Notes under the pieces: generated by a model
What the model was told of the DNA's origin: nothing
What the model saw: only the letters and a program-made list of their open reading frames with translations
Databases searched by the model: none
Position numbers and translations under genes: made by a program
Shown: in pieces, positions 1 to 64,000 of the stretch
Position numbering within the stretch: position 1 is the first letter of the stretch
Layout of the letters: every line of letters starts with the position of its first letter
Origin: Candidatus Levyibacteriota bacterium
GTDB lineage: Bacteria; Patescibacteriota; Microgenomatia; Levybacterales; UBA12049
DNA: 64,000 nt
NCBI GenBank assembly: GCA_016188975.1
Contig: JACPGQ010000008.1
Location: 17,812 to 81,811 of the forward strand
Reading direction: 5' to 3'

Positions 1-134
1 TGGAAGTGTCGTATCAACCTTGAACGATGTTCCGGGAACAGAAAAAGAGATGTGGATTTGTTTTGGAATGTTAATAACAATCCCGAGCACTGCGAGCAGA
101 GTAATAAAAAGCAGTGTTACGGAGAAACGCCTTC
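1..134 (-). CDS. Partial ORF running off the left edge. It is the N-terminus of a membrane or secreted protein (MRRRFSVTLLFITLLAVLGIVINIPK...).
   Basis: The ATG lies at 134-132 on the minus strand and is followed by a hydrophobic signal/TM-like stretch. The ORF continues beyond coordinate 1. Confidence 0.3.
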
Positions 135-713
135 TCATGTGGCCAGCATTGCCTCCTCATCCCCGACAAGCATGACGCGTGATGCGCTCAGAATTGCAGC
201 GAGAAACGGGTCATTTCGCCTCTTGCGGAAGCGAAATTCATCTTCTGTCATTGCTGTGTAGTTTATCTCTCTACCTAATCTCGCTTCTTCATTGCGAACA
301 AGCACTGCCAGTTCCGGAAGGACAATCGTCCCGACAACCATAAAATCGATATCATCTGGGTTGTGCTTAATCCTCCTGATAAAAGCGCCAGAGAACATTG
401 CGAATTTTATCTTGCCGAGTTTTGCACGGTTTTTGAGGAATTCATTGCCAAGACCAATTGTTTTTGACCCAATTTCAAGGAGGTCATAATAGAACGGATA
501 ATTTTTATCAAGTGAGTAATAGACTCTATTTGCACGCTGTTCGCGGTTCAGTACTCCACGTTTCTCCAAAAACTGCAATTCCCGGCGAACTGCATTGATC
601 TCATCGCCTGTTCTGCGGACACATTCTCTCACATGGAGCATGTCTGATGGGTTCATGAGAAAAACCGTCAGTAATTTTATTCTGGACTTGGACGTGATGA
701 GATCTGACAACAT
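135..713 (-). CDS. Winged-helix transcriptional regulator with a C-terminal minimal nucleotidyltransferase-like domain
   Basis: The N-terminus is ArsR/MarR-like wHTH (VRRELQFLEKRGVL). The C-terminus has DIDFMVVG, typical of small nucleotidyltransferase folds. Confidence 0.45.
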   Translation of the reverse strand: MLSDLITSKSRIKLLTVFLMNPSDMLHVRECVRRTGDEINAVRRELQFLEKRGVLNREQRANRVYYSLDKNYPFYYDLLEIGSKTIGLGNEFLKNRAKLGKIKFAMFSGAFIRRIKHNPDDIDFMVVGTIVLPELAVLVRNEEARLGREINYTAMTEDEFRFRKRRNDPFLAAILSASRVMLVGDEEAMLAT

Positions 714-792
714 AAATTTTTCCTATTGTATCGCTTTCTGGTTCGTATATCAATAGTACTCAAAAGAGGAAATTAATCCTTTGGGGGCAGTG

Positions 793-1962
793 TTACTTTG
801 CTTCTACAGTTCCAGTCGTAGGCACAATCTCAAACCAAATTACTCCTCTATCAAACTCGACAGGTGATCCGTTGGGCCCTGTAATAATCGTTCTATCTTC
901 TCGTGATGCTTTTTTCCATTTTCCTTTGATTTCCTTTCCGTCCTGAAAAATAATCGCATCTCCAGTTCCTTTGCTCCTGTAGAGACGGTGCGCATTGCCA
1001 TCATATCCGTCATTGGCAGGACTCTCAATCATCTTGAGGACAACAACATTTTTTGCTGAATACTGTTTATCAGTGTTATTGTCCATATGGGAATCCCCTC
1101 TATTTGACCGAAGGTATGAATTTGTGGTCGGATCGTATGTCCAGTTGACAAAATACTCGCTATATCCGTCCCAAAATTCGATATGAATATCTTTTATAGA
1201 CCCGCGCTCAGATGTAGGAGCATCGTCTTTAAATTTATACTGCTCAAAATTTTCATCCCATATTGCTCCTTCTTTGTCTTTATTTGTGAGACGTCGACTC
1301 TTAGCGACATCCCACAGCTTACTCGTCGTAGAATACATCGTATGCTCTGTAGCGACTTGTCTGCCGAGACGGCTCTCGTCACGTCTAAATGTAGGAAACC
1401 CAATTGAGAATTGGTTGAGGTCATTATATTGATTCCACCCGTAATCTCCGATTTGTCCCAGAGCATTTGCGGGGCCTGGTGTATTTGCGCCTCCGACATG
1501 GGCATAGAGAGGGTAATCACCGTATTCTGAAATCCAGTCGAGAAAATAGGTCCGAGCAGACCGGACAGGACCGACAATCCCTGCATCCTGACAATAATAC
1601 ACCGCCAAAAACCGCGTGATGCCTCCTTCTGCGACTGCCTCATACACTACATCAGCAAACGATACGCCTGATTGGGGACGGGAATCTTCATGATTTTCGA
1701 TCATGATGCCAAGGGGCCGATGTGATTTCCACCACTTTTCCTGCTCTTTAGAGTACTTTGCGCCATTGAGAGGACATTCTTGGGTACGGGGTTTTGACGG
1801 ATCAAAAACAATTGCCTCAAAGTCATTGCCTTTGTCAGGGGTTGATGTCGGCGGCGGAGCGTAGGCTGCCTCTCTCGATGAGGCGAAGAACATATATGAA
1901 CCAGCAGCTGTTGAGATATACACAATGAGAGCGAGGATAACTAAGGTGATCTTATTATTCAT
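793..1962 (-). CDS. Secreted DUF3048 (YerB-like) domain protein
   Basis: 389 aa with an N-terminal signal/TM. The overall pattern resembles DUF3048 lipoproteins; this is recognised by eye only. Confidence 0.4.
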   Translation of the reverse strand: MNNKITLVILALIVYISTAAGSYMFFASSREAAYAPPPTSTPDKGNDFEAIVFDPSKPRTQECPLNGAKYSKEQEKWWKSHRPLGIMIENHEDSRPQSGVSFADVVYEAVAEGGITRFLAVYYCQDAGIVGPVRSARTYFLDWISEYGDYPLYAHVGGANTPGPANALGQIGDYGWNQYNDLNQFSIGFPTFRRDESRLGRQVATEHTMYSTTSKLWDVAKSRRLTNKDKEGAIWDENFEQYKFKDDAPTSERGSIKDIHIEFWDGYSEYFVNWTYDPTTNSYLRSNRGDSHMDNNTDKQYSAKNVVVLKMIESPANDGYDGNAHRLYRSKGTGDAIIFQDGKEIKGKWKKASREDRTIITGPNGSPVEFDRGVIWFEIVPTTGTVEAK

Positions 1963-1977
1963 CGGGTATATCTAACT

Positions 1978-2448
1978 CTACGGTTTTTTATTATTTTTTG
2001 CAAGCTTTATTGCTTTGACTTCCTCTGCAGAAAGTTCATATTCTTCCCCTTTTCCGTGTATCACTTTTTTCGCGTACCATCTCGTCCCAGAACGTGAATA
2101 GAGTGCCGAAACGACGATGCCTGAATCATTGGCATCAGTCAGCGCCAGAACAAAACTCTGATCACCACCAGTGTCACGAAACGGGTTAAAGCGCAGGAGT
2201 CCTACTTTCTGTATGTGAAACATCTCGTCAGTCTCTATTTTTTCAAGCCGTACAGAGTTTTCATGAAGCTGTTTTTTCGTATCAGAAAGACTTCTCACAA
2301 CTCCCTCAAGAAACCCACTCAGAGTCTTTTGGTCAGAACCTTCAACGAACAGCTGATATTGACTCCGGGTCTTCCAGAGGAAAAAAGAGAGTGCAGCTAC
2401 CCAAATAAGCAGGATAAAAATAAAAATCAGCTCGAGTGATAGCTGCAT
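1978..2448 (-). CDS. DUF4446-like small membrane-anchored protein
   Basis: 156 aa with an N-terminal TM helix and an LLRFNPF motif. Confidence 0.35.
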   Translation of the reverse strand: MQLSLELIFIFILLIWVAALSFFLWKTRSQYQLFVEGSDQKTLSGFLEGVVRSLSDTKKQLHENSVRLEKIETDEMFHIQKVGLLRFNPFRDTGGDQSFVLALTDANDSGIVVSALYSRSGTRWYAKKVIHGKGEEYELSAEEVKAIKLAKNNKKP

Positions 2449-2508
2449 ATCGACTCCATACTAGCCTCTTGACAGCCTCGTGTCAATAGTGTAACCTAGG
2501 CTACTATC

Positions 2509-2781
2509 ATGGCTAAACACCGAAAGACTCGGAAAGAAAAAATCCGGTCTGAGCAGCGTCAACAGCACGTGATGACGCCTGCAGAAGTTGCATCACCGGC
2601 TCCGCAGGAAAAAACTCCATTTCAATTTACCTTCTCTGCGCAAACTACGCCTAAGACTACTCCTTCTCCCCTCCTTAAACAGAACGAGCATCATGCATTT
2701 GTTTGGCGTGATTTGCGTAAAATCGGTATTGTTACAACAAGTATCGTGGCTGTTGAATTAGTATTATTTCTTTTGATATAA
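2509..2781 (+). CDS. Hypothetical small protein with a C-terminal TM helix
   Basis: 90-aa ORF. A GC-rich hairpin follows the stop. Confidence 0.3.
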   Translation: MAKHRKTRKEKIRSEQRQQHVMTPAEVASPAPQEKTPFQFTFSAQTTPKTTPSPLLKQNEHHAFVWRDLRKIGIVTTSIVAVELVLFLLI

Positions 2782-2895
2782 AAAGGGGGGCTTGCCCCTC
2801 CGTAGCCCGACCTCATAGGGATGGAAACAAGAAAAAGTGAGGAATGAAACCCGCCTTCGTTAAAACTTCGGCGGGCGAAGGGGGGTGAATATACT

Positions 2896-3039
2896 ATGGC
2901 ACAAATGTATTGTGTAAAATGTCGAGCAAAGAGAGACGATCCAAATGCAACTCCTGTCACGATGAAGAACGGTAAACCAGCAATGAAAGGAAAATGCCCA
3001 GTTTGTGGTACAGGAATGTACAAGATTGGCAAAGCCTAA
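2896..3039 (+). CDS. Small zinc-ribbon protein (DUF5679-like), 47 aa. It is below the 60-aa track cutoff.
   Basis: MAQMYCVKCRAKRDDPNATPVTMKNGKPAMKGKCPVCGTGMYKIGKA has two CxxC pairs. A GGGGGGUG Shine-Dalgarno precedes it by 9 nt, and a clean terminator follows. Confidence 0.45.
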   Translation: MAQMYCVKCRAKRDDPNATPVTMKNGKPAMKGKCPVCGTGMYKIGKA

Positions 3040-3093
3040 TCTTTGAATCTCTCTTCTTGGGAGATCCTCAAAAGACTCTCAAGAAACACCTGA

Positions 3094-3123
3094 AAATCCC
3101 CCGCAAATAGCGGGGGATTTCAT
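3094..3123 (+). terminator. Intrinsic terminator hairpin (AAAATCCCCCGC-aaat-AGCGGGGGATTTCATTT)
   Basis: Perfect 9-bp GC stem followed by a T-rich tract, directly after the small zinc-ribbon ORF. Confidence 0.45.
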
Positions 3124-3124
3124 T

Positions 3125-3229
3125 TGTCATTGCGAGCCCTGAAAGGGCGAAGCAATCTCTTATAATAACTTGCTTCAATTGTATAAGATTGCTTCGTCGG
3201 TCGCCTTAGGCGACCTCCTCGCAATGACA
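3125..3229. mobile_element. MITE-like element, copy A. Terminal inverted repeats are TGTCATTGCGAG and CTCGCAATGACA.
   Basis: Perfect 12-bp terminal inverted repeats enclose an internal palindrome (GCGAAGCAATCT / AGATTGCTTCG). The same architecture recurs at 30306-30397, 57680-57803 and 57917-58024. Confidence 0.6.
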
Positions 3230-3886
3230 CGAGAAGTTCTATATAATACAAACGTGACTAAGGAAGAAAAAGTCAAAGAAATTATTAAACGGCTCCGCAA
3301 GGTATACCCCCACCCAAAAACTGCGCTCAATTTCTCAACCCCCTTAGATCTTCTCGTCGCGACAATCATGTCAGCACAAACCACTGATAAATTAGTCAAT
3401 ACGCTCACACCAGCATTATTTGCAAAATATAAAACTGCCAAAGATTACGCTGATGCTCCCGTGGAAGACATCACAAAACTGATTAGCAAAGTGAACTTTG
3501 CTAATAATAAAGCAAAGAATATTAAAGCAGCAGCACAAATTATCGTTGAGAAGCACGAAGGAAAAGTGCCTGATAACATGGAGGAGCTCGATGCGTTGCC
3601 TGGAGTCGCAAGAAAGACTGCCAATGTTGTCCTTGGCAATGCGTATCACAAAGCAGAGGGAATCGTCGTTGACACGCACGTCATGCGTTTATCCCAAAAG
3701 CTTGGGCTAACTGATAAAAAAGATCCGGAGAAAATCGAGCAGGATCTGATGCAAATAGTTCCAAAAGAAGATTGGATCGACTTCGCCCACATGCTTATCC
3801 TCTTCGGCCGCGAATACTGCCCTGCACGTCCTCACAAATGCGACGATTGCCCCCTCAGCGACCTCTGCCCCGATCAAAAAGTTTAG
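3224..3886 (+). CDS. nth: Endonuclease III (HhH-GPD DNA glycosylase with a C-terminal 4Fe-4S Cys cluster)
   Basis: HhH-GPD motifs (LPGVARKTANVVL) and C-x6-C-x2-C-x5-C at the C-terminus. I prefer the start at MTREVLYN (3224) over the longest-ORF start at 3170, which reads through the MITE. Confidence 0.85.
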   Translation: MTREVLYNTNVTKEEKVKEIIKRLRKVYPHPKTALNFSTPLDLLVATIMSAQTTDKLVNTLTPALFAKYKTAKDYADAPVEDITKLISKVNFANNKAKNIKAAAQIIVEKHEGKVPDNMEELDALPGVARKTANVVLGNAYHKAEGIVVDTHVMRLSQKLGLTDKKDPEKIEQDLMQIVPKEDWIDFAHMLILFGREYCPARPHKCDDCPLSDLCPDQKV

Positions 3887-3975
3887 CCTTCCACCTTCCA
3901 GGTGTAAAGCTAAAAATCCGTCCTCCGTCATTCTTGCTTGTGCAAAACCTCTTGAGTTATAATCCAATAAGAAAC

Positions 3976-4377
3976 ATGGCTGAAAAAGTAAGACTATTGG
4001 GCGAAATCTTTAGAGGACTCGGTTTCAATAGAGCAGGAATTCGTTTGGAAAAAGAGAGTGAGGCACTTTTAGAATCCAAAGACTTACCGTTTGATGACCC
4101 ACGTATCGTAATAGGACTTAGAGAAGGAGAACAAGACGACGCTCAAAGATTACCCGATCAATTGTACCTCGGAAATAGACCTGTTTTTACAGCATTACAA
4201 GCCACCGAAAAATTAGGTATCGATAAAAGCAGTACTAGTAAAGCGATTCAAAGAGGAGCATTAGAAGCATCAAGAATCGGAACGCAAATTTTTGTCGATG
4301 GAGAATCCTTGGGAAACTATCAAAGAAGACTATCCCTAAGCGTAAAACGGGGCCCCAAGCCTAAAGCTAGAAAGTAA
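3976..4377 (+). CDS. Small HTH (excisionase/MerR-like HTH_17) domain protein
   Basis: The start is at MAEKVRLL. The longer track ORF (3772) overlaps the nth 3' end. The HTH-like segment is ALQATEKLGIDKSSTSKAIQRGALEASRIGTQIFV, with a basic tail. Confidence 0.35.
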   Translation: MAEKVRLLGEIFRGLGFNRAGIRLEKESEALLESKDLPFDDPRIVIGLREGEQDDAQRLPDQLYLGNRPVFTALQATEKLGIDKSSTSKAIQRGALEASRIGTQIFVDGESLGNYQRRLSLSVKRGPKPKARK

Positions 4378-4379
4378 AT

Positions 4380-5006
4380 TTACATCAACTCATCCAGTAG
4401 AGGACTAATATCAATATTTTCTAGTGATTGTTTCACAAGCGGCTTTTGCGCAATTTGCGGCGTGCCGTCTTCCCAGGTCGGGCGATCTTCTTTGAAGAAA
4501 ATTCCAGTTGCTACTTTTTCTTTCTCTCCTTCTTTGACTGGTCTCCGGAGTGGCCACTCTTCTGCTCTCTCAAACGCCTGCATCTTATTGGTCATATCAT
4601 GGCCTTGCTCCTGAAGTTTGTAGACTCTCTCATAAAACCAAGCGAATGTGTTGTGGTGATTGAACGTCACACATGGCTGCATGGTGTCTATGATTGAGAA
4701 ACCTTTGTGTTTGATCGCCTCAACGAGTAGCTCCGTCTCCTGTTTGTTATCCCCAGCATACCCCCGAGCGACGAATGTTGCTCCAGCTGAAAGTGCTAGC
4801 TGCATCGCATTGACCGGTGCTTCAACGACCGGCACCGGAGTTGCTTTATTTTTCTCACCAATGTTAGTTGTGGGTGAGAATTGTCCGGTTGTTAATCCAT
4901 ATACCTGATTGTCATGAATAAGAAGTGTCAAATTCACATTTCTCCTGGCTGCATGTAGCCAGTGATTGCCTCCCTCTGCAAATTGATCGCCGTCTCCCCC
5001 AATCAC
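4380..5006 (-). CDS. korB: 2-oxoacid:ferredoxin oxidoreductase beta subunit, C-terminal TPP-binding part. A frameshift separates it from the N-terminal part.
   Basis: GDGD...GGNHWLHAARRNVNLTLLIHDNQVYGLTTGQFSPTT is the canonical TPP-binding region of KorB/PorB. The ORF starts at a GTG embedded in a GTGA overlap with the upstream ORF. Confidence 0.7.
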   Translation of the reverse strand: MIGGDGDQFAEGGNHWLHAARRNVNLTLLIHDNQVYGLTTGQFSPTTNIGEKNKATPVPVVEAPVNAMQLALSAGATFVARGYAGDNKQETELLVEAIKHKGFSIIDTMQPCVTFNHHNTFAWFYERVYKLQEQGHDMTNKMQAFERAEEWPLRRPVKEGEKEKVATGIFFKEDRPTWEDGTPQIAQKPLVKQSLENIDISPLLDELM

Positions 5007-6274
5007 GATAACAGTCCAATCCCCGAGACGAGAACGACCTCCCAGGGCTTCAAATCCAGCTGAACAATAGCGTTCTTCAAAGAAACCCAGATTCCGAAGT
5101 CTCCACAGTTATGGAGGATTGCGTTTTCCGTGACGTATGCGTTTTCTGTATCGACCTCAAGATTGTGTACTGGACCCTTATATCGTTGTTTTTCAATCTT
5201 TCTGATTGGTAAGAATGCAAAGTTTTGGGTAAGTAAGTGCCTTTGCGGTACAAATTCTTGCTCATTATTTACGACCAAACCTAAAATTTCTTTTAACTTA
5301 ATGCAATCTCTAGGGCCATACACCCATATGGAATAGGCCGTCTTGTGCATTCCATGAGCTCCCTGAACAGATACAGTTGGTAGAATTGCCTGTCGTAACA
5401 GTAGCATTTTTACCTGCTCTGTAAGCTTCTTCGAAATAGTCCTCAAGCAAGCACTATGCCTTTTTCTGCTTTTTCCTACCCAGCCGTCACCACGCCACAT
5501 ACCCTTAATAAGTTCTTTCTGCTTTTCTTTGGGCAAAAACATTACAAAATCTGGAATCTTTTTATTTGCAGCCCCTTTTCCAAACCACCCCTCAAACATT
5601 TCTGAGAGATATGATGAATTAAATGAAAGGTCAATCGTCTTTCTCCCTTTTCGGTATCGTTTTATTGAGAAGAGACCAAAAAGCTTCTGCATAATTGCTA
5701 CGACATCCTCTGCATACATTTCTTCTCGGGAATGAAAGGTAAAGTTGATAGATCTTCTATGGACGTACCCCTCCGCTATATAATAGCCTGCCAGCCGGAG
5801 AAATTCCGCTTCCAATGGAACACTTGAGGGTAATCCCTTACTTTTTGTATCTTTCTTCCTTTTTATGAAGGAAATATCTATATGCCCTATATCTTTCTCA
5901 GTTTTCAAAATTGGATATACTAGACGATCGCCTTTTTTAAGTTCTCTTGCCTCGACCCACTGTGATTGGTATTCAAGATTTTTACGTCTTAAATGTTCAT
6001 GTTTTATCGTCAATACAGGATGTTCAGGTGTTAGCGTAGTTTCTCCAAAATATCTTGAAACAAGCCGATACATAATGCCATCATGTATGTGAGATAAAGC
6101 TTCAGTAACTTCATGAGGCATTCCATCGCTACCAATAACTCTATCTCCCGTTTTGAGAGTAGATATCAATGCCGTAGAGGGATTAGTTTGAATATAAGTC
6201 TCTGGTATAGTACATCCTGGGCACCAATTCGGCTTGTCGTAGTCAATTTGTAAATCTTGTAGTGTCGTTGCCAT
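5003..6274 (-). CDS. korB: 2-oxoacid:ferredoxin oxidoreductase beta subunit N-terminal part, carrying a 369-aa LAGLIDADG intein
   Basis: The extein MATTLQDLQIDYDKPNWCPG is followed by an intein (CTIPETY...ENAILHN), then the extein CGDFGIWVSLKNAIVQLDLKPWEVVLVSGIG. Confidence 0.75.
   Translation of the reverse strand: MATTLQDLQIDYDKPNWCPGCTIPETYIQTNPSTALISTLKTGDRVIGSDGMPHEVTEALSHIHDGIMYRLVSRYFGETTLTPEHPVLTIKHEHLRRKNLEYQSQWVEARELKKGDRLVYPILKTEKDIGHIDISFIKRKKDTKSKGLPSSVPLEAEFLRLAGYYIAEGYVHRRSINFTFHSREEMYAEDVVAIMQKLFGLFSIKRYRKGRKTIDLSFNSSYLSEMFEGWFGKGAANKKIPDFVMFLPKEKQKELIKGMWRGDGWVGKSRKRHSACLRTISKKLTEQVKMLLLRQAILPTVSVQGAHGMHKTAYSIWVYGPRDCIKLKEILGLVVNNEQEFVPQRHLLTQNFAFLPIRKIEKQRYKGPVHNLEVDTENAYVTENAILHNCGDFGIWVSLKNAIVQLDLKPWEVVLVSGIGLLS
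5108..6214 (-). other. Intein with a LAGLIDADG homing-endonuclease domain, inserted between WCPG and CGDF of KorB
   Basis: Block A starts with Cys (CTIPETYI). Block B is TPEHPVLT. The two dodecapeptide motifs are LAGYYIAEGYV and MWRGDGWVG. Blocks F/G are VHNLEVDTENAYVTENAILHN, followed by the +1 residue Cys. Confidence 0.8.
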
Positions 6275-6280
6275 AATAAC

Positions 6281-6398
6281 TTTTCCTTGTACCCCTCTCC
6301 TTTTTAGGGGAGGGAATGTCCCGATTAAATCGGGACTAGGGTGAGGTCAACAATAACCTCAGACCGAGCCGATCCTCACTTTCGTGAGGATGACATCA
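6281..6398 (-). repeat. GC-rich multi-hairpin intercistronic element (CCCTCTCC..GGAGAGGG and GTCCCGATT.AATCGGGAC). A second copy is at 8745-8810.
   Basis: About 85% identity to the copy at 8745-8810 over roughly 55 nt. Both lie between cistrons of the same minus-strand operon. Confidence 0.55.
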
Positions 6399-8147
6399 TT
6401 AACCTAACAAAGACCTTACCTTTTCAATTATTTCTTCAGGATAAAATGGCCTCCCATCATATTTTCTTAAGCGATTTTCAAATGTATATCCTGTTTTCTC
6501 TCTGATAAGCCCTTCAAACTGTCCTGTCTTGTTATTTTCAATAACAAGTGTTTTCTTTGCCTTCCCTATCTCCAGCATAAAAGACTCAGCAAGAAACGGC
6601 TCCAGGTACGAAACCTGCAAAAAATTCACTGAGGTATTTTCTTTTTTTAACTGCCGTATTGCATCCAGAATAGCAAATTTTGTTGAGCCGAATGCTACGA
6701 TTGTCAAATTCGCATCAGAATCTCCCAGCAATTTCGGTGCCGAAAACTCGCCTGCAGCAATTGCGACATCGAGTTTTTTAAAACGCTTATCCATCATCTT
6801 GATTCTCATCTCAGATTCTTCATTGTAAAGACCCTTCTCGTCATGCTCATCAGAACCGGAAAGCCCGATTCCTCCTTGTTGTCCAGGCAAACTTCGAGGA
6901 GATATGCCGTCGTCGACAAGTGCATAACGTTTGTAATCTGCTTCTTGAGCCGCTTGCTGATCTGTAAGCAGTTTTCCTCTTTCAATTTTGAATTTTTCAT
7001 TTTGAACTTTGAATTCATCAATCGAAACTGTCGCATGTGATTCATTAATATGCTTATCAACAAGCACAATCACTGGAAGCTGATACTTGTCTGCCAGATT
7101 CAGCGCTTTCATCGTGTCCTCAAATGCTTCGAGCATATCTCCAGGAGCAACAACGATGCGGGGAAAGTCCCCTTGCGCTGCGTGCAGCATAAAACGGAGA
7201 TCTTCTTGCGATGTCCACGTCGGCATTCCCGTCGAAGGTCCCGGCCGCATACCCATGATGATGACAATTGGCGTTTCTGTCTGGGCTGCTAAACCAACAC
7301 CTTCTACCATCAATGAAAATCCTCCTCCCGATGTCGCTACCATGGACCGAGCTCCGGCAAATGACGCCCCAAGTGCCATGTTAATGCCTGCAATCTCATC
7401 CTCTGGTTCTTTAACGACGATATTGTACTTGAGGGCATGAGCAACCAGCGTCGTCATAATGGTATTGATCGGTGTCATCGGGTACATCGCTGCAAACTTA
7501 AGCCCTGCGCGGATTGCACCAAATGCGATTGCCTCTGCACCCCCGATAAGAAGCCTGGTTTGAGAACCAATTGGAATATCCGCGAGAAGTCCCTGTCCGA
7601 AATTCTCAACGACATAATCATATCCCGCTTTTGACGTAGTATTGTTCAATGCAACAACGTCATCCCCTTTTTTGCCAAACGTATCCTCCATAATTTTCTG
7701 GAGAACATCAAACTGTTTGTGGAAAAGCGCCAAAGATGCACCGACTGATACTGTATTAATCATCAGCCGATCAGCACCTACTTTTTTGGTAAGTTCCAGA
7801 AGTGGTACTGGAAACAGTCGAACGGAGACAGGAAACTGCTCAACAGTAAGTTTCAAAGCACTCGGGTCAAAAATGATTGCTGCGCCTTCGGAAAGCTCGT
7901 CTGTATGAAGCTTGACGGTATCAGGGTTCAGTGCAACCAGAATATCGACCGTTTTCTTCTGTGATGTAATTGCTTCATCTGATGCGCGAACGTAATACGC
8001 GTTGTGTCCTCCGCGGATGAGGGACGGGTATTCAACGTAGTCAAAAACGTGCAGGCCAAGACGCGTAAAAATCTTTGACATCATAAAGCCTGTGGTCATG
8101 ATGCCGTACCCTGCCTCACCGCCAATAAGCCACTGCAAGTCAATCAT
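6399..8147 (-). CDS. korA: 2-oxoacid:ferredoxin oxidoreductase alpha subunit with a fused N-terminal gamma domain
   Basis: 582 aa. The N-terminus is gamma-like (GGEAGYGIMTTG) and the alpha domain includes AMYPMTPINTIM and ATSGGGFSLMVEG. Confidence 0.85.
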   Translation of the reverse strand: MIDLQWLIGGEAGYGIMTTGFMMSKIFTRLGLHVFDYVEYPSLIRGGHNAYYVRASDEAITSQKKTVDILVALNPDTVKLHTDELSEGAAIIFDPSALKLTVEQFPVSVRLFPVPLLELTKKVGADRLMINTVSVGASLALFHKQFDVLQKIMEDTFGKKGDDVVALNNTTSKAGYDYVVENFGQGLLADIPIGSQTRLLIGGAEAIAFGAIRAGLKFAAMYPMTPINTIMTTLVAHALKYNIVVKEPEDEIAGINMALGASFAGARSMVATSGGGFSLMVEGVGLAAQTETPIVIIMGMRPGPSTGMPTWTSQEDLRFMLHAAQGDFPRIVVAPGDMLEAFEDTMKALNLADKYQLPVIVLVDKHINESHATVSIDEFKVQNEKFKIERGKLLTDQQAAQEADYKRYALVDDGISPRSLPGQQGGIGLSGSDEHDEKGLYNEESEMRIKMMDKRFKKLDVAIAAGEFSAPKLLGDSDANLTIVAFGSTKFAILDAIRQLKKENTSVNFLQVSYLEPFLAESFMLEIGKAKKTLVIENNKTGQFEGLIREKTGYTFENRLRKYDGRPFYPEEIIEKVRSLLG

Positions 8148-8374
8148 GGTATATACAAAGTATAGAGTGCGTTATGAAAAGAAACAACTCTTTCACTAAT
8201 CGGTAACCTTGCCAAAAATCATTCGAAAAAGTGAAGAGGATATCTATTTATTGCTCTTACTTGCAACAGGGATCTTTGCAGCCACAATTGTGACAAAGGA
8301 GAAATTTCAAATGTTTTTTTCAGTTTTCAATGAAAATTTAAACTTAATAACTGAGATCAGGCGGGCCTGCCCGT

Positions 8375-8465
8375 CCTAAATTGCAGCACGAGGCGTGAAC
8401 GAATAGTTCTGACCTGCCCGCTTCGCCTTGCGAAGCATGGCGGGCGGGAAAGCCGAGTGCTAAAA
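8375..8465. repeat. GC-rich palindromic repeat (CCTTGCGAAGCATGGCGGGCGG). A related inverted copy is at ~36615-36665.
   Basis: Contains a perfect hairpin (GCTTCGC-aag-GCGAAGC) flanked by CCCGCC/GGCGGG blocks. A roughly 20-nt core is shared with the mntH leader in opposite orientation. Confidence 0.4.
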
Positions 8466-8738
8466 TTAGGCGGGCCAAACTTGGCGAATTTCATTGCCCT
8501 GCTCATCAACTTCGATAATGATAATCGCATTGACAGGACAAGATTTTGCCGCATTCATGATGTTTACTTCCTCATCAGCAATATCAGAGTACGCAACAAA
8601 ATCTGATAAGGTACTTCCGTCTTTTTTCTTTACAACTGCCTTCCCCTCATTATCCAAGTCAAACGTATTTGGGGCTACCGCAACGCAAGACGCGGCACCG
8701 ATACAGGTATTTCGATCAACTTTTACTTTATAAGGCAT
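8466..8738 (-). CDS. 4Fe-4S ferredoxin
   Basis: CIGAASCVAVAP...SCPVNAI cysteine motifs. It lies between korAB and the suf genes. Confidence 0.7.
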   Translation of the reverse strand: MPYKVKVDRNTCIGAASCVAVAPNTFDLDNEGKAVVKKKDGSTLSDFVAYSDIADEEVNIMNAAKSCPVNAIIIIEVDEQGNEIRQVWPA

Positions 8739-8744
8739 ACGATG

Positions 8745-8810
8745 TTCTTCCTTTTAACCCTCTCCCTCAGGGAGAGGGAAGGTCCCGATGAATCGGGACC
8801 AGGGTGAGGG
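8745..8810 (-). repeat. Second copy of the GC-rich multi-hairpin intercistronic element
   Basis: An outer stem (ATAACCCTC/GAGGGTTAT) encloses the hairpins GTCCCGATTCATCGGGAC and CCCTCTCCCTGAGGGAGAGGG. Confidence 0.55.
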
Positions 8811-9209
8811 TTATCTCAAGCAGTCTTGCAACACTGCCCAGCCGAGTAAAGCGCACTTTCTTCTCGTCTCTGAAAGATCAATTCCAAGCAAATCTAGCAT
8901 ATTCTCCTGAGAAAATTTTGTCAACTCAGTTTTTTTCTTGTCTCTCACAAACTCTGTCAACATTGAGGTAGCTGCAATACTAATCGCACATCCATGTCCA
9001 ACAAACGTAATAGTATGTATCTTGCGCCCTTGGGGTGGACTCGAGGCTCCACCTGCGGAATTTTTCTCAAACCGTATGAACATTTCAATTTCATCACCAC
9101 AAAGGGGGTTGAGTTGTTTTGAGGAAACGTGATATGTTGCCAGCACCCCAAAATTCTGTGGGTTTTTGTAGTGATCTAGTATTTCTTCTTTATAGAGGTA
9201 GCTATCCAT
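8811..9209 (-). CDS. sufU: SUF-type Fe-S cluster scaffold protein (SufU/NifU-like)
   Basis: Three conserved Cys in the contexts NPLCGDE, GHGCAIS and RRKCA. Confidence 0.8.
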   Translation of the reverse strand: MDSYLYKEEILDHYKNPQNFGVLATYHVSSKQLNPLCGDEIEMFIRFEKNSAGGASSPPQGRKIHTITFVGHGCAISIAATSMLTEFVRDKKKTELTKFSQENMLDLLGIDLSETRRKCALLGWAVLQDCLR

Positions 9210-9213
9210 GACG

Positions 9214-9858
9214 TTATTCTAAGATGGTGATGCCGTTTGTCTCGTGTATAAAAAAATCGACGCCGTCTGACAATAGTTTAAAATACCCTGCATTGCTAAC
9301 GCGTACTTTCCTCGTCCTTGCAAATCCTGCATGAGTGAGAAACGCAGACATGAGACCTCCATGCGTCACGACCAATGCAGTTTTTCCAGCATATACAACA
9401 GCTATTTCCCGAACAAAAGTGATAAAGCGCGAGACGAGCTTCTCGTCACTTTCACCTCCTGGAATCAACGTATACCTAAATTTCTCATCATCTGACAATT
9501 TCTCATACTTCTCAAATATCTCCTTGAGCTCTTTACGAAGATCATCAGCTAGTCTCCCTTCATATTTTCCGTAATTATGCTCCCGAAGCAGCTGGGATGT
9601 ATCAACAGCGATCTTACGCTCAAGAGCAACGATCTCTGCAGTATGTTTGGCACGCAGAAGATCGGATGAAAACACTGCATCAAAATGTATTGCTAGAAGC
9701 GAGCGAGCTAACTGCCTGGCCTGTTCAAGTCCAAGGTCCGTGAGCGGAGAATCTTTATGTCCCTGGACCCTCCTTTGGACATTCCACTCAGTCTCTCCAT
9801 GGCGCGCCACGTACAATACACAATATTTAGTAGTTTGACGTTGGGTATGATTTATCAT
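9214..9858 (-). CDS. Histidine phosphatase family protein (phosphoglycerate mutase-like)
   Basis: RHGETEWN catalytic motif near the N-terminus and VVTHGG later. Confidence 0.65.
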   Translation of the reverse strand: MINHTQRQTTKYCVLYVARHGETEWNVQRRVQGHKDSPLTDLGLEQARQLARSLLAIHFDAVFSSDLLRAKHTAEIVALERKIAVDTSQLLREHNYGKYEGRLADDLRKELKEIFEKYEKLSDDEKFRYTLIPGGESDEKLVSRFITFVREIAVVYAGKTALVVTHGGLMSAFLTHAGFARTRKVRVSNAGYFKLLSDGVDFFIHETNGITILE

Positions 9859-9878
9859 AAATAATATATAAATATGTA

Positions 9879-11123
9879 TTAACGTACTGAAAAAACACGT
9901 TTCACATCTAAAATTCCTTTCAAAAATGCCTCTATATCCTCTTCATCATTATAAATGTTGAGACTTACCCGAACACTCGCTGGGACACCAAGTTTCTTGT
10001 GAAGTGGCAACGCACAATGGTGTCCAGCACGAACACAAATATTACTCTCTGCGAGAACTTGCGCTACATCATGAGCATGAATACCCGCTAAAGAAAACGA
10101 TATTACACCGCTCCGAACCGTCAAGTCAAGAGGCCCAAATACAATAACTCCCGAAATTGCACATAGTCTCTCAAGCAAATACTCAGTCAATCGCTTTTCA
10201 TGGGTACGAATTGTACCCATTCCAATTGCATTGAGGTAGTCTATTGCTGCGCCCAAACCAATGATTCCCTCAAGCGGCAAGGTTCCTGGTTCAAGTTTTT
10301 CCGGCACATTCTGAAGGGATGATTGAGAGAGAGTAACTTCTTTGATCATCTGACTTCCGTACAAAAGTGGATCTATAGTATTGAGTACATTTTCTCTTCC
10401 CCATATTACTCCCACCCCTGTAGGTGCTAACATTTTGTGACCAGAAAAAACCAAAAAATCACCTGCGCTATCCTGAACATCTACTTTCATATGAGGAACC
10501 GATTGAGCTGCATCGATAACAAGTACCGTGTCTTTTCGTTTTGTTACAAACTTGTTTCGTATTTTTTCAATACTGTTAATTGATCCAAGAACATTTGAAA
10601 CATGCGCAATCGAAATTACACTATAATTATTTGTACTAAGTGATTTATTTATGTTTCTTCCTGCCATAACTTTCTCAGTCACTATACCGCTTCTATCAAT
10701 TTCCAGGAAATCAAGTGGAGCGTTTTGTTGCGTTGTATAGTGTTGCCACGGAATAATATTTGAATGATGCTCCATTTCTGTAAGCAAAACGCCGCGGTTC
10801 TTGGAAAACGTTTTTCTGAGCGATGAAGCAAGGATATTAATCCCTTCTGTTGCACCATGGGTAAAGACAATTTCTTTCTCGTTTTTTGCATTGATAAATT
10901 GTGCCACTTTTTTCCGTACTTCTTCTACCCGCTCCGTAGCCTTCTCAGCGATTGCATAAATCCCTCGATGAATATTCGAATTGTATGATTCATAAAACTC
11001 TGAAACCGCATCAATTACGACTTGAGGTTTTTGACTTGTAGCTGCAGAGTCAAGATACACAAGAGGTTTACCATTCCTTTTTTTTCGAAAAATTGGAAAA
11101 TCTTTCTTATAGTTTCTCATCAC
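9879..11123 (-). CDS. sufS: Cysteine desulfurase SufS (class V aminotransferase fold)
   Basis: PLP-lysine context SGHKMLAPTGVG and active-site loop RAGHHCA. Confidence 0.85.
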   Translation of the reverse strand: MMRNYKKDFPIFRKKRNGKPLVYLDSAATSQKPQVVIDAVSEFYESYNSNIHRGIYAIAEKATERVEEVRKKVAQFINAKNEKEIVFTHGATEGINILASSLRKTFSKNRGVLLTEMEHHSNIIPWQHYTTQQNAPLDFLEIDRSGIVTEKVMAGRNINKSLSTNNYSVISIAHVSNVLGSINSIEKIRNKFVTKRKDTVLVIDAAQSVPHMKVDVQDSAGDFLVFSGHKMLAPTGVGVIWGRENVLNTIDPLLYGSQMIKEVTLSQSSLQNVPEKLEPGTLPLEGIIGLGAAIDYLNAIGMGTIRTHEKRLTEYLLERLCAISGVIVFGPLDLTVRSGVISFSLAGIHAHDVAQVLAESNICVRAGHHCALPLHKKLGVPASVRVSLNIYNDEEDIEAFLKGILDVKRVFSVR

Positions 11124-11144
11124 TCAATAAACGTGTCTGCTGTA

Positions 11145-11765
11145 TTATAAGGTACTATATGATACATATCCGCTACGCGATAATCTTTTCCTCATGATTT
11201 TTTGCTCAGCGTTTGATAAGAAAACCATCATTGTCTCAAAAAAACCAGAGACAATAAGCTCTATTGCTTGTTTTTCTGAAAGTCCTCTGCTTTGCAGATA
11301 AAATAGTTGCTCCTCATCAGGTTTCCCCACCGTTGATGCATGACCAGCCTTTAACTCATTCTCATCAATCTCAAGGGACGGCACACTTTTTCCCTTAGCA
11401 TCGTCAAAGAGCAGTACCTTTGAGGTAAAATACCCATCTGATCCCTTTGCTCCTTTCTGAATCGTGACTAATCCATCATTAGAAAAAGCAGATTTATCCC
11501 TAAAAACGCCACGGAGTATAGTAAGGCTTTTTGTTCTTGGAGCTTTATGAGTAATCTTTGTGTTGAATCCCAAAGTATTATTACCAGTTCCTAAAAACAG
11601 TCCTACAACGGTAACGCTTGCGCCTTCTCCCACCAATTCAACATCAACAATTACCTCGTTCTCTTTATCGTCAACCCAAATAAACGGGAGCATTCGTTTT
11701 TCATTTTTTTTGACTATAACTGATACGTGCTTCATCCATTTTCCAGACAAGGAGTATCCTTGCAA
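11145..11765 (-). CDS. sufD: Short SufD-like Fe-S assembly protein (C-terminal beta-helix core only)
   Basis: GHASTVGKPDEEQLFYLQSRGLSEKQAIELIVSGF is the SufB/SufD C-terminal signature. It is translationally coupled to sufB. Confidence 0.6.
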   Translation of the reverse strand: MQGYSLSGKWMKHVSVIVKKNEKRMLPFIWVDDKENEVIVDVELVGEGASVTVVGLFLGTGNNTLGFNTKITHKAPRTKSLTILRGVFRDKSAFSNDGLVTIQKGAKGSDGYFTSKVLLFDDAKGKSVPSLEIDENELKAGHASTVGKPDEEQLFYLQSRGLSEKQAIELIVSGFFETMMVFLSNAEQKIMRKRLSRSGYVSYSTL

Positions 11766-11767
11766 AG

Positions 11768-13159
11768 TTATCCAACAGACCCAGTCATCTCAAGCTGAAT
11801 TAACCTGTTTAGCTCAACCGCGTATTCCATTGGCAACTCCTTGACAATCGGCTCGACAAATCCGTTGACGATCATTACCTCAGCTTGTGTCTGGGGAATT
11901 CCTCGTGACTGAAAGTAAAACAATTGCTCTTCACCAATTTTTGAGACAGACGCTTCGTGCCCAATCGTAACTCTTTCTTCATCAATAAGCATCGTCGGAT
12001 AGGTATCAGAACGGCTTCTCTCATCAAGAATAAGGGCATCACACCTGACAGTTGACTTACTGTTTTTCGCGCCTTTGTGGATTTTTAACAACCCTCTGTA
12101 AGACGTCCTTCCACCATCTTTACTAATAGATTTTGACGTAATAGCAGAGCTTGTCTCTTGAGCCATATGAATTGCTTTTCCTCCTGCATCCTGATGCTGC
12201 CCGGATCCAGCAAAAGCAAGTGATAGAACCTCCCCTTTTGCTTTTCTTCCTTTGAGGTAGACTGAGGGGTACTTCATCGTCAATTGGCTCCCTAAATTTC
12301 CATCAATCCATTCGCCTATTCCTTCCTCCTCAACAAACATTCGTTTGGTGACTAAGTTGTAGACGTTCTTACTCCAGTTTTGAATCGTGGTATATCTGAC
12401 TCTCGCCCCTTTCTTGACAATTATTTCAACAACTGCTGCATGGAGTGAGTCAGTCGTAAAAATCGGAGCAGTACATCCTTCAACATAATGGACATATGAT
12501 CCCTCATCAGCAATGATCAACGTCCGTTCAAACTGCCCCATATTCCGGGCATTTATTCTGAAATATGCTTGAAGTGGAAGGTCAACGCGTACGCCTTTTG
12601 GTACATAAACAAATGACCCACCCGACCAGACCGCAGTATTCAGCGCGGCAAATTTATTATCAGCAGCAGGAATTACCGTCCCAAAGTTTCGTTGTAAAAG
12701 CTCAGGATACTTCTTCACTGCTGTATCTGTATCCACAAAAATGACACCTTTTTTGGCAAGCATTTTTGAGATGCTGTGATAGATGACCTCTGAATCATAT
12801 TGTGCGCCAACACCTGCAAGAAATTTCCTCTCTGCTTCCGGAATGCCGATTTTATCAAATGTCGTCTTTATTTCTGCGGGCACTTCATCCCACGACCGTC
12901 CCTTCTTATCTGTCGGCCTTACGTAGTAGTAGATATCATCAAAGTTAATTCGAGAGAGGTCTCCTCCCCAACTCGGCATTTGTTTACTGAAAAAAAGCTT
13001 CAGCGCTAAAAGCCTTTTTTGCAACATCCATTCAGGCTCCTGTTTTATTCCTGATATCACCCGAACAATTTTTTCATTAATTCCTTTCGGAGTGGAATAT
13101 ACAGGCTTGATGCTGTCGAAAAATCCAAACTTGTACTCTGAGGGATCAAACTGCTGCAT
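11768..13159 (-). CDS. sufB: Fe-S cluster assembly protein SufB
   Basis: 463 aa. [35 protein letters not shown] and other SufB blocks are present. Confidence 0.85.
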
Positions 13160-13880
13160 ACCCCTCCTTTTCGATAAGACGTACCAGCTTCATTCCCCCT
13201 GTCTTCTTGGTTTTCCCATCGATGAGCATGTGGACTTTATTAGGCTTGAGAAAGTGTAATATTCTCTGATAGTGTGTTATCAGCAAAATGCCTGTTTTTT
13301 GTTCTTCCGCTACGTGCTCTATTGCACCCGCAACAAGCTTCAAACTATCAACGTCAAGCCCTGAATCAATTTCATCAAGAATGGCAAATTTCGGTCTCAG
13401 CAGAAGCATCTGCGCTACCTCAGCTCGTTTTCGTTCTCCTCCTGAAAATCCTTCATTGACGGATCTGTGCATAAATGATTCATCAAGTCCGACAATTCCC
13501 AGAGCATCTAGAACTTTTTCTTTAAATGTAGAGAGCGGAATTTTCTCATCAGGTCTAAGTGATTTCGAGGCTGTCCGCAAAAATGCAAGAAACGATACAC
13601 CTGTAATCTCCACCGGATTTTGAAATGATACGAACAAACCTGCTCTTGCTCTCTCCTCAGGGAGTAACGTAAACATGTCATTTGCTCCAATTTTGAATTT
13701 TGAATTTTGAATTTTTACTTTATAACCGGGGTGTCCCATCAGACTCATCACGAGCGATGTTTTTCCGGATCCATTTGGTCCCATAACTACATGAATCTCC
13801 CCGGGTTTAATTGCTAAATCAACACCATGCAAAATTTCTTTTCCTTCAATTCCGGCGACTAAATTTTTAACAATCAGCAT
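13146..13880 (-). CDS. sufC: Fe-S cluster assembly ATPase SufC
   Basis: Walker [10 protein letters not shown] and ABC signature FSGGERKR. Confidence 0.85.
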
Positions 13881-13921
13881 ACATGTAACATTAAAACTAT
13901 TTAAATAGTTTTAAAAGAATA

Positions 13922-14338
13922 CTATCGTTTCTGTTGCATAAAGTCCTCAACTGACATAGCTGCAATTTTTTCTAAAAATTCTCCATTCAGTTTTCGCCAG
14001 ATTTTTCCTGTCTCACAAAACGCAGTCTTCTCACACGTCCCAGTCTTTTCTCCAATTGGACAGCAAGGAAGAAAGGGGTGTGGTGAAAAAACATGAAGAA
14101 TGTGACCAATTTTTACATTCTTGGGGTCTTTTGTGAGAAAGTATCCTCCGCGTTTTCCTTCGACTGCATCAATAACGCCAGCTTTTTTCAACTGACTAGC
14201 AAGATTCCGTAAAAAAAGTAATGAGATGTGATGCTTTTTGGCAACTTCTGAGAGAGGAAGCAAACGCTTTTTGTAGGAGTTTGCAAGAGAATGAATCAGG
14301 ATAAACGCATAGTCTTCACTGCGGGAAAAACGAATCAT
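13922..14338 (-). CDS. Rrf2-family transcriptional regulator (IscR/SufR-like) with a Cys cluster
   Basis: The N-terminal wHTH is typical of Rrf2. The Cys cluster is CCPIGEKTGTCEKTAFCE. It lies at the head of the suf operon. Confidence 0.7.
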   Translation of the reverse strand: MIRFSRSEDYAFILIHSLANSYKKRLLPLSEVAKKHHISLLFLRNLASQLKKAGVIDAVEGKRGGYFLTKDPKNVKIGHILHVFSPHPFLPCCPIGEKTGTCEKTAFCETGKIWRKLNGEFLEKIAAMSVEDFMQQKR

Positions 14339-14414
14339 ACACTAGTTTAGTATGAGTTTAAAGAAATTGCCACCATCTGTCAACGACGGTTTCGAAGACA
14401 ACCCGGAGAGGTTA

Positions 14415-15998
14415 TTATTCGCCAGTATAGCGACTGAGTTTATAGACTTTAACAACTGACACTCTCCACTCATCGACAATTTCTGCTCTACCAAAACCAG
14501 CTACCTCCCACAGTGAATTTCCCAAAGGCTTGCAACTTGTATCCTCACAAATAATAAGCAGTTGATCAGTGACGGTCTTTCGCATAGGGTCAATTGTTTC
14601 GTTTTCAATAGTTACAGGTGGCCTACCGGCAAGCTCAAAAAAATACCGATATGCATGGTCTGAGTTTCCTTTTGTGAGAAGGGCAAAATTAAAAGGCTTC
14701 CCTCCTGCTTTTTCCATGACAAACTCTGCGATCATTTTTACCTGATCTTTCTGCCTATTTGGTGATGATAGAAACGGTGCCCCCTTGAGGTTGAAAAAAA
14801 GAAGCCAAGAAAAAGCAAATAGCCCAAGGACAACTCCAATTATATTTAGTCTCTTACTCTTTACAATTGTTGCAAGTGCGTTACCGAGAAGGAGAAATGG
14901 TGCAGGAAACATAAAACCAAAATAATAATCATGAATCGGCTTCTTATAAAAGCCGAAAAGAATAATTCCGAGAAAAAACCACAGTGCGATAAGTGAATAT
15001 TGCAGTATCTTTTTCTCGTCTTTTTTCGTGTAATACTTGTAGAATTGCCAAGCAAAAATACCAGTGCTCACAATTGCAAGTATTACTGTTGCGTAATACC
15101 ACAGTGCAATACCTTGATTTGTTTGTACCGAAACTTGCTCCGGCGGAGGAAAACGGGTAATAAGCCTCCCAAAAAGCCTGAAAAAAACATTTCCCAAGAC
15201 ATCTTGAAACGCCATCCCAGTCTTATAACTTGATGAAAATGTATTGGTGAAAATAAAATTTAGTATTGTTCGGAAATTTGGAAAACCATGCCTGACCTCA
15301 AATGCTAGAAACGGTGAAAATCCGATGAGGAAACCAATAGACATCCTTGACAGAGGATGGAGCATGCTCGGAAACACTCTCTTCCTGGCTCTCATCCAAT
15401 GAGCTATGAAAAGATAGATCAGGACAATGACTCCCAAAAATGTCGCGAGGTAATGAAGTTGCATCGTGATGCCGAAAAGAACACCAATCAGGATGTATAA
15501 TCTCCGTTTTTCCTCAGCAACAGCTTTGTAAAGAAGGAAGAGCACGACGAGAGAGAAAAATGGCATTGGGTTTGGGTTCCAAGACGATCTTGAATAAGCG
15601 ATAACAACGGGTGAAACGGAGTAAAGTGCTGCAGCAAAAAGTGAAGCGGTTGACCCAAAAAATTGTTTTCCTACAAAATAGATGAGCCACACTGTAACTG
15701 TGCCGATAATCCCGATCATGATTGCTGGGCCAATAGGATCAAAATTCCATAGCCATAAAAAAGGGGCCATGAAATAGTAATAAATAGGACCGAGGAAAAA
15801 ATCACCTGCCGAAGCCCGGGGACCAAGGAGTGTCAAATCACCGAGTAAAATATTTCTGACGACGAGGACGTCTCTCCCTTCATCACCCAAAAACGTGAGG
15901 TAGTCGCCGATTCTATACAACCTCAGAAAGCCTGCACCACAGACGACGAGAAAAACAAAAAGTGACTCAAGTGAAAGCAGTCTGCGGAAAAATTTCAT
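14415..15998 (-). CDS. Polytopic membrane glycosyltransferase, GT39/PMT/ArnT-like
   Basis: More than ten predicted TM helices, with the first loop reading LGDEGRD (the DE-type motif of PMT/ArnT-family transferases). I prefer the start at MKFFRRLL (15998) over the longest-ORF start at 16067. Confidence 0.5.
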   Translation of the reverse strand: MKFFRRLLSLESLFVFLVVCGAGFLRLYRIGDYLTFLGDEGRDVLVVRNILLGDLTLLGPRASAGDFFLGPIYYYFMAPFLWLWNFDPIGPAIMIGIIGTVTVWLIYFVGKQFFGSTASLFAAALYSVSPVVIAYSRSSWNPNPMPFFSLVVLFLLYKAVAEEKRRLYILIGVLFGITMQLHYLATFLGVIVLIYLFIAHWMRARKRVFPSMLHPLSRMSIGFLIGFSPFLAFEVRHGFPNFRTILNFIFTNTFSSSYKTGMAFQDVLGNVFFRLFGRLITRFPPPEQVSVQTNQGIALWYYATVILAIVSTGIFAWQFYKYYTKKDEKKILQYSLIALWFFLGIILFGFYKKPIHDYYFGFMFPAPFLLLGNALATIVKSKRLNIIGVVLGLFAFSWLLFFNLKGAPFLSSPNRQKDQVKMIAEFVMEKAGGKPFNFALLTKGNSDHAYRYFFELAGRPPVTIENETIDPMRKTVTDQLLIICEDTSCKPLGNSLWEVAGFGRAEIVDEWRVSVVKVYKLSRYTGE

Positions 15999-16012
15999 AC
16001 ATACTCTCGGCG

Positions 16013-17149
16013 CTATACTTTTCTCTTCTTCCGCCAGATTATTTTTCGATACATGGTAAAATTCCACATGAGCAGGAAAAATGTACCAGCCAGGAAGTAG
16101 ATTCTGTAATACTGTTCACCATAGAGCATATCACCAATTTGTATCGTTCCTGACTGAATAAAAATCACACCTGTATTTGATGTTGCAAAAAAACCGATCA
16201 TCTTCTTTAAGTAAGAAAAAATACTTGTCGACTTCTGAGCTTTGAACGTCCAAACATTATTGAAGTTAAAGTTTGAGAAAATTGCAGTCTGAGCTGCAAA
16301 AATGTTTGCGAGGGCTATTGGTAAATCCGTATTGCGGACGAGAATCTCGTAGAAAACTGCGTTCAAAATAAAACCAAAACCACCAACAATTAAAAATTTA
16401 GGAAATGAGCTATGTAAAACTTCTCTCGTACGCGCAGTAAAAATATACTTGAGCAAATTAAAAATATACTCTTTAGGAGCTATTTTCGAGTTCCCCAGCG
16501 TTCTGTCTGAGAAATGAAAAGGAACCTCTGCTACAGTATATCCGTCTTGTACCGACTTGTGGAGAAATGAGACCTGGAAGGTATATCCCCGGAATTCCGT
16601 AAGCCTGTCTTTCTCTTTGAGGAAGACGTCTTTTTTTATCGCCCTATAGCCACCTGTCCAATCATGTATTGAAAATCGACCGAGTACTGTTCTTACCAAC
16701 AGATTACCGAAAATCGAGTACGCTTTACGAATGAGCGGCCAGTTAGACGGCACAGAGCCTCCACCACTATAGCGAGTTCCAATCACGACGTCATACCCGT
16801 CATCAATTTTTTTTAAAAATTCAGGAATTTTTTTTGGGTCATGCTGTCCGTCTGCATCAAACTCAAACATGACATCTGCCTGCATTTTCTCAACGGCGTA
16901 CGTCATGCCTCTAATGTATGCAGCACCCAATCCATGTTTCTCTCCCTGCACGATGTCAATATTTTTCCATTCCTTCATCATTTTTTTCACCTCTTCTGCA
17001 GTCCCGTCTGGAGAGTTATCATCAGCAACTAAAATTGCCAGAGAATAATTGGTGATTTGTGGAACTATATCTTTCTCAAGTGTCTTGATAATAGGCTCAA
17101 TATTTCCTTTTTCGTTATAGGTAGGAATGATAATAACTACTTTTTTCAT
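16013..17149 (-). CDS. GT2 polyprenyl-phosphate sugar synthase (Dpm1/GtrB-like) fused to a C-terminal GtrA-like TM domain
   Basis: IIIPTYNEKGNI...VADDNSPDGT is a GT-A fold with DxD. The C-terminal four TM helices are GtrA-like. Confidence 0.65.
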   Translation of the reverse strand: MKKVVIIIPTYNEKGNIEPIIKTLEKDIVPQITNYSLAILVADDNSPDGTAEEVKKMMKEWKNIDIVQGEKHGLGAAYIRGMTYAVEKMQADVMFEFDADGQHDPKKIPEFLKKIDDGYDVVIGTRYSGGGSVPSNWPLIRKAYSIFGNLLVRTVLGRFSIHDWTGGYRAIKKDVFLKEKDRLTEFRGYTFQVSFLHKSVQDGYTVAEVPFHFSDRTLGNSKIAPKEYIFNLLKYIFTARTREVLHSSFPKFLIVGGFGFILNAVFYEILVRNTDLPIALANIFAAQTAIFSNFNFNNVWTFKAQKSTSIFSYLKKMIGFFATSNTGVIFIQSGTIQIGDMLYGEQYYRIYFLAGTFFLLMWNFTMYRKIIWRKKRKV

Positions 17150-18108
17150 ACCGTCTTAAAATATTCGATTGTTTTATCAATACCCTCTTCGACTGACACC
17201 TTAGGACTCCACCCAAGCTGCGTTTTTGCTTTCATAATATCCGGGTTTCGACGCTTTGGATCATCCTCCGGAAGATCCATATTCTCAATGGCAAGAGAAG
17301 GATCAATCTTCTTCTTGATAAGCTCAGCGATGTCTTGTATTGTTCGTTCATCCGTATTTCCTAGGTTAAAAACATGCCCGCTACTTCCAACTGTGAACAT
17401 CGCGCGAACAAGTCCATCTACCATGTCATGAACGTAACAAAAGCTTCTCGTCTGCAACCCATCCCCATAAACGGTAAGCGCTTGATGAGCGAGAGCTTGA
17501 TTAATAAAATTTGAGACTACTCTCCCATCATCTTTTTGCATTGACGGACCATAGGTATTAAAAATTCTAATAACCCTGGCATCGAGTCCATACTTTCGTA
17601 TAAACCCAAACGTCATTGCCTCGCCGAAGCGTTTTCCCTCATCATAGACGGAGCGCGGTCCGTTTGGATTGACGTTTCCAAAATATGTTTCTTTTTGCGG
17701 AGACTGTTCAGGATCCCCATATACTTCTGAAGAAGAGGTATACAGAAATGACGCACCGTGGTCTTTTGCCAAAAGCAGCATATGATACGTACCGACGCTA
17801 TTAACGAGTAGCGTTTCTATAGGATATGCGATGTAGCTTTTTGGGCTGTTTTTGTTTGGAGAAGCTGGGGATGCAAGGTGAAAAATATGATCTATCTTTT
17901 CTTCTCCGTACACGTTTGTATCATATGGAGAAGTGACATCACGTTCTAAAAAACGAAAAGAGGAGTCAGCCTCTAAGTCAGCAATATTTTCTCTTTGGCC
18001 GGTAAGGAGATTATCAACGCAAATCACACTATTGCCATCTTTAAGGAGACGGCGGGATAGATGTGAACCAATAAAACCAGCACCTCCTGTAATAAGGATT
18101 CTTGCCAT
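17146..18108 (-). CDS. uxs: UDP-glucuronate decarboxylase (UDP-xylose synthase)-like SDR
   Basis: ILITGGAGFIGSHL, YDEGKRFGEAMTF and RIFNTYGP match UXS-type extended SDRs. Confidence 0.65.
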   Translation of the reverse strand: MARILITGGAGFIGSHLSRRLLKDGNSVICVDNLLTGQRENIADLEADSSFRFLERDVTSPYDTNVYGEEKIDHIFHLASPASPNKNSPKSYIAYPIETLLVNSVGTYHMLLLAKDHGASFLYTSSSEVYGDPEQSPQKETYFGNVNPNGPRSVYDEGKRFGEAMTFGFIRKYGLDARVIRIFNTYGPSMQKDDGRVVSNFINQALAHQALTVYGDGLQTRSFCYVHDMVDGLVRAMFTVGSSGHVFNLGNTDERTIQDIAELIKKKIDPSLAIENMDLPEDDPKRRNPDIMKAKTQLGWSPKVSVEEGIDKTIEYFKTV

Positions 18109-18167
18109 ATTTCTATCTTATATGAAATCGGTAAAATGAGAAAGTCATGTATGAAGAATACCGAGGA

Positions 18168-19145
18168 CTAGCTGATATTTTTTTGCTCGCTTGCGATATC
18201 TGCCTTAACCATCATTTCTACAAGTTCGGCAAATAAGGTTCGTGGCTTCCATCCAAGAACTTTCTTTGCTTTACTATAGTCACCAATTAGGTAATCGACC
18301 TCAGCAGGACGCATGAACTCATGCTTGTTTGGCACGACGTATTTTTTCCAATCAGAAATACCAACTGTCTTAAAAGCGAGCTGCACAAATTCCTCAACAC
18401 TATGGTTTTCACCTGTTGCGATAACATAATCATCTGGCTCATCTTGTTGCAGCATGAGCCACATTGCTTCGACATAATCACCTGCAAATCCCCAGTCCCG
18501 TTTCGCGTCCAGGTTCCCAAGTTCTATGGTCTTCTGCTTACCCAGATGAATTCTCGCAACTCCATGCGTGATTTTTCTCGTCACAAACTCCAAGCCACGC
18601 CTCGGAGACTCGTGGTTAAAAAGAAGCCCTGAGCTGGCAAAAAGATTATAACTCTCCCGATAGTTAAGCGTAATGTAGTGTCCGTAGACTTTTGCTACCC
18701 CGTAGGGACTTCGGGGATAAAATCTCGTCGTTTCCTTCTGCGGCGTCTCAGTAACTTTACCAAACATTTCAGAAGATGAAGCCTGGTAAAATTTGATCTT
18801 TGGATTCACGCTCCGGATCGCCTCAAGCATTCTGGTAACTCCAATTGCCGTAAATTCTCCTGTCAAAACCGGCTGCGTCCATGACGTTTTAACAAATGAC
18901 TGAGCTGCAAGGTTATATACTTCATCCGGATTTGACTCCCTTATCGCTTCTGTGAGTGAGCTCTGGTCTAAAAGGTCTCCTGAGAGGAGTGTTATTTTAT
19001 CTTGTATCTGTTTTATATTGCCAAAATTTTGCGTGCTTGTTCGTCTTGTGAGGCCGTAAACGGTATAGCCTTTATCAAGTAGCAATTCTGCAAGATACGA
19101 TCCGTCTTGCCCCGTAACACCCGTGATAAGCGCTGTTTTTGCCAT
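18168..19145 (-). CDS. gmd: GDP-mannose 4,6-dehydratase
   Basis: [19 protein letters not shown] and [19 protein letters not shown] are GMD signatures. Confidence 0.85.
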
Positions 19146-19157
19146 CGAGTTCTTATT

Positions 19158-20117
19158 TTAAGCAATCCTTCGCCAATAGTCCAGTACGTCTCGGAGTGAT
19201 CTATCAATTGAAATAGTCGTCTCCCAACCAGTTTGTTTTCGAAGCTTTGTATTATCGGTCCTATTGTCGGGAATATCAACTGGCATGAAGCGGGACTGAT
19301 CTGTCTCAATCGTAATTTTCTCTGTTGAAAAACTGACGAGCTTCTCAAGAATTACCTTCATTTCATAAGACACGCCCGATCCGATATTATAGACATCACC
19401 GGGTGTACCCTTTTCTGCCAGAAGTACATATGCCTTCACAATATCCCGTACATCAGTAAAATCGCGTTTTGCTGAAAGCTTTCCAACTCGAAGGACAGGT
19501 TCTTGCTTCCTTTTTTCAATAAGGGCAATTTGCTGCGCAAACGTCGAGACAGCATAGGCAGTTTTTTGTCCGGGACCAATGTGATTAAAGGGCCGGACAC
19601 GCACAATATGCTGGTCATATGTAAGAAAGTACTGAAGACCAAGATAATCCTGGGTAATTTTTGATACTGCGTACGGGCTTACCGGATTCATTTGTGTTGC
19701 TTCGTCTATCGGTAAATCTGATTCCTTCACGATTCCATAAACCTCAGCTGATGAAACTATGACGATCCTGCTTGCGGACAATCCGGCCTTACGGATCGCT
19801 TCAAGAAGGTGGATTTGCCCAGTCACGTTCGTTGTAAAAGTGAGCGAAGGATCCTTAAAACTCTGCGCAGGAGACGCAAGAGCAGCAAGATGAAAAATGA
19901 CATCGGGCTTTATGGAAGAAATGACAGAATCAATTGCCTGCCCGTCAGTAAGATCAACTTTGTGAAGATGTAATTGTGGGGCGATATCGGCAATATTCTC
20001 AAGGCTCTGCTCAGCGTGATAGGTGCCCGAGACAGCATACACACCCTCGTTGAGAAGCTGCCTCGCAAGAAAATTTCCTGCAAAACCTGAAATGCCTGTG
20101 ATAAAAGCCTTTTTCAT
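19158..20117 (-). CDS. rmd: GDP-4-keto-6-deoxy-D-mannose reductase-like SDR (Rmd-type)
   Basis: Extended SDR (AFITGISGFAGNFLA, YAVSK) immediately downstream of gmd. The assignment to Rmd rests on synteny. Confidence 0.55.
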   Translation of the reverse strand: MKKAFITGISGFAGNFLARQLLNEGVYAVSGTYHAEQSLENIADIAPQLHLHKVDLTDGQAIDSVISSIKPDVIFHLAALASPAQSFKDPSLTFTTNVTGQIHLLEAIRKAGLSASRIVIVSSAEVYGIVKESDLPIDEATQMNPVSPYAVSKITQDYLGLQYFLTYDQHIVRVRPFNHIGPGQKTAYAVSTFAQQIALIEKRKQEPVLRVGKLSAKRDFTDVRDIVKAYVLLAEKGTPGDVYNIGSGVSYEMKVILEKLVSFSTEKITIETDQSRFMPVDIPDNRTDNTKLRKQTGWETTISIDRSLRDVLDYWRRIA

Positions 20118-21412
20118 CGGCCTACTCCAATGTAGGAAAATCCAAGTTCTCGCATTTTTGCAGGGTCGTAGACATTGCGGCCATCTATAACAAGCGGTGA
20201 TTTCATAAGCTTTTTTAATTTCTGGAGATCAATTTCTCGAAACTCATCCCATTCTGTTACAAGTATCATTAGATCAGCATCAGCAACGCATGAGTAGAGA
20301 TCCGAGGCAAAACTCAAGCCACTTCCCGCAAGTATCCGCTTCGCATTTCCCATTGCAATCGGGTCATATGCCTTAATCTTTGCTCCCTTTGCAGTAAGTT
20401 GGTTGATGATGACAAGCGATGGTGCATCACGCATATCATCTGTGTCTGGCTTAAAAGAAAGCCCTAATACTGCAATTGTTTTTCCTTTAACATCGTGTTT
20501 GAGCATTTTCTCCGCTTTCTTAACAAGTGAGAGCATCATGTGCTTGTTAATTGCCTCGACTTCATGAAGGAGAGAAAAATCGTAACCATGTTGTTTTGCG
20601 ATGGCAATAAGCGCTTTCACGTCTTTAGGAAAACAACTACCACCATATCCTGCCCCAGCATTGAGAAATGACTTTCCGATCCGGGCATCATACCCTATAC
20701 CTTCAAGAACTTTTGTCCCGTCTGCTCCGACATTTTCGGACAGATTTGCAATTGCATTGGCGTAGGAGATTTTTGTGGCGAGAAAAGCATTGGATGCGTA
20801 TTTGATCATTTCTGCCGTCTCAATGGTAGTAAGAACCTGCACTGACTCAATTGGTGAGTGGAGAGCAAGCATGACTTCTCTTGCCTTCTCTGAATCTATA
20901 CCTATAACAACTCTGTCTGGATGTCGTGTGTCACTAATTGCCTGACCTTCACGGAGAAACTCAGGAATAGATGCGACGTCAAATGTCGCTTTGAGGGGTT
21001 TTACCTTTGTAATAATCTCAAGAATTTTTTTATTGGTCCCAACGGGGACCGTACTTTTTGTTGCAATGACAGTGTATCCTGAAAGGTGTTTCCCAATTTT
21101 TTCAGCAACGTCAAAAACGACAGACAAATCAGCTTCGCCACTGTCTTTTGGGGGAGTACCAACCGCAATAAAAACGGCATCTGAAGACGGGACTGAAGGT
21201 TTGTAATCAAGCGTAAAGAGGAGTCTTTTTGCTTTGACGTTGCGTTTGACGAGTTCCTCAAGCCCCGGCTCATAGATCGGAATAATTCCCTTCTTGAGGT
21301 TTTCAATTTTTTCTGGCGTGTGTCCTATGACCCAAACAGTATTACCCAGATCAGCAAAAACGGCCGCTGAGACAAGACCAACGTACCCATGACCGACAAA
21401 CGTGATAGTCAT
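20114..21412 (-). CDS. ugd: UDP-glucose 6-dehydrogenase family protein
   Basis: The N-terminal Rossmann fold reads ITFVGHGYVGLVSA. The catalytic Cys context is GGSCFPKD. Confidence 0.75.
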   Translation of the reverse strand: MTITFVGHGYVGLVSAAVFADLGNTVWVIGHTPEKIENLKKGIIPIYEPGLEELVKRNVKAKRLLFTLDYKPSVPSSDAVFIAVGTPPKDSGEADLSVVFDVAEKIGKHLSGYTVIATKSTVPVGTNKKILEIITKVKPLKATFDVASIPEFLREGQAISDTRHPDRVVIGIDSEKAREVMLALHSPIESVQVLTTIETAEMIKYASNAFLATKISYANAIANLSENVGADGTKVLEGIGYDARIGKSFLNAGAGYGGSCFPKDVKALIAIAKQHGYDFSLLHEVEAINKHMMLSLVKKAEKMLKHDVKGKTIAVLGLSFKPDTDDMRDAPSLVIINQLTAKGAKIKAYDPIAMGNAKRILAGSGLSFASDLYSCVADADLMILVTEWDEFREIDLQKLKKLMKSPLVIDGRNVYDPAKMRELGFSYIGVGR

Positions 21413-21464
21413 ATTGTGATTTTCACAGATTGATAGCGGATGATCACGGATCAGTGAAAATCAG

Positions 21465-22349
21465 CTATAAATCAGTGGCAATTTTTTTAAGTCCTTCTTC
21501 AAAAGTCATCATTTGCACACCGAGATGTTTGATTTTATCATTTTTTAGCGTGAGATTGAAAGGCCTTGGCGCACGGCCATGGAAAAATTCAGCTCTTTTT
21601 ACTTTGGTAATGGTTGGATTTTCAAGTAAAAATGCTCTTGCTATAGCAATACACGCATCAAATGGTGAGAGTGACGAGCTCCCAACGACATGGATTATTC
21701 CCTCAAATCGCTTTCGTATGATTGCGTCAATTCCTTTTGCAATATCATCAATATATGTTGGCGTCATGAGATGGTCAGTGACTGCTTTCACTTCTTGCCC
21801 AGCCCTAAGCCGAGAAAGAAGAGCACGAACAAAATCCGATTTTGCATCAAACTTTGCCCGGTATGGATACGAAATTCGCATAATAACATTCGAGGCTGAC
21901 GCAGATTGCGTTCGTTTCTCTCCCTCGTATTTTGTAGTTGCATACCAATTTGTCGGGTTGGGGGCATCCTCCTCACCATATCCGCCTGAAGGCGTATTTG
22001 CACCATCGAAAACAAAATCTGTCGAAACGTAGATCATCCTATGCCCTGCATCTGAGCATGCACGAGCGACATTTTCTGTGCCGAGTACATTTATCCTCCA
22101 TGCGTCGCCATTCTCTCCCATTGATTGATCTTTCTCACACGCATCAACATCTGCTTTTGCCGCAAGATGCAGCAGAGTTGCCCCCGAATTCTCACGGAGT
22201 GGCGAAAGTGTTTCAGGTCTTGTGATATCAACCCCTGTTTCCAAGCTGAAACTAGTGACGTCGTAGGTTACTGAAAGTAATTCTTTGAGCCGTGAACCAA
22301 CAAGCCCAGACCCACCAAGCATGACAAGTTTTTCCCTAGCCGTTCCCAT
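21465..22349 (-). CDS. rfbD: dTDP-4-dehydrorhamnose reductase
   Basis: RmlD-like SDR (LVMLGGSGLVGS, YATTK). Confidence 0.75.
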   Translation of the reverse strand: MGTAREKLVMLGGSGLVGSRLKELLSVTYDVTSFSLETGVDITRPETLSPLRENSGATLLHLAAKADVDACEKDQSMGENGDAWRINVLGTENVARACSDAGHRMIYVSTDFVFDGANTPSGGYGEEDAPNPTNWYATTKYEGEKRTQSASASNVIMRISYPYRAKFDAKSDFVRALLSRLRAGQEVKAVTDHLMTPTYIDDIAKGIDAIIRKRFEGIIHVVGSSSLSPFDACIAIARAFLLENPTITKVKRAEFFHGRAPRPFNLTLKNDKIKHLGVQMMTFEEGLKKIATDL

Positions 22350-23349
22350 ACTGTTTGTTGTAATAGTCCTGGTATGCTCCTGACTTTACGTCTTTCCACC
22401 AGTCTTTGTGATCCTGATACCACGCAACCGTTTTTGAGAGCCACTCATCAAAATCATGCTCTGGTTCCCAATCTAATTCTTCTCGTGTCTTGCTCCAATC
22501 AACCGCATAGCGGCGGTCATGACCAGGACGATCTTTGACAAACTCAATCATTGATTCGTCTTCTCCAAGTATATCCAGGATCTTTTTCACCACAGATAGA
22601 TTGTTTACGTCGCCTCCCATGCCTCCCACGCAATACGTTTCACCACTTTTTCCTTTTTGCAAAACGAGGTCTATTGCCCGACAATGGTCTTCCACATAGA
22701 GCCAGTCACGAACGTATAGGCCATCTCCATACACAGGAACCTTTTTTCCTTCAAGAAGATTCGTAATCGCTAAGGGAATAAATTTTTCTGGAAACTGGTA
22801 GGGACCGAAATTGTTTGAGCAGTTCGTGATCGTAATGGGAAGCCCGTATGTTGTGTAGTAAGCTCTCACCAGATGGTCTGACCCTGCTTTGCTTGCCGCG
22901 TATGGACTTCGTGGATTATATGCTGTCATTTCAGTGAATTTGCTTGTATCTTCAAGAGTTAGCGAGCCAAACACTTCATCTGTCGATATATGGTGAAATC
23001 TCCCCACTCCTTCTTTCAGCGCTGCATCAAGAAGCACCTGAGTCCCGCTGACATTCGTTTCAACAAATGCGGCAGGCTCCATGATGGAACGGTCAACATG
23101 GCTCTCAGCGGCAAAATGAACAACAGTGTCGACACCTTTAAGGGATTGCTCAACCGTTTTTGGATCACGGATATCTCCGCGAATAAATGTATACGAGGAA
23201 GAATCCTCAATGTCTTTCAGGTTTTCTAAATTTCCAGCATACGTGAGTTTATCAAAGTTGATAATGTGGTCCTCTGGATGGTTTTTTATCCAGTACAAAA
23301 TAAAATTTGATCCGATAAACCCGGCGCCGCCCGTAACAAACAACTTCAT
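22336..23349 (-). CDS. rfbB: dTDP-glucose 4,6-dehydratase
   Basis: MKLFVTGGAGFIGSNF and YAASKAGSDHLVRAY, at RmlB-typical length. Confidence 0.85.
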   Translation of the reverse strand: MKLFVTGGAGFIGSNFILYWIKNHPEDHIINFDKLTYAGNLENLKDIEDSSSYTFIRGDIRDPKTVEQSLKGVDTVVHFAAESHVDRSIMEPAAFVETNVSGTQVLLDAALKEGVGRFHHISTDEVFGSLTLEDTSKFTEMTAYNPRSPYAASKAGSDHLVRAYYTTYGLPITITNCSNNFGPYQFPEKFIPLAITNLLEGKKVPVYGDGLYVRDWLYVEDHCRAIDLVLQKGKSGETYCVGGMGGDVNNLSVVKKILDILGEDESMIEFVKDRPGHDRRYAVDWSKTREELDWEPEHDFDEWLSKTVAWYQDHKDWWKDVKSGAYQDYYNKQYGNG

Positions 23350-23888
23350 AGCCCACCTTTCTGCCTTAAGGCATGCAGCATTAGTATACCAAGAGATGCA
23401 ATCGAATTTTTTATCTGCCCACGAAGTACACGCTTGACAGCTTCTTCTAACGGCATTTTGACGAGTGTTATTTCCTCATCCTCTTCAGGAGACGCTGCTC
23501 CTCCTACTCTCAAATCAGTTGCGAGAAAAAGGTAGATTTTCGTCTTAATAACACTACTGGTCCCCGAAAACGCAGCAAACTCTGTCCATTTACCTGCTGT
23601 TATCCCAACCTCTTCCCGCAACTCTCGTTTTGCTTCAAAGAGGGGTGATTCATCCTTTTCGACATGTCCAGCAACTTCTTCCAGAAACGTCTGGCCATGG
23701 AGATACCGATACTGCTTAATAAGATATATTTCTCCGTCGTCTGCTATGGGAAAAACGGATGCTATTGAGGGACGATAGACATTCAGATGAGTACGCTTCG
23801 TCCCTTTTATGTCAAGTTGCGTCTCAACGACTGTGAACAAATCAGCATGTAGAATAGGCCGTTGGGAGAGAATTTTTGTTGGGATCAT
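23346..23888 (-). CDS. NUDIX hydrolase
   Basis: Nudix box GHVEKDESPLFEAKRELREEVGI. Confidence 0.7.
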   Translation of the reverse strand: MIPTKILSQRPILHADLFTVVETQLDIKGTKRTHLNVYRPSIASVFPIADDGEIYLIKQYRYLHGQTFLEEVAGHVEKDESPLFEAKRELREEVGITAGKWTEFAAFSGTSSVIKTKIYLFLATDLRVGGAASPEEDEEITLVKMPLEEAVKRVLRGQIKNSIASLGILMLHALRQKGGL

Positions 23889-24328
23889 TTGACGATACCA
23901 CTCTCAAGTTCTTCTTGAGAATACTCTACCTGCTCATCCTTAAGCTTAGGATCGTACGGGGGATCAGGATAATTGACGAGCCATCCCTCTTCTGCACTGA
24001 TGTTTTCAAGCCCTGTTGCAACGTTTTTTGGGATAAAAAGCCGAGACGGCTCTTGTGCGTCAAGTATATGCTCTGTTCTGACCCATCGATCTCCTTCACG
24101 TTCGTACGTAATAATCTTCATCTTTCCCCTGAGGCATACATATCGTGCCGCTCTCACTCGGTGTAAATGATACCCTTTAAATGCTCCTTTATAGGCAACA
24201 GACATATACACTTCTGTCTTTTGATTTGTATCCTTGTCCTTAAACATCTCCAAAAGCCAACCGTTTTCTTTCTTACCATGGTCAAATGTTTGTACTTTTT
24301 TCACGGGTTCTACAAAAACATTATTCAT
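23885..24328 (-). CDS. Cupin-fold sugar epimerase/isomerase (RmlC- or FdtA/WxcM-like) in the position normally held by rmlC
   Basis: HLHRVRAARYVCLRGKMKII resembles the RmlC/FdtA HxH...K core. At 147 aa it is short for RmlC. The call rests on synteny plus this motif. Confidence 0.4.
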   Translation of the reverse strand: MNNVFVEPVKKVQTFDHGKKENGWLLEMFKDKDTNQKTEVYMSVAYKGAFKGYHLHRVRAARYVCLRGKMKIITYEREGDRWVRTEHILDAQEPSRLFIPKNVATGLENISAEEGWLVNYPDPPYDPKLKDEQVEYSQEELESGIVK

Positions 24329-25065
24329 TTCAGCTCTCCTTCCTGGACTTTTTTGGCAACCATCATATTTGCCCTAAGTAACTCATCATATGATGTACCT
24401 GCATCGATCCACCAATCAATGATCTTACACTCCAATGTCCCTTCCTGTAAATAAAAATTATTTAAATCCGTAACCTCTAACTGCTTTCTTGCTGAGGGCT
24501 TTAGCTTTCTAATAAAGTCAAATACGCGATGATCATACATATATATTCCTGTCTGTGCGATCCGGGATTTCGGCTTCTCAGGTTTTTCCTCAATCGACAG
24601 CACTTTTCCATCATCATTTATTTCGACAACTCCATACTGTTTAGAATCGGTATCCATCTCTATACCAAAAACTACTGCTCCCTTTTCTTTCTTCTCAAAC
24701 TCAGACACTGTGTTGCGGAGGTTGAAGTTAAAAATATTATCTCCAAGAAGAACGAGGAGCTTCTCACCTCCGGCAAACTCCTCAGCGAGCGCAATGCCAT
24801 CGGCAATCCCACCTGTTGGATTCTGTTGAACCGCATAGTAAAGACGGAGACCAAACTCATCACCAGTTTTCAGCAGATTCGCGAAATCACCGTTATGATC
24901 TGGCGATGAGGTCAATAATACCTGTTTAATACCAGCACGCTGCATTGCTTCAAGTACATAAAAGATCATCGGCTTATTATAAACAGGGAGGAGATGTTTG
25001 TTGGTTACTGATGTAAGAGGACGTAATCTTGTTGCGAGTCCACCCGCCAATATTGTTCCCTTCAT
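24325..25065 (-). CDS. rfbA: Sugar-1-phosphate nucleotidyltransferase (RmlA-like, short form)
   Basis: The N-terminal G-rich loop is KGTILAGGLATRLRPLT, with further RmlA family motifs downstream. Confidence 0.75.
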   Translation of the reverse strand: MKGTILAGGLATRLRPLTSVTNKHLLPVYNKPMIFYVLEAMQRAGIKQVLLTSSPDHNGDFANLLKTGDEFGLRLYYAVQQNPTGGIADGIALAEEFAGGEKLLVLLGDNIFNFNLRNTVSEFEKKEKGAVVFGIEMDTDSKQYGVVEINDDGKVLSIEEKPEKPKSRIAQTGIYMYDHRVFDFIRKLKPSARKQLEVTDLNNFYLQEGTLECKIIDWWIDAGTSYDELLRANMMVAKKVQEGELK

Positions 25066-25068
25066 ACG

Positions 25069-25338
25069 CTATTTAAGAAGAAAAAGCGTGAAATAAACAG
25101 CACTTATTCCAAGCATTCCGATTAGGACATATTCTACCACAATTTTCGCGTGAATGTCATGGTGGATGAAGTGATGCAAAAGCGCCCATCCGACATAAAA
25201 TGCCGACATAAAAATTGTAACTCCCATCACGAGATTCAGATCGTGGAGCGTTTGTGAAATGAGCAATACACCCGCAAGCAAAACGATAACAAGCCCGAGG
25301 TAGTAGCCAAGATGCCTCTTTGTCTTATAATCCATCAT
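25069..25338 (-). CDS. Small integral membrane protein, function unknown
   Basis: 89 aa with two or three TM helices. Confidence 0.3.
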   Translation of the reverse strand: MMDYKTKRHLGYYLGLVIVLLAGVLLISQTLHDLNLVMGVTIFMSAFYVGWALLHHFIHHDIHAKIVVEYVLIGMLGISAVYFTLFLLK

Positions 25339-26336
25339 ATTATGACACCATTCCCAATCATGATTATGGTTGTAATAATAACGAAAACAAATAACATTGT
25401 ATCAATATTATGTGCAACAATACGTACAATTTTTCTCCTCTGAAAAATAACCAGATCGATGAGAAGCGTTGAAAAAAGCACCAAGAGAATGGTGAGAGAG
25501 ATGCCTTTTGTCACTTGTTTCATGTCCAAAAGAGGCTGCGTGGTAAAGGATGCAACTGAAGCAAGCTCCCCAGCCGTTTCTGCCTTTTGCGGTTGCACCT
25601 GAGGTACGCCTGCTTGCTGCACGGCTTCGGATCTCGAATCGGCAATTTCAGATGGGGTTTCACGTCGTTGTCCAAACATCTCGACAACAAGAACTGTTTC
25701 ATCACCCGTAAGCGTGCCTGGAACAACTGCAAAGCCAATATCTTGATAATTTGTTGAGAGCATATTCTCTCTGTGGCCCGGGCTGTCCATCCAGGCTTGA
25801 ATAACATCAGGTGATGTTGTGAAGCCTCGTGCCAAATTTTCTCCTGCGTAAAGGTAATCATAACCGGCTGATTTGATAAATACCCAAGGAGTAGAACCAA
25901 TAGGGCTATTGTGTGCCCAATAATTTTTCGTAAACATATCAGCCGCTTTCTGGGCAGCGGCATTTGAAAGAGCATCATTAAACTTCAGAGGTGTCAATCC
26001 ATTTTCTACCCGTTTCTTGTTCGTCATCTCCAGTAATTCCGCAACGGTAATACTTGTACGGACGCCTAGGATATCTCCCCGCTTTGTATGAAGAACCGAG
26101 AAAGAAAACTCCAAAACGAATAACAAGACGATGACGACAAGAAGGCTTGAATGATGGAGAAGTCGTGCACGGTGATTATTGGACTCACGGGGAAAAAAGA
26201 GATGATGCAGGAAGTCTCTCATTGTATCTGAAATAAATTCAAGTGAAACGTTAGTCGGTAAACGGTTATGAGGCCCGTATCGATATTCGTCTTTCGTTTT
26301 TCGTAACCGACCAACGAAACGGGCATCGTTACCCAA
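25335..26336 (-). CDS. CAP/SCP (PR-1-like) domain protein with flanking TM helices
   Basis: YWAHNSPIGSTPWVFIKSAGYDYLYAGENLARG...SPGHRENML is a CAP domain. The start is uncertain because the first ~70 nt overlap a repeated intergenic-type element (26268-26335). Confidence 0.55.
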   Translation of the reverse strand: MGNDARFVGRLRKTKDEYRYGPHNRLPTNVSLEFISDTMRDFLHHLFFPRESNNHRARLLHHSSLLVVIVLLFVLEFSFSVLHTKRGDILGVRTSITVAELLEMTNKKRVENGLTPLKFNDALSNAAAQKAADMFTKNYWAHNSPIGSTPWVFIKSAGYDYLYAGENLARGFTTSPDVIQAWMDSPGHRENMLSTNYQDIGFAVVPGTLTGDETVLVVEMFGQRRETPSEIADSRSEAVQQAGVPQVQPQKAETAGELASVASFTTQPLLDMKQVTKGISLTILLVLFSTLLIDLVIFQRRKIVRIVAHNIDTMLFVFVIITTIIMIGNGVII

Positions 26337-26370
26337 TACCGCTTAACAGGGTTGTATTTCTGTAAGTATA

Positions 26371-26685
26371 TTAACTATACACTGGTTCAATCAACTCGCC
26401 AAGGGGTTTCCCGTTTATCGGGACATTGAGGAGAAAACCTAAAGCGTTCGCGACCGAAGCGCCCACACGAAGTCCAGTAAATGAACCCGGACCTTCGCTT
26501 ACATGTATAGCTGCAATATCCTTCAGCTGCAATGTGTGTTTCCGCAGAAGCTGATCCACAAGCGATAACACCTCTTGTGGATTTTCTTTTCCTCTATTTC
26601 CCCTTGCTGCGTACTTTCTTCCTTCAATCGTAATCCCAACGATAATCTCATCGCTTCTTGCTGTATCAATGGATAGGACTACCAT
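26371..26685 (-). CDS. tsaB: tRNA t6A biosynthesis protein TsaB (YeaZ), short N-terminal-domain-only form
   Basis: GPGSFTGLRVGASVANALGF is the YeaZ signature. At 104 aa it is far shorter than the ~230 aa typical of TsaB. Confidence 0.55.
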   Translation of the reverse strand: MVVLSIDTARSDEIIVGITIEGRKYAARGNRGKENPQEVLSLVDQLLRKHTLQLKDIAAIHVSEGPGSFTGLRVGASVANALGFLLNVPINGKPLGELIEPVYS

Positions 26686-26862
26686 ACAGGATATTGTATT
26701 GGTGGCAAAGGGAGAAGTAAAGCTTTTGGTTTTTCATAGCCCTCTTACTTGCTACCTGTATACCGTGCAGGTCTATGTTCCTGATCTACCTCTTCCGAAA
26801 CTTCAATCGTATATTCTCTATCTCCAGTCGGGACCAGATTGTTGTACGAATGACCTGTGGAG

Positions 26863-27579
26863 CTAAACTCCACCCATCAACTCTTCTTCTAATTTTGTCA
26901 TATCCTTAATAATAAGTGTGCTCTTATTCAGATCCACAAGACCCCTCTCTTTGAGAATCTTCATTTCACGGCTTACGGTTTCTCGCGTCATACCTGACTG
27001 CGATGCAAGTTCTGTCTCTGAAATACTCAGCGAGACGTGTGGCCCTTCTTTTTTTCCAAAACGTTTTGCCTGGATGAGAATTTCTGTCGCAAGACGACTA
27101 AAGGCGCTACCAGCCATGAGATACGTCATCCTGGTAAGGAGTCCATCCACCCCCTTGTAAACTCTGCTCATCAAGTCAAAAAGCACGTCAGGATTTCCCC
27201 TGATAAATGCTACTGTTTCAGCCTTTGGAGCTCGGAATACTACAAGATCAGTTACAGCTTCGTAGTAATATGGGTTCGTCGTACTGTTGAGAGCCCATGA
27301 CATTGGAAAAAATGACTGCGGTTTAAAAATATTTATCACCAGTTCATCACCCTTTTTGGAGATCGCGTAGACTTTTACTATTCCCTCTCTCAGGAAGTAA
27401 ATCCCCTGCGGATCATCATCTGCCCTAATAAAAATCTCTCCCTTGCTATATCGCTGCAATTTAAATTGACCAAAAAAAAGCTCTATTTTTTCTTCGACAC
27501 CAGGCATGGAGGTATTGTACAAAATTTTTATCAGTTTCTTAAAGTACTCCATTTGATCAATGCGTTGATACTCATCCAA
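26863..27579 (-). CDS. Crp/Fnr-family transcriptional regulator
   Basis: A cNMP-binding beta-barrel followed by a C-terminal HTH (RETVSREMKILKERGLV). Confidence 0.7.
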   Translation of the reverse strand: MDEYQRIDQMEYFKKLIKILYNTSMPGVEEKIELFFGQFKLQRYSKGEIFIRADDDPQGIYFLREGIVKVYAISKKGDELVINIFKPQSFFPMSWALNSTTNPYYYEAVTDLVVFRAPKAETVAFIRGNPDVLFDLMSRVYKGVDGLLTRMTYLMAGSAFSRLATEILIQAKRFGKKEGPHVSLSISETELASQSGMTRETVSREMKILKERGLVDLNKSTLIIKDMTKLEEELMGGV

Positions 27580-27585
27580 ACCCTG

Positions 27586-28203
27586 CTATGGTCGGATAAA
27601 CCTCGATGCTGAGACGACCAGAAATATTCCAGTCGCGTTGAGAAGAAATGAGATGAGGATAAACTGGTATGTTTTCATCTTCGAAATTCCCATGAGGCTT
27701 ATTCCAATTTCATCGGGAAAAGGAGACGCGATAATAAGTGCGCCAATAACAGGAAGCGTCCAACTAAAATATTTTGAATGAAGAATACGCCTAAAATGGT
27801 GGTCTCCATCAATATGCTCATAAAGTGACGCAATCTCCTGCGTGAGGTTATTTTTGATGATGTGAAAAATCGTCACATCTCCCACGACTCCTCCAAGGCC
27901 TGCAATAATGCCTATTTCAACTGGTGATAACCTCTCGGCAAGAATGAGTAAAATGATAGCTCCAGTCGCGACAGTAAAGGTGGAGACGAAAAGCATGCCT
28001 GCGATAAAAGCCCCTATGTAGCCTAACTCTCCTAATCCAAGCAGATAGGAATGGAGCGACTCATTCCGAAAGACAAAAAAAGCGAGAAGGAGTGAGAGGA
28101 AGAAAAACGAAAGATTTTTATATCTCCATGATCTCCAGTAGCTCATACTTTCAGTATAACAGAGACATTCGCTTGTCGATTGTACCCACACAGAAGCTCC
28201 CAA
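27586..28203 (-). CDS. Integral membrane protein, function unknown
   Basis: Multiple TM helices. The real start is possibly at the internal MSYWRSW. Confidence 0.3.
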   Translation of the reverse strand: MGASVWVQSTSECLCYTESMSYWRSWRYKNLSFFFLSLLLAFFVFRNESLHSYLLGLGELGYIGAFIAGMLFVSTFTVATGAIILLILAERLSPVEIGIIAGLGGVVGDVTIFHIIKNNLTQEIASLYEHIDGDHHFRRILHSKYFSWTLPVIGALIIASPFPDEIGISLMGISKMKTYQFILISFLLNATGIFLVVSASRFIRP

Positions 28204-29670
28204 TGTATTTTTCCTAACAGGAGCAGTATAATCCTCTCAGTGGAACAGGCAGTCTGGGATCTCAAATCGCAATGCGAGAACTATCGTAACTCTGAAGTAT
28301 TTGACTGTATGGTTGCAGAGTTTCTGCTGTCATATGGGAAATACTCTCCTGAGCTATGGGACGTTCTTAATCGGTACAAAGTTGAAACACTTGAGGAACT
28401 CAAGAAAAAACAAAGGGGGAAACTTTCTGCACTTCCTAAGCTTCACAGTCTTTTTTCTGATATCGAGATGCCACTTATTCGAGTGCTATGGGAGATGGAG
28501 CGGGAGGGAATACTTCTGGACAGTGACTGCCTGAAAAAAGTTGGACATGGATTGGATGCTGCAATTATGTCTGTTGCGGATGAGATTAAAAAAGAAGTCG
28601 GATTTGACATCAATCTCAACTCTTCTGTGCAAATAGGTAATTTTTTGGCAGAAAAAGTGGGGGTACCTCTTACAAGAACCAAAACCGGCCGCTTTGCGAC
28701 CAATGAAAACGAGATAGCACAGTACGCAGAACAATTTCCCATCATCAAACAACTTTTGACATACCGTGAACTGAGCAAGCTTCGCTCAACCTACGTTGAT
28801 AGCCTGATAACAAAAGTTGACAGGATGGGGCGTGTCCATACGACGTACCATCAAGTAGCGGTAAATACAGGAAGGCTTGCCTCTTCAAATCCAAACATGC
28901 AAAATATCCCTGTCACTTCCGAGTTTGGGCTCAAGATCAAATCCTGTTTTGTTGCAGGACCTCAAAAAAAACTTCTCTCGTTTGACTATTCCCAACAAGA
29001 ATTGCGCATCCTGGCGCATCTGACCGGAGAGGAAAAATTAATCGAGGCATTTCGCGCTGGTAGAGACGTCCATAGAACCACAGCGAGTCAGCTGTTTAAG
29101 GTCGACTATATGGATGTCACAAAGGAGCAACGGATTATTGCCAAGACAATAAATTTTGGCATTATTTATGGCATGAGTAGCTTCGGGATGAGTCAGGGAC
29201 TACACATTCCGGTAGAGGAGGCGCACATGTTTATTGACACGTTTTACCAAACGTATCCGAAAATCAAGACGTATTTCGACAATTATATTAATCGCGGGAA
29301 AATTGATGGGTTTGTCGAAACGCTTTTAGGGAGAAGACGGTATGTTTTTGAGTATCCAGGACAGAAGTTTATCGACAACAACATGCGCCGAGTACTTCTG
29401 AACTTCCCAATCCAAGGATCAGCAGCTGATCTTATGAAAAAAGCGATGGTGCAAATATATTATGATCTTCTTCAAAAAAATCACTCCATCAAATTGCTGC
29501 TGCAAATACATGATGATTTGGTTTTTGAAGTCCAAGACGATAAAGAGAAGATAACATCCATCATTGATCAGATAAAAGAAATAATGTGCAATATCTATCC
29601 ACTCGCAGTTCCGGTTGAGGTTGATGTGAAAATTGGAAAAAATTGGGGAGATATGGAGAAAATTTTATAG
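28180..29670 (+). CDS. polA: DNA polymerase I, polymerase (palm/fingers/thumb) domain only
   Basis: Motif A is DYSQQELRILAH, motif B is RIIAKTINFGIIYGMS, and motif C is QIHDDLVFE. The ORF begins within the tail of the 3'-5' exonuclease domain, with a TTG start at 28180 or ATG at 28309. No 5'-3' exonuclease region is nearby. Confidence 0.8.
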   Translation: MYPHRSSQCIFPNRSSIILSVEQAVWDLKSQCENYRNSEVFDCMVAEFLLSYGKYSPELWDVLNRYKVETLEELKKKQRGKLSALPKLHSLFSDIEMPLIRVLWEMEREGILLDSDCLKKVGHGLDAAIMSVADEIKKEVGFDINLNSSVQIGNFLAEKVGVPLTRTKTGRFATNENEIAQYAEQFPIIKQLLTYRELSKLRSTYVDSLITKVDRMGRVHTTYHQVAVNTGRLASSNPNMQNIPVTSEFGLKIKSCFVAGPQKKLLSFDYSQQELRILAHLTGEEKLIEAFRAGRDVHRTTASQLFKVDYMDVTKEQRIIAKTINFGIIYGMSSFGMSQGLHIPVEEAHMFIDTFYQTYPKIKTYFDNYINRGKIDGFVETLLGRRRYVFEYPGQKFIDNNMRRVLLNFPIQGSAADLMKKAMVQIYYDLLQKNHSIKLLLQIHDDLVFEVQDDKEKITSIIDQIKEIMCNIYPLAVPVEVDVKIGKNWGDMEKIL

Positions 29671-29702
29671 CTACGGCTTGAGAACCAAGCCTTCCTCTTA
29701 CA

Positions 29703-30296
29703 TTATTGATTGCTGCTTATTTCCACATTTACTGCTCCCTGGCGGAGGATTTTCCAGGGAGACACTGAGCAATCAATGACTGAAGAAGCCCGTCGCAGAG
29801 TACATTCGCCTTCTATAACAAAGTCTACCTGCTCGATAAGTTCAGGATTGAGGTCACTAAACGAATACGGCGTTTTGTCTCCGTGGAAATTTGCCGATGG
29901 TCCTAGAATCGGCTTGCCAAATTCCCTAATAATGGCACGGGTAATGGGATGGTTGGGAATTCTCACTCCCAATGTACTGCTCCCTCCCCGTACAAGTGAA
30001 GGGGCTTTCTCAATTTTTGCAGGCAAAACAATCGTCAATGCACCCGGCCAGTAAGGCTCAATAAGCTTATCGATGACTTCTTTGGGAATCGGCTGCAGAT
30101 AATCCTGTGCCATTTTCACTGTATCGACAAGCACAGGTGTGGCTTGGAATTCCGGACGTTTGCGAATACGAAATAATCGCTCAATTGCCTTCTCATTATC
30201 AATTGCGCAACCGATACCGAATGCAGTGTCTGTAGGATAAACGATTATTCCACCTTTTTTCAGAATCTCAATCGCTTGTTGAATTTGTGTTTCCAT
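29703..30296 (-). CDS. tsaC: L-threonylcarbamoyladenylate synthase TsaC (YrdC/Sua5 domain)
   Basis: YrdC-fold motifs (IIVYPTDTAFGIG, LGVRIPNHP). Confidence 0.75.
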   Translation of the reverse strand: METQIQQAIEILKKGGIIVYPTDTAFGIGCAIDNEKAIERLFRIRKRPEFQATPVLVDTVKMAQDYLQPIPKEVIDKLIEPYWPGALTIVLPAKIEKAPSLVRGGSSTLGVRIPNHPITRAIIREFGKPILGPSANFHGDKTPYSFSDLNPELIEQVDFVIEGECTLRRASSVIDCSVSPWKILRQGAVNVEISSNQ

Positions 30297-30305
30297 AGTT
30301 TATTG

Positions 30306-30397
30306 TGTCATCGCGAACGAATGAAATGAGTATGGCGATCTCACATAAATAAATCCATTTTAAGAGATTGCTTAGTCGCAAGCTCCTCGCAATGACA
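30306..30397. mobile_element. MITE-like element, copy B, with slightly degenerate terminal inverted repeats
   Basis: TGTCATCGCGAA ... CTCGCAATGACA. The internal segment GGCGATCTCA is inverted relative to copy D. Confidence 0.5.
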
Positions 30398-30405
30398 GAG
30401 GAAGG

Positions 30406-30846
30406 TTATACTTGGATAATACTTATCTTCCTCTTCTCCTCGTCTACATACTCAAACCTCACATCGATCCGTTTCTCGGGCAAATACTCACCCATCTTCT
30501 CAGCCCATTCTATGATCACAAGATTTTCGGGATTCCTGATGAAATCAAGTATACCTACGTCAATGATTTCATCTGGGAAACCTATTCTGTAGAGATCGAC
30601 ATGGAACAAATTTGCAATGTTTTTATTCTTCATACTCTGTACCTCATACTTTCGAAGTATAACGAACGTCGGGGAAATCATGCGCTTTTGTATGCCAAGT
30701 GCTTCACCAATTCCTTGAGAGAATGTCGTTTTTCCACTTCCTAGATCTCCATAGAGACAGAGTAAATTTCTTCCTTCAAGAAAGGTAAGAAGGTCAGCTG
30801 CTAATTTTTTTGTTTCTTTGGCTGAAAGAGTAACTTTTGTATTCAT
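30406..30846 (-). CDS. tsaE: tRNA t6A biosynthesis ATPase TsaE (YjeE)
   Basis: Walker A LYGDLGSGKTTF and 146 aa length. Confidence 0.75.
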   Translation of the reverse strand: MNTKVTLSAKETKKLAADLLTFLEGRNLLCLYGDLGSGKTTFSQGIGEALGIQKRMISPTFVILRKYEVQSMKNKNIANLFHVDLYRIGFPDEIIDVGILDFIRNPENLVIIEWAEKMGEYLPEKRIDVRFEYVDEEKRKISIIQV

Positions 30847-30898
30847 TTTTAATTTATTAACGTAACAAAATTTCTCGTGAAGTTAGCCTGTAATGATA

Positions 30899-31774
30899 TT
30901 ATACAGTATCTGAGGCTTCTTTTCGTTTTTTGAGGAAATAAAATACTCCCCCTCCAATGAGGGTAATTCCGGCTACAGGTAACAACAAAAACGGAGATAA
31001 TCCGTCACTTTGCTCTTGCTCCTCCTCATGATCGTCCTTTTCAGAAACAGGTGTGAGTGTCAATTCAGCTGCACTTACACCTAAGACAGCAGTTGGATAC
31101 TGTTTGGTCACCTGAGGAAGTGAGGTGACGTTTCGTACAAGAAACGCCTGAGCAGATGAGGAAGTTGGTTTTGGCGTAGGAGATTTGGTTGGAGCAGCAG
31201 AGGATTTTATCGATGTCGGAGTTTTTATAGGCGTCGGTGTCCTTGTCGGCGTCGGAGACTTTACTGGTGTTGGAGTACGTGTCGGAGTAGGCGTTTTGGT
31301 TGGAGTCGGAACATCTGTAGGAGTTTCCGTCGGCAGATGAACGATTGATGACCCGTTGTTATCACCATCTCTACTGGATGTTGAAAGGATTGCAAAAGCA
31401 CCTGTTCCGTTTGGGAGTCTTCCAGCCGATTGATTTACAGATGGCGCACTGACATCGCTTCCTTTATCTCCGTACCCAACCTGGTCAATAACATTAGTAT
31501 CATCGTCTTTCGCGACAATTTTTATAATGTCACCACCATTATTTAAATTATTACCCCAACCGAATGAAACGTATGTATGGGGAATAAGCGTACCCGTTAA
31601 ATCTATCTTATTGGTCGCGGATGAATCGCGAAGTTTATATAGCAATAAATCAATTGATGCGCTCTCGCTATTGTTGTAGAGCTCCACCCAATCATTTGAG
31701 CCGTTTGAATAAAACTCATTAATAACAAGATCCCCTGCAGTGACTATCGATGCATTGCTGAAGAGAAAAACCAA
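30899..31774 (-). CDS. Surface protein with an N-terminal lamin-tail domain (LTD), a Pro/Thr-rich linker and a C-terminal LPVAG sortase-type sorting signal
   Basis: LVINEFYSNGSNDWVELYN is an LTD. The linker is PTPTKTPTPTRTPTPVK repeats. The C-terminus is LPVAG, a hydrophobic helix, then KKRK. Confidence 0.55.
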   Translation of the reverse strand: MVFLFSNASIVTAGDLVINEFYSNGSNDWVELYNNSESASIDLLLYKLRDSSATNKIDLTGTLIPHTYVSFGWGNNLNNGGDIIKIVAKDDDTNVIDQVGYGDKGSDVSAPSVNQSAGRLPNGTGAFAILSTSSRDGDNNGSSIVHLPTETPTDVPTPTKTPTPTRTPTPVKSPTPTRTPTPIKTPTSIKSSAAPTKSPTPKPTSSSAQAFLVRNVTSLPQVTKQYPTAVLGVSAAELTLTPVSEKDDHEEEQEQSDGLSPFLLLPVAGITLIGGGVFYFLKKRKEASDTV

Positions 31775-31882
31775 TACGAAAACAGGAATGAAAAATACTT
31801 TCGTTACCGTATCTTTCCTTAGAGTAGGTATTCAAAAACAATTTTGCAAGAGTCAAACTGTTATCAAAGTAGTGAAGGTCAA

Positions 31883-32749
31883 TTATTTGAGATATCGAAG
31901 AACTGCTAGGAATGAGGAAAACGTACCAAGAATAATTGCAACGATAAACTCAGCTCCGAGAAGGCCAAGTAAGAAAAACATCGGTACAGGAAGAAGTGGA
32001 ATTGACCCCAGGAATGATTGCAAGTACGGCGTTGCATAGACAAGTCCCACTGCTGCAATAAGCCAGCCAAAAAACGCTCCCACAAGTCCATAAAAAATCC
32101 CCTCCAGCAGAAATGGCCAGCGGATGTACCAATTTGTAGCCGAAAGAAGTTTCATAATCTCAATTTCCTCACGTTTTTGTGAGATTTTAAAGCCAATGAT
32201 TGTCGCCATGATAAAAACAGAAACGACAGACAAGAGAACAATGACCCCAATACCTATTTTTCGAAGTGCACTCGTCCATGATGTAAGCGTTTGGACGACA
32301 TCTTTCTGGAAAATCACTTCAGAAACAATCGGAGACTTCTTGAGTGCGTCAGCAATAGGAGACAGATCTTCGATTCTGTTTGCAGAAACCTCCAAGGATG
32401 CCGGGAGAATGTCAGACGTTACGAGGTCTAAAAGTAATGGGTCATTTTTGTTTTGTTCACGATAAATTTTTAACGCTTCTTGTTTTGAGACAAACCTCAC
32501 ATTTGCAACCTCTTGGCTTTGCTCCATCTGTTCAGACAGGGTGTCTATATCTTCTTGATTTGCTTCATTTTTGAAAAATGCTGTAACTTGGGGTTTTGAT
32601 TCAAAATACGCGATAATCTTTGTCGAGCCAATTGTCATTATCGAAAAAATGGAAATAGCCAGAAACGTCAGCGTCATGATCGTGATTGCGGCAAGCGCCT
32701 GATAAGGAGACCTTCTGATATGATTCCAGCTGGTTCGAAATGTTTTCAT
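31883..32749 (-). CDS. ftsX: Cell-division ABC-transporter-like permease FtsX
   Basis: Four-TM FtsX topology with a large first periplasmic loop. It is coupled to ftsE. Confidence 0.8.
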   Translation of the reverse strand: MKTFRTSWNHIRRSPYQALAAITIMTLTFLAISIFSIMTIGSTKIIAYFESKPQVTAFFKNEANQEDIDTLSEQMEQSQEVANVRFVSKQEALKIYREQNKNDPLLLDLVTSDILPASLEVSANRIEDLSPIADALKKSPIVSEVIFQKDVVQTLTSWTSALRKIGIGVIVLLSVVSVFIMATIIGFKISQKREEIEIMKLLSATNWYIRWPFLLEGIFYGLVGAFFGWLIAAVGLVYATPYLQSFLGSIPLLPVPMFFLLGLLGAEFIVAIILGTFSSFLAVLRYLK

Positions 32750-33498
32750 TTTTCTGTTTTTTGCTCTGCCTTTTCGGATGACTCTTTCTTTTCATGATGT
32801 GATTTCTCAGCCAAAGGCTGATCGGCCTTTGGCCGAGGTTTTTCATCTTTCAGCAGCGATCCTTTACTCAGGGTAACAACTCGTTTGAGAAGGTTATTGA
32901 CTATGTCAGTATTATGCGTCGCCATGATAACTGTCGTTCCCAACGCATTGATGTCCTGAAGGAGTTTCACAATTTCCCACGAAGTTGTAGCGTCCAAATT
33001 GCCAGTCGGCTCATCAGCCAGAAGAATTTCCGGGGAAAAAACAAGAGCCCTCGCAATTGCGACTCTTTGTAACTCTCCTCCTGAAAGCTGGACAGGGAAT
33101 TTGTCTTTATGCTCCAAAATCCCAGCCTGGGAGAGAATGTCTTCTACTTTTTTCAAGGCAGTTTTCGAATCGATGTTGGTCATCTCAAGGGGAAGAATGA
33201 TATTCTCAAGAATTGTTCTATCTGTGAGTAGCTTGAGATCTTGAAAAACAACGCCAATGCGTTTTCGGAGATGGGGAATTTTACTGTTGGGGAGTTTGGT
33301 AAGGTCCCAATCACCTACTATAATCGTACCTTTTGAGGGTAACATATCCCTTATAAGAAGGCGTAAAAACGTCGTCTTTCCTGAACCAGACGGACCAACA
33401 AGAAAGACGAATTCTCCTTTTTCAATTGCAACGGTTACATCAATGAGAGCAGATGCTCCGGTGCCAAAGGTCTTTGTGACGTTTTCGAGTCGAATCAT
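32746..33498 (-). CDS. ftsE: Cell-division ATPase FtsE, with a Lys/Glu-rich C-terminal tail
   Basis: Walker [10 protein letters not shown], signature LSGGELQR and Walker [10 protein letters not shown]. Confidence 0.85.
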
Positions 33499-33634
33499 AT
33501 GAGCAGAGATTGAATTTTAGAAGTGGGAAGTGAGATAATTTCGAACGTGACTCTTTGACGTCTTGAACTCTGAAAATCAAGAATTCAGGTTCAAGAACAT
33601 CTCATTTCCCATTTCAAAAAATCAGAACTCTTTG

Positions 33635-34108
33635 CTAGAGGACCTGTACTCGGCCAACATCCATGAGCCATCCAGCTTTTTGGGCAGCCATTGTCTCTCC
33701 CCATACTTTAATTTTTTTTCCTTTAAACTCTGATAAATCAACAATTGAGGATGTAAGGTAGACGTTTTGACTTGGTCCCCCGGGGCGCTCTAAGTGAAAT
33801 TGTCCTTCTCCTTCAATGCCGCCTTCTTTGAGCACTCCTTCTGCAGTGTCTTTAAATGTTTTTGTGTCTTTTGAACCGTATATCGTGCCTTTTTGGATGC
33901 CCCCTGCTGTTGTAGATGATGTGCCTCCTGGAAGAATCCCTGATCCAGTACCTGTTCGAGCCAAAATAAACCCTGTTCCAACACCCAAAAAGGCAACGAT
34001 GACAAGAATAATGAGCGTTTTCTTCATACTGACTTCCTGTTTTGGCTGCAACTCATGTACTATCTGCTCTTCGGGCTGAGTGTCTTTTGGATTTGTCTTC
34101 TTATCCAC
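33635..34108 (-). CDS. Hypothetical membrane-anchored protein
   Basis: 157 aa with a single TM helix. Confidence 0.3.
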   Translation of the reverse strand: MDKKTNPKDTQPEEQIVHELQPKQEVSMKKTLIILVIVAFLGVGTGFILARTGTGSGILPGGTSSTTAGGIQKGTIYGSKDTKTFKDTAEGVLKEGGIEGEGQFHLERPGGPSQNVYLTSSIVDLSEFKGKKIKVWGETMAAQKAGWLMDVGRVQVL

Positions 34109-34237
34109 AATATATCACTCGCCTCGCCACTTGCGACGGGACCGTTCTAGTTAACCATATTTTCCATTCTTTCGCAACCCCGGATGGAAGTTAGGAGAGA
34201 TGCGAAAAGGAAACCATTTGTCTCTTTTAACCTTCAG

Positions 34238-35245
34238 TTATGAGAGCTTGCGGAGTTCTTCCTCAATAAAGCCATCCAAGTCTCCATCCAAAACAGCTTG
34301 GGTATTTCCCGTTTCATAGTCGGTCCGAAGATCTTTGACCATTTGATAAGGATGCAACACGTATGATCTAATTTGATTACCCCAGCCGGGTGTTTTGTAC
34401 CCGCCTTTGAGCTTGGCTTCTTCTTTTCTTCGCTCTTCCTCACGAAGTAGCCATAATTTCGCCCGTAGATGCTTCATGGCATACTCTCTGTTTTGGTTCT
34501 GATACCGCTCTGTTGAGGCTGTTACAACAATGCCTGTCGGTTTATGACGCAAGCGAACTGCTGTTGAGACCTTATTGACATTCTGTCCCCCATGCCCTCC
34601 TGCTCTGAACGCTTCAAACTCGATGTCTTCATATTTAATCTCAATATCCGGGTCTTGATCGATCTGTGGAAGTACCTCGACTAGTGCAAATGATGTTTGT
34701 CTCAAATTGTCAGCGTTGAAGGGCGATTGCCGAACGAGTCGATGTGTCCCTGCTTCGAATTTGAGAAACCCATACGCAAACTTCCCATTGACACTTATCA
34801 CAACACTCTTCAGCCCTGCCTCATCGCCCGGTGTCTGCTCTATGACCTCAAACTCCCAACCCTTTCTTTCAAAATACCGTGTATACATGCGAAAAAGCAT
34901 CTCTGCCCAATCCATTGCCTCAGTTCCCCCTTGGCCGGAATGAATCGAAAGGATAGCAGATGATTCGTCGTACTGGCCTGAGAAAAACAAAAAGTGCTCA
35001 AGCTTATTCAGGAGCTCCTCTGCCTCTTTTTCATTGCCTTCATCAATATACAGCTGAAGTAACTCAATCTCTTCTATTTCCTTCTGCAAATCAGAAAGCG
35101 TTTTCATTTTCTCACCAGCTGATTTGTGATCCTGCCAAAAATCAGGCTTAATCGACTCTGCCTGAAGCTCGTGGATGCGTTTTCGTACAGAATCAAGGTC
35201 AATTTTCTCAAGTAGCCTCTTTGTTCTTTCCTTTATGTTTTCCAT
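34238..35245 (-). CDS. prfB: Peptide chain release factor 2
   Basis: SPF tripeptide and GGQ motif ([13 protein letters not shown]). The start is at MENIKERT. No internal in-frame stop or programmed frameshift is present. Confidence 0.85.
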
Positions 35246-35261
35246 AGGAGTGTATTGTAGC

Positions 35262-36485
35262 TTATCTGACAAAATCCACCAAGAGGGCCAGTGCTGCGGC
35301 AGACATGACGAAGATCGTGACGACAGCGAAGATGTTTTGCAGAAAACCATTAACCTTTCCTCTCATCACAATTTTGTCATTGGCAATAAGGAGAATCATG
35401 ATAAGCAAAGGGGGCGCAATAAGGCCGTTGAGAATTGCCGTGTAATAGAGTGCCTGAATGGGATTGAGACCGATGAAATTAATAAGTAAGCCGATGAGCG
35501 TTGCGATTGTTATGACACCGTAAAATCCATGAGCTTTACGAAGCTTCAGATAAAGTCCTGCACTCCAATTGAAAGATTCGGCAACCGCGTAAGACGCGGA
35601 TCCTGAAAGGATGGGAACTGCCAAAAAACCAGTACCAATAATACCTGCAGCAAAAAGAACAAATGCAAAATCACCTGCAAGAGGCCGAAGCGCCTCTGCT
35701 GCCTGCTGTGCTGATTCAATAAGGATGATAAACCACATCGTTACATTGGAAAAAAACATCCCCATCGCAGTATCGAAGCTTAGGTGCGTGAGGTCTTTGG
35801 GTGTAACTTTCGGTATGCCTTTTCCAAATCGCCGGAGCTTATGGTGCGCTATTTCCTCCTCTACTTCCTCATTGGCCTGCCAAAAAAACAAATACGGAGA
35901 TATCGTCGTTCCAAAAACAGCAACAATATTCATCAGATATAACTTAGAAAACTCGAGATGAGGAATCAGCGTTGATCTGAGAGCCTGCACCCAGTCGACT
36001 TTTATAACAAAAGCAGTTGCGATATAGGCCAGAAGCGACATGGCAAGGTACTTGAGGAATTTGACGTACGTTTTGTAGGTAATAAATATCTCAAGAACCA
36101 AAATGATAACAGTCATGATGATGAGCCAAAAAACAAACGGCAAATCGATAAGAAGCGACGCCGATGCCGCCATCGCACCGAGGTTTGCGCCGATATTGAT
36201 GGTGTTGGCGATGAGAAGCAGCGTAACCGCAGTATAGAGCATTGATTTTGAGTAGTGCCGTTTGATAACGCCAGCAAGCCCGTGTCCTGTGACAAGTCCG
36301 ATGCGACCGCACATCTCCTGTACGCTTGTCATAAGAGGAAAGGTGAACAGGGCGGTCCACAGCTGGGTGAAGCCAAAAATCGCGCCGGTCTGTGCATACG
36401 TCGCAATTCCCGAGGGGTCATCGTCAGAGGCGCCTGTGATAAAACCTGGGCCTAATATTTTTAGGAATTTTTTAATGCGATTCAC
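35262..36485 (-). CDS. mntH: NRAMP-family divalent metal (Mn2+/Fe2+) transporter
   Basis: [19 protein letters not shown] is the Nramp consensus; 11-12 TM helices. Confidence 0.8.
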
Positions 36486-36614
36486 GATAAGTATGCTTAT
36501 CTGTTTTTATGAGATGTTTTTCAAATCCGAAATACTAAATTCGAAACCCTAAACAATATCAAATGATCCAAATACCAATTACGAAAACATTTTGAGCATT
36601 AGGAAAAAGTTTTT

Positions 36615-36665
36615 GGATTTGTTTCGCCCGCCTGCTTCGCAAGCGAATGCTTTGGCGTAGCCCTA
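36615..36665. repeat. GC-rich palindromic repeat in the mntH leader, related to 8375-8465
   Basis: CGCCCGCCTGCTTCGCAAGCGAATGC...GGCGGGCAGGG shares a ~20-nt core with the element upstream of korA, in inverted orientation. Confidence 0.4.
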
Positions 36666-36708
36666 TTGGCGGGCAGGGATTTCAGTATTCGAGTTTCGGA
36701 TTTATAAG

Positions 36709-37086
36709 CTATAGCTGTTTACAAATATTCTCACAGACATTCTTCAATTCGTCTTTCGGAACTCCCTGGAGATTTTTTAAATCATCAATAATTTTCTGTA
36801 TTTGTGGCGACGAGTGCACGACGTCTTCCGGATCAAGGCTTACTACTTGCTTTTTAATCTCATTGAGCTGTTCCTCGACTGTCCCCTGTAAGCGCTCTTT
36901 CGCAGCTTCTACCTTGTTACTCTCTCCCTGCACCTCTTTTTTTGTCTGTGCTCCTTTCACAAATCCTTGTCTGGTAAGTGAGAATTGCACGAGGACCAGA
37001 ACAATAACAAGCGCTATGAGGGCAAAAACTCCTTTCGATAATGAAGAGGACTCTGCAGTTTTTTTCGAATGGGCAGCATCTTTCAT
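36709..37086 (-). CDS. Hypothetical membrane-anchored coiled-coil protein
   Basis: An N-terminal TM followed by a K/E-rich helical region. Confidence 0.3.
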   Translation of the reverse strand: MKDAAHSKKTAESSSLSKGVFALIALVIVLVLVQFSLTRQGFVKGAQTKKEVQGESNKVEAAKERLQGTVEEQLNEIKKQVVSLDPEDVVHSSPQIQKIIDDLKNLQGVPKDELKNVCENICKQL

Positions 37087-37126
37087 GAGTTTATTGTAGG
37101 CAATTGGGGGCTGTTTTGCAATAAAA

Positions 37127-37847
37127 CTACGAGAGGTATGGGGAAATCTCCGTTGTTATCTTTCCGTTTGTTAGGAGAAAATCAGAGGAAAAGACGTTCC
37201 ATGAGTCACCAGTCAGACTTTGGATTGTTGCACCGGCTTTTTCTGCAATCAGAAGAGCAGCGCCAATAGCTACCGCGGCTTTCAATTGCACGAACGTTCG
37301 GCAAGACTTTTTCAAGGATCCTGAGTGTCTGCATTCTTTTTTGAATATCCCATGACCAATCGCAACACAGGAGTGCTTGCTTGAGTGTCTCAGTTGACGA
37401 AACATGAATCGGAGTATAGTTGAGATAGGCTTGGCTCTCGTCTTGTTGAGCCCAATACAATTTCTTCTCAAGGGGAAGGTATACAACTCCTACTTTAGGT
37501 TTTCCTAAACTGACAAGCCCAACTGAAATTGCAAAATGCTTGCTTCCTCGCGAAAAATTTGTTGTCCCATCAATCGGGTCAATAACCCACAGGTTTTCTT
37601 TCTCAATAAAAGTCGTATATTCAGATGGTGCGGTCTCCTCAGTCAAAAACTCAGTTGTAGGGAATTTTCGGAAAAGTTCCTCCCGAAGAAATGCGTCGAT
37701 GGCATCATCTGCCTCTGTTGCGAAATCAACCCCTCCTTTACTGTGTGTTTTGAATCCTTGTTTGAGAAAGCTATAAATACGCTCACCCGCAGCGGTAACG
37801 ACAGCGACAACTTGCTCTCTTATCGAAGTGAGTTCTCCATCCATCAC
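37127..37847 (-). pseudogene. Inositol monophosphatase-family (SuhB/CysQ-like) gene split by a +1 frameshift
   Basis: Frame 1 carries DPIDGTTNF and ends just after ...RAIESRGS. The WD-AAG / EAGG region (AIGAALLIAEKAGATIQSLTGD) continues in the +1 frame (ORF 37127..37486). The ~23-aa AALDL.YVAAGR segment normally between them is absent. Confidence 0.5.
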
Positions 37848-39724
37848 GCAAGTAACTTTTCAACCGTTTTTACAATATTCTCTGCATCAATGCCTGCGTC
37901 CTTTAAGAGCAATTCCGGTTTTCCAGACCGGGAAAACTTTTTGACGGCAAGCTTCTCTACTCTTGCATCACTCTGAGAGACGGCAGAAAGAACAAAATCC
38001 CCTAACCCTCCATGCTCATAATGGTCTTCAACGGTAACGATAATTTTTTGCTTAGTCTCATCGAGACATGAAAGGAGCGTAGGTTTATCGATAGGTTTTA
38101 TGCTGTAACAATCAACGATACGGACATGTATTCTTTTTTTCTTTAGCTCCTCATACGCTTTCAACGCTTCGTGAACAGTGATACCTGCTGCGACAATCGT
38201 TAATATGTCATCCTGAGCGAAGCGAAGGATCTTGGACCCACCAATGGTAAATGTAGCGTCATTTTTATAGAGAACCGGAGTTTTGGGGCGGAGGGTTCGA
38301 AGGTATGAGATACCTTTATGCACTGCAAGAAGCGGGAGAAGTTTTGCTGTAGACACTGCGTCTGATGGATGGAGAACAACTGCCTCAGGAATCGTCCCAA
38401 ACATCGCGATATCCTCAAGTCCCATTTGCGATGAACCATCCTCGCCTATCGAAACGCCCGAATGAGACCCGACAAAAGTGATATTTGCATGACCGATCGC
38501 TCCCATTCTGATTTGATCAAACGCCCGAGTTAGAAACGCTGCAAATGTTGAGACGAATGGCTTTTTCCCGATTCGAGACATGCCAACCGCAACACCAACC
38601 ATATTTTGCTCAGCAATAAAGCACTCGACGAACCGATCAGGAATTGCTTTCATAAAGTCTAAGCTATACGTTGAATTCTTTACTTCTGCATCAAGCGCAT
38701 AGATACGGGAATCTTCTTTGGCAATGTCTGCCAAGATTTTGCCATACACCTCACGCGTCGCTACTTCGTCACCAATGGCATAGGAACTGTCATTCTGAAC
38801 TTGTTCGCCAAAGGCGAACCTACTCGGTTTCAGCATCTTCTTTGGATCCCGAATCAAGTTCGGGATGACAACGCTCTGAGGCTCCTTTAATTGAAATCGT
38901 AATGATTCATCTACCTCTCCAAGCTCCTTGAGCGCTTTTTCAAGATCATCTTTTTTCAGAGGTTTCCCGTGCCATCCATTCGTGTCTTCTAGAAAACTCA
39001 CTCCTTTTCCTTTGAGCGTTTTCGCAACAACAACATATGGCTTTCCTGTTGTATTCTGCGTTGCATCTAAAAGCGCTTTGTCTATTTGCACTACGTCGTG
39101 CCCATCAATTGCGATAACCTCTGCTCCGAATGCTCGGAATCTTCCCACATACTCATCAATGTGATGCTCAAACATTGTCGGCTGACTCTGGCCGAGACGA
39201 TTAATATCTGAAAGAATGATGAGGTTATCAAGTTTATAATATGATGCAAAATTCAACGCTTCCCACACCTGTCCTTCTGCTAGTTCTCCATCACCAGTCA
39301 AAACATATGTTTTGTACGGAAGTTTCTCGTTTTTAGCAACATACGCTAACCCTGCACCAATTGATACTCCCTGCCCTAAAGAACCAGTCGCTGCATCGCT
39401 ATAGGCAAAATTTGGTGTTGGGTGTCCTTCAAGAGGGCTGTTGAATTGTCGAAGCGTGAGAAGATCCTCAACCGGAAACGCACCGCTGAGAGCAAAAAGG
39501 GTATAGAGAAGCGGCGCAGCATGACCCTTTGAGAGAATGAATCGGTCATTTCCAGGGAAGAGTGGGTTTTTGAGGTCATAGCGGAAGTATTTGTCAAAAA
39601 GGACTGTTGCTAGATCAGCAGCTGACATACAGGTTGTCGGATGACCAGAACCAGCAGCAGTTGTTGACTTGAGGGACCAGGCGCGAACTAACGTTGCTTT
39701 TTGAGCAAGGTGATTGGTTTGCAT
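37844..39724 (-). CDS. tkt: Transketolase
   Basis: TPP motif GDGELAEGQVWEA, N-terminal GHPTTCMSAADL, and the pyrimidine-binding and C-terminal domains are intact. Confidence 0.85.
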   Translation of the reverse strand: MQTNHLAQKATLVRAWSLKSTTAAGSGHPTTCMSAADLATVLFDKYFRYDLKNPLFPGNDRFILSKGHAAPLLYTLFALSGAFPVEDLLTLRQFNSPLEGHPTPNFAYSDAATGSLGQGVSIGAGLAYVAKNEKLPYKTYVLTGDGELAEGQVWEALNFASYYKLDNLIILSDINRLGQSQPTMFEHHIDEYVGRFRAFGAEVIAIDGHDVVQIDKALLDATQNTTGKPYVVVAKTLKGKGVSFLEDTNGWHGKPLKKDDLEKALKELGEVDESLRFQLKEPQSVVIPNLIRDPKKMLKPSRFAFGEQVQNDSSYAIGDEVATREVYGKILADIAKEDSRIYALDAEVKNSTYSLDFMKAIPDRFVECFIAEQNMVGVAVGMSRIGKKPFVSTFAAFLTRAFDQIRMGAIGHANITFVGSHSGVSIGEDGSSQMGLEDIAMFGTIPEAVVLHPSDAVSTAKLLPLLAVHKGISYLRTLRPKTPVLYKNDATFTIGGSKILRFAQDDILTIVAAGITVHEALKAYEELKKKRIHVRIVDCYSIKPIDKPTLLSCLDETKQKIIVTVEDHYEHGGLGDFVLSAVSQSDARVEKLAVKKFSRSGKPELLLKDAGIDAENIVKTVEKLLA

Positions 39725-39732
39725 GAGACGTA

Positions 39733-40746
39733 TTATACCGTATTTTGTGGACGGTGCGAAAGAAATGCCGTAATGTTTTCGATTGTAATATTGACAATGC
39801 GCTGGAGCGCCTCAGTGCTATTAAACGCATTATGGGGTGTGATAATCACATTTGGTTTGGTGAGAAGGACGTGATTAAGAAGTTGCGTTTTTAAGTTACA
39901 CTCCTTTAAAAATTCTTCAGTTAGAAGCTGTACCTCATCCCTGATATAACATTCTTCCTCAAGTACATCCAAACCGGCTGCAAAGAGAATGCCTGTATCA
40001 AGACCCTTCAAAATTGCCTCAGTATCCACGACGCCACCACGTGCTGTATTTATCAGGATGCTCCCTTTCTTACATTTCATGATATTGTTTTTGTTTATTA
40101 AGTGATGTGTCTCTTTATTGTATGGCACATGGAGTGAGACAATATCTGACTTTGCAAGAAGTGTGTCCAAATCTACATAGGTAAACCCTAATTTCTTTGC
40201 TAATGCTGCATCAGTGTGTCGGGAGAACGCGAGTACTTCCATACCGAAACACCTCGCAAGCCGTATGACGGATCTTCCTATACTACCTGTCCCAACAACG
40301 CCTAGTGTTTTTCCATAAAGCTCAAACCCCCGAAGCCCTTTGAGCCTAAAATCTCCTTTCTTAGTCCTTTCAACTGATTGAATAAGCTGCCTGCTTATAG
40401 CCAACATGAGGGCTAGTGTATGCTCGGCAACAGTATAAGAGCCATAATCAGGAACATTGCAGACGATAATATTGTTTTTCCTGCAGTAGGCAAGGTCAAT
40501 GTGGTCAAATCCTGTGGTTCTTGTCGAAACGAGTTTAAGGTTTGTAAACTGTTTGAGGAGCTCCTCGGTGAGATTTGGATAGCTTCGTGATGAGAGGATA
40601 TCGATATCACGATATTGAACAATCACCTCTGGTGAAAGCGCATGCTGTTCAAAAAGAAGCGTATATGAACCAAGCTTCTCCTCGATAAGTGGCTTTTCCC
40701 AACCTTCGATTTCGAAAAATGCTATCTTCACGAAGAGACGTGTCAT
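39733..40746 (-). CDS. D-isomer-specific 2-hydroxyacid dehydrogenase (NAD-binding)
   Basis: GKTLGVVGTGSIGRSVIRLAR Rossmann motif and catalytic R/E/H pattern. The start is probably at MTRLFVKI. Confidence 0.75.
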   Translation of the reverse strand: MTRLFVKIAFFEIEGWEKPLIEEKLGSYTLLFEQHALSPEVIVQYRDIDILSSRSYPNLTEELLKQFTNLKLVSTRTTGFDHIDLAYCRKNNIIVCNVPDYGSYTVAEHTLALMLAISRQLIQSVERTKKGDFRLKGLRGFELYGKTLGVVGTGSIGRSVIRLARCFGMEVLAFSRHTDAALAKKLGFTYVDLDTLLAKSDIVSLHVPYNKETHHLINKNNIMKCKKGSILINTARGGVVDTEAILKGLDTGILFAAGLDVLEEECYIRDEVQLLTEEFLKECNLKTQLLNHVLLTKPNVIITPHNAFNSTEALQRIVNITIENITAFLSHRPQNTV

Positions 40747-40860
40747 TTCGATCCGCCTTTGGCCCACTTCGCCAATCTATTCTCAGCGAGGCGAGAGAGA
40801 AATCTCCGATTGAGATCTCTCCTCACGCAGTTCGTCGAGATGACAACATGTACGATAATA

Positions 40861-41472
40861 TCACATCTCCAGGCTTTTCCATAAGTATCTGCACCCAAGT
40901 GTCCGGTAGGGTTTCCACTTATTAGCAATAGTTAACGCAGTTTTCTCTGATGGTTCTTTTCGCAACCTATACAGTTTTTGCATCGCTCTCTTGAGCCCCA
41001 AATCACCATATGAAAAAACATCAAGTCTCCCCATGCTAAACATCAAAAACATCTCTGCTGTCCATCTGCCGATTCCTTTAACCTTAATCAGTTCCTGAAT
41101 AATTTCTTCATCTGTCATAATTTCAAACTGCTCAAAGAGAATTGCACTCTCCATCGTCTTTTTTGCCAGATCCTTGATGTAGGAGATTTTCTGCCAAGAG
41201 ATACCAACATCTCTAATCTTCTGATCAGGAATATCAAGCGTCAGTGCGGGGTCAACTTGCTCTTTCGGAAAAAGGGCAATAAATCTTTTCCAGATAGTAT
41301 CCGCTGCTTTTATTGAGAGTTGCTGAGAAACGACTGATTCGACAAGCTCAATGAAATAATTCCCTCCCTTGCGAGGGTCAATTGGCCCGACTTGTCCAAT
41401 AACCGATTTAAGGATAGGGTCTTTTTTGGCAAGGTATGTTGCAATCTCTTTTCCTGTAGGGCTTTTTTTCAT
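40861..41472 (-). CDS. HhH-GPD DNA glycosylase (AlkA / 3-methyladenine glycosylase II-like)
   Basis: The helix-hairpin-helix reads IKVKGIGRWTAEMFLMF, followed by the catalytic Asp region (FSYGDLG). Confidence 0.65.
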   Translation of the reverse strand: MKKSPTGKEIATYLAKKDPILKSVIGQVGPIDPRKGGNYFIELVESVVSQQLSIKAADTIWKRFIALFPKEQVDPALTLDIPDQKIRDVGISWQKISYIKDLAKKTMESAILFEQFEIMTDEEIIQELIKVKGIGRWTAEMFLMFSMGRLDVFSYGDLGLKRAMQKLYRLRKEPSEKTALTIANKWKPYRTLGCRYLWKSLEM

Positions 41473-41554
41473 TACTCTATTGTACGGGTCCTCACAGAAG
41501 CATTCAAGAGTGAGGTGTATTTGAAAATATAATGGTATATATTATTTGATTTAG

Positions 41555-41938
41555 GTGCTCTATCAATACATATGGTATACTCAAGAGGCTATGAACATAA
41601 AAGCGCTGCAAGAAAAGATAAAACGATTCAATGAAAAAACACGACCAAAATATAAACTCTACTCACAGACTGAGAAAGAAATATTAACAAAAACGATAAA
41701 ACTCAATGAGGAAGTTGGAGAACTCTGCAATGATATTCTTTCTGTTCTTAAGCTACAACGGAGGTCAAAACTCGCAAAATTTGACAAGCGGAATTTTTAT
41801 GAAGAATTTGCCGATGTCATTATCACTACCTTCCAACTCGGTAGCGTCGCGGGCGTCGACATTGAACGCGCGATTAATGATAAACTGAAAAAAATTGAAA
41901 AGCGATATCACTTGGAGAAAGATCGAATAGAAAGCTAA
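41555..41938 (+). CDS. MazG-like nucleoside-triphosphate pyrophosphohydrolase (small form)
   Basis: EEVGELCNDIL and EEFADVIITTFQL are EExxE/D MazG motifs. The start may instead be at MNIKALQ (41591), which has an AAGAGG Shine-Dalgarno. Confidence 0.6.
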   Translation: MLYQYIWYTQEAMNIKALQEKIKRFNEKTRPKYKLYSQTEKEILTKTIKLNEEVGELCNDILSVLKLQRRSKLAKFDKRNFYEEFADVIITTFQLGSVAGVDIERAINDKLKKIEKRYHLEKDRIES

Positions 41939-42236
41939 TGACCCTCTATCCTTTCTGACCAATAAAAAACACATCCATCACTCCCAACGACTGCTTCATG
42001 GACAGTATTTCCGGGGATAATCATTTTGTCACCAGGCTTACAATGATATATCTTACCAACGACAGTAACATCCATTGATCCCAGAGAAAAACAAGAAGTT
42101 TCGTTTCTGGATGCTGATGCTTAGGATAGACGTATCCTACACTATTGGAAATTTGTATCGGATCAAATCCCCCCTGACGAATATCAGCTGCTATCTTGTC
42201 TTCATGGATCTGTTTATAGTATCCTTTTTTATACAT
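41935..42236 (-). pseudogene. Cupin-domain protein interrupted by a 1-nt frameshift at a G run
   Basis: Cupin motif 1 (YPKHQHPETKLLVFL) lies in one frame and motif 2 (KPGDKMIIPGNTVHEAV) in the -1 frame. One extra G in TGGG near 42051-42053 would restore a single ~100-aa cupin ORF. Confidence 0.45.
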
Positions 42237-42264
42237 GGGGTAAGTTTACCATATAGTTATAGCA

Positions 42265-43467
42265 ATGCCGAAAATGCCTAAACTACCATATCTCCATGCT
42301 CTCAATCTAAAAACGCTCGTGCTTCTTGTCGCCATCGTTGCTGTTGTTGCTGGTGGCATCGCTTTCTACAGTCTCACTATGCAAACGAGACAGCAGGGTC
42401 AAATCACGATGCTCTCTTCTGAAAAAACAACGCTTCAAGGACAACTCGCCTCAACATCAGCACAACTTCAAGACCTTCTGGATGACGATCAGTACAAAAT
42501 CAATCAAGACCTCAAAACAGAAATTGCGAATATCCAGAAAACGTATAAGAAAGCTGTGACGACGTATGAGAGCTTGGTGAAAGTAAAAGATGTATCAAAA
42601 AATATCAAAGGATTTGATGCGCAATTTGCAAAATCCCTGACACTCTTATCGGATAAAAACTACGCATCAGCTGATGCCGAGCTTTCTGATCTTACGAAGA
42701 AGATACAGGCAGAAAATGACAAAGTGAGCTCCTCCTTCTCAATCCCTGCCAACGTCCCTGAAAAAAATACTCCACCTGGCAGCGGGTTCAGCAGGCAACA
42801 AGTCAATGCAGGTATCGGAACATATCTCGTCGATATCGTCTCAGCTGATCTTGGTTCAACCCGAGTGATTGTTGACACTGCATCTGACGGCACCTGCACC
42901 AATAGCTGTCCTGTCCTTTCACTCGGAGCGTATGTCTCACGAAGCGGAGGTTATGCTGGGATTAACGGTTCATATTTCTGCCCTGAGTCATACCCAAGTT
43001 GTGCCGGGAAAACGAACTCTTTTGACACGCTTCTCATGAACAAAAATAAGGTCTACTTCAACTCAGACAATAACAAATTCAGTACAGTGCCGGCAGTTGT
43101 CTTTTTAGGCGGCTCTATACGCTTTGTCGGGCAAAGTGTGGAGTGGGGAAGGGATACCGGAATTGACGGAATGATTGCCAACCAACCGTTACTGTTATCA
43201 GGAGGCAATATTACCTTTGGCGGTGATGGTGATCCGAAGAAGGGAAGTAAAGGCTCAAGAAGTTTTGTGGGCAATAAAGGCAATACTGTTTATATCGGCG
43301 TCGTTCATAATGTCACGGTAGCTGAAGCAGCCCATGTGCTCAAGGCGATGGGACTTGAAAACGCACTGAATCTTGACAGTGGCGGCTCAACTGCACTTTG
43401 GTACAGCGGATACAAAGTAGGCCCCGGCCGCAATATCCCCAACGCGATTGTGTTTGTGAGGAAATAA
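42265..43467 (+). CDS. Membrane-anchored phosphodiester glycosidase family protein (NAGPA/DUF2233-like)
   Basis: An N-terminal TM and coiled coil, with INGSYF and LDSGGSTAL motifs in the C-terminal domain. Confidence 0.5.
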   Translation: MPKMPKLPYLHALNLKTLVLLVAIVAVVAGGIAFYSLTMQTRQQGQITMLSSEKTTLQGQLASTSAQLQDLLDDDQYKINQDLKTEIANIQKTYKKAVTTYESLVKVKDVSKNIKGFDAQFAKSLTLLSDKNYASADAELSDLTKKIQAENDKVSSSFSIPANVPEKNTPPGSGFSRQQVNAGIGTYLVDIVSADLGSTRVIVDTASDGTCTNSCPVLSLGAYVSRSGGYAGINGSYFCPESYPSCAGKTNSFDTLLMNKNKVYFNSDNNKFSTVPAVVFLGGSIRFVGQSVEWGRDTGIDGMIANQPLLLSGGNITFGGDGDPKKGSKGSRSFVGNKGNTVYIGVVHNVTVAEAAHVLKAMGLENALNLDSGGSTALWYSGYKVGPGRNIPNAIVFVRK

Positions 43468-43468
43468 C

Positions 43469-44266
43469 TCAATCTGCTGCCAAAGAACTCTCCTCAAGAG
43501 GAGCACAAAACGTTTTTGCAATTTCCTCTCTGTACTTTTGGATAAGCTCATCACGCGCTTTAGCAGCATCCTTATTCCAGCTAAAACGGTGCGCAGCATT
43601 TAAAGCATATTGAAGGTCAATATCACTTAAGAACCGCTCTGTAATATACGGTTCCATTGCATCAGGAGCTTGTTTTTCAGAATCCCAAACGAGCTCAAGG
43701 ACGGCCTTTCGTTCTAGCAGGTCTCTTTTCCCCTTTCCATTAGAAGTACTGTAGATTTGTTCATAGTACAGCGGTAACGGCGGTACATAGATATTTGCTC
43801 GTTTTGCTAAATTGACAGGAGAATCATAATATGTCTGTTCTACCGGATCTTCGTCGCAGGCAAGTTGACACTGCAGAAATATTCCGCGAATCTGTCTTGT
43901 TCCCATAAACGTTTCAATACCAACATAAAGATCGATCAGGTTTGAGTTATCAACCAAGACCGGGAAAAACGGCATCCCTTCTGCAAAACGGCTCCGAACC
44001 AAGGTATCATCGCCTTCAAGATACACTAACCCCTTACTAAACATTCTATCTATAACTAGCAACTCTTGCTCTCGTTTACCCAAACGAGAAAACTGATCAG
44101 GTGCTACAGCATGACCATCAGGAGAAATATTTGCTACTTGCTCAGGAGAGAGTATGCGCTCATTCTGAAGTGTTACTCCACCAATCGAGGGTTTTACCGC
44201 AGGCGGTATAATTCTCTGACGCGTCCTTATATCAGTAATAATAGCACCAGGTGCCTCTGTAATCAT
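43469..44266 (-). CDS. Hypothetical protein, family unrecognised
   Basis: 265-aa ORF convergent with the preceding gene. No motif that I can name. Confidence 0.3.
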   Translation of the reverse strand: MITEAPGAIITDIRTRQRIIPPAVKPSIGGVTLQNERILSPEQVANISPDGHAVAPDQFSRLGKREQELLVIDRMFSKGLVYLEGDDTLVRSRFAEGMPFFPVLVDNSNLIDLYVGIETFMGTRQIRGIFLQCQLACDEDPVEQTYYDSPVNLAKRANIYVPPLPLYYEQIYSTSNGKGKRDLLERKAVLELVWDSEKQAPDAMEPYITERFLSDIDLQYALNAAHRFSWNKDAAKARDELIQKYREEIAKTFCAPLEESSLAAD

Positions 44267-44398
44267 ATGACTATAGGTTAATTATAAGTCTTCTACTCCT
44301 CACAACTTGACAGTTCTTGGACAATTTAAGCCTCAGATGGCGACATAAAGAGAGATGACACACCTATCTTATGTCACCAAAATTGTTATAATGCAAGA

Positions 44399-45190
44399 GT
44401 GAAACTAACTTTTTTCGGCACTGGTTCGAGTACCCCCACGTCCCACAAACCGTTTCGATCCTATGCAGCTTTTTCAGTTACAACCGTAAGTGATTTTTTG
44501 CTGTTTGATATTGGCCCAGGGACAGTTGCAAAAATGATTCAGCATGGGATTGATGTCATAAAAAATCCAACACATCTTTTCATCTCCCATTTTCACCTTG
44601 ATCATTGCCTCGACTACATCACACTTACCAAAGCACGAGCATTAAAAAGAAAACAAACGGGCGAAGAAACATCGCTTCAGGTTTTTGGCCCTGAAGGATT
44701 AAGAGAGTTAAGTGATGACCTTTTTGCTAAAGTAAAAAAGTGGGATTACATGGCAAACGAATTAAAAGCTTTCGAAATTCTCAAACAGAAAGAAACGATG
44801 GAGGGAGTTGTCGCTAATTCTGGAAGTTGGAAAGTTACTTGTGCGCCGATTAAGCACTATAACGGCGTGTGTTATCGGCTCGATACAGATGGAAAATCTA
44901 TCGTCTATTCAGGAGATATGGGTTATGATGAAACCATTGCAGAACTTGGCAGAAATGCTGATGTTGCAATTCTTGAATGCTCATATCCAAGTAAAGCAGA
45001 AAATAAAGGACTGCATCTCTGTCCGGAAGAAATTGGAGAACTCGCGAGAATCGGAAATTTTAAGTATGTCATTTTGACACATATGTATCCGGCATGTGAG
45101 GGACGCGAAGAAGAGATGGTAGCAACGATACAAAAACGAGCAAACTGTGAAGTGACTGTTGCACAAGATTTTTTGGAGATGGAGTTGTAG
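44399..45190 (+). CDS. MBL-fold metallo-hydrolase (RNase Z/ElaC-like)
   Basis: HFHLDHC is the HxHxDH motif, with further metal-ligand His/Asp residues downstream. Confidence 0.7.
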   Translation: MKLTFFGTGSSTPTSHKPFRSYAAFSVTTVSDFLLFDIGPGTVAKMIQHGIDVIKNPTHLFISHFHLDHCLDYITLTKARALKRKQTGEETSLQVFGPEGLRELSDDLFAKVKKWDYMANELKAFEILKQKETMEGVVANSGSWKVTCAPIKHYNGVCYRLDTDGKSIVYSGDMGYDETIAELGRNADVAILECSYPSKAENKGLHLCPEEIGELARIGNFKYVILTHMYPACEGREEEMVATIQKRANCEVTVAQDFLEMEL

Positions 45191-45194
45191 CTTT

Positions 45195-45230
45195 AAGGCC
45201 ACGCCTTGCAGTCTCGCAAGGCGTGGCCTT
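45195..45230 (+). repeat. Perfect 15-bp GC-rich intercistronic hairpin (AAGGCCACGCCTTGC-agtctc-GCAAGGCGTGGCCTT)
   Basis: It lies between the MBL hydrolase stop (45190) and the next ATG (45238). No U-tract follows. Confidence 0.5.
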
Positions 45231-45237
45231 GTAAAAA

Positions 45238-45642
45238 ATGAAACCTGATATCTTAAAACAAGCAAAAACAATCGCAATTGTTGGTCTTTCTGATAAAAAG
45301 GATAGGCCAAGCTATGATGTCGCGTCATACTTACAGTCACAAGGCTTTCGTATTATTCCAATAAACCCTGGCATTCATGATGTCCTTGGAGAAACGGCGT
45401 ATCCGGATTTATTGTCAGTGCCGAAAGATATACAGATTGATATTGTCGATATTTTCCGAAGATCAGAACTCGTGATGCCACATGTAGAGGAGGCGGTCAA
45501 AAGAGGGGATGCTAAAATGATCTGGATGCAAGAAGGAGTCATCAATGAGGAGGCAGCAGAGCTTGCAAGGTCACATGGCATAGAGGTTATTATGAATTTC
45601 TGCCTAATGAAGACGCATAAGAAACAAACAGGTAAGGTCTAA
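45238..45642 (+). CDS. CoA-binding domain protein (YccU/YneT-like)
   Basis: IAIVGLSDKKDRPSYDVASYLQSQGFRIIPINP is a CoA-binding Rossmann-like motif. Confidence 0.7.
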   Translation: MKPDILKQAKTIAIVGLSDKKDRPSYDVASYLQSQGFRIIPINPGIHDVLGETAYPDLLSVPKDIQIDIVDIFRRSELVMPHVEEAVKRGDAKMIWMQEGVINEEAAELARSHGIEVIMNFCLMKTHKKQTGKV

Positions 45643-45983
45643 TACTTATTTTTGCTTTTATTTTTTGACTCCTCAATATCCACATGTAATTCATCAATGA
45701 CATCCTGTGCAACTTGCTTTATCTTCTGTTCTACTTTATCAACTTTCTTATTCAAAAACCGCCAAAGGCTTGCATGATCGTTCATGGTCATTTGACGTAA
45801 GAATATCTTCTTGTCCTCTTCAGATAACTCAGAAAGAACAGCATTAATAATGACGTAGTGCAACCTGTCATGGGCGAGGTTTACCAGTTCAGTTTTTTCT
45901 TCATCAGTCAAATCAAGTTCCTGAAGCTTCAGGTGGACTGATTGGATATCGACAAGGTGGCTAAAAAAATATCGTTGCTTCAT
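45639..45983 (-). CDS. Hypothetical protein
   Basis: 114 aa, helical, no recognisable motif. Confidence 0.3.
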   Translation of the reverse strand: MKQRYFFSHLVDIQSVHLKLQELDLTDEEKTELVNLAHDRLHYVIINAVLSELSEEDKKIFLRQMTMNDHASLWRFLNKKVDKVEQKIKQVAQDVIDELHVDIEESKNKSKNKY

Positions 45984-45985
45984 AG

Positions 45986-46867
45986 CTACTTCATCTCCAC
46001 TGGACCTAGGGGAATTGTATCATTAGGATCATCAATGAAAAAGTACAAAACAGGCCCAACAGCCTTCCCGTCAACCCGCTCTAAATACTTCATCACCTCA
46101 GGCGATCCACCAAGGCCTTTTCCCGTCCATTCGGCAGGTCCTGCATCTCCTATCACCACAACCATCGCTTTTCCATTGTGCGGGTTAACAACAAGCATTT
46201 TTCTGAATTTAAAAAACTCTGAGTACTCACGAACGCTATCATGAAACCCTGGAGCAAGAAACGTCTGCACTGCGATATAATATTTCTCTCTGTCAGATTC
46301 TTTTTGGGTCATTTCCGAACGAGAAGGTGCAAAATACCGCCACGCCCCAAGGCCTGGCGCCATACCAGACGAGTAGTATTTTGTTGCATCCTCATTAGTC
46401 GCAAAATGTGTCGCCATCGTATCTCCTGGATATCGTGCCAAATGCTGCTCAGCTCCGATTCTGCCGTAGCTTAGATTTAGGCGTTTACCATAAATCTCAG
46501 CTTTTACAGGAAAACCGAAACGCTCAGAGAGCATGGCTGTAATACGGTCCTCTTCTTCAGTTGTGAGCGGCCGGATCTCCTTAGGGATAGTGTTGAAAAG
46601 ATCATGTACAAGAAACGTAGTTTTATCAATACCTTTCTCACGCTCTTCCTGGACAGAAGTGGTGGAATTTCTCGCTCCTATGGAAGGCTGCTGCACAGAA
46701 AGGAGGAGTACTCCAACAGCACCAACTGAGAAATTACGCAAGTGGTGTGTCAGCCAGTGAAACGCTTCTCCATGCTTTTCTAAGATCTCTTTCTGTATCT
46801 CCCTATGCCGGTCTTGCCATTTATTTTTAAGATGTTCGTAGTGAGGTTTGTAATTTCTTTGTGACAT
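45986..46867 (-). CDS. Secreted or membrane-anchored protein with a C-terminal 3D/DPBB (RlpA-like) domain
   Basis: MLVVNPHNGKAMVVVIGDAGPAEWTGKGLGGSPEVMKYL resembles the double-psi beta-barrel of RlpA/3D-domain proteins. An N-terminal TM is present. Confidence 0.4.
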   Translation of the reverse strand: MSQRNYKPHYEHLKNKWQDRHREIQKEILEKHGEAFHWLTHHLRNFSVGAVGVLLLSVQQPSIGARNSTTSVQEEREKGIDKTTFLVHDLFNTIPKEIRPLTTEEEDRITAMLSERFGFPVKAEIYGKRLNLSYGRIGAEQHLARYPGDTMATHFATNEDATKYYSSGMAPGLGAWRYFAPSRSEMTQKESDREKYYIAVQTFLAPGFHDSVREYSEFFKFRKMLVVNPHNGKAMVVVIGDAGPAEWTGKGLGGSPEVMKYLERVDGKAVGPVLYFFIDDPNDTIPLGPVEMK

Positions 46868-46990
46868 CCCATCTATAGTGACACGAATAGGGATGACAGG
46901 TCAAATCGCAAGAAAATTTTTGTCAAGTGAGGCGCGTTAATTAATCCACACTTTTTGAAATGCTAGTCAAATAGGGAACTGCATGATTAA

Positions 46991-48079
46991 CTAAAACGTA
47001 GCTGGGTAGCCTATCATTAACATATTATCATCAAGTTTTTTAAGAGTAAAATTTTTTAGATGCACTGCCTCTTTAATATATTTTGCTCCACTGCCTCCAA
47101 TAGCACTAACTCCTTTTTCTCCACCAACAACAATTGGCGCATAAAATGCATAAACTTTGTCAAATAACCTTTCATCAACAAAATACCCCAAGGTTTTACC
47201 TCCGCCTTCCACCAAAAGACTAATAATCCCCTTTTCTTTTAAGTAGGTTTGTAGTTTATCTAAAGATATTTCATTATCGGAAAATTTGAGAATAGTTATA
47301 TTTTTCTTTTTCAATAAGGCAAGCTTTTTATCAGAAACCCTTAAGTTAGTCACTATTAAAACATTACTATCTCGTAACACTTGACTATTCGGAGGTAATC
47401 TTAAGTTAGGATCAAGAATTATTCTAAGTGGATCCTTTTTTCCTCTAATTCTTACTCCTAAATGAGGATCGTCCTTAAGAACAGTATTAATTCCTACTAA
47501 AACTGCTTGATATTGACCTCTTAAGCCTCTTGCAAATTCTCTAGCCTTTTCATTAGTAATCCATTTTGAGTCGCCTGTTTTGGTCGCTATTTTTCCATCC
47601 AAGCTTGAGGCGAATTTAATTGCAATAAAAGGCCTGTTTTTTTCATGAAATGTAAAAAAAGCTTCATTTAATATTCTTGCCTGATCTTCCAAAATCCCAA
47701 CAGATACATCAATACCTGCTTTTTTTAATTTAGCTACCCCTTTTCCGCAAACTTTTGGATTAGGATCTAAAGTAGAACAAACGACACGAGATATTTTTGC
47801 CTTAATTATTTCATCTACACAAGGTGGGGTTCTTCCAAAATGACTACAAGGTTCCAAGTTAATATATAAGGTGGTTCCCTGGATACTTCCTTTGACAGAT
47901 CCGAACGCTTCAATCTCTGCATGAGGAAGTCCCACCTTTTTGTGGTATCCTTTCCCTATTATCTTGCCGTTTCTAACAATCACCGCTCCTACCATAGGAT
48001 TTGGATTTGTCCATCCTATTCCTTTTTTGGCAAGTTTGAGCGTTTCTTTCAGGAAAAAATGATCCTGAGTCTGATTCAT
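46991..48079 (-). CDS. ribD: Bifunctional riboflavin biosynthesis deaminase/reductase RibD
   Basis: CMP/dCMP-type deaminase zinc motif HAEIEAF...PCSHFGRTPPC, plus a C-terminal reductase domain. Confidence 0.85.
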   Translation of the reverse strand: MNQTQDHFFLKETLKLAKKGIGWTNPNPMVGAVIVRNGKIIGKGYHKKVGLPHAEIEAFGSVKGSIQGTTLYINLEPCSHFGRTPPCVDEIIKAKISRVVCSTLDPNPKVCGKGVAKLKKAGIDVSVGILEDQARILNEAFFTFHEKNRPFIAIKFASSLDGKIATKTGDSKWITNEKAREFARGLRGQYQAVLVGINTVLKDDPHLGVRIRGKKDPLRIILDPNLRLPPNSQVLRDSNVLIVTNLRVSDKKLALLKKKNITILKFSDNEISLDKLQTYLKEKGIISLLVEGGGKTLGYFVDERLFDKVYAFYAPIVVGGEKGVSAIGGSGAKYIKEAVHLKNFTLKKLDDNMLMIGYPATF

Positions 48080-48085
48080 TTTGAT

Positions 48086-49312
48086 TTAAACAAATTTTAG
48101 GCGGTGAGATAACTTTTGCTTTTTAGTAGAAAGGTATCTCTTATTAATTTTGTTTGGTCTTATCTCCAGAGGGATAGTTTTTATAATCTCTATACCAAAG
48201 CTAGTAAGCTGTTTCTCTTTATCTGGATTATTGGTTAACAGATTTATCTTCGTAATCCCTAAATCGTTTAAAATATCTACTGCAATTTTATATTGGCGTG
48301 CATCAACAGGAAAGCCTAGTGATTCATTGGCCTTAACTGTATCATGGCCTTTATCCTGCAGGGCATACGCTCTGATTTTATTAGTCAAACCAATCCCTCT
48401 TCCTTCTTGACTAAGATACAGAATAACGCCGCTACCTTTTTTATTTATCAATTTCGTACTTTGGCGCAATTGCTCTCCACAATCACACCGTAAAGAGGAA
48501 AGTGTATCTCCGGTTAAACACTGGGAATGAATTCTTAAGAGCATAGTATCTTTGAGTTCACCTTTTACTAAAGCTATATGCTCTCTATTATCAATTACTG
48601 ATTTATAAACTATTAACTGAAAATTCCCATAGTTAGTCGGAAGTATAGAAGTAGCAGTTTTAATTATTTCCTTACCCTCTTCAAGTTTGCCTAAAGGATT
48701 CTTCTTCATGTATTTAATCAAATCCTTAATTGAGATTATTTTTATCTTTAGTTTTTGAGATAGTGTAATAAGTTCTGGCAATTTAGCCATATTTCCATCA
48801 CTGCCAACAATTTCACACAAAACCCCTGCTGGTGTAAAATATGCCAGCCTCGCAAGATCAACTGCAGCCTCAGTATGACCATCTCTTTCTAAAACACCAC
48901 CATTTTTTGCCACCAACCCAAAGACGTGGCCTGGACGAGAAAGATCAGAAGGAGTAGATTTAGAATCTGCTAATATATTAATGGTTTTAAACCGATCAAA
49001 GGCAGATACTCCAGTCGTAATACCAATTTTGGCATTAACTGAGACAGTAAAATTAACTTTAGTTTTTTCACTGTTTTCAAAAGGAGCAACCATTAATGGA
49101 AGCTGTAAATTGACTGCTTGCTGTCTAGTGATCGCTGCACAAAGTAAACCCCCTCCAAATTTAATCATTGTTAGAATATATTCAGGAGTTGTTTTATCTA
49201 CAGGGACATAAAAGTCTCCTTCGTTCTCCCTACGAGGGCTATCAACGATGATAAGCATCTTGCCTTGTTTTATATCTTCTATTGCTTCCGTAATGGTGGC
49301 AAAATAATTCAT
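48086..49312 (-). CDS. ribBA: Bifunctional DHBP synthase / GTP cyclohydrolase II RibBA
   Basis: RRENEGDFY (RibB) and the CDCGEQL zinc motif (RibA). Confidence 0.85.
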   Translation of the reverse strand: MNYFATITEAIEDIKQGKMLIIVDSPRRENEGDFYVPVDKTTPEYILTMIKFGGGLLCAAITRQQAVNLQLPLMVAPFENSEKTKVNFTVSVNAKIGITTGVSAFDRFKTINILADSKSTPSDLSRPGHVFGLVAKNGGVLERDGHTEAAVDLARLAYFTPAGVLCEIVGSDGNMAKLPELITLSQKLKIKIISIKDLIKYMKKNPLGKLEEGKEIIKTATSILPTNYGNFQLIVYKSVIDNREHIALVKGELKDTMLLRIHSQCLTGDTLSSLRCDCGEQLRQSTKLINKKGSGVILYLSQEGRGIGLTNKIRAYALQDKGHDTVKANESLGFPVDARQYKIAVDILNDLGITKINLLTNNPDKEKQLTSFGIEIIKTIPLEIRPNKINKRYLSTKKQKLSHRLKFV

Positions 49313-49752
49313 ATCTTTGATAAAATTTTAATCATCGCTAAGGCTGTTAAGGCTGCCTCAACTCCTTTATTTTCTTCATCTCTTGTAGCTCGCTCTATTG
49401 CATCTTTAATGTCATATACAGCCAAAACCTCAAAGATTACTGGAACTTCATATTGCCAAGAAGCATCCATACAGCCTCTGATACACTCATCGGCAATTTG
49501 TTCAAAATGATACGTTTTTCCCTTAAGGATAGCTCCAAAAGTAATAATTGCATCATAAATACCTTTCTTAGCCAACTTTTTTACCACAAGCGGAATTTCC
49601 AAAGAACCTGGCACTCTAAAAATCTCTATCTGACTTATCTTTACGTCTCTACTTTTAAGAGTCTGAATACAATGTTTTTCTAAGTTATCAGCTACTTCTC
49701 TTCTAAAAGAGCTGCTAACTATGGCAATTCTAATATCCTTAGTTTGTTTCAT
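49309..49752 (-). CDS. ribH: 6,7-dimethyl-8-ribityllumazine synthase
   Basis: 147 aa lumazine synthase fold (RIAIVSSSFRREV, GAILKGKTYHFEQ). Confidence 0.85.
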   Translation of the reverse strand: MKQTKDIRIAIVSSSFRREVADNLEKHCIQTLKSRDVKISQIEIFRVPGSLEIPLVVKKLAKKGIYDAIITFGAILKGKTYHFEQIADECIRGCMDASWQYEVPVIFEVLAVYDIKDAIERATRDEENKGVEAALTALAMIKILSKI

Positions 49753-50333
49753 GCTTTTATCAGTTTTTCTATATATTTTGCTAAAATATCAACTTCAATA
49801 TTGAAATAATCACCCGGTTTGATTGTGCATAACATAGTTTTGTCCCAAGTATGAGGGATTATTCCAACGGTAAAAAAGTTTTTTTGAACTTCTATAACGG
49901 TTAAGGAGATACCATTAATAGCGATAGATCCTTTTTCAACAATATATTTAGACAACTCTTTCGGTATTAAAAATTTTAGAATAGTACTATTACCTTTTTG
50001 AGTAATAGTTGCTAACTTTGCTACTCCGTCAATATGACCTTGCACAATATGACCTGATAACAAAGAATTTACCGTTGCAGGCAGCTCTAAATTAACCAAG
50101 CTGTTAGTTTGAAGATACTTAATCATTGTTTTCTTTTCAGTTTCAGGCATAAAATCTACACGAAAACTAGCTTCTGTTACATTGACTACTGTTAAACAAA
50201 TTCCATTTACTGCAATGCTTGCACCTTTAGACAAGCTATTGATTAATCCCTTATCCGCTTTGATTATCAGACTATTTTCTGATTTATCAACTACTTTTCC
50301 TAAATGTGTAATAATTCCTGTAAACATAAGCAT
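49749..50333 (-). CDS. ribE: Riboflavin synthase alpha subunit
   Basis: MFTGIITHLGKV and the internal duplicated lumazine-binding repeat. The start is at 50333 (MLMFTGI) or 50327. The longest ORF (to 50369) would read through the riboswitch terminator. Confidence 0.8.
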   Translation of the reverse strand: MLMFTGIITHLGKVVDKSENSLIIKADKGLINSLSKGASIAVNGICLTVVNVTEASFRVDFMPETEKKTMIKYLQTNSLVNLELPATVNSLLSGHIVQGHIDGVAKLATITQKGNSTILKFLIPKELSKYIVEKGSIAINGISLTVIEVQKNFFTVGIIPHTWDKTMLCTIKPGDYFNIEVDILAKYIEKLIKA

Positions 50334-50334
50334 T

Positions 50335-50530
50335 AAAAAACCCCGATTTCTCGGGGTGCAAAACTCCACATAAACAATCTGCAGACTTTCCCTTCTTTCA
50401 TCCCGACTATACGGTCGACGCTGGGATATACCAGACTCGTGTCCAACACTTAGGTCAGACTCGTGGGTTTAGAACGTTAAAGCGAAGCTTTTTACGTTCC
50501 TATACCACCGATTAGGATTTCCACCTTGCC
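50335..50530 (-). promoter_or_regulatory. FMN riboswitch (RFN element) with an intrinsic terminator/sequestrator abutting the ribE start
   Basis: On the minus strand: CCUUCGGGGCAAGGUGGAAAUCCUAAUCGGUGGUAUA...GUCUGGUAUAUCCCAGCGUCGACCGUAUAGUCGGGAUGAAAGAAGG. This matches the conserved RFN P1-P6 core (UUCGGGGCAGGGUGAAAUUCCC...GCCGACGGUAUAGUCCGGAUG.GAGAG). It is followed by CACCCCGAGAAAUCGGGGUUUUUU. Confidence 0.8.
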
Positions 50531-50644
50531 CCGAAGGAATGTGCGTTAATTGTACCATAAAAATTCCAGGATTTCTTAAGATTTAATTTTATGCATGCGG
50601 TAGCAAAAATGGATGTTTGATTGATAAATCAATCTTAAAGGTTA

Positions 50645-50790
50645 GGGTAATAATGGCCCCGCACCTTGTTCGGGATCATTGTTATACCGCTGCGCTATGC
50701 TAATGCAGGATAATGGCCCTGCGATTTGCTCAGGACCATTCGTCTATCAAATTCCATTAAGCCAATTGTGGATAATGGCATTTTTTGAAA
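50645..50790. repeat. Cluster of related hairpin repeats carrying a GGATAATGGC core (2-3 copies)
   Basis: Copies at ~50651-50697 and ~50701-50745 form hairpins (AATGGCCCCG..CGGGATCATT and AATGGCCCTG..CAGGACCATT). A third GGATAATGGCA lies at 50772. Similar sequence occurs at the 3' coding end of secA (53190-53246). Confidence 0.4.
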
Positions 50791-50822
50791 TGCTATCATA
50801 ATAGGGCGCCTCATACAATTCA

Positions 50823-51644
50823 CTATTTAACCTCTTCCCATGTATCAGTTGCGGTATCCTGCCGATATACTTTTCCAGTTTTATTTTCAACCTTATACCA
50901 GTTAAAGGTTGTCATATGGTCTGGAAAGGACTCAAAAACTTTAACAATTGAATATACATCTTCCTTATGATCAACTGTAATTCCAAACTTTGATCTTCCA
51001 CTTTCTTCAACTGCTTTTTTAAACTCCGTAACTTCAGAGAGTCCAGAAACTAAACTCACGCCCTCTTGCCCGTTGTTTTTCTGAGGTCTTAAAAGAAATA
51101 AGACAGAAATGATAAGTATAGTAATTCCGGTAAAAATAAGAACTTTATTCAGCTGAATAGCTTTATTTTTCTGTCCTCTATCCCTTAGCTGAAGCTGCTG
51201 CCAGAGAAGCAAAACCACGACATCAGCAATAAGTAAAATCAAAGAGGCAATAATCGGCGCAATATCGTAAAGAGTTAGCATAAAAGCTCCGGGTCGAAGA
51301 GTATACGCAGTGACAAAAAGAAGAATTGTGTTCGCGATAGTTGCAATAGAGGCAAGTTTTAGCGCTTCTGCATCTTTTGCAAAAAATAAAACTGTCGAGA
51401 CAATAAGAAGAATAAGAAATAATAAAACAAGCAAATTTCCTTCTAGCGCAAGATTTAAACCAGTTATTCCGCCAAATTTTAAAGATGTCCAGGGAAGAAG
51501 CGTTAGTGTCAAAACAGAAATAGTTAGCCCAAGCGCGGTTTTTCGAAGTCTTTCCAGTTTTTCTTTTGAGAAAGAATAATAAAATGTCTTAAGCGCCCAA
51601 AATGAAATAAGCCCCCAAGCAACCCAAAAAAAGGCAGTTTCCAT
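50823..51644 (-). CDS. Integral membrane protein, function unknown
   Basis: 273 aa with multiple TM helices. Confidence 0.35.
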   Translation of the reverse strand: METAFFWVAWGLISFWALKTFYYSFSKEKLERLRKTALGLTISVLTLTLLPWTSLKFGGITGLNLALEGNLLVLLFLILLIVSTVLFFAKDAEALKLASIATIANTILLFVTAYTLRPGAFMLTLYDIAPIIASLILLIADVVVLLLWQQLQLRDRGQKNKAIQLNKVLIFTGITILIISVLFLLRPQKNNGQEGVSLVSGLSEVTEFKKAVEESGRSKFGITVDHKEDVYSIVKVFESFPDHMTTFNWYKVENKTGKVYRQDTATDTWEEVK

Positions 51645-51646
51645 TT

Positions 51647-51955
51647 TTATTTCCCTGCACTAAAGAGTACAAGAATTGTAAATGTGGCAAATAGTGAAAC
51701 TGCAATACTAAAAACATTTAGGCCAATGGCAATAAATGATAGGTAGCGAGTAGTCATAAATGGTACAGCTGTAAAATTTTTCCTTCCAACTTTTCCTTGA
51801 TAACCAAGAGGAATAGTAACTTTTTTCTCCGGCATTTTAAGTGACAAAACACTCAAAACTAGTCCGGGAATTGACAAGAACAAACTAAAAATCCCTGTTA
51901 TTGCGAGAACAAATGATGCTATTCCAAGAATATATGAGGTCAATAATTTGTTCAT
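51647..51955 (-). CDS. Small integral membrane protein
   Basis: 102 aa with three TM helices. Confidence 0.3.
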   Translation of the reverse strand: MNKLLTSYILGIASFVLAITGIFSLFLSIPGLVLSVLSLKMPEKKVTIPLGYQGKVGRKNFTAVPFMTTRYLSFIAIGLNVFSIAVSLFATFTILVLFSAGK

Positions 51956-53124
51956 TTCCTGCGATAGGATTTAGCCTTTTTTCTTTTGAGAAAGAAGAAG
52001 ACAACTACAGCCAGAGCTCCTATTCCGACAATAAAAATCCATATTGGTAAGCTTATATTCGCTTGAGATTTAGGTATTACTGTTTTTTCAATCATTGAGC
52101 CATCTTTGCCAATCGTTAGACGCTTAATTTCTGAACCATAAACTGTTGCAATAGTTTTCTTTTCGCCGGTGCTTGTACTTTCGATTTCAATCGAACCATC
52201 ATAGATTTCCCAAATTGAGGTTCCACTGTCTTTATCATAAGAGACTCCAAAATCTGTTCCCACAATTGAGGCGGTAGTGTTTAGAGTATGTACTTTCATG
52301 TCTGTTTTAATAGGAGTTTCTAAAACCTTAAATCTCAAAGCACCATTATCTAGCTTTAGTTCTTTCCTATACGCTCCCGGGTTTGTTTGAAAAACTTCCA
52401 CACTGAATTCCTCAAGAGAATCCAAAATAATCGGAATGCCACTTATCCAAACCTCCATTCGCACGTCAAATCCTGTGAAAGCTTTCGCACCGGCTGGGAT
52501 AATATCTCCAACCTTTAACTCAACCCATGTTCCGTCAGCAAGCCGCATGTCTGCAGGGCCATTAAGTTTTCTAACCACACCTGTCAAGGGTTCGCTGGAT
52601 GGTTCTTGCGGAGGAGAATCTGGTTGTAAATCGTTATCAGAAGGAGGCTTATCTAAAAGTGCACTTTCGCCGTATATGAGTGTTGTTGCTGTTTTACCAA
52701 TTGTTGTCAAAGCCCGCATAGGCAAATATCTCATTGAATTACCTCCGGTAGTCAGATTTTGATCCTGTTCTTTTTCTTCTGGAGCTGGAGAAACATTAGT
52801 TTCTGGAGAAGGTTCCTTATTTTCTGGGACAGCTCCCTCTCCTTTCATACACCTTTCATATTCTTCATCATTACAATTTTTCGCTTTTTCATAACAACCA
52901 TCCTGACACGCAGCCCCTGCTGCATAGCCCGCTCCTTTAAGTGGCGGGCAGGAATCACTACATGCTTGGTTAATTTTCCCACACTCTTTATAGGCCTTGT
53001 ATGTGCAGCTATCATGAGTGGGTTGCGCCAAGACGGTCAACGGAAATAGAAATAAAACAATAGCAATTATTGAAGAACAGATGCCTGCCTGCCAAAACTT
53101 TGGTGGGGAAGGAAAATTTTTCAT
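51952..53124 (-). CDS. Secreted/anchored protein with an N-terminal Cys-rich module, a FecR-like beta domain and a C-terminal TM
   Basis: A signal peptide, ~14 Cys in the first 100 aa, a FecR-like region (TASIVGTDFGVSYD) and a C-terminal TM plus KRKKAK tail. Confidence 0.4.
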   Translation of the reverse strand: MKNFPSPPKFWQAGICSSIIAIVLFLFPLTVLAQPTHDSCTYKAYKECGKINQACSDSCPPLKGAGYAAGAACQDGCYEKAKNCNDEEYERCMKGEGAVPENKEPSPETNVSPAPEEKEQDQNLTTGGNSMRYLPMRALTTIGKTATTLIYGESALLDKPPSDNDLQPDSPPQEPSSEPLTGVVRKLNGPADMRLADGTWVELKVGDIIPAGAKAFTGFDVRMEVWISGIPIILDSLEEFSVEVFQTNPGAYRKELKLDNGALRFKVLETPIKTDMKVHTLNTTASIVGTDFGVSYDKDSGTSIWEIYDGSIEIESTSTGEKKTIATVYGSEIKRLTIGKDGSMIEKTVIPKSQANISLPIWIFIVGIGALAVVVFFFLKRKKAKSYRRK

Positions 53125-53182
53125 GTCTCTTGCCTATTAAATAAAGTAAGGCACATGCAAAGTGATTTGTCAAATTTCGCTG

Positions 53183-56002
53183 TTAGTTTGGATAATGGCA
53201 CCGCTTCCACTTTTTTCCTGATCCACACCAACAGGGATCATTTCGACCGAGTTTCTTCTTTGAAGAAACGAGGGAGTCCGCCGAAGCCTTTGGCGTAGAT
53301 GGACGGCCAACTCCTTTTGCGTCTTCGCTCACTTCACTTTCAGGTGTATTTTCAACAGCATTCTGGTTTCCAGATGGTTGCGAATTATCGTGGACGTGAA
53401 TTCTATAAATCTGATGCGCTGCTTCATCATCTATTGCCGCTAACAATCGCTCAAACATGCGGTATGCTTCATTTTTATACTCAACGAGCGGATCTTTCTG
53501 CGCGTACGCTTGCAATCGTATTCCCTCTCGAAGGTGATCGATTGCATCCAGATGATTCATCCAGACATTATCAATAACAGACAACATAACAAACCTCTCA
53601 ATTTGTCGCATAGTTTCCTTGCCCATCGATTCTTCACGCTTGCTATAAATGTCATGCGCGAGCCTTACGAGAAAATCAGTTTTTTCATCAGGGGTTTTGT
53701 GTTGTTCTAACTGATTGACAAGCTGTCTCTGAGATGCATCATCGAAAGGAATGATTGTCGCAAAGCTCTGAACAATTTTCACATTACTTTCACCTATCTC
53801 GCCTGTTGCATTTTGAACATTTGCCTCCATTGCAACAAGCATACTAATACTCTTATCGACACGTTCAAGAACCTGCTCACGAAGCGCTATCTCCTTATGA
53901 TCACTCTTTTCATTTTCTGCTGTGCTTTTTTTGTTTTTCTCTCCCCTTTCAGCCATAGGCTGATCGGCCTTTGGACGAGATACCTCAGATACTTCTCCCA
54001 CCGAACCAGTTTCTAAAATTTCTCTTCGCAACCTATAGATAATCTCCCGTTGCTTATTGAGGACATCATCGTACTCGACTAGATGCTTTCTGCTGTCAAA
54101 ATTGAACTTCTCTACCTTTACTTGTGCGTTCTCTATTGCTCGTGAGACAAGCGAATGTTCAAGCGGTACGTCTTCCGGCATATTAAATCTCGTCATAATA
54201 CCGGCGATTTTGTCACCGCCAAAAATACGCATAATATCATCATCAAGCCCAACAAAAAACCTCGATGCTCCAGGATCTCCCTGCCTGCCCGATCGTCCAC
54301 GAAGCTGATTATCAATACGTCGTGATTCATGTCTCTCAGTACCTATGACATATAATCCCCCAAGTTTTACCACTTCATCATGTGCTTTCTGCCACGCTTT
54401 CCATTCGGCAGTCCCGAGTTTTGGTCTGCCGTCTTCAAGCTTTGGCGTCTCGCCACCAAGGATAATATCAACACCACGACCTGCCATATTTGTTGCCACA
54501 GTTACTGCACCTTTCTTGCCAGCCTCAGCAATAATTTCTGCTTCCCGCAGGTGGTTTTTTGCATTGAGAACTGCATGCCTTATCCCCTTCCTCGTCAAAA
54601 GTTGGGAAATAATTTCATTTTTATCAATTGAGGTCGTGCCGACGAGTACCGGTTGCCCTTTTTTATACGCTTCTTCTATTGACTTAGCAACAGCAGTGAG
54701 TTTTGCACGGGCTGTCTTGTAAACTGCATCAGGAAAATCCTGCCTAACGACAGGGTTATTTGTAGGAATTGCAATGACATCGAGTTTGTAAATTTTCTTA
54801 AATTCTTCAGCTTCTGTCAGCGCAGTCCCTGTCATCCCTGCGAGCTTCTCATACATCCTGAAGTAATTTTGGAGGGAAACTGTTGCAAGTGTTTTTGATT
54901 CCCGCTGGATGGGAACATTTTCTTTTGCTTCAATCGCTTGGTGAATCCCATCTGAAAGACGACGTCCAGGAAGAAGTCTTCCCGTAAATTCATCAACAAG
55001 AATCACTTCTTCGTCCCGAACGATATACTCTTTCTCTCTATGAAAAAGCGTCCGCGCTTTGAGCGCTGCTTCTAAGTGATACACTGTATCAAAATCTTTC
55101 TCGTAGATATTTGCGATACCGTAGAGTTTTTCAATTTTTCCTATGCCATGATCAGTAAGATGTGCAGTACGCAACTTCTCATCAATTTTATAGTCTGTTT
55201 CGGAAGATAATTTATTGACAAGTTTTGCATATTCATAGTACCGTTCCGATGGTGATTCATCTGGCTGAGAAATAATGTGCGGTGTACGGGCTTCATCGAT
55301 GAGGACTGAATCAACTTCATCAACAATCGCAAAATAAAAGTCGCGCTGGACGACATTTGCAATATTTCCTGCCATATTATCTCTGAGGTAATCAAATCCA
55401 TATTCTGAATTGATACCATAGACGACATCCGCCTGATATGCCTCTTTTCTCGTAATAGGTTTCAAATGAGCAAGTCTGTAATCTGTTGCTTCTGTGTCGA
55501 CAAATGATGGGTCATACAAAAATGACCGCTCGCTAATCATCGATGCAACAGAAACTCCAAGGAGGTGAAAAATAGGACCCATCCATCCAGCATCACGGCG
55601 TGCAAGGTAATCATTGACAGTAACAAGATGAACACTTCGTCCCGTCAGACTATTCAGGTACAGTGCAGGGACTGCGGAGAGCGTTTTTCCTTCACCTGTT
55701 TTCTGCTCTGCATTTTTTCCTTCTGAAAGAGCAATTGCAGCCATCAGTTGTACGTCATAGTGACGAAGTCCAGTGACCCGTCGGGATGCTTCGCGGACGA
55801 GTGCAAACGCTTCGGGCAACAGTAATTCTATTTTTTCACTTTTTTTTATCCGTGTGCGAAATTCTTCTGTCTTTTTTGCAAAATCTTTGTCTTTTAGTTT
55901 TTTCGCTTGCTCCTCAAGTACATTGATTTGATCAATGATCGGTGTAAACCGCCTGATTTCGCCCTCGTTTGTACTGAAGAATCGTTGAAGAATCTGAAGC
56001 AT
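53183..56002 (-). CDS. secA: Preprotein translocase ATPase SecA
   Basis: 939 aa with the DEAD-like motor motifs and a C-terminal zinc finger (CWCGSGKKWKRCHYPN). Confidence 0.9.
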   Translation of the reverse strand: MLQILQRFFSTNEGEIRRFTPIIDQINVLEEQAKKLKDKDFAKKTEEFRTRIKKSEKIELLLPEAFALVREASRRVTGLRHYDVQLMAAIALSEGKNAEQKTGEGKTLSAVPALYLNSLTGRSVHLVTVNDYLARRDAGWMGPIFHLLGVSVASMISERSFLYDPSFVDTEATDYRLAHLKPITRKEAYQADVVYGINSEYGFDYLRDNMAGNIANVVQRDFYFAIVDEVDSVLIDEARTPHIISQPDESPSERYYEYAKLVNKLSSETDYKIDEKLRTAHLTDHGIGKIEKLYGIANIYEKDFDTVYHLEAALKARTLFHREKEYIVRDEEVILVDEFTGRLLPGRRLSDGIHQAIEAKENVPIQRESKTLATVSLQNYFRMYEKLAGMTGTALTEAEEFKKIYKLDVIAIPTNNPVVRQDFPDAVYKTARAKLTAVAKSIEEAYKKGQPVLVGTTSIDKNEIISQLLTRKGIRHAVLNAKNHLREAEIIAEAGKKGAVTVATNMAGRGVDIILGGETPKLEDGRPKLGTAEWKAWQKAHDEVVKLGGLYVIGTERHESRRIDNQLRGRSGRQGDPGASRFFVGLDDDIMRIFGGDKIAGIMTRFNMPEDVPLEHSLVSRAIENAQVKVEKFNFDSRKHLVEYDDVLNKQREIIYRLRREILETGSVGEVSEVSRPKADQPMAERGEKNKKSTAENEKSDHKEIALREQVLERVDKSISMLVAMEANVQNATGEIGESNVKIVQSFATIIPFDDASQRQLVNQLEQHKTPDEKTDFLVRLAHDIYSKREESMGKETMRQIERFVMLSVIDNVWMNHLDAIDHLREGIRLQAYAQKDPLVEYKNEAYRMFERLLAAIDDEAAHQIYRIHVHDNSQPSGNQNAVENTPESEVSEDAKGVGRPSTPKASADSLVSSKKKLGRNDPCWCGSGKKWKRCHYPN

Positions 56003-56052
56003 AGTGGGAGTATTTTATCACATTTACGCTCCGAGTGCTGAAACATTGTCCG

Positions 56053-56096
56053 AAAAAAACCCCCTACAAATTCGCCAACTGGCGAAGGGCAGGGGG
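56053..56096 (-). terminator. Intrinsic terminator in the secA leader (nested hairpin plus a 7-U tract)
   Basis: Minus strand: CCCCCUGCCCUUCGCCAGUUGGCGAAUUUGUAGGGGG followed by UUUUUUU. It lies between the poly-Lys mini-ORF and the secA ATG. Confidence 0.55.
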
Positions 56097-56149
56097 TTTT
56101 ACCAACTGATCAATTGGTAATCAAGTCCGCTCTTGCGGACAGATACCAA

Positions 56150-56182
56150 TTATTTCTTCTTCTTCTTTTTCTTCTTTGCCAT
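56150..56182 (-). CDS. Mini-ORF MAKKKKKKKK (10 codons) with a very strong Shine-Dalgarno, in the secA 5' leader
   Basis: AAAGGAAAAAAGAGGAGGTGAATCCACC-ATG GCA AAG AAG AAA AAG AAG AAG AAG AAA TAA. The Shine-Dalgarno GGAGGUGA(A)UCC is almost the full complement of the 16S 3' tail. A plausible TTGACA -35 box lies ~90 nt upstream. Confidence 0.4.
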   Translation of the reverse strand: MAKKKKKKKK

Positions 56183-56489
56183 GGTGGATTCACCTCCTCT
56201 TTTTTCCTTTGTCATTTCCGCAAGGAATCACAAAGTAAATGATGAATAAATTATTGAGATATTTACTATGGTTTGTCAAGGAAATTTCGTAGCTTCAAAA
56301 CACTGCGATTTTATTGACTTGAAGGGATAAAATATGAAGGAAAATATTACGATTTTTTAATGAAAAATCGATAAAAATTGTTACATTGTTACCATTGTTT
56401 CATTGTTAAACTAAAAACATAAAGAAATCTTCAATAAACATTTTCTGAAAATATAGCGTGTCCAGCAATGGAACAGTGAAACAAGAGGA

Positions 56490-57672
56490 TTATTTTTTAG
56501 AAGTAATGATATCTTTTCCAATATATTTTCTTAAAACTTCAGGAATAATAACGCTACCATCTTTCTGTTGGTAATTTTCTACAATAGCAACAAGTGTACG
56601 TCCAATGGCAAATGCAGTGCCGTTTAAAATATTCACAATTTTTTTTTCATTGCCGTCTTGATACTTGATATTCAACCTCCGCGATTGAAAATCTGTAATT
56701 GTTGATGCAGATACACATTTTGACAACCTGGTACGGAATATCCAACGACTGGAAAAATTTTTCTTCCAAAGAAACAAAATACTCATGCTCTTTGTCATCC
56801 TCTCCTTGTGGGACATAGGATACCATCTCTACTTTGTCAAACTGATGGACTCTGATAATGCCTTTTGTGTCTTTTCCATAACTTCCCGCTTCACGACGAA
56901 ATGCTGTTGAGAATCCGACATAACGACGGGGCAAATCTTTTTTGAGAAAAACTTCATTCTTATGCATGGGTACAATGCTATGCTCTGCTGTCCCGACCAA
57001 CACGAGGTCATCTTTGGGAATCTGAAACATATCTTCATCTCCTCCGTGTTCCATATATCCCATTGCACGCATCGAATCTGTCTTGATGAGGACTGGCGGC
57101 ACAACCGGAATAAATCCTTCTTTTATCAGCGTTTCGAATGCAAATTGTACAAGCGCAAATTCCAGGAGCGCTGCTTCGTTTTTGAGATATGCAAACCGGG
57201 CCCCTGAGACTTTTGCGGCTCGGTCGATATCAATAATGTCTAGTATCTGTCCGAGCTCAACATGGTCTTTTGGAGTAAATGAAAGTTTTGTTGGCTCTTT
57301 ATGTTTGCGGACAACTTCGTTTTCTTTATCGTTTTTCCCAACCTTTACATCGGGCTTTGCGGGATTGGCCACTTGGCGAAGCAGCATATCCAACTCTTCT
57401 TTGAGAGCAGCCAATACATGTTCTTCTTTCTCAAGCTTGTCTTTTAACTCTCTTCCTTTTTCTCTATATGAATTTCTTTCCTCTTCAACCGCGTTTGACG
57501 CGGCTTTCGTAAATGCATTTCGCTCTTCACGAAGACCCTGCACTTTTTGCAAAACGCCAAAATACGCCCTCTCTATCTCTAAAAGGTGGTTGATATCAAC
57601 AGGATAATTCTTGTCTTTCGCAGACTTTGAGACAAGCGATGGGTTCTCGCGGATATACTTTATATCGATCAT
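56490..57672 (-). pseudogene. serS: Seryl-tRNA synthetase interrupted by an internal ~75-nt deletion plus a +1 frameshift
   Basis: ORF 56647..57672 encodes SerS up to ...DIPYQVVKMC. ORF 56490..56816, in the +1 frame, encodes TDFQSRRLNIKY...LNGTAFAIGRTLVAIVENYQQKDGSVIIPEVLRKYIG. The canonical TGDLGFSAAKTYDLEVW.P.Q..YREISSCSN block between these is not encoded in any frame. Confidence 0.6.
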
Positions 57673-57679
57673 ACTTCTC

Positions 57680-57803
57680 TGTCATTGCGAGGAGCCATGC
57701 AGGGCTGCGCTGAAACGACGAAGCAATCTAATACAAAACTTTCGTCTTGTAGAGAATTGTTTCTAAGAGATTGCTCTCCGCCAACTGGCGAATCACAATG
57801 ACA
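57680..57803. mobile_element. MITE-like element, copy C, starting 8 nt upstream of the serS start codon
   Basis: Terminal inverted repeats TGTCATTGCGAG ... (T)CACAATGACA, with internal GACGAAGCAATCT / AGAGATTGCTC inverted repeats. Confidence 0.55.
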
Positions 57804-57916
57804 ATCTTAGGTGATTATACTGCGAATTCGCAGGGGAAGCAATTTTCTATCTACTCTCTGCTCCACGCTCTTAGCCCTTTGCCACAACGTAACTATTCAG
57901 TTCTTTCCAATGAACT

Positions 57917-58024
57917 TGTCATTGCGAGCCCCGATTGAATCGGGGCGAAGCCACGTACCGTACGGTACATGGCGAAGCAATCTCATGAGATCGCCACAGC
58001 TACATCAATAGCTTCGCGATGACA
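57917..58024. mobile_element. MITE-like element, copy D
   Basis: Terminal inverted repeats TGTCATTGCGAG ... CTTCGCGATGACA. Internal hairpins are CCCGATTGAATCGGG and CGTACCGTACGGTACATG. Confidence 0.55.
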
Positions 58025-58114
58025 ACCTGTCGGAGAAAACTGAATAGGTGCTCCTAAACGTTATACGCTTTTCGCTAAACGCTAGATCTTGCATTGGCAT
58101 GATAAAATATATGC

Positions 58115-58618
58115 ATGATTCTTTCAGGCAGAAAAGGCATCATCTGGCTCTTTCCTCTCATCCTATCTTTTTTACCTCTGATAGCTGTTTCTCCAATGAC
58201 GAAGTCAGTTGTCAAAGTTGAGTCTACGGACGGCTCGTCCAATGTACGCGTGGAGAACGATACTTCTTCATCAAATACAACGACGACCACGACCACGACT
58301 GGCAGAACCGATATCGTCATCGAATGCAACGGCGTCAAAAAAGAATACCATTCAGACAAAGCAGAGAATGTGACACTCAATTGCGATGACAGCACTACAG
58401 GAACTGTCAAAAGCGAAGTAAAGATCAGTAACAATACGTCATCAGCAACGACCTCACCAAACCCGACGATTGAAGAAGCCAAGAAAAAAATTGCAGAGAA
58501 AAAAGAGGAAATAAAAAAAGAAGTCAAAGCTGCGAAAGAAAAAATCAAAGAGCGCAATGATTTATTTGAAGAAATCACCCACATGATCCGCGAATTCTTC
58601 AAAAACTTCCACTTTTAA
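58115..58618 (+). CDS. Small secreted Ser/Thr-rich protein (signal peptide, poly-Thr run, Lys/Glu-rich C-terminus)
   Basis: The signal peptide is IIWLFPLILSFLPLIAVSP. An antisense ORF of similar length (58075..58602) exists, so the strand assignment is uncertain. Confidence 0.4.
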   Translation: MILSGRKGIIWLFPLILSFLPLIAVSPMTKSVVKVESTDGSSNVRVENDTSSSNTTTTTTTTGRTDIVIECNGVKKEYHSDKAENVTLNCDDSTTGTVKSEVKISNNTSSATTSPNPTIEEAKKKIAEKKEEIKKEVKAAKEKIKERNDLFEEITHMIREFFKNFHF

Positions 58619-59253
58619 CTTGCAGAATAAGTCTGAGTTGGTTGTGCAGTGGATCTTCTCAATTGATCCTTAACTTCATTCAAACCACTCCACATTGCTA
58701 CCGCACCTTTTTTAAATGCGTCTGTAGAAAGCAATCCACTTGGAGATAATTGTGGAGCCATTTCGTTAATAAGCTTGGCTATGTTTGCATTTTCGGGAAA
58801 CTGGGCATTTCGCAATAACCCTTCACTAAATGCGTCTAGATCATCGCCTACTAATGACTCCAAAAGAACCTTACTAATGGTACTATCAAAAGCTAACATC
58901 ACTGCTGCGACACCTTGTAGTGCTGAAATAGAATCCCCACTCATCTTATCAGCATCTTCATAAGGATAGAGCTCATAAACAGCATCAGCAACAGCAGAAT
59001 AAACAGGAGACTCCTGTTCCCCTTTCATTGGCTGAATCCAGGATAAAGTACTTTGAATTCTAAACCCGATAACAAAACTGGGTTTTCCCACTTTCTTAAG
59101 TTGCTCTGGAGAAAGAGATAAATGTAAGTCTCGTCTCAATGACTCAAGTTCAGAATCAGAGATATCAAGATACCCACCTTTCACTACTTCTTCTTCAATC
59201 TTATTTCTTGTCATATTGACCGATAGTATAGCAAGTCTCCTTGCCAAAATCAA
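58615..59253 (-). CDS. Hypothetical protein
   Basis: 212 aa, helical, no recognisable motif. Confidence 0.35.
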   Translation of the reverse strand: MILARRLAILSVNMTRNKIEEEVVKGGYLDISDSELESLRRDLHLSLSPEQLKKVGKPSFVIGFRIQSTLSWIQPMKGEQESPVYSAVADAVYELYPYEDADKMSGDSISALQGVAAVMLAFDSTISKVLLESLVGDDLDAFSEGLLRNAQFPENANIAKLINEMAPQLSPSGLLSTDAFKKGAVAMWSGLNEVKDQLRRSTAQPTQTYSAS

Positions 59254-59631
59254 TGTATGTCTTCCTCGCCAAAATCTGCTTCCTATTCAGGACACAGAAC
59301 CAAGCTGAACTTCTAGGTCAATTTTCCGCTGAACAACGCAGAAAAAATTCTTATGTATCATAAGTTAATATATGATACATATTTGCTACCCCAACAAGGA
59401 TGAAAATCAGTTAAGCACTTCTCACACTTCTCTTCGCTTCTTCATTCACAGTCCTTACTTCAAACTTCTCTACTGAATACATGGTCTTTTCTTTTACATC
59501 GCTCAGTCCTTTAGTCTCACTCGTGTTTGGTATCCTCATCTTCATCTTCCCAAAATTCCTTAACTACTTAATAGCAATCTACCTCATCATCAATGGACTT
59601 CTGGGGCTTGGGATAATTCGATAAGAGAAAC

Positions 59632-59952
59632 TTATTTCGAGGCTTTTTTGGTGGTCTTTGCAGCAGACTTCTTAGGAGCTGCTTTTTTTGTTGCTGGTTT
59701 TGCTTCTTTCTTCGTTGTTGACGGTACTAACTTCGCAAGAGATGACTTGAGTCGTGCGGCTTTGTTTTGATGGATAATATTTTGCTTTGCTGCTTTATCA
59801 ATCGCTTGATAGGCTTTTGCTAAGGCCTGTGGGGTTTTAGTCTTCACAGCAGCCTTAAAAAGCTTCTTGTAGGCGTCTTTTACCTTTCTGTTGGCAAGTG
59901 TCCGCTTCTTGTCCTGTCGAAGCTTCTTTTTTGCATGTTTCAGAACTGGCAT
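59632..59952 (-). CDS. rpsT: 30S ribosomal protein S20 with a Lys/Ala-rich C-terminal extension
   Basis: The N-terminus KHAKKKLRQDKKRTLANRKVKDAYKK matches bS20. Confidence 0.8.
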   Translation of the reverse strand: MPVLKHAKKKLRQDKKRTLANRKVKDAYKKLFKAAVKTKTPQALAKAYQAIDKAAKQNIIHQNKAARLKSSLAKLVPSTTKKEAKPATKKAAPKKSAAKTTKKASK

Positions 59953-60000
59953 AGATGTATTTTAGCATGCTATACTTGAAAATACAACTAATTCAAAGCT

Positions 60001-61665
60001 ATGAACGACTTCCTCAAAAAAAGCTTCTCCGTACTCCTAAGACAGCAAACCAATATCCTCTCTGCTGCCTACATCATCATGGCAACCGTCATCTTCTCTC
60101 AGCTCTTAGGGCTTGTTAGAAACCGCCTCCTTGTCTCGATTTTTGGCGCTTCAAATACTCTTGGCATCTACAATTATTCACTCATCCTTCCTGATACGAT
60201 CTTCCAACTCGTCGTAGCATCGGCGCTCGCGTCAGCCTTTATTCCAGTGTTTGTTGACTACATTAAATCAAACAAAGAAAAAGAGGGCTACAAGATGGCT
60301 TCAAATCTCCTGATTCTTGGACTTGGTATTTTTGGAATCCTCTCAGCAATCCTCGCACTGTTTGCACCATTCATCCTTAGTCTTTTTAACCTTGGCTCAA
60401 ACTTTACAGCTGACCAAATTACACTTATGGCAAGTCTCATGCGTCTTGTCATAATTGGCCAACTTCTCTTTATTATCGCGAGCTTACTTACTGCTATTTT
60501 ACAGTCCTATAACCATTTCTTTATCCCGGGCTTTGCTGCAGCACTGTATAATCTTGGAACAATCAGCGGGATATTTCTCCTTCACTCAAGCTTCGGCATA
60601 TACTCGGCACCACTCGGTGGAATCTTGGGAGGACTCCTCTATATTGTATTCCAACTTCCTCTTGCTTTTAAATTCGGCTTTCGGTTACGACCTGTTTTCT
60701 CACAGCTTTTGGACGCAGGGGTAAAAAAAATTATCCACCTCATGTGGCCTCGGGCATTACAAAATGGCGTACAGCAATTTGGCACAGTTGCGCTAGGAAT
60801 CATCATTGCCTTCCTCACTGATCCTGGGCGTATGTTTCTGCTTTTTGACTATGCAAAAGTATTGATGTTTGCACCAGTGTCCCTTGTCGGGTTTAGTATT
60901 GCGCAAGCAGCGTTTCCCATTCTTTCTCGGGAAAACAGCAACATGGAGGAATTTAAGTCTACGTTCCTCAATAGCGCATATCAAATGCTCTACCTCATTC
61001 TCCCCATCTCGGCCCTCCTCTTAGTGCTACGTATCCCTATTGTTCGCCTCATTTATGGAGCTGATCTTTTCGACTGGGACGCAACAGTTTTGACCGGGAG
61101 GACACTTGCTTTCTTCTCATTCTCCATCTTCGCCCAAGCTCTCATCGGCCTTTTTTATAGAGCATTTTATGCGCTTCACAACACCAAGATTCCTCTTCTT
61201 ACCAGTATCATCGGCACACTCTCTCTCATCTTCCTCGCATACTTTTTTGTCAACGGAAAACAGATGGGAATAGAAAGTATCGCTTTTGCATTTACGTTGG
61301 CAAATATCTTGCAGCTTCTTGTCCTGTTTGTTATTTTAGACAAAAAGACGGGGAAGTTTAATCGCAAGAACGTCATCCTCTCTTTGAGCAAGTTGTTTTT
61401 TGCAACAATTATTATGGCTTTTGCCCTGTACGTACCAATCAAACTTTTGGATCAACTTGTCTTCGATACGACCCGAACGGTAAATCTTCTTATGTTAACT
61501 GGTATTTCGAGCGCAGCCGGAATAAGTCTCTATTTTTTCTGCACCTGGCTTCTCAGTATCAGAGAAGCAAATACTTACCTCATGCTCCTCAAAAAAGTCG
61601 GAAACTGGAGAGAGATTTTGTACAAGAACGAGGAGGTTATCGAGGCGACACGGATCAATCCATAA
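60001..61665 (+). CDS. murJ: Lipid II flippase MurJ (MviN)
   Basis: 554 aa with 14 TM helices and an N-terminal region typical of MurJ/MOP-superfamily flippases. Confidence 0.8.
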   Translation: MNDFLKKSFSVLLRQQTNILSAAYIIMATVIFSQLLGLVRNRLLVSIFGASNTLGIYNYSLILPDTIFQLVVASALASAFIPVFVDYIKSNKEKEGYKMASNLLILGLGIFGILSAILALFAPFILSLFNLGSNFTADQITLMASLMRLVIIGQLLFIIASLLTAILQSYNHFFIPGFAAALYNLGTISGIFLLHSSFGIYSAPLGGILGGLLYIVFQLPLAFKFGFRLRPVFSQLLDAGVKKIIHLMWPRALQNGVQQFGTVALGIIIAFLTDPGRMFLLFDYAKVLMFAPVSLVGFSIAQAAFPILSRENSNMEEFKSTFLNSAYQMLYLILPISALLLVLRIPIVRLIYGADLFDWDATVLTGRTLAFFSFSIFAQALIGLFYRAFYALHNTKIPLLTSIIGTLSLIFLAYFFVNGKQMGIESIAFAFTLANILQLLVLFVILDKKTGKFNRKNVILSLSKLFFATIIMAFALYVPIKLLDQLVFDTTRTVNLLMLTGISSAAGISLYFFCTWLLSIREANTYLMLLKKVGNWREILYKNEEVIEATRINP

Positions 61666-61683
61666 AAATCCGCTCTATGCTAA

Positions 61684-63345
61684 CTAATAATCCATCCCTC
61701 CCATACCTCCTGGCATGCCACCAGCTGCTGGCGATTCCTTCTTCTCTGGAATCTCTACGACGAGCGCTTCGGTAGTAAGGATCATTGTAGCAACGGAAAT
61801 AGCATTTTGGACTGCTGTACGAACTACTTTAAGTGGATCAATAATACCCTCTTTGATCATATCGACAGGCTCCGCGCTCTCCACTGACTCAAGCTTTAGG
61901 ACGTTAAAACCTTGCCCTGTTGCACTCGCTGCCCTAGCCTTTGCGATAAGTTGCCCTGCGTCAATCCCAGCGTTTTGGATGAGTTTCACAAATGGTGCCT
62001 CAAGAGACCTCTGAACAATTTCAAATCCAAATTGCTCATCTCTACTTGCCTTGGCATCTTGCAAGTCTTTAATATTCATCCTTGTTGCAATATCAAGAAG
62101 TGCTACTGATCCACCAGGAACAATACCCTCTTCAAGTGCCGCCTTGGTCGCCGCAACTGCATCATTTACCCGCTCCTTCTTATCCTTCAACTCAACTTCT
62201 GTTGCTGCACCTACGTTTATGATTGCGACTCCGCCTGAGAGCTTTGCAAGCCGCTCCTGCAATTTCTCGCGGTCAAAATCAGATGTCGTTTCATCAATTG
62301 CCCGTCTGATCTGTGCAATCCGTGCTTTAAGCTTACTTGGGTCACCTTTACCACCTATTATTCGGGCATTTTCTTTATCTGCCCACACCTTATCAGCCCG
62401 ACCACAATCTTCAAGTGTAACGCTTTCGAGTTTGCGACCCGTGTCCTCCGAGATGACAGTGCCACCAGTGAGGATTGCAATATCCTCAAGCATCTCTTTT
62501 CTCCTATCACCAAACCCAGGCGCTTTGATAGCAAGCGTATTAAACGTTCCTCTGAGTTTATTGACGACGAGTGTCGCGAGCGCTTCACCTTCGATATCGT
62601 CTGCGATGATAACGAGGTTTTTTGAGACTTTTACCAAGCTCTCGAGAAATGGAAGCAACTCATTGAGCGCAGCGATTTTTTTGTCGGTAATAAGGATATA
62701 TGGATCATCAATATCAGCTTCCATTTTGTCTGCATTGGTGACGAAATAAGCAGAGGCATAGCCTTTATCAAACTCCATTCCTTCTTTATATTCGATCTCT
62801 GTGGAGAGACCTCTTCCCTCTTCAACAGTCACTACTCCGTCTTTACCAACCTTCTTTAGCGCTTCTGCGATAAGTTGCCCTAGCTGAGGATCTCCAGCTG
62901 AAATTGTGGCAACATTGGCAATGTCAGATTGCTTAATATCCTTCCCCATCTTTTTCAACTCGTTCACTACATATTCTCCTGCTTTCTCAAGGCCACGACG
63001 CATTACCATAGGATTGGAGCCAGCAGTGATCATCTTAATCCCCTCATCGACTATTGCCCGAGCGAGGACAGTAGAAGTTGTGGTGCCATCTCCGGCGACA
63101 TCGGCTGTCTTACTTGCTGCTTCTTTGACAAGCTGTGCACCCATGTTCTCAAATGGATCCTCAAGCTCAATCTCTTTTGCAACGGAAACACCATCATGAA
63201 TAACGCTTGGAGCGCCCCACTTCTTATCAATCGCTACATTTCGTCCTTTTGGACCAAGCGTCGTTGCAACTGCATCCGCAAGCTTTGCCACGCCTTTCTG
63301 AAGCTTTTCTCGAACCTCTTCTTTATAAATAATTTTCTTTGCCAT
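61684..63345 (-). CDS. groL: Chaperonin GroEL
   Basis: The start is at [25 protein letters not shown] is present, with a C-terminal GGM repeat tail. Confidence 0.9.
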
Positions 63346-63407
63346 ACTTTGATTATCACGGATTATAACTGATTTCGCGGATCCGTGGATATCCGCTATC
63401 ATCTATG

Positions 63408-63725
63408 TTAATCTACTACCGCCAAAATATCCTTCTGCTCAACGAGCATCCATTCTTCATTGTTTACCTTTACTTCGTTGCCGCCCCATTTCTTGTACAT
63501 GACTTTTTGCCCTACTTTAACGACCATAGGCAACGTCTTTCCCTCTGGAGTCATGTGTCCAGTGCCAATTGCCATAATAATACCGATTTGAGGTTTTTCT
63601 TTTGCTGTATCGGGTAGGATAATCCCGCTTGCCGTTTTTGCTTCGGCCTCAAGCGGCCTGACAAGAACATTGTCAAAAAGTGGTTTAATATTTGTTTTGC
63701 CTGTCTTATCAGTACTTTTTGCCAT
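63408..63725 (-). CDS. groS: Co-chaperonin GroES
   Basis: 105 aa (IKPLFDNVLVRPLEAEAKTASGIILPDTAKEKPQIG) and the mobile-loop region. Confidence 0.85.
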   Translation of the reverse strand: MAKSTDKTGKTNIKPLFDNVLVRPLEAEAKTASGIILPDTAKEKPQIGIIMAIGTGHMTPEGKTLPMVVKVGQKVMYKKWGGNEVKVNNEEWMLVEQKDILAVVD

Positions 63726-63727
63726 AT

Positions 63728-63756
63728 TTAATCACTCGGCAGTAATCACTGCTAAT
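63728..63756 (-). promoter_or_regulatory. CIRCE-like inverted repeat (HrcA operator) immediately upstream of groES
   Basis: Minus strand ATTAGCAGTG-N9-GAGTGATTAA, against the CIRCE consensus TTAGCACTC-N9-GAGTGCTAA. Confidence 0.55.
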
Positions 63757-63837
63757 TTATACAATACGCCGATTTTCTTGTCAATACCCTATAGCAAATT
63801 ACGTTAGGGGTTATGCGGTTACGAAACCCGTATCGTA

Positions 63838-63905
63838 ATTCGTCTATCTTTTCCGTTCCAAACAACGTTACCGATTATCGAAACGGGCCCCGTATAAACT
63901 GTGTT
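63838..63905. repeat. ~68-nt repeat also present at 26268-26335, with a partial third copy at 63975-64000
   Basis: CCCGTATCG(TA)ATTCGTCT.TC.TTT..C....CAACG(AAACGGGC) is conserved between 26268-26335 and 63838-63905. CGGGCATCGTTACC recurs at 26319 and 63987. Confidence 0.4.
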
Positions 63906-64000
63906 GTATCGTCAGAAATGGTTTATAAAGTATTCAGCAACTTGCAAACAACTACTGATTGCAAGCCAAAGTTTGTACGGGGCGGGCATCGTTACCGATA

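What the first reader, a model, noticed from the sequence alone, without database searches (positions are those of the whole stretch)
3125..3229. Family of 92-124 bp MITE-like elements with 12-bp terminal inverted repeats, four copies in this window, hijacked as gene 5' ends
Four intergenic copies share perfect or near-perfect terminal inverted repeats (TGTCATTGCGAG ... CTCGCAATGACA):
- 3125-3229;
- 30306-30397;
- 57680-57803;
- 57917-58024.

They share an internal second inverted-repeat pair (GCGAAGCAATCT / AGATTGCTTCG) and variable GC-rich hairpins. Some internal segments occur in either orientation between copies.

The right-hand repeat contains ...GCAATGACA. In copy A this ATG is the most plausible start codon of nth (MTREV...). 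In copy C the element ends 8 nt before the serS ATG. So the element appears to supply or remodel 5' UTRs and start codons.

Four copies in 64 kb of a very small, AT-rich genome is a high density. No transposase is present in the window, consistent with a non-autonomous element.
Basis: seen in the sequence. Interest (0 to 1): 0.65.

Follow-up and report, generated by a model that had tools for sequence, protein, structure and literature searches.

The report
Head-to-head pairs of REP-type hairpins
The four "MITE-like" elements are head-to-head pairs of a small hairpin repeat, the CGTC/TGTC-tagged REP class described in 2013; the same repeat turns up in many bacterial phyla and in tailed phages, so the kind is ordinary, although how this class spreads is still unknown.

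Summary
The four elements are real and far above chance. They are not MITEs. Each is a head-to-head (HH) dimer of a 25-68 nt hairpin monomer. A monomer has an unpaired TGTC tag, a stem that opens with A-T and T-A, a variable apical hairpin and a 3-nt tail (CTC).

This matches the CGTC-tagged REP superfamily of Di Nocera et al. 2013 (PMC3733652). That family has a CGTC/TGTC tag, an AT-first stem, a 3-nt tail and mostly HH dimers. It includes intragenic copies and has no linked transposase. One of their host strains, N. aromaticivorans, carries the same core sequence.

The window holds more copies than reported: a fifth dimer (40741-40845), a solo copy (6369-6395) and two copies inside transketolase. 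The stem covaries across at least six stem types. There are no target-site duplications and no transposase in the window.

The same core occurs in more than 120 phage contigs and more than 120 MAG contigs labelled with about 20 phyla.

The claim of "hijacked start codons" is weak. For nth, a TATAAT box and homologue lengths favour the downstream GTG.

Verdict: a new member of a known kind. The mechanism of spread is unresolved.

The parts
3125..3229 (.). HH dimer A. Monomers 3125-3159 (+) and 3185-3229 (-), both with an ATTGC/GCAAT stem (homodimer) and a 25-nt AT-rich spacer. It lies between a terminator-like hairpin (3094-3120) and nth.
   Evidence: It folds as a four-way cruciform in DNA parameters: -32.5 kcal/mol, z = -8.3.
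30306..30397 (.). HH dimer B (heterodimer). Monomer 30306-30342 (+) has an ATCGC/GCGAT stem; monomer 30364-30397 (-) has an ATTGC/GCAAT stem. It lies between tsaE and sua5/tsaC, 9 nt upstream of the sua5 ATG.
   Evidence: z = -1.3. Identical in three independent assemblies, L001-L003. A dimer sits at the same junction in relative L251 and shares the apical 8-mer CATTTCAT.
57680..57803 (.). HH dimer C. Monomer 57680-57730 (+); degenerate monomer 57767-57803 (-) with the tag box TGTCATTGTGAT. It ends 7 nt from the serS ATG (57672, minus strand).
   Evidence: z = -2.05.
57917..58024 (.). HH dimer D (heterodimer). Monomer 57917-57984 (+) has an ATTGC stem and two apical hairpins; monomer 57987-58024 (-) has an ATCGC/GCGAT stem.
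   Evidence: z = -5.0. Independent Logan contigs L004 and L005 end exactly inside its tag at 57922, as expected at a repeat.
40741..40845 (.). Monomer 40741-40806 (+) has an ATTTC/GAAAT stem; monomer 40812-40845 (-) has an ATCTC/GAGAT stem. It lies between an HhH-GPD gene (40861-41472) and a 2-hydroxyacid dehydrogenase. The tag ATG (40746) is in frame with the latter.
   Evidence: (z = -2.25).
6369..6395 (-). Solo monomer TGTC-ATCCTCAC-GAAA-GTGAGGAT-CGG: an 8-bp stem with a 4-nt loop, the textbook CGTC-REP geometry. It is intergenic.
   Evidence: z = -3.8.
38843..38870 (-). Intragenic monomer in transketolase (37844-39724, minus strand), read in frame as VIPNLIRD. It lies within a 12-residue insertion relative to human transketolase, in the linker between the N-terminal and Pyr domains.
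   Evidence: fold z = -4.0.
38206..38233 (+). Intragenic monomer on the strand antisense to transketolase, TGTC-ATCCT-GA-GCGAAGC-GA-AGGAT-CTT, read as ILRFAQDD. It is collinear with homologues (no length change), so the history of the insertion is unresolved.

Best explanation
What it is. Each element is a head-to-head dimer of a REP-type hairpin repeat belonging to the CGTC/TGTC-tagged REP superfamily of Di Nocera, De Gregorio and Rocco (2013).

The unit is a monomer with this layout:
- an unpaired tag, (T/C)GTC;
- a stem that begins A-T, T-A and continues with three covarying pairs;
- an internal tandem G.A (GA/GAA) or three further Watson-Crick pairs;
- an apical hairpin of free sequence and length, often a C-GNA-G mini-hairpin;
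- a 3-nt unpaired tail (CTC here, CCA in Proteobacteria).

Shown here: the anatomy, the covariation, the dimer organisation, intragenic copies, the absence of target-site duplications and of any linked transposase, presence/absence polymorphism, and the very wide distribution including tailed phages.

Inferred: the monomer is a non-autonomous, selfish DNA hairpin. It is recognised as single-stranded or extruded DNA through its tag and stem foot by an enzyme acting in trans, and it tends to land beside an existing monomer, which produces HH dimers. The enzyme is unknown. An HUH/Y1-type nuclease, as for GTAG REPs and RAYTs, is the best analogy.

Once resident, copies persist for a long time under constraint on tag, stem and tail. 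They sit in the short intergenic gaps of this compact genome as structural spacers. They do not generally supply start codons.
For: Anatomy and conservation
- Conservation stops sharply at T(-1) and TC(+1,+2) of TGTCATTGCGAG...CGAAGCAATCTC across 532 distinct copies.

Stem covariation
- Among GTCAT-NNN...N'N'N'-ATC sites, the complementary types seen are TGC/GCA 550, TCT/AGA 14, CGC/GCG 6, TCC/GGA 6, CCT/AGG 5, CTC/GAG 4, CCC/GGG 3 and GGC/GCC 3.
- In a set chosen only by tag, tail and length, 36 cells change on both sides against 13.6 +/- 4.1 in shuffles (0 of 500 reach it). The covariation score is 0.353 against 0.164, and all slid registers score lower.
- The window alone has six stem types, all complementary.

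Match to the published family
- Tag CGTC, changed to TGTC in many repeats.
- Complementary A and T in the first and second stem positions.
- A 3-bp tail.
- HH dimers predominant, with heterodimers common.
- Spacers in most dimers 20-100 bp; the five window spacers are shorter, 2-36 nt (my counts from the monomer coordinates).
- Intragenic units present.
- No transposase association.

Same core in isolates
- N. aromaticivorans pNL2 (a host named in that paper) carries CGTCATTGCGAGGAGGCGAAGCCGACCAAGCAATCCAG...CTGGATTGCTTCGCGACGCTCGCAATGACG.
- The core is also in Methylosinus OB3b, Calothrix PCC 6303 and Legionella lytica.

Organisation
- In the window and in unselected relatives, all adjacent pairs are HH: 4 and 8 respectively, with 0 TT and 0 HT.

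No linked enzyme
- There is no transposase, HUH protein or integrase in the window.
- No neighbouring protein family recurs across the 120 genome loci.

Mobility
- Filled and empty sites occur among related phage contigs.
- They also occur among relatives at the tsaE-sua5 junction.

DNA level rather than RNA level
- Solo copies show no orientation bias against flanking co-directional genes: 33 same to 35 opposite in phages, 13 to 12 in genomes.
- Many apical loops in the insert list are of the C-GNA-G / GCGNAGC mini-hairpin type (loop types were not tallied), known to be exceptionally stable in DNA (PMC13037366).

Persistence
- The gene-proximal monomer at tsaE-sua5 in the window and in L251 (Sua5 70% identical) shares its position, its orientation and the apical 8-mer CATTTCAT.
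- The stems differ by a compensatory pair, ATCGC/GCGAT against ATTGC/GCAAT.
Against: - The published CGTC families have 8-9 bp stems and 4-5 nt loops. The monomers of the five window dimers instead have a 5-bp basal stem, mostly followed by a GA/GAA internal loop (less regular in the variant monomers), and long variable apical hairpins. Only the solo and intragenic copies fit the published geometry.
- I could not see the paper's Figure 2 consensus sequences. Identity with a particular CGTC family (1 to 4) rests on the text description and on the N. aromaticivorans sequence.
- No mobilising enzyme is known for this class, so the mechanism is an analogy.
- Insert boundaries in filled/empty comparisons are not uniform. 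Extra flanking bases occur, one case has a 25-nt flanking direct repeat, and some have flanking CCCCC/GGGGG arms. This fits recombination or template switching as well as transposition.
- The diversity of stems and apical parts within 64 kb argues against recent bursts from a master copy.
- Near-identical boxes across phyla are unlike RAYT-linked REPINs, which are described as mostly vertically inherited within lineages (abstract listed).
- Copy number in the whole source genome could not be measured.
Confidence: 0.8

Rival explanations
1. Classical MITE: a deletion derivative of a DDE-type insertion sequence. Its 12-bp terminal inverted repeats would be bound by a transposase encoded elsewhere in the genome, and it would move as the whole 92-124 bp unit.
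For: - Inverted 12-mers lie at both ends of each element.
- The size is right for a MITE.
- The elements are intergenic.
- There is no transposase in the window.
Against: - No target-site duplications at any of the five dimers.
- Half-elements occur alone, in the window (6369-6395) and very often in phages.
- The two ends of B, D and E differ from each other, while each half stays self-complementary.
- The internal sequence is unrelated between copies.
- The same boxes are found in about 20 phyla.
- No recurrent neighbouring gene.
Confidence: 0.04
2. A host-selected RNA element. Transcribed hairpins would act as intercistronic terminators, attenuators, mRNA stabilisers or 5'-UTR/translation elements. 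This is the post-transcriptional role that Di Nocera et al. favour for many REPs.
For: - The copies are intergenic, close to gene ends and starts.
- They form stable hairpins.
- They are depleted from long ORFs: 36% of copies against 79% of bases.
- In phage L008/L079 a monomer sits between a Shine-Dalgarno site and the start codon.
- Apparent long-term retention with a compensatory change.
- This could coexist with a selfish origin.
Against: - No orientation bias relative to transcription, although the G.A pairs exist on one strand only.
- No T-tract follows the hairpins, and no terminator was called at B, C or D. Dimer A sits just after a separate, proper terminator.
- In-frame intragenic copies exist.
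- No Rfam family matches.
- Most relatives lack any element at the same junction.
Confidence: 0.12
3. A DNA site for a protein. Candidates are nucleoid or topoisomerase binding, as with E. coli REP/BIME and gyrase or IHF, or attachment targets for phage or IS integration, as described for Neisseria dRS3 (the last point from my own knowledge, not tested here).
For: - The tag and tail are conserved even though they are unpaired.
- The repeat is shared between phages and bacteria.
- Di Nocera et al. equate CGTC-1 in Neisseria with dRS3.
Against: - No integrase or prophage boundary lies next to any window copy.
- The distribution among relatives is patchy, which argues against an essential chromosomal role.
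- No binding protein is known.
Confidence: 0.04

Closest known systems
CGTC-tagged REPs (families CGTC-1 to -4), Di Nocera, De Gregorio and Rocco, BMC Genomics 2013 (PMC3733652)
   Same: - Unpaired CGTC/TGTC tag.
- Stem starting with complementary A and T.
- 3-nt tail.
- HH dimers predominant, with heterodimers.
- Intragenic copies.
- No linked transposase.
- The same ATTGCGAG...GCAAT core in N. aromaticivorans, one of their host strains.
   Different: - Here the tag is always TGTC and the tail is CTC rather than CCA.
- Monomers inside dimers have a 5-bp basal stem plus a GA/GAA loop plus long variable apical hairpins, instead of 8-9 bp stems with 4-5 nt loops.
- The host is a small-genome uncultured lineage and tailed phages, neither covered by that survey (5 phyla).
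GTAG REPs / REPINs mobilised by RAYT (Y1/HUH) transposases
   Same: - Short hairpin with an unpaired 5' tetranucleotide tag.
- Inverted dimers that can fold as one long hairpin.
- No target-site duplication.
- Non-autonomous.
   Different: - The tag is different.
- No RAYT or any HUH gene lies nearby or in the window.
- Many stem types at low copy, rather than one dominant sequence cluster per genome.
- Near-identical boxes across phyla, whereas REPIN-RAYT systems are described as mostly vertically inherited.
Neisseria dRS3 / NIME repeats and Rickettsia RPE-4 and RPE-6 (assigned to CGTC-1 and CGTC-4 by Di Nocera et al.)
   Same: - Tag-stem-tail design of about 25 nt. The relative L251 even carries GTCATTCCCGCGAAAGCGGGAATC, which from memory resembles the dRS3 core ATTCCC-N8-GGGAAT.
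- In-frame insertion into genes, as in Rickettsia.
   Different: - Different stem sequences in the window.
- No large clusters.
- No evidence here of use as a phage integration site.
Bacterial MITEs (for example Correia, Nezha, ERIC-type)
   Same: Small, intergenic, non-autonomous elements with inverted ends that can fold as a hairpin.
   Different: - MITEs move as a whole unit with target-site duplications and derive from an IS with matching ends.
- Here the unit is the half-element, there are no duplications, and no parent IS is known.
IS200/IS605 ends and their miniature derivatives (PATEs)
   Same: Subterminal DNA hairpins recognised on one strand by an HUH enzyme; no target duplication.
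   Different: - Those have two different hairpins on the same strand, flanking a cargo.
- Here there is a single hairpin, or two in opposite orientation, with no cargo.

Membership tests
CGTC-tagged REP superfamily (Di Nocera et al. 2013) | [quoted passage not shown] | tested here: met
   All 13 window monomers start TGTC. T at position -1 carries 1.1 bits over 532 copies. Proteobacterial isolates have CGTC.
CGTC-tagged REP superfamily (Di Nocera et al. 2013) | Stem whose first and second positions are complementary A and T | tested here: met
   AT...AT is invariant in every copy. The next three pairs covary: six types in the window, more than eight overall.
CGTC-tagged REP superfamily (Di Nocera et al. 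2013) | Short 3-nt unpaired tail (consensus CCA) | tested here: met
   A tail is always present. In the window it is CTC 8, CTT 2, and CCA, CTA, CGG and CGC 1 each. Proteobacterial isolates have CCA 5 of 7. The sequence differs from the published consensus.
CGTC-tagged REP superfamily (Di Nocera et al. 2013) | Stem 8-9 bp and loop 4-5 nt | tested here: inconclusive
   Met by the solo copy at 6371-6394 (8 bp + GAAA) and by 38845-38869 (8 bp + 5 nt). Met by 38207-38231 only if the tandem G.A is counted as stem. Not met by the ten monomers inside dimers, which have a 5-bp stem, an internal loop and 11-53 nt apical parts. The paper notes longer or variable loops in some Bradyrhizobium, Kosmotoga and Mesotoga families.
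CGTC-tagged REP superfamily (Di Nocera et al. 2013) | HH dimers (tags outside) predominant; TT rare; HT negligible | tested here: met
   Window: 5 HH, 0 TT, 0 HT. Unselected relatives: 8 HH, 0 TT, 0 HT. Phage contigs differ: HH 22, TT 15, HT 23.
CGTC-tagged REP superfamily (Di Nocera et al. 2013) | No association with transposase genes | tested here: met
   None among about 55 window ORFs. No recurrent neighbouring family in 120 genome loci. Only 64 kb of the source genome was available.
CGTC-tagged REP superfamily (Di Nocera et al. 2013) | Sequence identity to one of the four published family consensus sequences (their Figure 2) | not testable with these tools
   Figures are not held and the supplements contain no matching strings. 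Indirect support: the same core occurs in N. aromaticivorans, which they list as a CGTC-2 host.
MITE | Target-site duplication flanking the element | tested here: not met
   The flanks of A-E share no direct repeat. For example, A has TTCATT|...|CGAGAA and B has TTATTG|...|GAGGAA.
MITE | Copies related over their whole length, and ends matching a parent IS | tested here: not met
   Only the boxes are shared between copies. No IS is present in the window. The full genome was not available.
REPIN-RAYT system | A RAYT (Y1 transposase) gene flanked by the same repeats | tested here: inconclusive
   No Y1_Tnp hit among window ORFs. No recurrent neighbouring protein family among ORFs in 240 loci; this all-against-all comparison would not reveal a transposase present at only a few loci. 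The rest of the genome is unseen.
Rfam structured RNA families | Match to a curated covariance model | tested here: not met
   In the window only the FMN riboswitch passes the gathering score. There is no relevant hit at E <= 1 in three element-rich loci.

The most novel reading that the evidence does not exclude
TGTC/CGTC-tagged hairpins may be one horizontally circulating element family, shared by tailed phages and at least 15-20 bacterial phyla. These include lineages with genomes of about 0.8 Mb where no transposase was seen in the parts examined. On this reading they are mobilised by a phage-encoded enzyme or by a universal host single-strand-DNA enzyme (not a dedicated RAYT), and phages carry them between phyla. 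That would explain a transposase-less REP class that has been unexplained since 2013.
Probability: 0.2. Interest if true: 0.65.

Novelty: new member of a known kind. Interest (0 to 1): 0.3.

Why it matters
For annotating this window:
- It replaces a "new MITE family" with a known repeat class.
- It corrects two doubtful start codons.
- It flags REP-encoded peptides inside transketolase.

More broadly:
- The data extend CGTC-type REPs from the 5 phyla of the 2013 survey to MAGs labelled with about 20 phyla, to small-genome uncultured bacteria and to genuine tailed phages.
- They show stem covariation and apparent long-term retention.
- The class still has no known mobilising enzyme. A compact genome rich in these repeats, together with repeat-laden phages, would be a good place to look for one.

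Tried and rejected
- Literature search by sequence strings and by the spurious peptides the repeat encodes: only primer coincidences.
- Rfam at gathering and permissive thresholds: nothing relevant.
- Hammerhead and K-turn readings of the GA...GAA core: rejected by inspection. The hammerhead CUGANGA box is missing, and there is no 3-nt bulge before the G.A pairs.
- Classical GTAG REPs: the REP lists of Nunvar 2010 and the RepRanger 2025 paper contain no matching sequence.
- Search for a linked gene by all-against-all clustering of 7,044 ORFs from 240 loci: only phage structural genes (portal, terminase, tape measure) and generic bacterial families recur.
- Orientation bias against transcription: none.
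- Uniform insertion boundaries or target duplications in filled/empty pairs: boundaries are heterogeneous.
- The outward ATGACA of the tag as a -35 box: the scan pairs it with -10-like hexamers only inside or antisense to coding sequence, so this was not pursued.
- Exact-protein lookup of the window's serS: failed, because the window copy carries an 80-nt deletion.
- A test of G.T against A.C mismatch asymmetry to separate RNA from DNA selection: too few informative cases.
- The source organism could not be named.

Full report
**1. The observation**

The 12-mer TGTCATTGCGAG occurs exactly five times in 64 kb. With up to 2 mismatches it occurs 14 times against 5.5 +/- 2.6 in shuffles, and 0 of 100 shuffles reach 14.

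Only copy A has perfect ends and both inner boxes. In B, C and D one end is a variant: TGTCATCGCGAA in B and D, TGTCATTGTGAT in C.

The window is 36-44% G+C, so it is not very AT-rich. Rfam finds only an FMN riboswitch, and there are no tRNAs.

**2. The repeating unit is the half-element**

Each element consists of two inverted monomers of the form TGTCATTGCGAG-[variable hairpin]-CGAAGCAATCTC. B and D each combine this type with a second type, TGTCATCGCGAA...GGCGATCTC.

In the second type, ATTGC/GCAAT has become ATCGC/GCGAT. That is a compensatory change inside the monomer, and it spoils complementarity between the two ends of the element. This pointed to a hairpin monomer, not a TIR-bounded transposon.

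Three results support that reading.
- Over 532 distinct copies from public contigs, conservation stops sharply one base before GTCAT and two bases after ATC.
- Among GTCAT-NNN...N'N'N'-ATC sites the triplets are complementary in many versions: TGC 550, TCT 14, CGC 6, TCC 6, CCT 5, CTC 4, CCC 3, GGC 3.
- In a set of 25-nt candidates chosen only by tag, tail and length, the 8-pair hairpin has 36 cells changed on both sides against 13.6 +/- 4.1 in shuffles (0 of 500 reach it). Every slid register scores lower.

Stem positions 6-7 are either Watson-Crick or a tandem G.A/A.G. Many apical loops in the insert list are of the C-GNA-G / GCGNAGC type, though I did not tally loop types. That type is known as an exceptionally stable DNA mini-hairpin (PMC13037366).

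**3. More copies in the window**

A tag-plus-complementary-stem search finds 11 sites against 1.6 expected, with a maximum of 5 in 100 simulations. Full enumeration adds the following.
- A fifth head-to-head dimer at 40741-40845, with stems ATTTC/GAAAT and ATCTC/GAGAT.
- A solo monomer at 6369-6395, with an 8-bp stem and a GAAA loop.
- Two monomers inside transketolase.

One transketolase copy (38843-38870) is read in frame as VIPNLIRD. It lies within a 12-residue insertion relative to human transketolase, in an inter-domain linker. The other (38206-38233, antisense, read as ILRFAQDD) is collinear with homologues, so its history is unresolved.

Folded as DNA, A forms a four-way cruciform (z = -8.3) and D is also strong (z = -5.0). 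B, C and E, two heterodimers and a dimer with one degenerate monomer, are weak as whole-element folds, with z between -1.3 and -2.3. This again suggests that the monomer hairpin is what is conserved.

**4. Distribution**

Many of these contigs are related to one another, and representatives of the recurrent gene clusters encode portal, large terminase and tape-measure proteins, so they are real tailed phages.

All are MAGs. Their labels include:
- Chloroflexota, Omnitrophota, Alpha- and Gammaproteobacteria, and Desulfobacterota;
- Planctomycetota, Bacteroidota, Gemmatimonadota and Acidobacteriota;
- Methylomirabilota and Calditrichota;
- Patescibacteria, Parcubacteria and Peregrinibacteria;
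- Firmicutes and others.

Cultured isolates carry it too: Methylosinus trichosporium OB3b, Methylocystis, Novosphingobium, Calothrix, Trichormus and Legionella lytica. It is therefore not an assembly artefact and not specific to one lineage.

**5. What it is**

A text search led to Di Nocera, De Gregorio and Rocco 2013 (PMC3733652). They define a CGTC-tagged REP superfamily as follows:
[quoted passage not shown] - a 3-bp tail (consensus CCA);
- 8-9 bp stems and 4-5 nt loops, with longer loops in some families;
- predominantly HH dimers (tags outside) with 20-100 bp spacers in most dimers, often heterodimers;
- intragenic units present;
- no association with transposase genes.

The family includes Neisseria dRS3 and Rickettsia RPE-4 and RPE-6.

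N. aromaticivorans, one of their CGTC-2 hosts, has CGTCATTGCGAG...CAAGCAATCCAG in an HH dimer. That is the same core as in the window.

In the window and in unselected relatives, all adjacent pairs are HH.

The window elements meet every defining feature except stem and loop geometry for the monomers inside dimers. These have a 5-bp stem, a GA/GAA loop and a long apical hairpin. Their spacers are also shorter than the 20-100 bp typical of most published dimers: 2-36 nt, by my counts from the monomer coordinates. The tag is always TGTC, and the tail is CTC rather than CCA.

**6. Not a MITE**

- None of the five dimers has a target-site duplication.
- The copies share nothing outside the boxes.
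- Half-elements occur alone.
- No transposase, HUH protein or integrase is found among about 55 window ORFs.
- Among 7,044 ORFs from 240 loci, no recurrent neighbouring protein family other than phage structural and generic bacterial families appears. This comparison would not reveal a transposase present at only a few loci.

**7. Mobility and persistence**

Related phage contigs show filled and empty sites. The insert boundaries are heterogeneous.
- Some inserts carry extra bases.
- Some carry flanking CCCCC/GGGGG arms.
- One has a 25-nt direct repeat.
- One is fused to the N-terminus of a gene.

Among 39 loci from relatives (Sua5 53-72% identical), most tsaE-sua5 junctions are compact and empty. 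These relatives carry many other stem types in HH dimers elsewhere in the same loci.

L251 has an HH dimer at the same junction as window copy B. Its gene-proximal monomer shares the apical 8-mer CATTTCAT with the window copy but has ATTGC/GCAAT where the window has ATCGC/GCGAT. This suggests an old insertion kept under structural constraint. That is an inference.

Solo copies show no orientation bias relative to flanking genes: 33 to 35 in phages and 13 to 12 in genomes. This argues against a strand-specific RNA role. It fits a DNA-level element better, because the G.A pairs exist on only one strand.

**8. The claim about gene 5' ends**

*nth.* The ATG at 3224 lies in the tag.
- Homologue alignment puts residue 16 of that model at residue 5 of E. 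coli Nth, and residue 14 at residue 7 of the Bacillus enzyme.
- A TATAAT box at 3242-3247 sits between that ATG and an in-frame GTG at 3254.
- A TATAAT-like box a few bases before the start codon recurs at several other genes in this genome, and Shine-Dalgarno motifs are rare, at 12 of 54 genes.
- The GTG is therefore the more likely start.

*2-hydroxyacid dehydrogenase.* The tag ATG at 40746 is in frame (MTRLFVKIAFFE). A GTG five codons later gives MKIAFFE..., a shorter N-terminus that from memory looks more typical of this family; I ran no homologue comparison, so the start stays open.

*serS and sua5.* The tags end 7 and 9 nt before the ATG and are out of frame or blocked by a stop.

Di Nocera et al. 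reached the same general view about REPs at annotated N-termini. The elements abut starts mainly because the intergenic gaps are short.

**9. Mechanism**

Shown: the anatomy, the covariation, the organisation, the distribution and the polymorphism.

Inferred: spread as a single-stranded or extruded DNA hairpin, recognised through its tag and stem foot by an enzyme acting in trans. An HUH/Y1 nuclease is the nearest precedent, from GTAG REPs. HH dimers would form by insertion next to a resident monomer.

No enzyme is known for this class, and the cross-phylum identity of the boxes is unlike RAYT-linked REPINs. I therefore hold the class assignment at about 0.8 and the specific mode of spread at well under 0.5.

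**10. Verdict**

It is best filed as a new member of a known kind, a TGTC-tagged and CTC-tailed variant with long apical hairpins. Novelty is modest.

The phage-borne, pan-phylum distribution and the lack of any mobilising gene are the parts worth following.

Noticed in passing
window 56708-56712 (serS, minus strand; ORFs 56490-56816 and 56647-57672): The window's serS lacks 80 nt that are present in independent assemblies L004 and L005. Those encode an intact 421-aa SerS, and the missing part includes ...[31 protein letters not shown]... The deletion splits the gene into two overlapping ORFs. It is either a strain-level pseudogene or an assembly error.
   Followed up: partly
window 5003-6274 (-): A 423-aa ORF made almost entirely of an intein splicing domain plus a LAGLIDADG homing-endonuclease domain, next to a pyruvate:ferredoxin oxidoreductase gene (6399-8147). 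It is the only classical selfish genetic element gene found in the window.
   Followed up: no
window-wide; for example 37844-39724, 44399-45190, 53183-56002, 6399-8147: Several genes have a TATAAT-like box a few bases (about 6-12) upstream of the start codon, and only 12 of 54 have any Shine-Dalgarno-like motif. This suggests leaderless or very short-leader mRNAs are common in this organism.
   Followed up: partly
window 50386-50542 (-): An FMN riboswitch (79.5 bits) lies upstream of a complete riboflavin operon: ribE-like, ribH, ribBA and ribD at 46991-50369.
   Followed up: no
window 11136-11176 and 59349-59389: A 41-nt direct repeat, 83% identical and itself palindromic (TATGTATCATA...TATGATACATA). 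One copy is in the suf operon region and one is near rpsT. It may be a shared operator. It is unrelated to the REP family.
   Followed up: no
window 57812-57850, between dimers C and D: GTGATTATACTGCGAATTCGCAGGGGAAGCAATTTTC looks like a decayed monomer: a hairpin followed by a GAAGCAAT-like box. If so, the serS upstream region is a small REP cluster, not two separate dimers.
   Followed up: no
window 3224-3886 and 40861-41472: The window has two HhH-GPD base-excision repair genes, and both adjoin a REP dimer: A lies upstream of nth, and E lies 15 nt downstream of the second gene. Di Nocera et al. remark on REPs in or near repair genes. With two cases this may be coincidence.
   Followed up: no
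L074, L108, L115, L088 (phage contigs; region aligned): The intergenic gap upstream of a conserved phage gene that starts ATGAGTATA... is hypervariable between related phages. It is empty in some, holds a REP monomer in others, and holds tandem GTTGAAC(G/A)T-type short repeats in others.
   Followed up: no
L254, L255, L256 (tsaE-sua5 junction of relatives): A different hairpin-like repeat, ACCCGCTTCGCC...GGCGAGCAAT, occupies the same junction that holds dimer B in the window. This junction seems to collect structured inserts of several kinds.
   Followed up: no
Some taxon labels look doubtful for their gene content and context (Klebsiella pneumoniae, Enterobacteriaceae, Halobacteria archaeon). 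The phylum tally should be read as approximate.
   Followed up: no

What the first reader, a model, noticed from the sequence alone, without database searches (positions are those of the whole stretch)
5003..6274. LAGLIDADG intein inserted inside the CPGC iron-sulfur motif of the 2-oxoacid:ferredoxin oxidoreductase beta subunit
The KorB N-terminus runs normally to ...DYDKPNWCPG. Where every KorB/PorB continues CGDFG, a 369-residue insertion begins with Cys (CTIPETYIQT...).

The insertion contains, in order:
- block B TPEHPVLT;
- the dodecapeptide endonuclease motifs LAGYYIAEGYV and MWRGDGWVG;
- blocks F/G ...VHNLEVDTENAYVTENAILHN.

It is followed directly by CGDFGIWVS..., restoring the host sequence. 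This is a complete, apparently splicing-competent intein with a homing endonuclease. It sits exactly on the second cluster-ligating cysteine, which doubles as the +1 nucleophile. Inteins are rare in bacteria and rare in TPP/Fe-S enzymes. That places this one at a functionally critical residue, as is usual for intein insertion sites.
Basis: partly seen in the sequence, partly recalled or inferred. Interest (0 to 1): 0.6.

Follow-up and report, generated by a model that had tools for sequence, protein, structure and literature searches.

The report
KorB intein; host gene broken downstream
A genuine self-splicing intein with a homing endonuclease interrupts the iron-sulfur-binding CPGC motif of an oxoacid:ferredoxin oxidoreductase beta subunit, but the same intein at the same site occurs in hundreds of bacterial and archaeal database sequences, and in this window the host gene carries a 106-base frameshifting deletion just downstream.

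Summary
ORF 5003..6274(-) encodes 20 residues of KorB, then a 369-residue insertion (Cys1 ... His-Asn), then Cys+1-GDFG. Pfam, a confident structure model and fold search all identify a Hint splicing domain enclosing a LAGLIDADG endonuclease. Removing residues 21-389 gives a gap-free match to intein-less KorB.

- **The allele is common.** The same intein at the same site is in 587 protein clusters and in nearly all of the 80 species-representative genomes read (149 matched). These include Levybacteria, Woesebacteria, DPANN archaea, Nitrososphaerota, Bipolaricaulota and Chloroflexota. All 120 nearest extein relatives lack it, as expected of a mobile homing element.
- **The host gene here is not intact.** It lacks 106 nt, which is 35 codons plus one base. 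This removes the third cluster cysteine and shifts the frame between window 5016 and 5015. Six independent assemblies, about 99.9-100% identical across this locus, carry the segment and five called genes there run through the site, four of them to the full 666 aa. The deletion is private to this sequence, either a rare variant or an error.

The most interesting reading is untested. The N-terminal junction is natively Cys(-3)-Pro-Gly-Cys1, the same CPGC motif engineered as an intein redox trap.

Verdict: an ordinary new member of a known kind. Interest is modest.

The parts
6399..8147 (-). korA: alpha subunit of a two-subunit 2-oxoacid:ferredoxin oxidoreductase, 582 aa, intact
   Evidence: Pfam POR_N 7.8e-54 and POR 3.9e-32. 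The identical protein is found on Logan contigs.
6215..6274 (-). korB N-extein, aa 1-20 (MATTLQDLQIDYDKPNWCPG). It ends with Cys(-3)-Pro-Gly.
   Evidence: Cys18 aligns to Cys12b of StOFOR.
5108..6214 (-). Intein, 369 aa (Cys21 to Asn389 of the ORF): a Hint splicing domain split by a LAGLIDADG homing endonuclease domain
   Evidence: Pfam. AF2 model pLDDT 88.4. Foldseek matches TliVMA, PI-SceI and PI-PkoII inteins. Boundaries are fixed by a gap-free alignment to intein-less KorB. GC is 39.0%, against 47.2% in the exteins.
6008..6031 (-). Intein block B, TPEHPVLT (T-x-x-H)
   Evidence: T62, H65 and P66 (intein numbering) are invariant in the family alignment.
5762..5800 (-). First LAGLIDADG motif, LRLAGYYIAEGYV, with catalytic Glu
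   Evidence: G143, Y145, I146, A147, E148 and G149 are invariant in A2. The endonuclease domain matches PI-PkoII 2cw7 at E=1.2e-12.
5474..5512 (-). Second LAGLIDADG motif, LIKGMWRGDGWVG, with catalytic Asp
   Evidence: G238, W240, G242, D243 and G244 are invariant in A2.
5108..5176 (-). Intein blocks F and G, GPVHNLEVDTENAYVTENAILHN, ending in His-Asn
   Evidence: N351, E353, V354, L367, H368 and N369 are invariant.
5016..5107 (-). C-extein, first part: Cys+1 (second cluster ligand), then GDFGIWVS...VSGIG, up to the deletion junction
5015..5016 (-). Deletion junction. 106 nt are missing here: 35 codons (CSSKLPYWVKTYGFNGLHGRPMPVAEGIRLANSGL) plus 1 nt.
   Evidence: All six independent assemblies that span the site carry the segment. 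The missing residues include the Cys that aligns to position 46 of StOFOR b.
4380..5015 (-). C-extein, second part (TVIVIGGDGD...LDELM*), now in a different frame from the first part. It is listed as a separate 208-aa ORF 4380..5006.
   Evidence: Pfam TPP_enzyme_C 9.6e-17 and PFO_beta_C 2.1e-19. NCBIfam PRK11866 1.7e-71.

Best explanation
This is a class 1 intein carrying a LAGLIDADG homing endonuclease. It is inserted in korB, the beta subunit of a two-subunit 2-oxoacid:ferredoxin oxidoreductase, immediately before the second cysteine of the cluster-binding CPGC motif. The host is a Levybacteria-like CPR bacterium.

**Inferred mechanism (from the family's known chemistry, none assayed here)**
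1. Cys1 makes an N-S acyl shift at the Gly20-Cys21 bond, assisted by block B Thr/His.
2. Cys+1, the future cluster ligand, attacks the thioester.
3. Asn389 cyclises, assisted by His388, and releases the intein.
4. An S-N shift restores WCPG-CGDFG.

Only spliced KorB can bind its [4Fe-4S] cluster, because in the precursor the intein separates the two CPGC cysteines by 369 residues.

The endonuclease presumably cuts intein-less korB at the conserved ..TGG TGY CCN GGN TGY GGN GAY TTY GG.. site and spreads by gene conversion. This explains the patchy, cross-domain distribution.

**In this window**
The host gene additionally carries a 106-nt frameshifting deletion 31 codons after the splice site. 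The encoded product is N-extein, intein and a 34-residue stub. The oxidoreductase cannot be made from this sequence as written. The deletion is private to this sequence and is either a rare real variant or a sequence error.
For: **Shown**
- Domain content and fold.
- Exact boundaries: excision of aa 21-389 gives a gap-free 297-aa KorB, 92.6% identical to intein-free P0121.
- Catalytic and endonuclease residues are invariant across the 12 sequences of alignment A2 and at least 90% conserved across 117 family members.
- Same insertion site in 117 of the 120 top hits and in most of the 80 genome loci read. Nearly all have open frames through intein and extein.
- All 120 closest C-extein homologs (66-91% identity) are intein-less proteins of about 294-302 aa, apart from one 225-aa and one 319-aa entry. 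The neighbourhood is syntenic in the empty-site relative L085.
- Intein GC is 39.0%, against 47.2% for the exteins.
- The intein is as similar or more similar than the extein to the archaeal copies: 48-52% against 40-44% for Nitrososphaerota.
- The cluster-ligand role of the CXGC loop comes from PMC5020499 and the alignment.
- The deletion.

**Inferred, not shown**
- That splicing and homing actually occur.
Against: - No experiment was done.
- Pfam Intein_splicing falls 0.7 bit below its gathering score.
- The window's intein departs from the family at four places: Tyr97 to Arg (99% conserved), Arg72 to His, Lys258 to Arg, and a 2-residue insertion at 250-251. The first or last of these could weaken folding or DNA binding.
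- By my own eye alignment to the canonical block F, position F:4 is Asn, not Asp. It is Asn throughout this family.
- Extein and intein identities are correlated (r=0.83). Much of the inheritance within Levybacteria may therefore be vertical with losses, not active homing.
Confidence: 0.9

Rival explanations
1. The intein acts as a natural redox switch, not merely a parasite. In the precursor, Cys(-3)-Pro-Gly-Cys1 forms a disulfide under oxidising conditions. This blocks the first acyl shift, so the oxygen-labile Fe-S enzyme is matured only when the cell is reduced.
For: - The junction is literally CPG+Cys1. It is WC[PA]GC in 117 of the 120 top hits.
- The engineered intein redox trap is made by placing CPG next to the catalytic Cys to give CPGC (PMC10772547).
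- A natural Cys(-3)-Cys1 disulfide controls the P. abyssi MoaA intein in an oxygen-sensitive enzyme (PMC3922620; PMC10663303).
- A related intein in thioredoxin reductase (L083) also has Cys(-3)-x-x-Cys1.
Against: - The CPG context is dictated by the host's own cluster motif. Its presence needs no adaptive explanation.
- Related inteins in IscU have Asn, not Cys, at -3.
- Many hosts are aerobic ammonia oxidisers.
- Nothing was measured.
Confidence: 0.25
2. The whole locus is a decaying pseudogene in this organism. The deletion is real and fixed, the oxidoreductase is lost, and the intein is a relic on its way to degeneration.
For: - A frameshifting 106-nt deletion removes a cluster ligand.
- No repeated k-mer flanks the junction that would explain a graph mis-join. 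Only 1 nt of microhomology is present.
- Four atypical substitutions or insertions occur in the intein.
Against: - All six independent single-sample assemblies of the same population that span the site carry the 106 nt. Their flanks are 99.7-100% identical to the window, and five called genes run through the site in frame, four of them to the full 666 aa.
- Those atypical intein residues are shared with the intact allele: the window ORF and L001 KorB read identically through the intein.
- korA and the rest of korB have no other lesions.
Confidence: 0.2
3. The insertion is not an intein. It would be a native KorB insertion domain, or a free-standing endonuclease gene fused by an annotation or assembly artefact.
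For: The Pfam Intein_splicing score is marginally below threshold.
Against: - The frame is continuous, with Cys1 and His-Asn-Cys+1 at exactly the points where intein-less KorB is contiguous.
- The Hint fold wraps the endonuclease domain in the model and matches solved inteins end to end.
- Hundreds of independent sequences share the architecture.
Confidence: 0.01

Closest known systems
Homing-endonuclease-bearing class 1 inteins with solved structures: TliVMA/PhoVMA (7qsu, 7qst), PI-SceI (1vde), PI-PkoII (2cw7), PI-PfuI (1dq3)
   Same: Hint domain interrupted by a two-motif LAGLIDADG endonuclease. Cys1, block B T-x-x-H, C-terminal His-Asn, nucleophilic +1 residue. Fold match TM 0.76 to 7qsu. 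The endonuclease domain matches PI-PkoII by sequence at E=1.2e-12.
   Different: Only 12-19% sequence identity. The host is a metabolic TPP/Fe-S enzyme, not an ATPase or polymerase. No extra DNA-recognition region of the PI-SceI type is evident at 369 aa.
The KorB/OFOR-beta CPGC-site intein allele present in public genomes, for example Ca. Nitrosotenuis chungbukensis MY2, Ca. Parvarchaeum ARMAN-4/-5 and Ca. Levyibacteriota MAGs
   Same: Same insertion point (WCPG|C...HN|CGDFG), same length class (342-402 aa, median 366), 36-65% identity. Splicing and endonuclease residues are invariant in A2.
   Different: This copy is at most 65% identical to any database cluster representative. It has Y97R, R72H, K258R and a 2-aa insertion. 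Its host gene is broken in this window.
Pyrococcus abyssi MoaA intein and the engineered CPGC redox-trap DnaE inteins
   Same: Cys at -3 and Cys1 spaced as C-x-x-C, here the very CPGC sequence that was engineered. The host is a redox-sensitive Fe-S enzyme.
   Different: No evidence here of a disulfide or of redox-dependent splicing. The motif is imposed by the host's cluster-binding site.
Mycobacterium tuberculosis SufB intein (Fe-S assembly protein)
   Same: An intein in a protein of iron-sulfur metabolism, studied for stress-sensitive splicing (PMC8891592, listed; only its abstract was seen).
   Different: Different host protein, different site, and no sequence relationship was tested here.

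Membership tests
Intein (class 1, canonical four-step splicing) | In-frame insertion whose removal restores a contiguous, conserved host protein | tested here: met
   Excision of aa 21-389 gives a gap-free 297-aa alignment to intein-less KorB, 92.6% identical to P0121.
Intein (class 1, canonical four-step splicing) | Nucleophile at position 1 (Cys/Ser) and at +1 (Cys/Ser/Thr) | tested here: met
   Cys21 and Cys390. C1 is invariant in A2.
Intein (class 1, canonical four-step splicing) | Block B T-x-x-H and C-terminal His-Asn | tested here: met
   TPEH at aa 82-85 and HN at aa 388-389. T62, H65, H368 and N369 are invariant.
Intein (class 1, canonical four-step splicing) | Block F aspartate | tested here: inconclusive
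   By eye alignment to the canonical block F (my own knowledge, not a tool result), the position is Asn (VHNLEV). It is invariant Asn351 in the family.
Intein (class 1, canonical four-step splicing) | Hint fold | tested here: met
   AF2 model pLDDT 88.4. Foldseek matches whole inteins at E down to 3.8e-23. Pfam Intein_splicing E=1.5e-8, but 35.1 bits against a 35.8 cutoff.
Intein (class 1, canonical four-step splicing) | Autocatalytic protein splicing | not testable with these tools
   Needs expression of the precursor. There is indirect support: nearly all of the genome loci read keep the frame open through intein and extein.
LAGLIDADG homing endonuclease (two-motif, monomeric) | Two LAGLIDADG motifs, each with an acidic residue at motif position 8 followed by Gly | tested here: met
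   LAGYYIAEG and IKGMWRGDG. E148 and D243 are invariant. Pfam LAGLIDADG_3 E=1.3e-16 with 2 stretches.
LAGLIDADG homing endonuclease (two-motif, monomeric) | Site-specific cleavage of the intein-less allele, and homing | not testable with these tools
   Indirect only. Distribution is patchy among close relatives, an empty syntenic site exists in L085, and GC is lower than the host gene.
2-oxoacid:ferredoxin oxidoreductase beta subunit (PorB/KorB, TIGR02177) | Full-length match above the curated cutoff, including the TPP-binding domain and the cluster cysteines | tested here: not met
   Window fragments score 26.5 and 205.3 bits against a cutoff of 261.9. The intact allele in L001 scores 310. 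The window lacks 35 residues, including the Cys that aligns to position 46 of StOFOR b.
Redox-trap (disulfide-gated) inteins | Cys in the N-extein positioned to bond with Cys1 (Cys-3) | tested here: met
   C18-P-G-C21. This is the same motif as the engineered CPGC.
Redox-trap (disulfide-gated) inteins | Splicing blocked when oxidised and released on reduction | not testable with these tools
   Requires in vitro or in vivo splicing assays.

The most novel reading that the evidence does not exclude
The KorB intein family is a widespread natural CPGC redox trap. A Cys(-3)-Cys1 disulfide, or a Cys1-Cys+1 disulfide, would hold the precursor unspliced under oxidising conditions. An intein would then gate maturation of a central-metabolism Fe-S enzyme in hundreds of CPR, DPANN and Nitrososphaerota lineages. 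The same intein lineage has also colonised two other redox or Fe-S cysteine motifs: IscU CGD and thioredoxin reductase CxxC.
Probability: 0.2. Interest if true: 0.6.

Novelty: new member of a known kind. Interest (0 to 1): 0.3.

Why it matters
On its own this is one more copy of a common mobile element, and it sits in a host gene that is damaged in this sequence.

It matters slightly more as a pointer. A large intein family, which none of my seven literature searches found described, sits exactly on a [4Fe-4S] ligand. It natively recreates the CPGC motif that protein engineers use as a redox trap.

If splicing proves redox-gated, it would be a second and far more widespread natural example of conditional splicing protecting an oxygen-sensitive enzyme. 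It would also be a ready-made redox-responsive intein for biotechnology.

The deletion also matters for annotation. Metabolic reconstructions from this sequence should not count the oxidoreductase as present without checking the reads.

Tried and rejected
- **Missing 35 residues elsewhere in the window.** tblastn found nothing, so they are not translocated.
- **Deletion allele in other assemblies.** The exact 423-aa and 208-aa products are not on record. A 20-mer scan of JGI metagenome contigs gave only an unrelated high-GC chance hit, L004.
- **The window's own genome among species representatives.** It is absent; the best intein match is 62-63% identical.
- **Repeats that could explain the deletion or a mis-join.** None were found at the junction.
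- **Literature on an OFOR/KorB intein.** Seven searches found no paper that describes one. No supplement of Novikova et al. 2016 was held. Callahan et al. 2011 was not held, so its content is cited through reviews.
- **Other inteins in the window.** Ten of the largest ORFs in the rest of the window showed none.
- **An RNA family in the hairpin-rich korA-korB spacer.** There was only a sub-threshold hit on the opposite strand.
- **Rejected readings.** A native insertion domain, a fused free-standing endonuclease, and a bacterial intein-like domain were all considered. All are excluded by the exact splice-junction residues and the colinear spliced product.
Full report
**1. What is in the sequence**

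ORF 5003..6274 on the minus strand encodes 423 residues. It has three parts:
- MATTLQDLQIDYDKPNWCPG, the normal start of a 2-oxoacid:ferredoxin oxidoreductase beta subunit.
- 369 residues from Cys21 (CTIPETYIQT..) to Asn389 (..TENAILHN).
- Cys390-GDFGIWVS.., which resumes the host sequence.

The alpha subunit lies directly upstream at 6399..8147(-), 582 aa, with POR and POR_N domains.

**2. Is it an intein?**

- Pfam gives LAGLIDADG_3 at E=1.3e-16 in two stretches. Intein_splicing scores E=1.5e-8 at 35.1 bits, just under the 35.8 gathering score.
- NCBIfam matches are to the intein parts of intein-containing Tes, PolII, IF-2, GyrA, RFC, DnaB and RecA models.
- The endonuclease core matches PI-PkoII (2cw7) by sequence at E=1.2e-12.
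- An AlphaFold2 model of the 369 residues, built from a 12-sequence family alignment, is confident: pLDDT 88.4, pTM 0.88. N- and C-terminal beta-strand segments enclose an alpha/beta core.
- Foldseek against the PDB returns whole endonuclease-bearing inteins first: TliVMA 7qsu (E=3.8e-23, TM 0.76), PI-SceI, PhoVMA, PI-PkoII, PI-PfuI. Free-standing LAGLIDADG enzymes such as I-DmoI follow, matching the middle domain only.
- The decisive boundary test is excision. Deleting residues 21-389 from the intact allele gives a 297-residue protein that aligns without a gap to intein-less KorB proteins. The closest, P0121, is 92.6% identical.

**3. Where exactly it sits**

The spliced protein aligns to the S. 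tokodaii OFOR b subunit (5b46_B, E=8.5e-67). Cys18 and Cys21 fall on Cys12 and Cys15. The paper on that structure states that the Cys12b-Cys15b loop is the conserved CXGC motif that ligates the cluster. The loop also forms the ferredoxin interface (PMC5020499). In the precursor the two motif cysteines are separated by 369 residues, so I infer that cluster binding requires splicing.

**4. The host gene is broken here**

The rest of KorB continues in another frame (TVIVIGGDGD.., 5015 down to 4380).

- Alignment with the nearest intein-bearing homologs shows 35 residues missing.
- A Logan contig from SRR12113424 (L001) is 99.94% identical over 5.6 kb. It carries an intact 666-aa gene and 106 extra nucleotides exactly between window 5016 and 5015.
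- Looking up the neighbouring 133-aa protein gave contigs from seven samples. All six that reach the site carry the 106 nt, and their flanks are 99.7-100% identical to the window. Two alleles differ by one SNP.
- The missing segment, CSSKLPYWVKTYGFNGLHGRPMPVAEGIRLANSGL, begins with the Cys that aligns to position 46 of the StOFOR b subunit. From my own knowledge this is the third cluster ligand. The segment also includes the conserved HGR stretch.
- It is not encoded elsewhere in the window.
- The junction has only 1 nt of microhomology and no shared k-mer, so a de Bruijn graph mis-join looks unlikely.

I cannot tell a rare real variant from a consensus error without reads. As written, this sequence cannot make the enzyme. 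Translation would give the N-extein, the intein and a 34-residue stub, which could still splice and release the endonuclease.

**5. How common is it?**

- A search with the ORF found 587 clusters at E<=0.001. Most of the top 120 are 640-700-aa KorB proteins with the architecture TPP_enzyme_C + PFO_beta_C + LAGLIDADG_3 + Intein_splicing.
- 117 of those 120 show WC[PA]G|C...[H/G]N|C at the same site. Intein length is 342-402 aa, median 366.
- In species-representative genomes, 149 matched and 80 were read. Hosts include Ca. Levyibacteriota (the closest, 62-63%), Collierbacteria, Saccharimonadales, Bipolaricaulota, Chloroflexota, Micrarchaeota, Aenigmatarchaeota, Woesearchaeota, ARMAN-4 and -5, Nitrososphaera and the complete genome of Ca. 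Nitrosotenuis chungbukensis MY2.
- Nearly all of these keep the frame open through intein and extein. This argues that the family splices.
- I found no paper describing this allele. It is common in databases but apparently not written up.

**6. Signs of mobility**

- All 120 nearest homologs of the window's C-extein (66-91% identical; those with a source name are Levybacteria, Microgenomates or Patescibacteria) are intein-less, nearly all of 294-302 aa.
- The closest sits in the same korA-korB-small ORF-endonuclease III neighbourhood (L085).
- Intein-bearing relatives are more distant in their exteins, at 72-84%.
- Intein DNA is 39.0% GC, against 47.2% for the exteins and 44.9% for korA.
- Toward Nitrososphaerota the intein is more similar (48-52%) than the extein (40-44%). 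Within Levybacteria it is less similar. Overall r=0.83.
- This fits a mixture of vertical descent, loss and occasional long-range transfer.
- Both LAGLIDADG motifs keep their acidic residue and Gly. These are invariant in the 12-sequence alignment and at least 90% conserved in 117 sequences, which suggests the endonuclease is maintained.
- The window's copy deviates at Tyr97 to Arg (99% conserved site), Arg72 to His, Lys258 to Arg, and a 2-residue insertion. The intact allele shares these changes, so they are not part of the damage.

**7. Mechanism**

Inferred from the family's established chemistry (review PMC10663303), the steps are:
1. N-S acyl shift at Gly20-Cys21.
2. Trans-thioesterification to Cys+1.
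3. Asn389 cyclisation.
4. S-N shift.

None of these was tested here. By my own eye alignment, block F position 4 is Asn, not the usual Asp, throughout this family. This is a minor departure that hundreds of intact host genes evidently tolerate.

**8. The most interesting reading**

The N-terminal junction is natively Cys(-3)-Pro-Gly-Cys1.
- Engineered redox-responsive inteins are made by placing CPG next to the catalytic Cys to create CPGC (PMC10772547).
- The natural P. abyssi MoaA intein uses a Cys(-3)-Cys1 disulfide to hold an oxygen-labile enzyme unspliced until conditions are reducing (PMC3922620; PMC10663303).
- The KorB intein could behave the same way.

The motif is imposed by the host's cluster site, so its presence alone is no evidence of adaptation. 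I give this reading about 0.2-0.25.

**9. Verdict**

- The intein interpretation is correct.
- The claims of rarity and of an intact host are not.
- This is a new member of a known kind, of modest interest.
- It carries an annotation caveat (the 106-nt deletion) and one testable idea (a native CPGC redox trap).

Noticed in passing
window 6275..6398 (-), the korA-korB spacer: The 124-nt spacer folds into four consecutive 6-8 bp hairpins (MFE -55.4 kcal/mol, z=-5.1 against shuffles). No Rfam family matches. The intein-bearing relatives L006 and L007 have no spacer at all. The empty-site relative L085 has a different hairpin-rich 66-nt spacer.
   Followed up: partly
L076, L079-L082 (IscU/NifU-like genes) and L083 (thioredoxin reductase): Inteins 35-38% identical to this one sit in other cysteine motifs: IscU (..GNPV|C...HN|CGDxM..) and the TrxB redox-active CxxC (HYCYT|C...HN|CDGPLY). 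The targets share a P/T-x-C-G/D-D-like context, which suggests ectopic homing between redox and Fe-S genes. The TrxB context again has Cys at -3.
   Followed up: partly
L054, L055, L057-L059, L061, L063, L065, L067, L069, L074, L075, L078; also L070, L071: A second subtype of KorB intein at the same site starts CV(L/T)G(D/E) and ends ..TASGN|CGDFG or ..ACGN|C. Its penultimate residue is Gly, not His. It is found in Micrarchaeota, Nitrososphaerales, Bathyarchaeota and Saccharimonadales.
   Followed up: no
window 8811..9209 (-): The window's own SufU/IscU-like scaffold protein contains NPLCGDE, which resembles the IscU intein target. It carries no intein. It lies in a suf cluster with SufS, SufB-like and SufD-like ORFs at 9879..13159.
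   Followed up: no
window 50386..50542 (-): An FMN riboswitch (RF00050, 79.5 bits) lies upstream of riboflavin biosynthesis genes, including ribBA at 48086..49312.
   Followed up: no
window 28180..29670 (+): The family A DNA polymerase ORF is only 496 aa and has the polymerase domain alone. No 5'-3' or 3'-5' exonuclease domain appears in the same ORF.
   Followed up: no
L072 and L009 (genome loci): Two other genomes show a disrupted reading frame downstream of the KorB intein. L072 has an early stop and a frame change. L009 diverges right after SGIGC. Breakage of this host gene may therefore not be unique to the window.
   Followed up: no

What the first reader, a model, noticed from the sequence alone, without database searches (positions are those of the whole stretch)
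4990..5035. korB is additionally split by a +1 frameshift, and the ~35-aa segment around the GIGC(S) cluster ligand is not encoded
After the intein, the extein reads ...KPWEVVLVSGIGLLS and then stops (TGA at 5003-5005). The TPP-binding continuation (DWTVIVIGGDGDQFAEGGNHW...) is in the +1 frame and starts inside a GTGA overlap.

Joining the two frames requires one extra G in the run TCGGGGATT (~5026-5029). Even then the protein reads VSG-DWTVIVIGGDGD. It lacks the roughly 35 residues (GIGCSS...NPDL) that canonical KorB/PorB proteins place between these motifs, including the third Cys ligand of the [4Fe-4S] cluster.

Possible explanations are a homopolymer miscall in the assembly, a decaying gene, or a divergent beta subunit.
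Basis: seen in the sequence. Interest (0 to 1): 0.5.

Follow-up and report, generated by a model that had tools for sequence, protein, structure and literature searches.

The report
106-base assembly gap breaking korB
The broken korB gene is missing one 106-base stretch that six other assemblies of the same bacterium all contain, and because similar gaps break two other genes on this contig, it is most likely an assembly error rather than biology.

Summary
On the minus strand the intein-containing korB ORF (6274..5003) ends ...VSGIGLLS*. The TPP-binding remainder (…GDWTVIVIGGDGD…, to 4380) lies in another frame, and about 34 conserved residues are not encoded.

These are one lesion, not two. 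Six independent per-run assemblies of the same organism (99.9-100% identical DNA) carry an intact 666-aa intein-KorB. The window differs from them by a single 106-nt gap at 5017|5016. That is 35 codons plus 1 nt. It removes [34 protein letters not shown], including the third [4Fe-4S] cysteine and the HGR motif, and it shifts the frame. No G-run miscall is involved, and relatives at 64-76% identity all keep the segment.

The same contig lacks 83 nt of the essential serS gene at 56713|56712, against two intact independent assemblies. It probably also lacks about 74 nt of an inositol-monophosphatase gene near 37268. Everything else compared is essentially identical.

The window matches a deposited Candidatus Levybacteria MAG. 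That MAG probably comes from a project that scaffolded MEGAHIT contigs with IDBA-UD.

Best explanation: sequence lost at contig joins, an assembly artefact (about 0.85). A real private deletion is about 0.1. Interest is low.

The parts
6399..8147 (-). korA, the 2-oxoacid:acceptor oxidoreductase alpha subunit. It is intact at 582 aa.
   Evidence: TIGR03710 OAFO_sf scores 617.5 bits against a cut-off of 482.75. The same protein is encoded in Logan contigs L001-L003.
6215..6274 (-). korB N-extein, 20 aa (MATTLQDLQIDYDKPNWCPG). It carries the first cluster cysteine, C18.
   Evidence: tblastn of the spliced extein residues 1-21 maps to 6274..6212. Alignment to 5b46_B places C18 at Cys12.
5108..6214 (-). 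Intein of 369 aa with a LAGLIDADG homing-endonuclease domain. It begins CTIPETY, ends ILHN, and is followed by a +1 Cys.
   Evidence: Pfam LAGLIDADG_3 at 1.3e-16, plus Intein_splicing (35.1 bits, just under its 35.8 cut-off). tblastn of the intein residues 1-369 maps to 6214..5108. The same insertion is present in hundreds of KorB homologues.
5017..5107 (-). korB C-extein, first part (CGDFGIWVSLKNAIVQLDLKPWEVVLVSGI + first base of the G51 codon). It is in frame with the intein.
   Evidence: Translation. It is identical to the intact copies up to base 5017.
5016..5017 (-). Junction where 106 nt are absent. The missing sequence is GCTGCTCGAG...AATAGCGGTTT, covering extein residues C52-G85 plus parts of the G51 and L86 codons. 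Placement is ambiguous by 1 nt (G).
   Evidence: MAFFT alignment of the window with L001 shows a single 106-column gap after window base 5017. The same segment is present in L001, L008, L010, L011, L012 and L013.
5003..5016 (-). Out-of-frame tail of the upstream ORF, ending the G51 codon as GGA and then reading LLS-TGA.
4380..5016 (-). korB C-extein, second part, from the third base of the L86 codon (…TVIVIGGDGDQFAEGGNHW… to the stop). It holds the TPP-binding GDGD motif, the fourth cysteine C201, and the PFO_beta_C domain. It is in a different frame from the upstream part.
   Evidence: Pfam TPP_enzyme_C and PFO_beta_C. PRK11866 positions 86-279. 100% identical to L001 3539-5700.
8466..8738 (-). 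Single-cluster 4Fe-4S ferredoxin gene upstream of korA, the likely electron acceptor. It is intact.
   Evidence: Pfam Fer4_15 at 2.2e-14.
56712..56713 (-). Second junction of the same kind. 83 nt are absent from serS (seryl-tRNA synthetase), removing [28 protein letters not shown] and shifting the frame.
   Evidence: Alignment with L016 shows one 83-column gap. L017 is identical to L016 over this stretch, and both encode an intact 421-aa SerRS. The two window fragments match tRNA-synt_2b profile positions 8-105 and 112-179.
37267..37269 (-). Probable third junction. About 74 nt (25 codons minus 1 nt) are absent from an inositol-monophosphatase-family gene, with a frame change.
   Evidence: tblastn of homologue P0122 (70% identity, 263 aa) maps residues 1-192 to 37844..37269 in frame -3 and residues 218-262 to 37267..37133 in frame -1. 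The Pfam Inositol_P match stops at profile position 186 of 271. No near-identical intact reference was available.

Best explanation
The window is a deposited metagenome-assembled contig of a Candidatus Levybacteria (CPR) bacterium. In it, short stretches of true genome sequence were lost where assembler contigs were joined. At 5017|5016 exactly 106 nt of korB are missing. Because 106 = 35 codons + 1, this one loss produces both the 'frameshift' and the 'missing 35 residues'.

The organism's real korB is an uninterrupted 666-aa gene. After intein splicing it gives a normal 297-aa KorB with all four [4Fe-4S] cysteines (C18, C21, C52, C201), the HGR motif and the GDGD TPP motif.

Shown:
- the exact 106-nt difference;
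- the intact sequence in six independent assemblies;
- an equivalent 83-nt loss in serS;
- the probable third loss in the IMPase gene.

Inferred:
- that the cause is the contig-joining or scaffolding step, for example joins made with a mis-estimated overlap or gap and no N filler;
- that each loss marks a contig boundary. The sites lie about 32 kb and 19 kb apart.
For: (1) Six independent per-run Logan assemblies span the site: SRR12113424, -430, -384, -420, -385 and -383. They are 99.8-100% identical to the window over 2.6-7.5 kb, and all contain the 106 nt. Four of them have a called 666-aa ORF.
(2) No contig on record encodes the 423-aa or 208-aa products that the deleted form would give.
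(3) The flanks are otherwise undamaged. The 2,162 nt downstream are 100% identical, and there is one substitution in 3.4 kb upstream.
(4) The same contig lacks 83 nt of serS, an essential single-copy gene, against 2 of 2 independent assemblies. This loss also shifts the frame and sits in the catalytic core.
(5) About 74 nt of a conserved IMPase block are probably missing too, again with a frame shift.
(6) The truncated IMPase product, including its frameshifted tail, is identical to NCBI protein HYV40_01235 of a Candidatus Levybacteria MAG on an 84,659-nt contig. So the breaks are in the deposited assembly.
(7) The likely source project assembled with MEGAHIT and then scaffolded the contigs with the IDBA-UD scaffolder (PMC7906910).
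(8) There is only 1 nt of microhomology and no hairpin bridging the end points (z = -1.6). Nothing suggests a slippage mechanism.
(9) All close relatives keep the segment almost unchanged.
Against: No reads were available, so the junction was never tested directly against the data the MAG was built from. I could not show that the seven Logan runs include the sample(s) used for this MAG, nor that they belong to the same BioProject. That link rests on locus-tag and accession-number proximity. The window contains no N runs, so it is not a simple unfilled scaffold gap, and the exact software step that dropped the bases is conjecture. The third case (IMPase) rests on a 70%-identical homologue only. 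A synonymous G/A polymorphism inside the 106 nt shows that the population is heterogeneous, so a rare deleted allele is conceivable.
Confidence: 0.85

Rival explanations
1. This is a genuine, very recent 106-bp deletion in this strain's korB. It would be a loss-of-function allele or pseudogene private to the assembled population. The 2-oxoacid:ferredoxin oxidoreductase would be inactive, because the beta subunit lacks the third cluster cysteine and the HGR motif and is split into two frames.
For: The deletion is in the deposited sequence. Strain heterogeneity exists: a G/A SNP lies within the segment and other SNPs occur between runs. CPR bacteria have reduced metabolisms, and gene loss is common in them (general knowledge).
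Against: None of the six assemblies that span the site carries the deletion, and no deleted-form product is on record. Apart from one substitution 3.2 kb upstream, just 5' of the korA start codon, there is no other mutation in the operon. The same contig has an equivalent frameshifting gap in the essential serS and probably in an IMPase gene. Three inactivating deletions of 74-106 nt, with almost no point mutations, do not look like natural decay.
Confidence: 0.1
2. A single-base homopolymer miscall in the GGGG run, on top of a lineage-specific short KorB that naturally lacks the GIGC...NPDL block.
For: Adding one base to the window sequence does restore a continuous frame reading VSG-DWTVIV.
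Against: The G run is identical in the intact copies. The difference is one 106-nt block. Relatives at 64-76% identity all contain [24 protein letters not shown]...GL(T/K)VIVIGGDGD. The frame-corrected short protein scores 247.2, below the TIGR02177 cut-off of 261.9, while the intact one scores 328.7. The short protein would have only three of the four cluster cysteines.
Confidence: 0.01
3. A programmed recoding event or DNA rearrangement, such as ribosomal frameshifting, bypassing, or a segment encoded elsewhere and supplied in trans.
For: None beyond the existence of the frame break.
Against: The missing 106 nt and its peptide are not found anywhere else in the 64-kb window. Same-organism and related genes are single continuous ORFs. 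Recoding cannot supply 34 residues that are not encoded.
Confidence: 0.01

Closest known systems
Two-subunit (alpha-beta)2 2-oxoacid:ferredoxin oxidoreductase beta subunit, for example Sulfolobus tokodaii StOFOR1/2 (PDB 5B46, 5B47, 5B48) and Magnetococcus marinus OFOR (6N2N)
   Same: The intact spliced protein aligns end to end with 5b46_B (E = 8.5e-67). Its only four cysteines, C18, C21, C52 and C201, fall on chain positions 12, 15, 46 and 197. The Cys12-Cys15 CXGC loop ligates the single [4Fe-4S] cluster (PMC5020499). The operon has korA (fused gamma/alpha type, 582 aa) and a neighbouring ferredoxin gene.
   Different: The gene carries a 369-aa LAGLIDADG intein in the CPG|C motif. In this window's copy, 106 nt covering C52 and the HGR motif are absent and the frame is broken.
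Intein-containing KorB/OFOR beta subunits of CPR bacteria, DPANN archaea and Thaumarchaeota (database proteins P0001-P0120; some are named 2-oxoacid:ferredoxin oxidoreductase subunit beta)
   Same: Same architecture, intein position and length of about 650-700 aa. The closest are 64-72% identical, and one is named Candidatus Levybacteria.
   Different: All of them are continuous ORFs that keep the GIGC...HGR...GL(T/K)VIV block. Only the window's copy lacks it.
Local mis-assemblies or scaffold-join errors in short-read metagenome-assembled genomes
   Same: Short losses of tens to about 100 nt occur at isolated points of an otherwise base-perfect contig. They break unrelated genes, including an essential one, and are contradicted by independent assemblies. 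The likely pipeline used MEGAHIT contigs plus IDBA-UD scaffolding.
   Different: No N filler and no duplicated k-mer marks the joins, so the exact step that lost the bases is not identified.

Membership tests
2-oxoacid:acceptor oxidoreductase beta subunit (TIGR02177 PorB_KorB) | Whole-protein score above the curated cut-off of 261.9 bits | tested here: not met
The window's copy fails. The intact allele from L001, after removing the intein, scores 328.7 and passes.
2-oxoacid:acceptor oxidoreductase beta subunit (TIGR02177 PorB_KorB) | Four cysteine ligands of the proximal [4Fe-4S] cluster (CxxC, GIGC, and a C-terminal C) | tested here: not met
   The window encodes C18 and C21 in the upstream ORF and C201 in the downstream frame. 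C52 (GIGC) lies in the missing 106 nt. The intact allele has all four.
2-oxoacid:acceptor oxidoreductase beta subunit (TIGR02177 PorB_KorB) | TPP-binding GDGD...N motif and the PFO_beta_C domain | tested here: met
   Pfam TPP_enzyme_C (7.1e-19) and PFO_beta_C (2.5e-19) match the downstream frame.
2-oxoacid:acceptor oxidoreductase beta subunit (TIGR02177 PorB_KorB) | One continuous reading frame next to korA | tested here: not met
   There are two frames, 6274..5003 and 5016..4380. The gene is continuous at 666 aa in L001, L008, L010 and L011.
Intein (Hint splicing domain plus LAGLIDADG endonuclease) | Cys1, a C-terminal His-Asn, a +1 Cys/Ser/Thr, and Hint and endonuclease domains | tested here: met
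   The sequence reads C-TIPETY...ILHN|C. Pfam LAGLIDADG_3 scores 61 bits and passes its cut-off. Intein_splicing scores 35.1 against a cut-off of 35.8, so it is borderline. Splicing activity was not tested.
Programmed ribosomal frameshift or recoding site | The frame break is conserved in orthologues and in other isolates of the same organism | tested here: not met
   Six same-organism assemblies and all 18 homologues inspected are in a single frame.
Genuine pseudogene (natural deletion) | The lesion is reproducible in independent sequence data of the organism | tested here: not met
   0 of 6 independent assemblies show it, and no deleted-form products are on record. Read-level data from the MAG's own sample could not be tested.
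Assembly or scaffold-join artefact | Several comparable lesions on the same contig in unrelated or essential genes, contradicted by independent assemblies | tested here: met
   korB lacks 106 nt, serS lacks 83 nt, and the IMPase gene probably lacks about 74 nt.
Assembly or scaffold-join artefact | No reads span the junction, and read pairs across it have stretched insert sizes | not testable with these tools
   There was no access to reads.

The most novel reading that the evidence does not exclude
The three gaps of 74-106 nt are real and coexist in one Levybacteria sub-population. That would be a lineage carrying frameshifting deletions in korB, serS and an IMPase gene, surviving by complementation from co-infecting intact genomes or from its host. 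It would then be a 'defective' or cheater genotype maintained at high abundance.
Probability: 0.03. Interest if true: 0.5.

Novelty: not a real feature. Interest (0 to 1): 0.07.

Why it matters
The main value is as a quality flag. This deposited CPR MAG contig contains at least two, and probably three, silent sequence losses of about 100 nt that break genes. Taken at face value they would lead to false conclusions: that korB is decaying or has a divergent cluster-less beta subunit, that serS is absent, and that this Levybacteria lacks OFOR-dependent metabolism. The organism's real korB is an ordinary intein-containing OFOR beta subunit. Metabolic reconstructions and pseudogene counts for MAGs built with the same pipeline may need the same check.

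Tried and rejected
- I scanned genome contigs and metagenome contigs for the 25-nt flank GAGGTCGTTCTCGTCTCGGGGATTG. There were 0 hits in both, so there is no further copy there of either allele.
- Exact-product look-ups found nothing on record for the 423-aa and 208-aa fragments, for the transketolase, Nramp, 463-aa and 125-aa ORFs, or for P0121. As a result the IMPase gap could not be checked at DNA level, and the MAG record was not retrieved.
- I looked for the missing 106 nt or its peptide elsewhere in the window, and for a second OFOR operon. Neither was found.
- I folded the intact region as DNA to look for a hairpin that would bring the deletion ends together. It was not significant (z = -1.59).
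- I examined direct repeats at the end points. There is only 1 nt of microhomology (G), and a nearby GGGGAT repeat does not coincide with the junction.
- I screened other overlapping same-strand open frames for further breaks and ran Pfam on the candidates. No additional clear case emerged beyond korB, serS and the IMPase gene.
- Contig L014 (SRR12113422) ends 15 nt short of the junction, at window 5001. I considered this a possible sign of a graph bubble, but rejected it as uninformative because the end does not coincide with the junction or with the SNP.
- I searched the He et al. supplement for the SRR numbers and found none. The two 42%-GC Levybacteria MAGs listed there, both from a co-assembly, are only candidates for the source.

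Full report
**1. The observation**

The region is coding on the minus strand. The operon consists of a single-cluster ferredoxin (8738..8466), korA (8147..6399, 582 aa, TIGR03710 at 617 bits) and korB.

korB starts at 6274. After 20 residues (…NWCPG) it runs into a 369-aa LAGLIDADG intein (6214..5108), which starts CTIPETY and ends ILHN. It then resumes as CGDFGIWVSLKNAIVQLDLKPWEVVLVSGIG and reads LLS-TGA, with the stop at 5005..5003. The remainder, GDWTVIVIGGDGDQFAEGGNHW… down to the stop at 4382..4380, is in another frame.

Profile coordinates show what is missing. The upstream piece covers PRK11866 positions 20-52 and the downstream piece covers 86-279. For TIGR02177 the ranges are 6-38 and 72-263. 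So 33 profile positions are not encoded.

**2. What it really is**

An exact-product look-up of KorA returned contigs from independent per-run assemblies (Logan) of public sequencing runs. In these the next gene is a continuous 666-aa protein with intein, TPP_enzyme_C and PFO_beta_C domains.

Contig L001 (SRR12113424, 5.7 kb) differs from the window in only two ways: one substitution and a single block of 106 nt that the window lacks after base 5017. The block is GCTGCTCGAGTAAATTGCCG…GCCAATAGCGGTTT. It covers the last two bases of the Gly51 codon, 34 whole codons ([34 protein letters not shown]) and the first two bases of the Leu86 codon.

Because 106 = 3×35+1, this one gap explains both the missing residues and the frame change. 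No G-run error is needed, and the G run is identical in the intact copies.

A look-up of the downstream 133-aa gene brought in more contigs. In all, six different runs span the site (SRR12113424, -430, -384, -420, -385, -383), and all six contain the segment. Four of them have a called 666-aa ORF. A seventh contig stops 15 nt short of the junction and is uninformative. The only variation inside the segment is a synonymous G/A (CCG/CCA) polymorphism, split 3:3 among the runs. The products that the deleted form would encode (423 aa and 208 aa) are not on record anywhere.

**3. Consequence for the protein**

With the intein removed, the intact allele gives a 297-aa protein that aligns over nearly its full length with the beta subunits of S. 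tokodaii OFOR (5b46_B, E = 8.5e-67). Its only four cysteines (18, 21, 52, 201) fall on chain positions 12, 15, 46 and 197. The Cys12-Cys15 CXGC loop is documented as a ligand of the single [4Fe-4S] cluster (PMC5020499). That positions 46 and 197 are the other two ligands is my recollection of the StOFOR1 Cys-mutant work and follows from conservation.

The intact protein passes TIGR02177 at 328.7 bits against a cut-off of 261.9. Eighteen homologues were inspected, including nine full-length ones at 64-72% identity, one of them named Candidatus Levybacteria. All keep GIGC(S/G)…HGR…GDGD. The 'divergent short beta subunit' reading is therefore refuted.

**4. Real deletion or artefact?**

I compared other parts of the window with independent contigs.

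- Windows 1-2491, 2855-10271 and 19145-21494 match at 99.8-100% with no indel other than the korB gap.
- Across 50491-57922 there is a second gap. 83 nt are absent after base 56713 inside serS, against two independent contigs that are identical to each other and encode an intact 421-aa seryl-tRNA synthetase. The lost residues, [28 protein letters not shown], are in the class-II catalytic core, and the frame shifts.
- A third case is probable. The inositol-monophosphatase-family ORF (37847..37206) stops matching its Pfam profile at position 186 of 271. A 70%-identical, 263-aa homologue aligns residues 1-192 to 37844..37269 in one frame and residues 218-262 to 37267..37133 in another. So 25 conserved residues (about 74 nt) are absent.

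This gives three frameshifting losses of 74-106 nt, one of them in an essential single-copy gene, on a contig that is otherwise essentially base-identical to independent assemblies. That is not how natural gene decay looks. It is how local assembly or join errors look.

Two further points fit this reading. There is only 1 nt of microhomology at the korB junction, and no significant hairpin bridges it (z = -1.6).

**5. Source**

The truncated IMPase product, including its out-of-frame tail, is 100% identical to an NCBI protein named 'MAG: hypothetical protein HYV40_01235 [Candidatus Levybacteria bacterium]' on an 84,659-nt contig. The breaks are therefore in the deposited MAG.

Homologues from the same batch of locus tags and the SRR numbers point to the Northern California groundwater project (PRJNA640378). 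This link is an inference and is not proven; the SRR numbers were not found in the held supplement. That study assembled with MEGAHIT and then scaffolded the contigs with the IDBA-UD scaffolding function (PMC7906910).

The three sites lie about 32 kb and 19 kb apart, which is compatible with contig lengths. My working mechanism is that bases were dropped where contigs were joined with a mis-estimated overlap or gap. The exact step is conjecture, and the window contains no Ns.

**6. Other checks**

The 106 nt and its peptide are not elsewhere in the window, and there is no second OFOR operon within these 64 kb. The flank is absent from the GTDB-representative and JGI collections. A screen of other overlapping same-strand frames found no further clear break.

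**7. Verdict**

The lesion is a single 106-nt gap private to this assembly. It is most likely an assembly artefact (about 0.85), less likely a real private deletion (about 0.1). The organism's true korB is an ordinary member of the widespread intein-containing OFOR beta-subunit group. Interest is low, and the practical value is as a warning about this MAG.

Noticed in passing
window 56712-56713 (serS fragments 57672..56647 and 56828..56490, minus strand): 83 nt of seryl-tRNA synthetase are absent relative to two independent contigs, L016 and L017, which are identical to each other here. The essential gene is split into two frames. This is the same kind of lesion as in korB.
   Followed up: yes
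window ~37268 (ORF 37847..37206, continuing in another frame to ~37133, minus strand): The inositol-monophosphatase-family gene lacks about 25 conserved residues (about 74 nt) and changes frame. The deposited MAG annotates the truncated 212-aa product as a hypothetical protein (HYV40_01235). It was checked only against a 70%-identical homologue.
   Followed up: partly
window 5108-6214 (minus strand): A 369-aa LAGLIDADG intein is inserted inside the CPGC cluster-binding motif of KorB. The intein's +1 nucleophile cysteine is therefore itself a [4Fe-4S] ligand (C21). The same insertion occurs in hundreds of KorB homologues from CPR bacteria, DPANN archaea and Thaumarchaeota.
   Followed up: partly
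L001 3452 (inside the 106 nt missing from the window): A synonymous CCG/CCA (Pro) polymorphism is split 3:3 among the six runs that span the site. This shows that at least two strains coexist, which could have contributed to a contig break here.
   Followed up: partly
window 2495-2542 versus L006 (SRR12113385): There are eight substitutions and one indel within about 50 nt at the start of the small 90-aa ORF (2509..2781), and L006 diverges completely beyond that point. This is a strain-variable or recombined spot next to an otherwise identical sequence.
   Followed up: no
window 8174: The window has A on the plus strand where SRR12113424, -383 and -422 have G. The site lies 27 nt upstream of the korA start codon. 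It is the only substitution between the window and L001 in 5.6 kb.
   Followed up: no
window 34238-35350 (minus strand): A peptide chain release factor gene (PCRF and RF-1 domains) has an open frame that overlaps the preceding Nramp gene by about 98 nt. I did not examine whether it is prfB with its usual programmed +1 frameshift.
   Followed up: no
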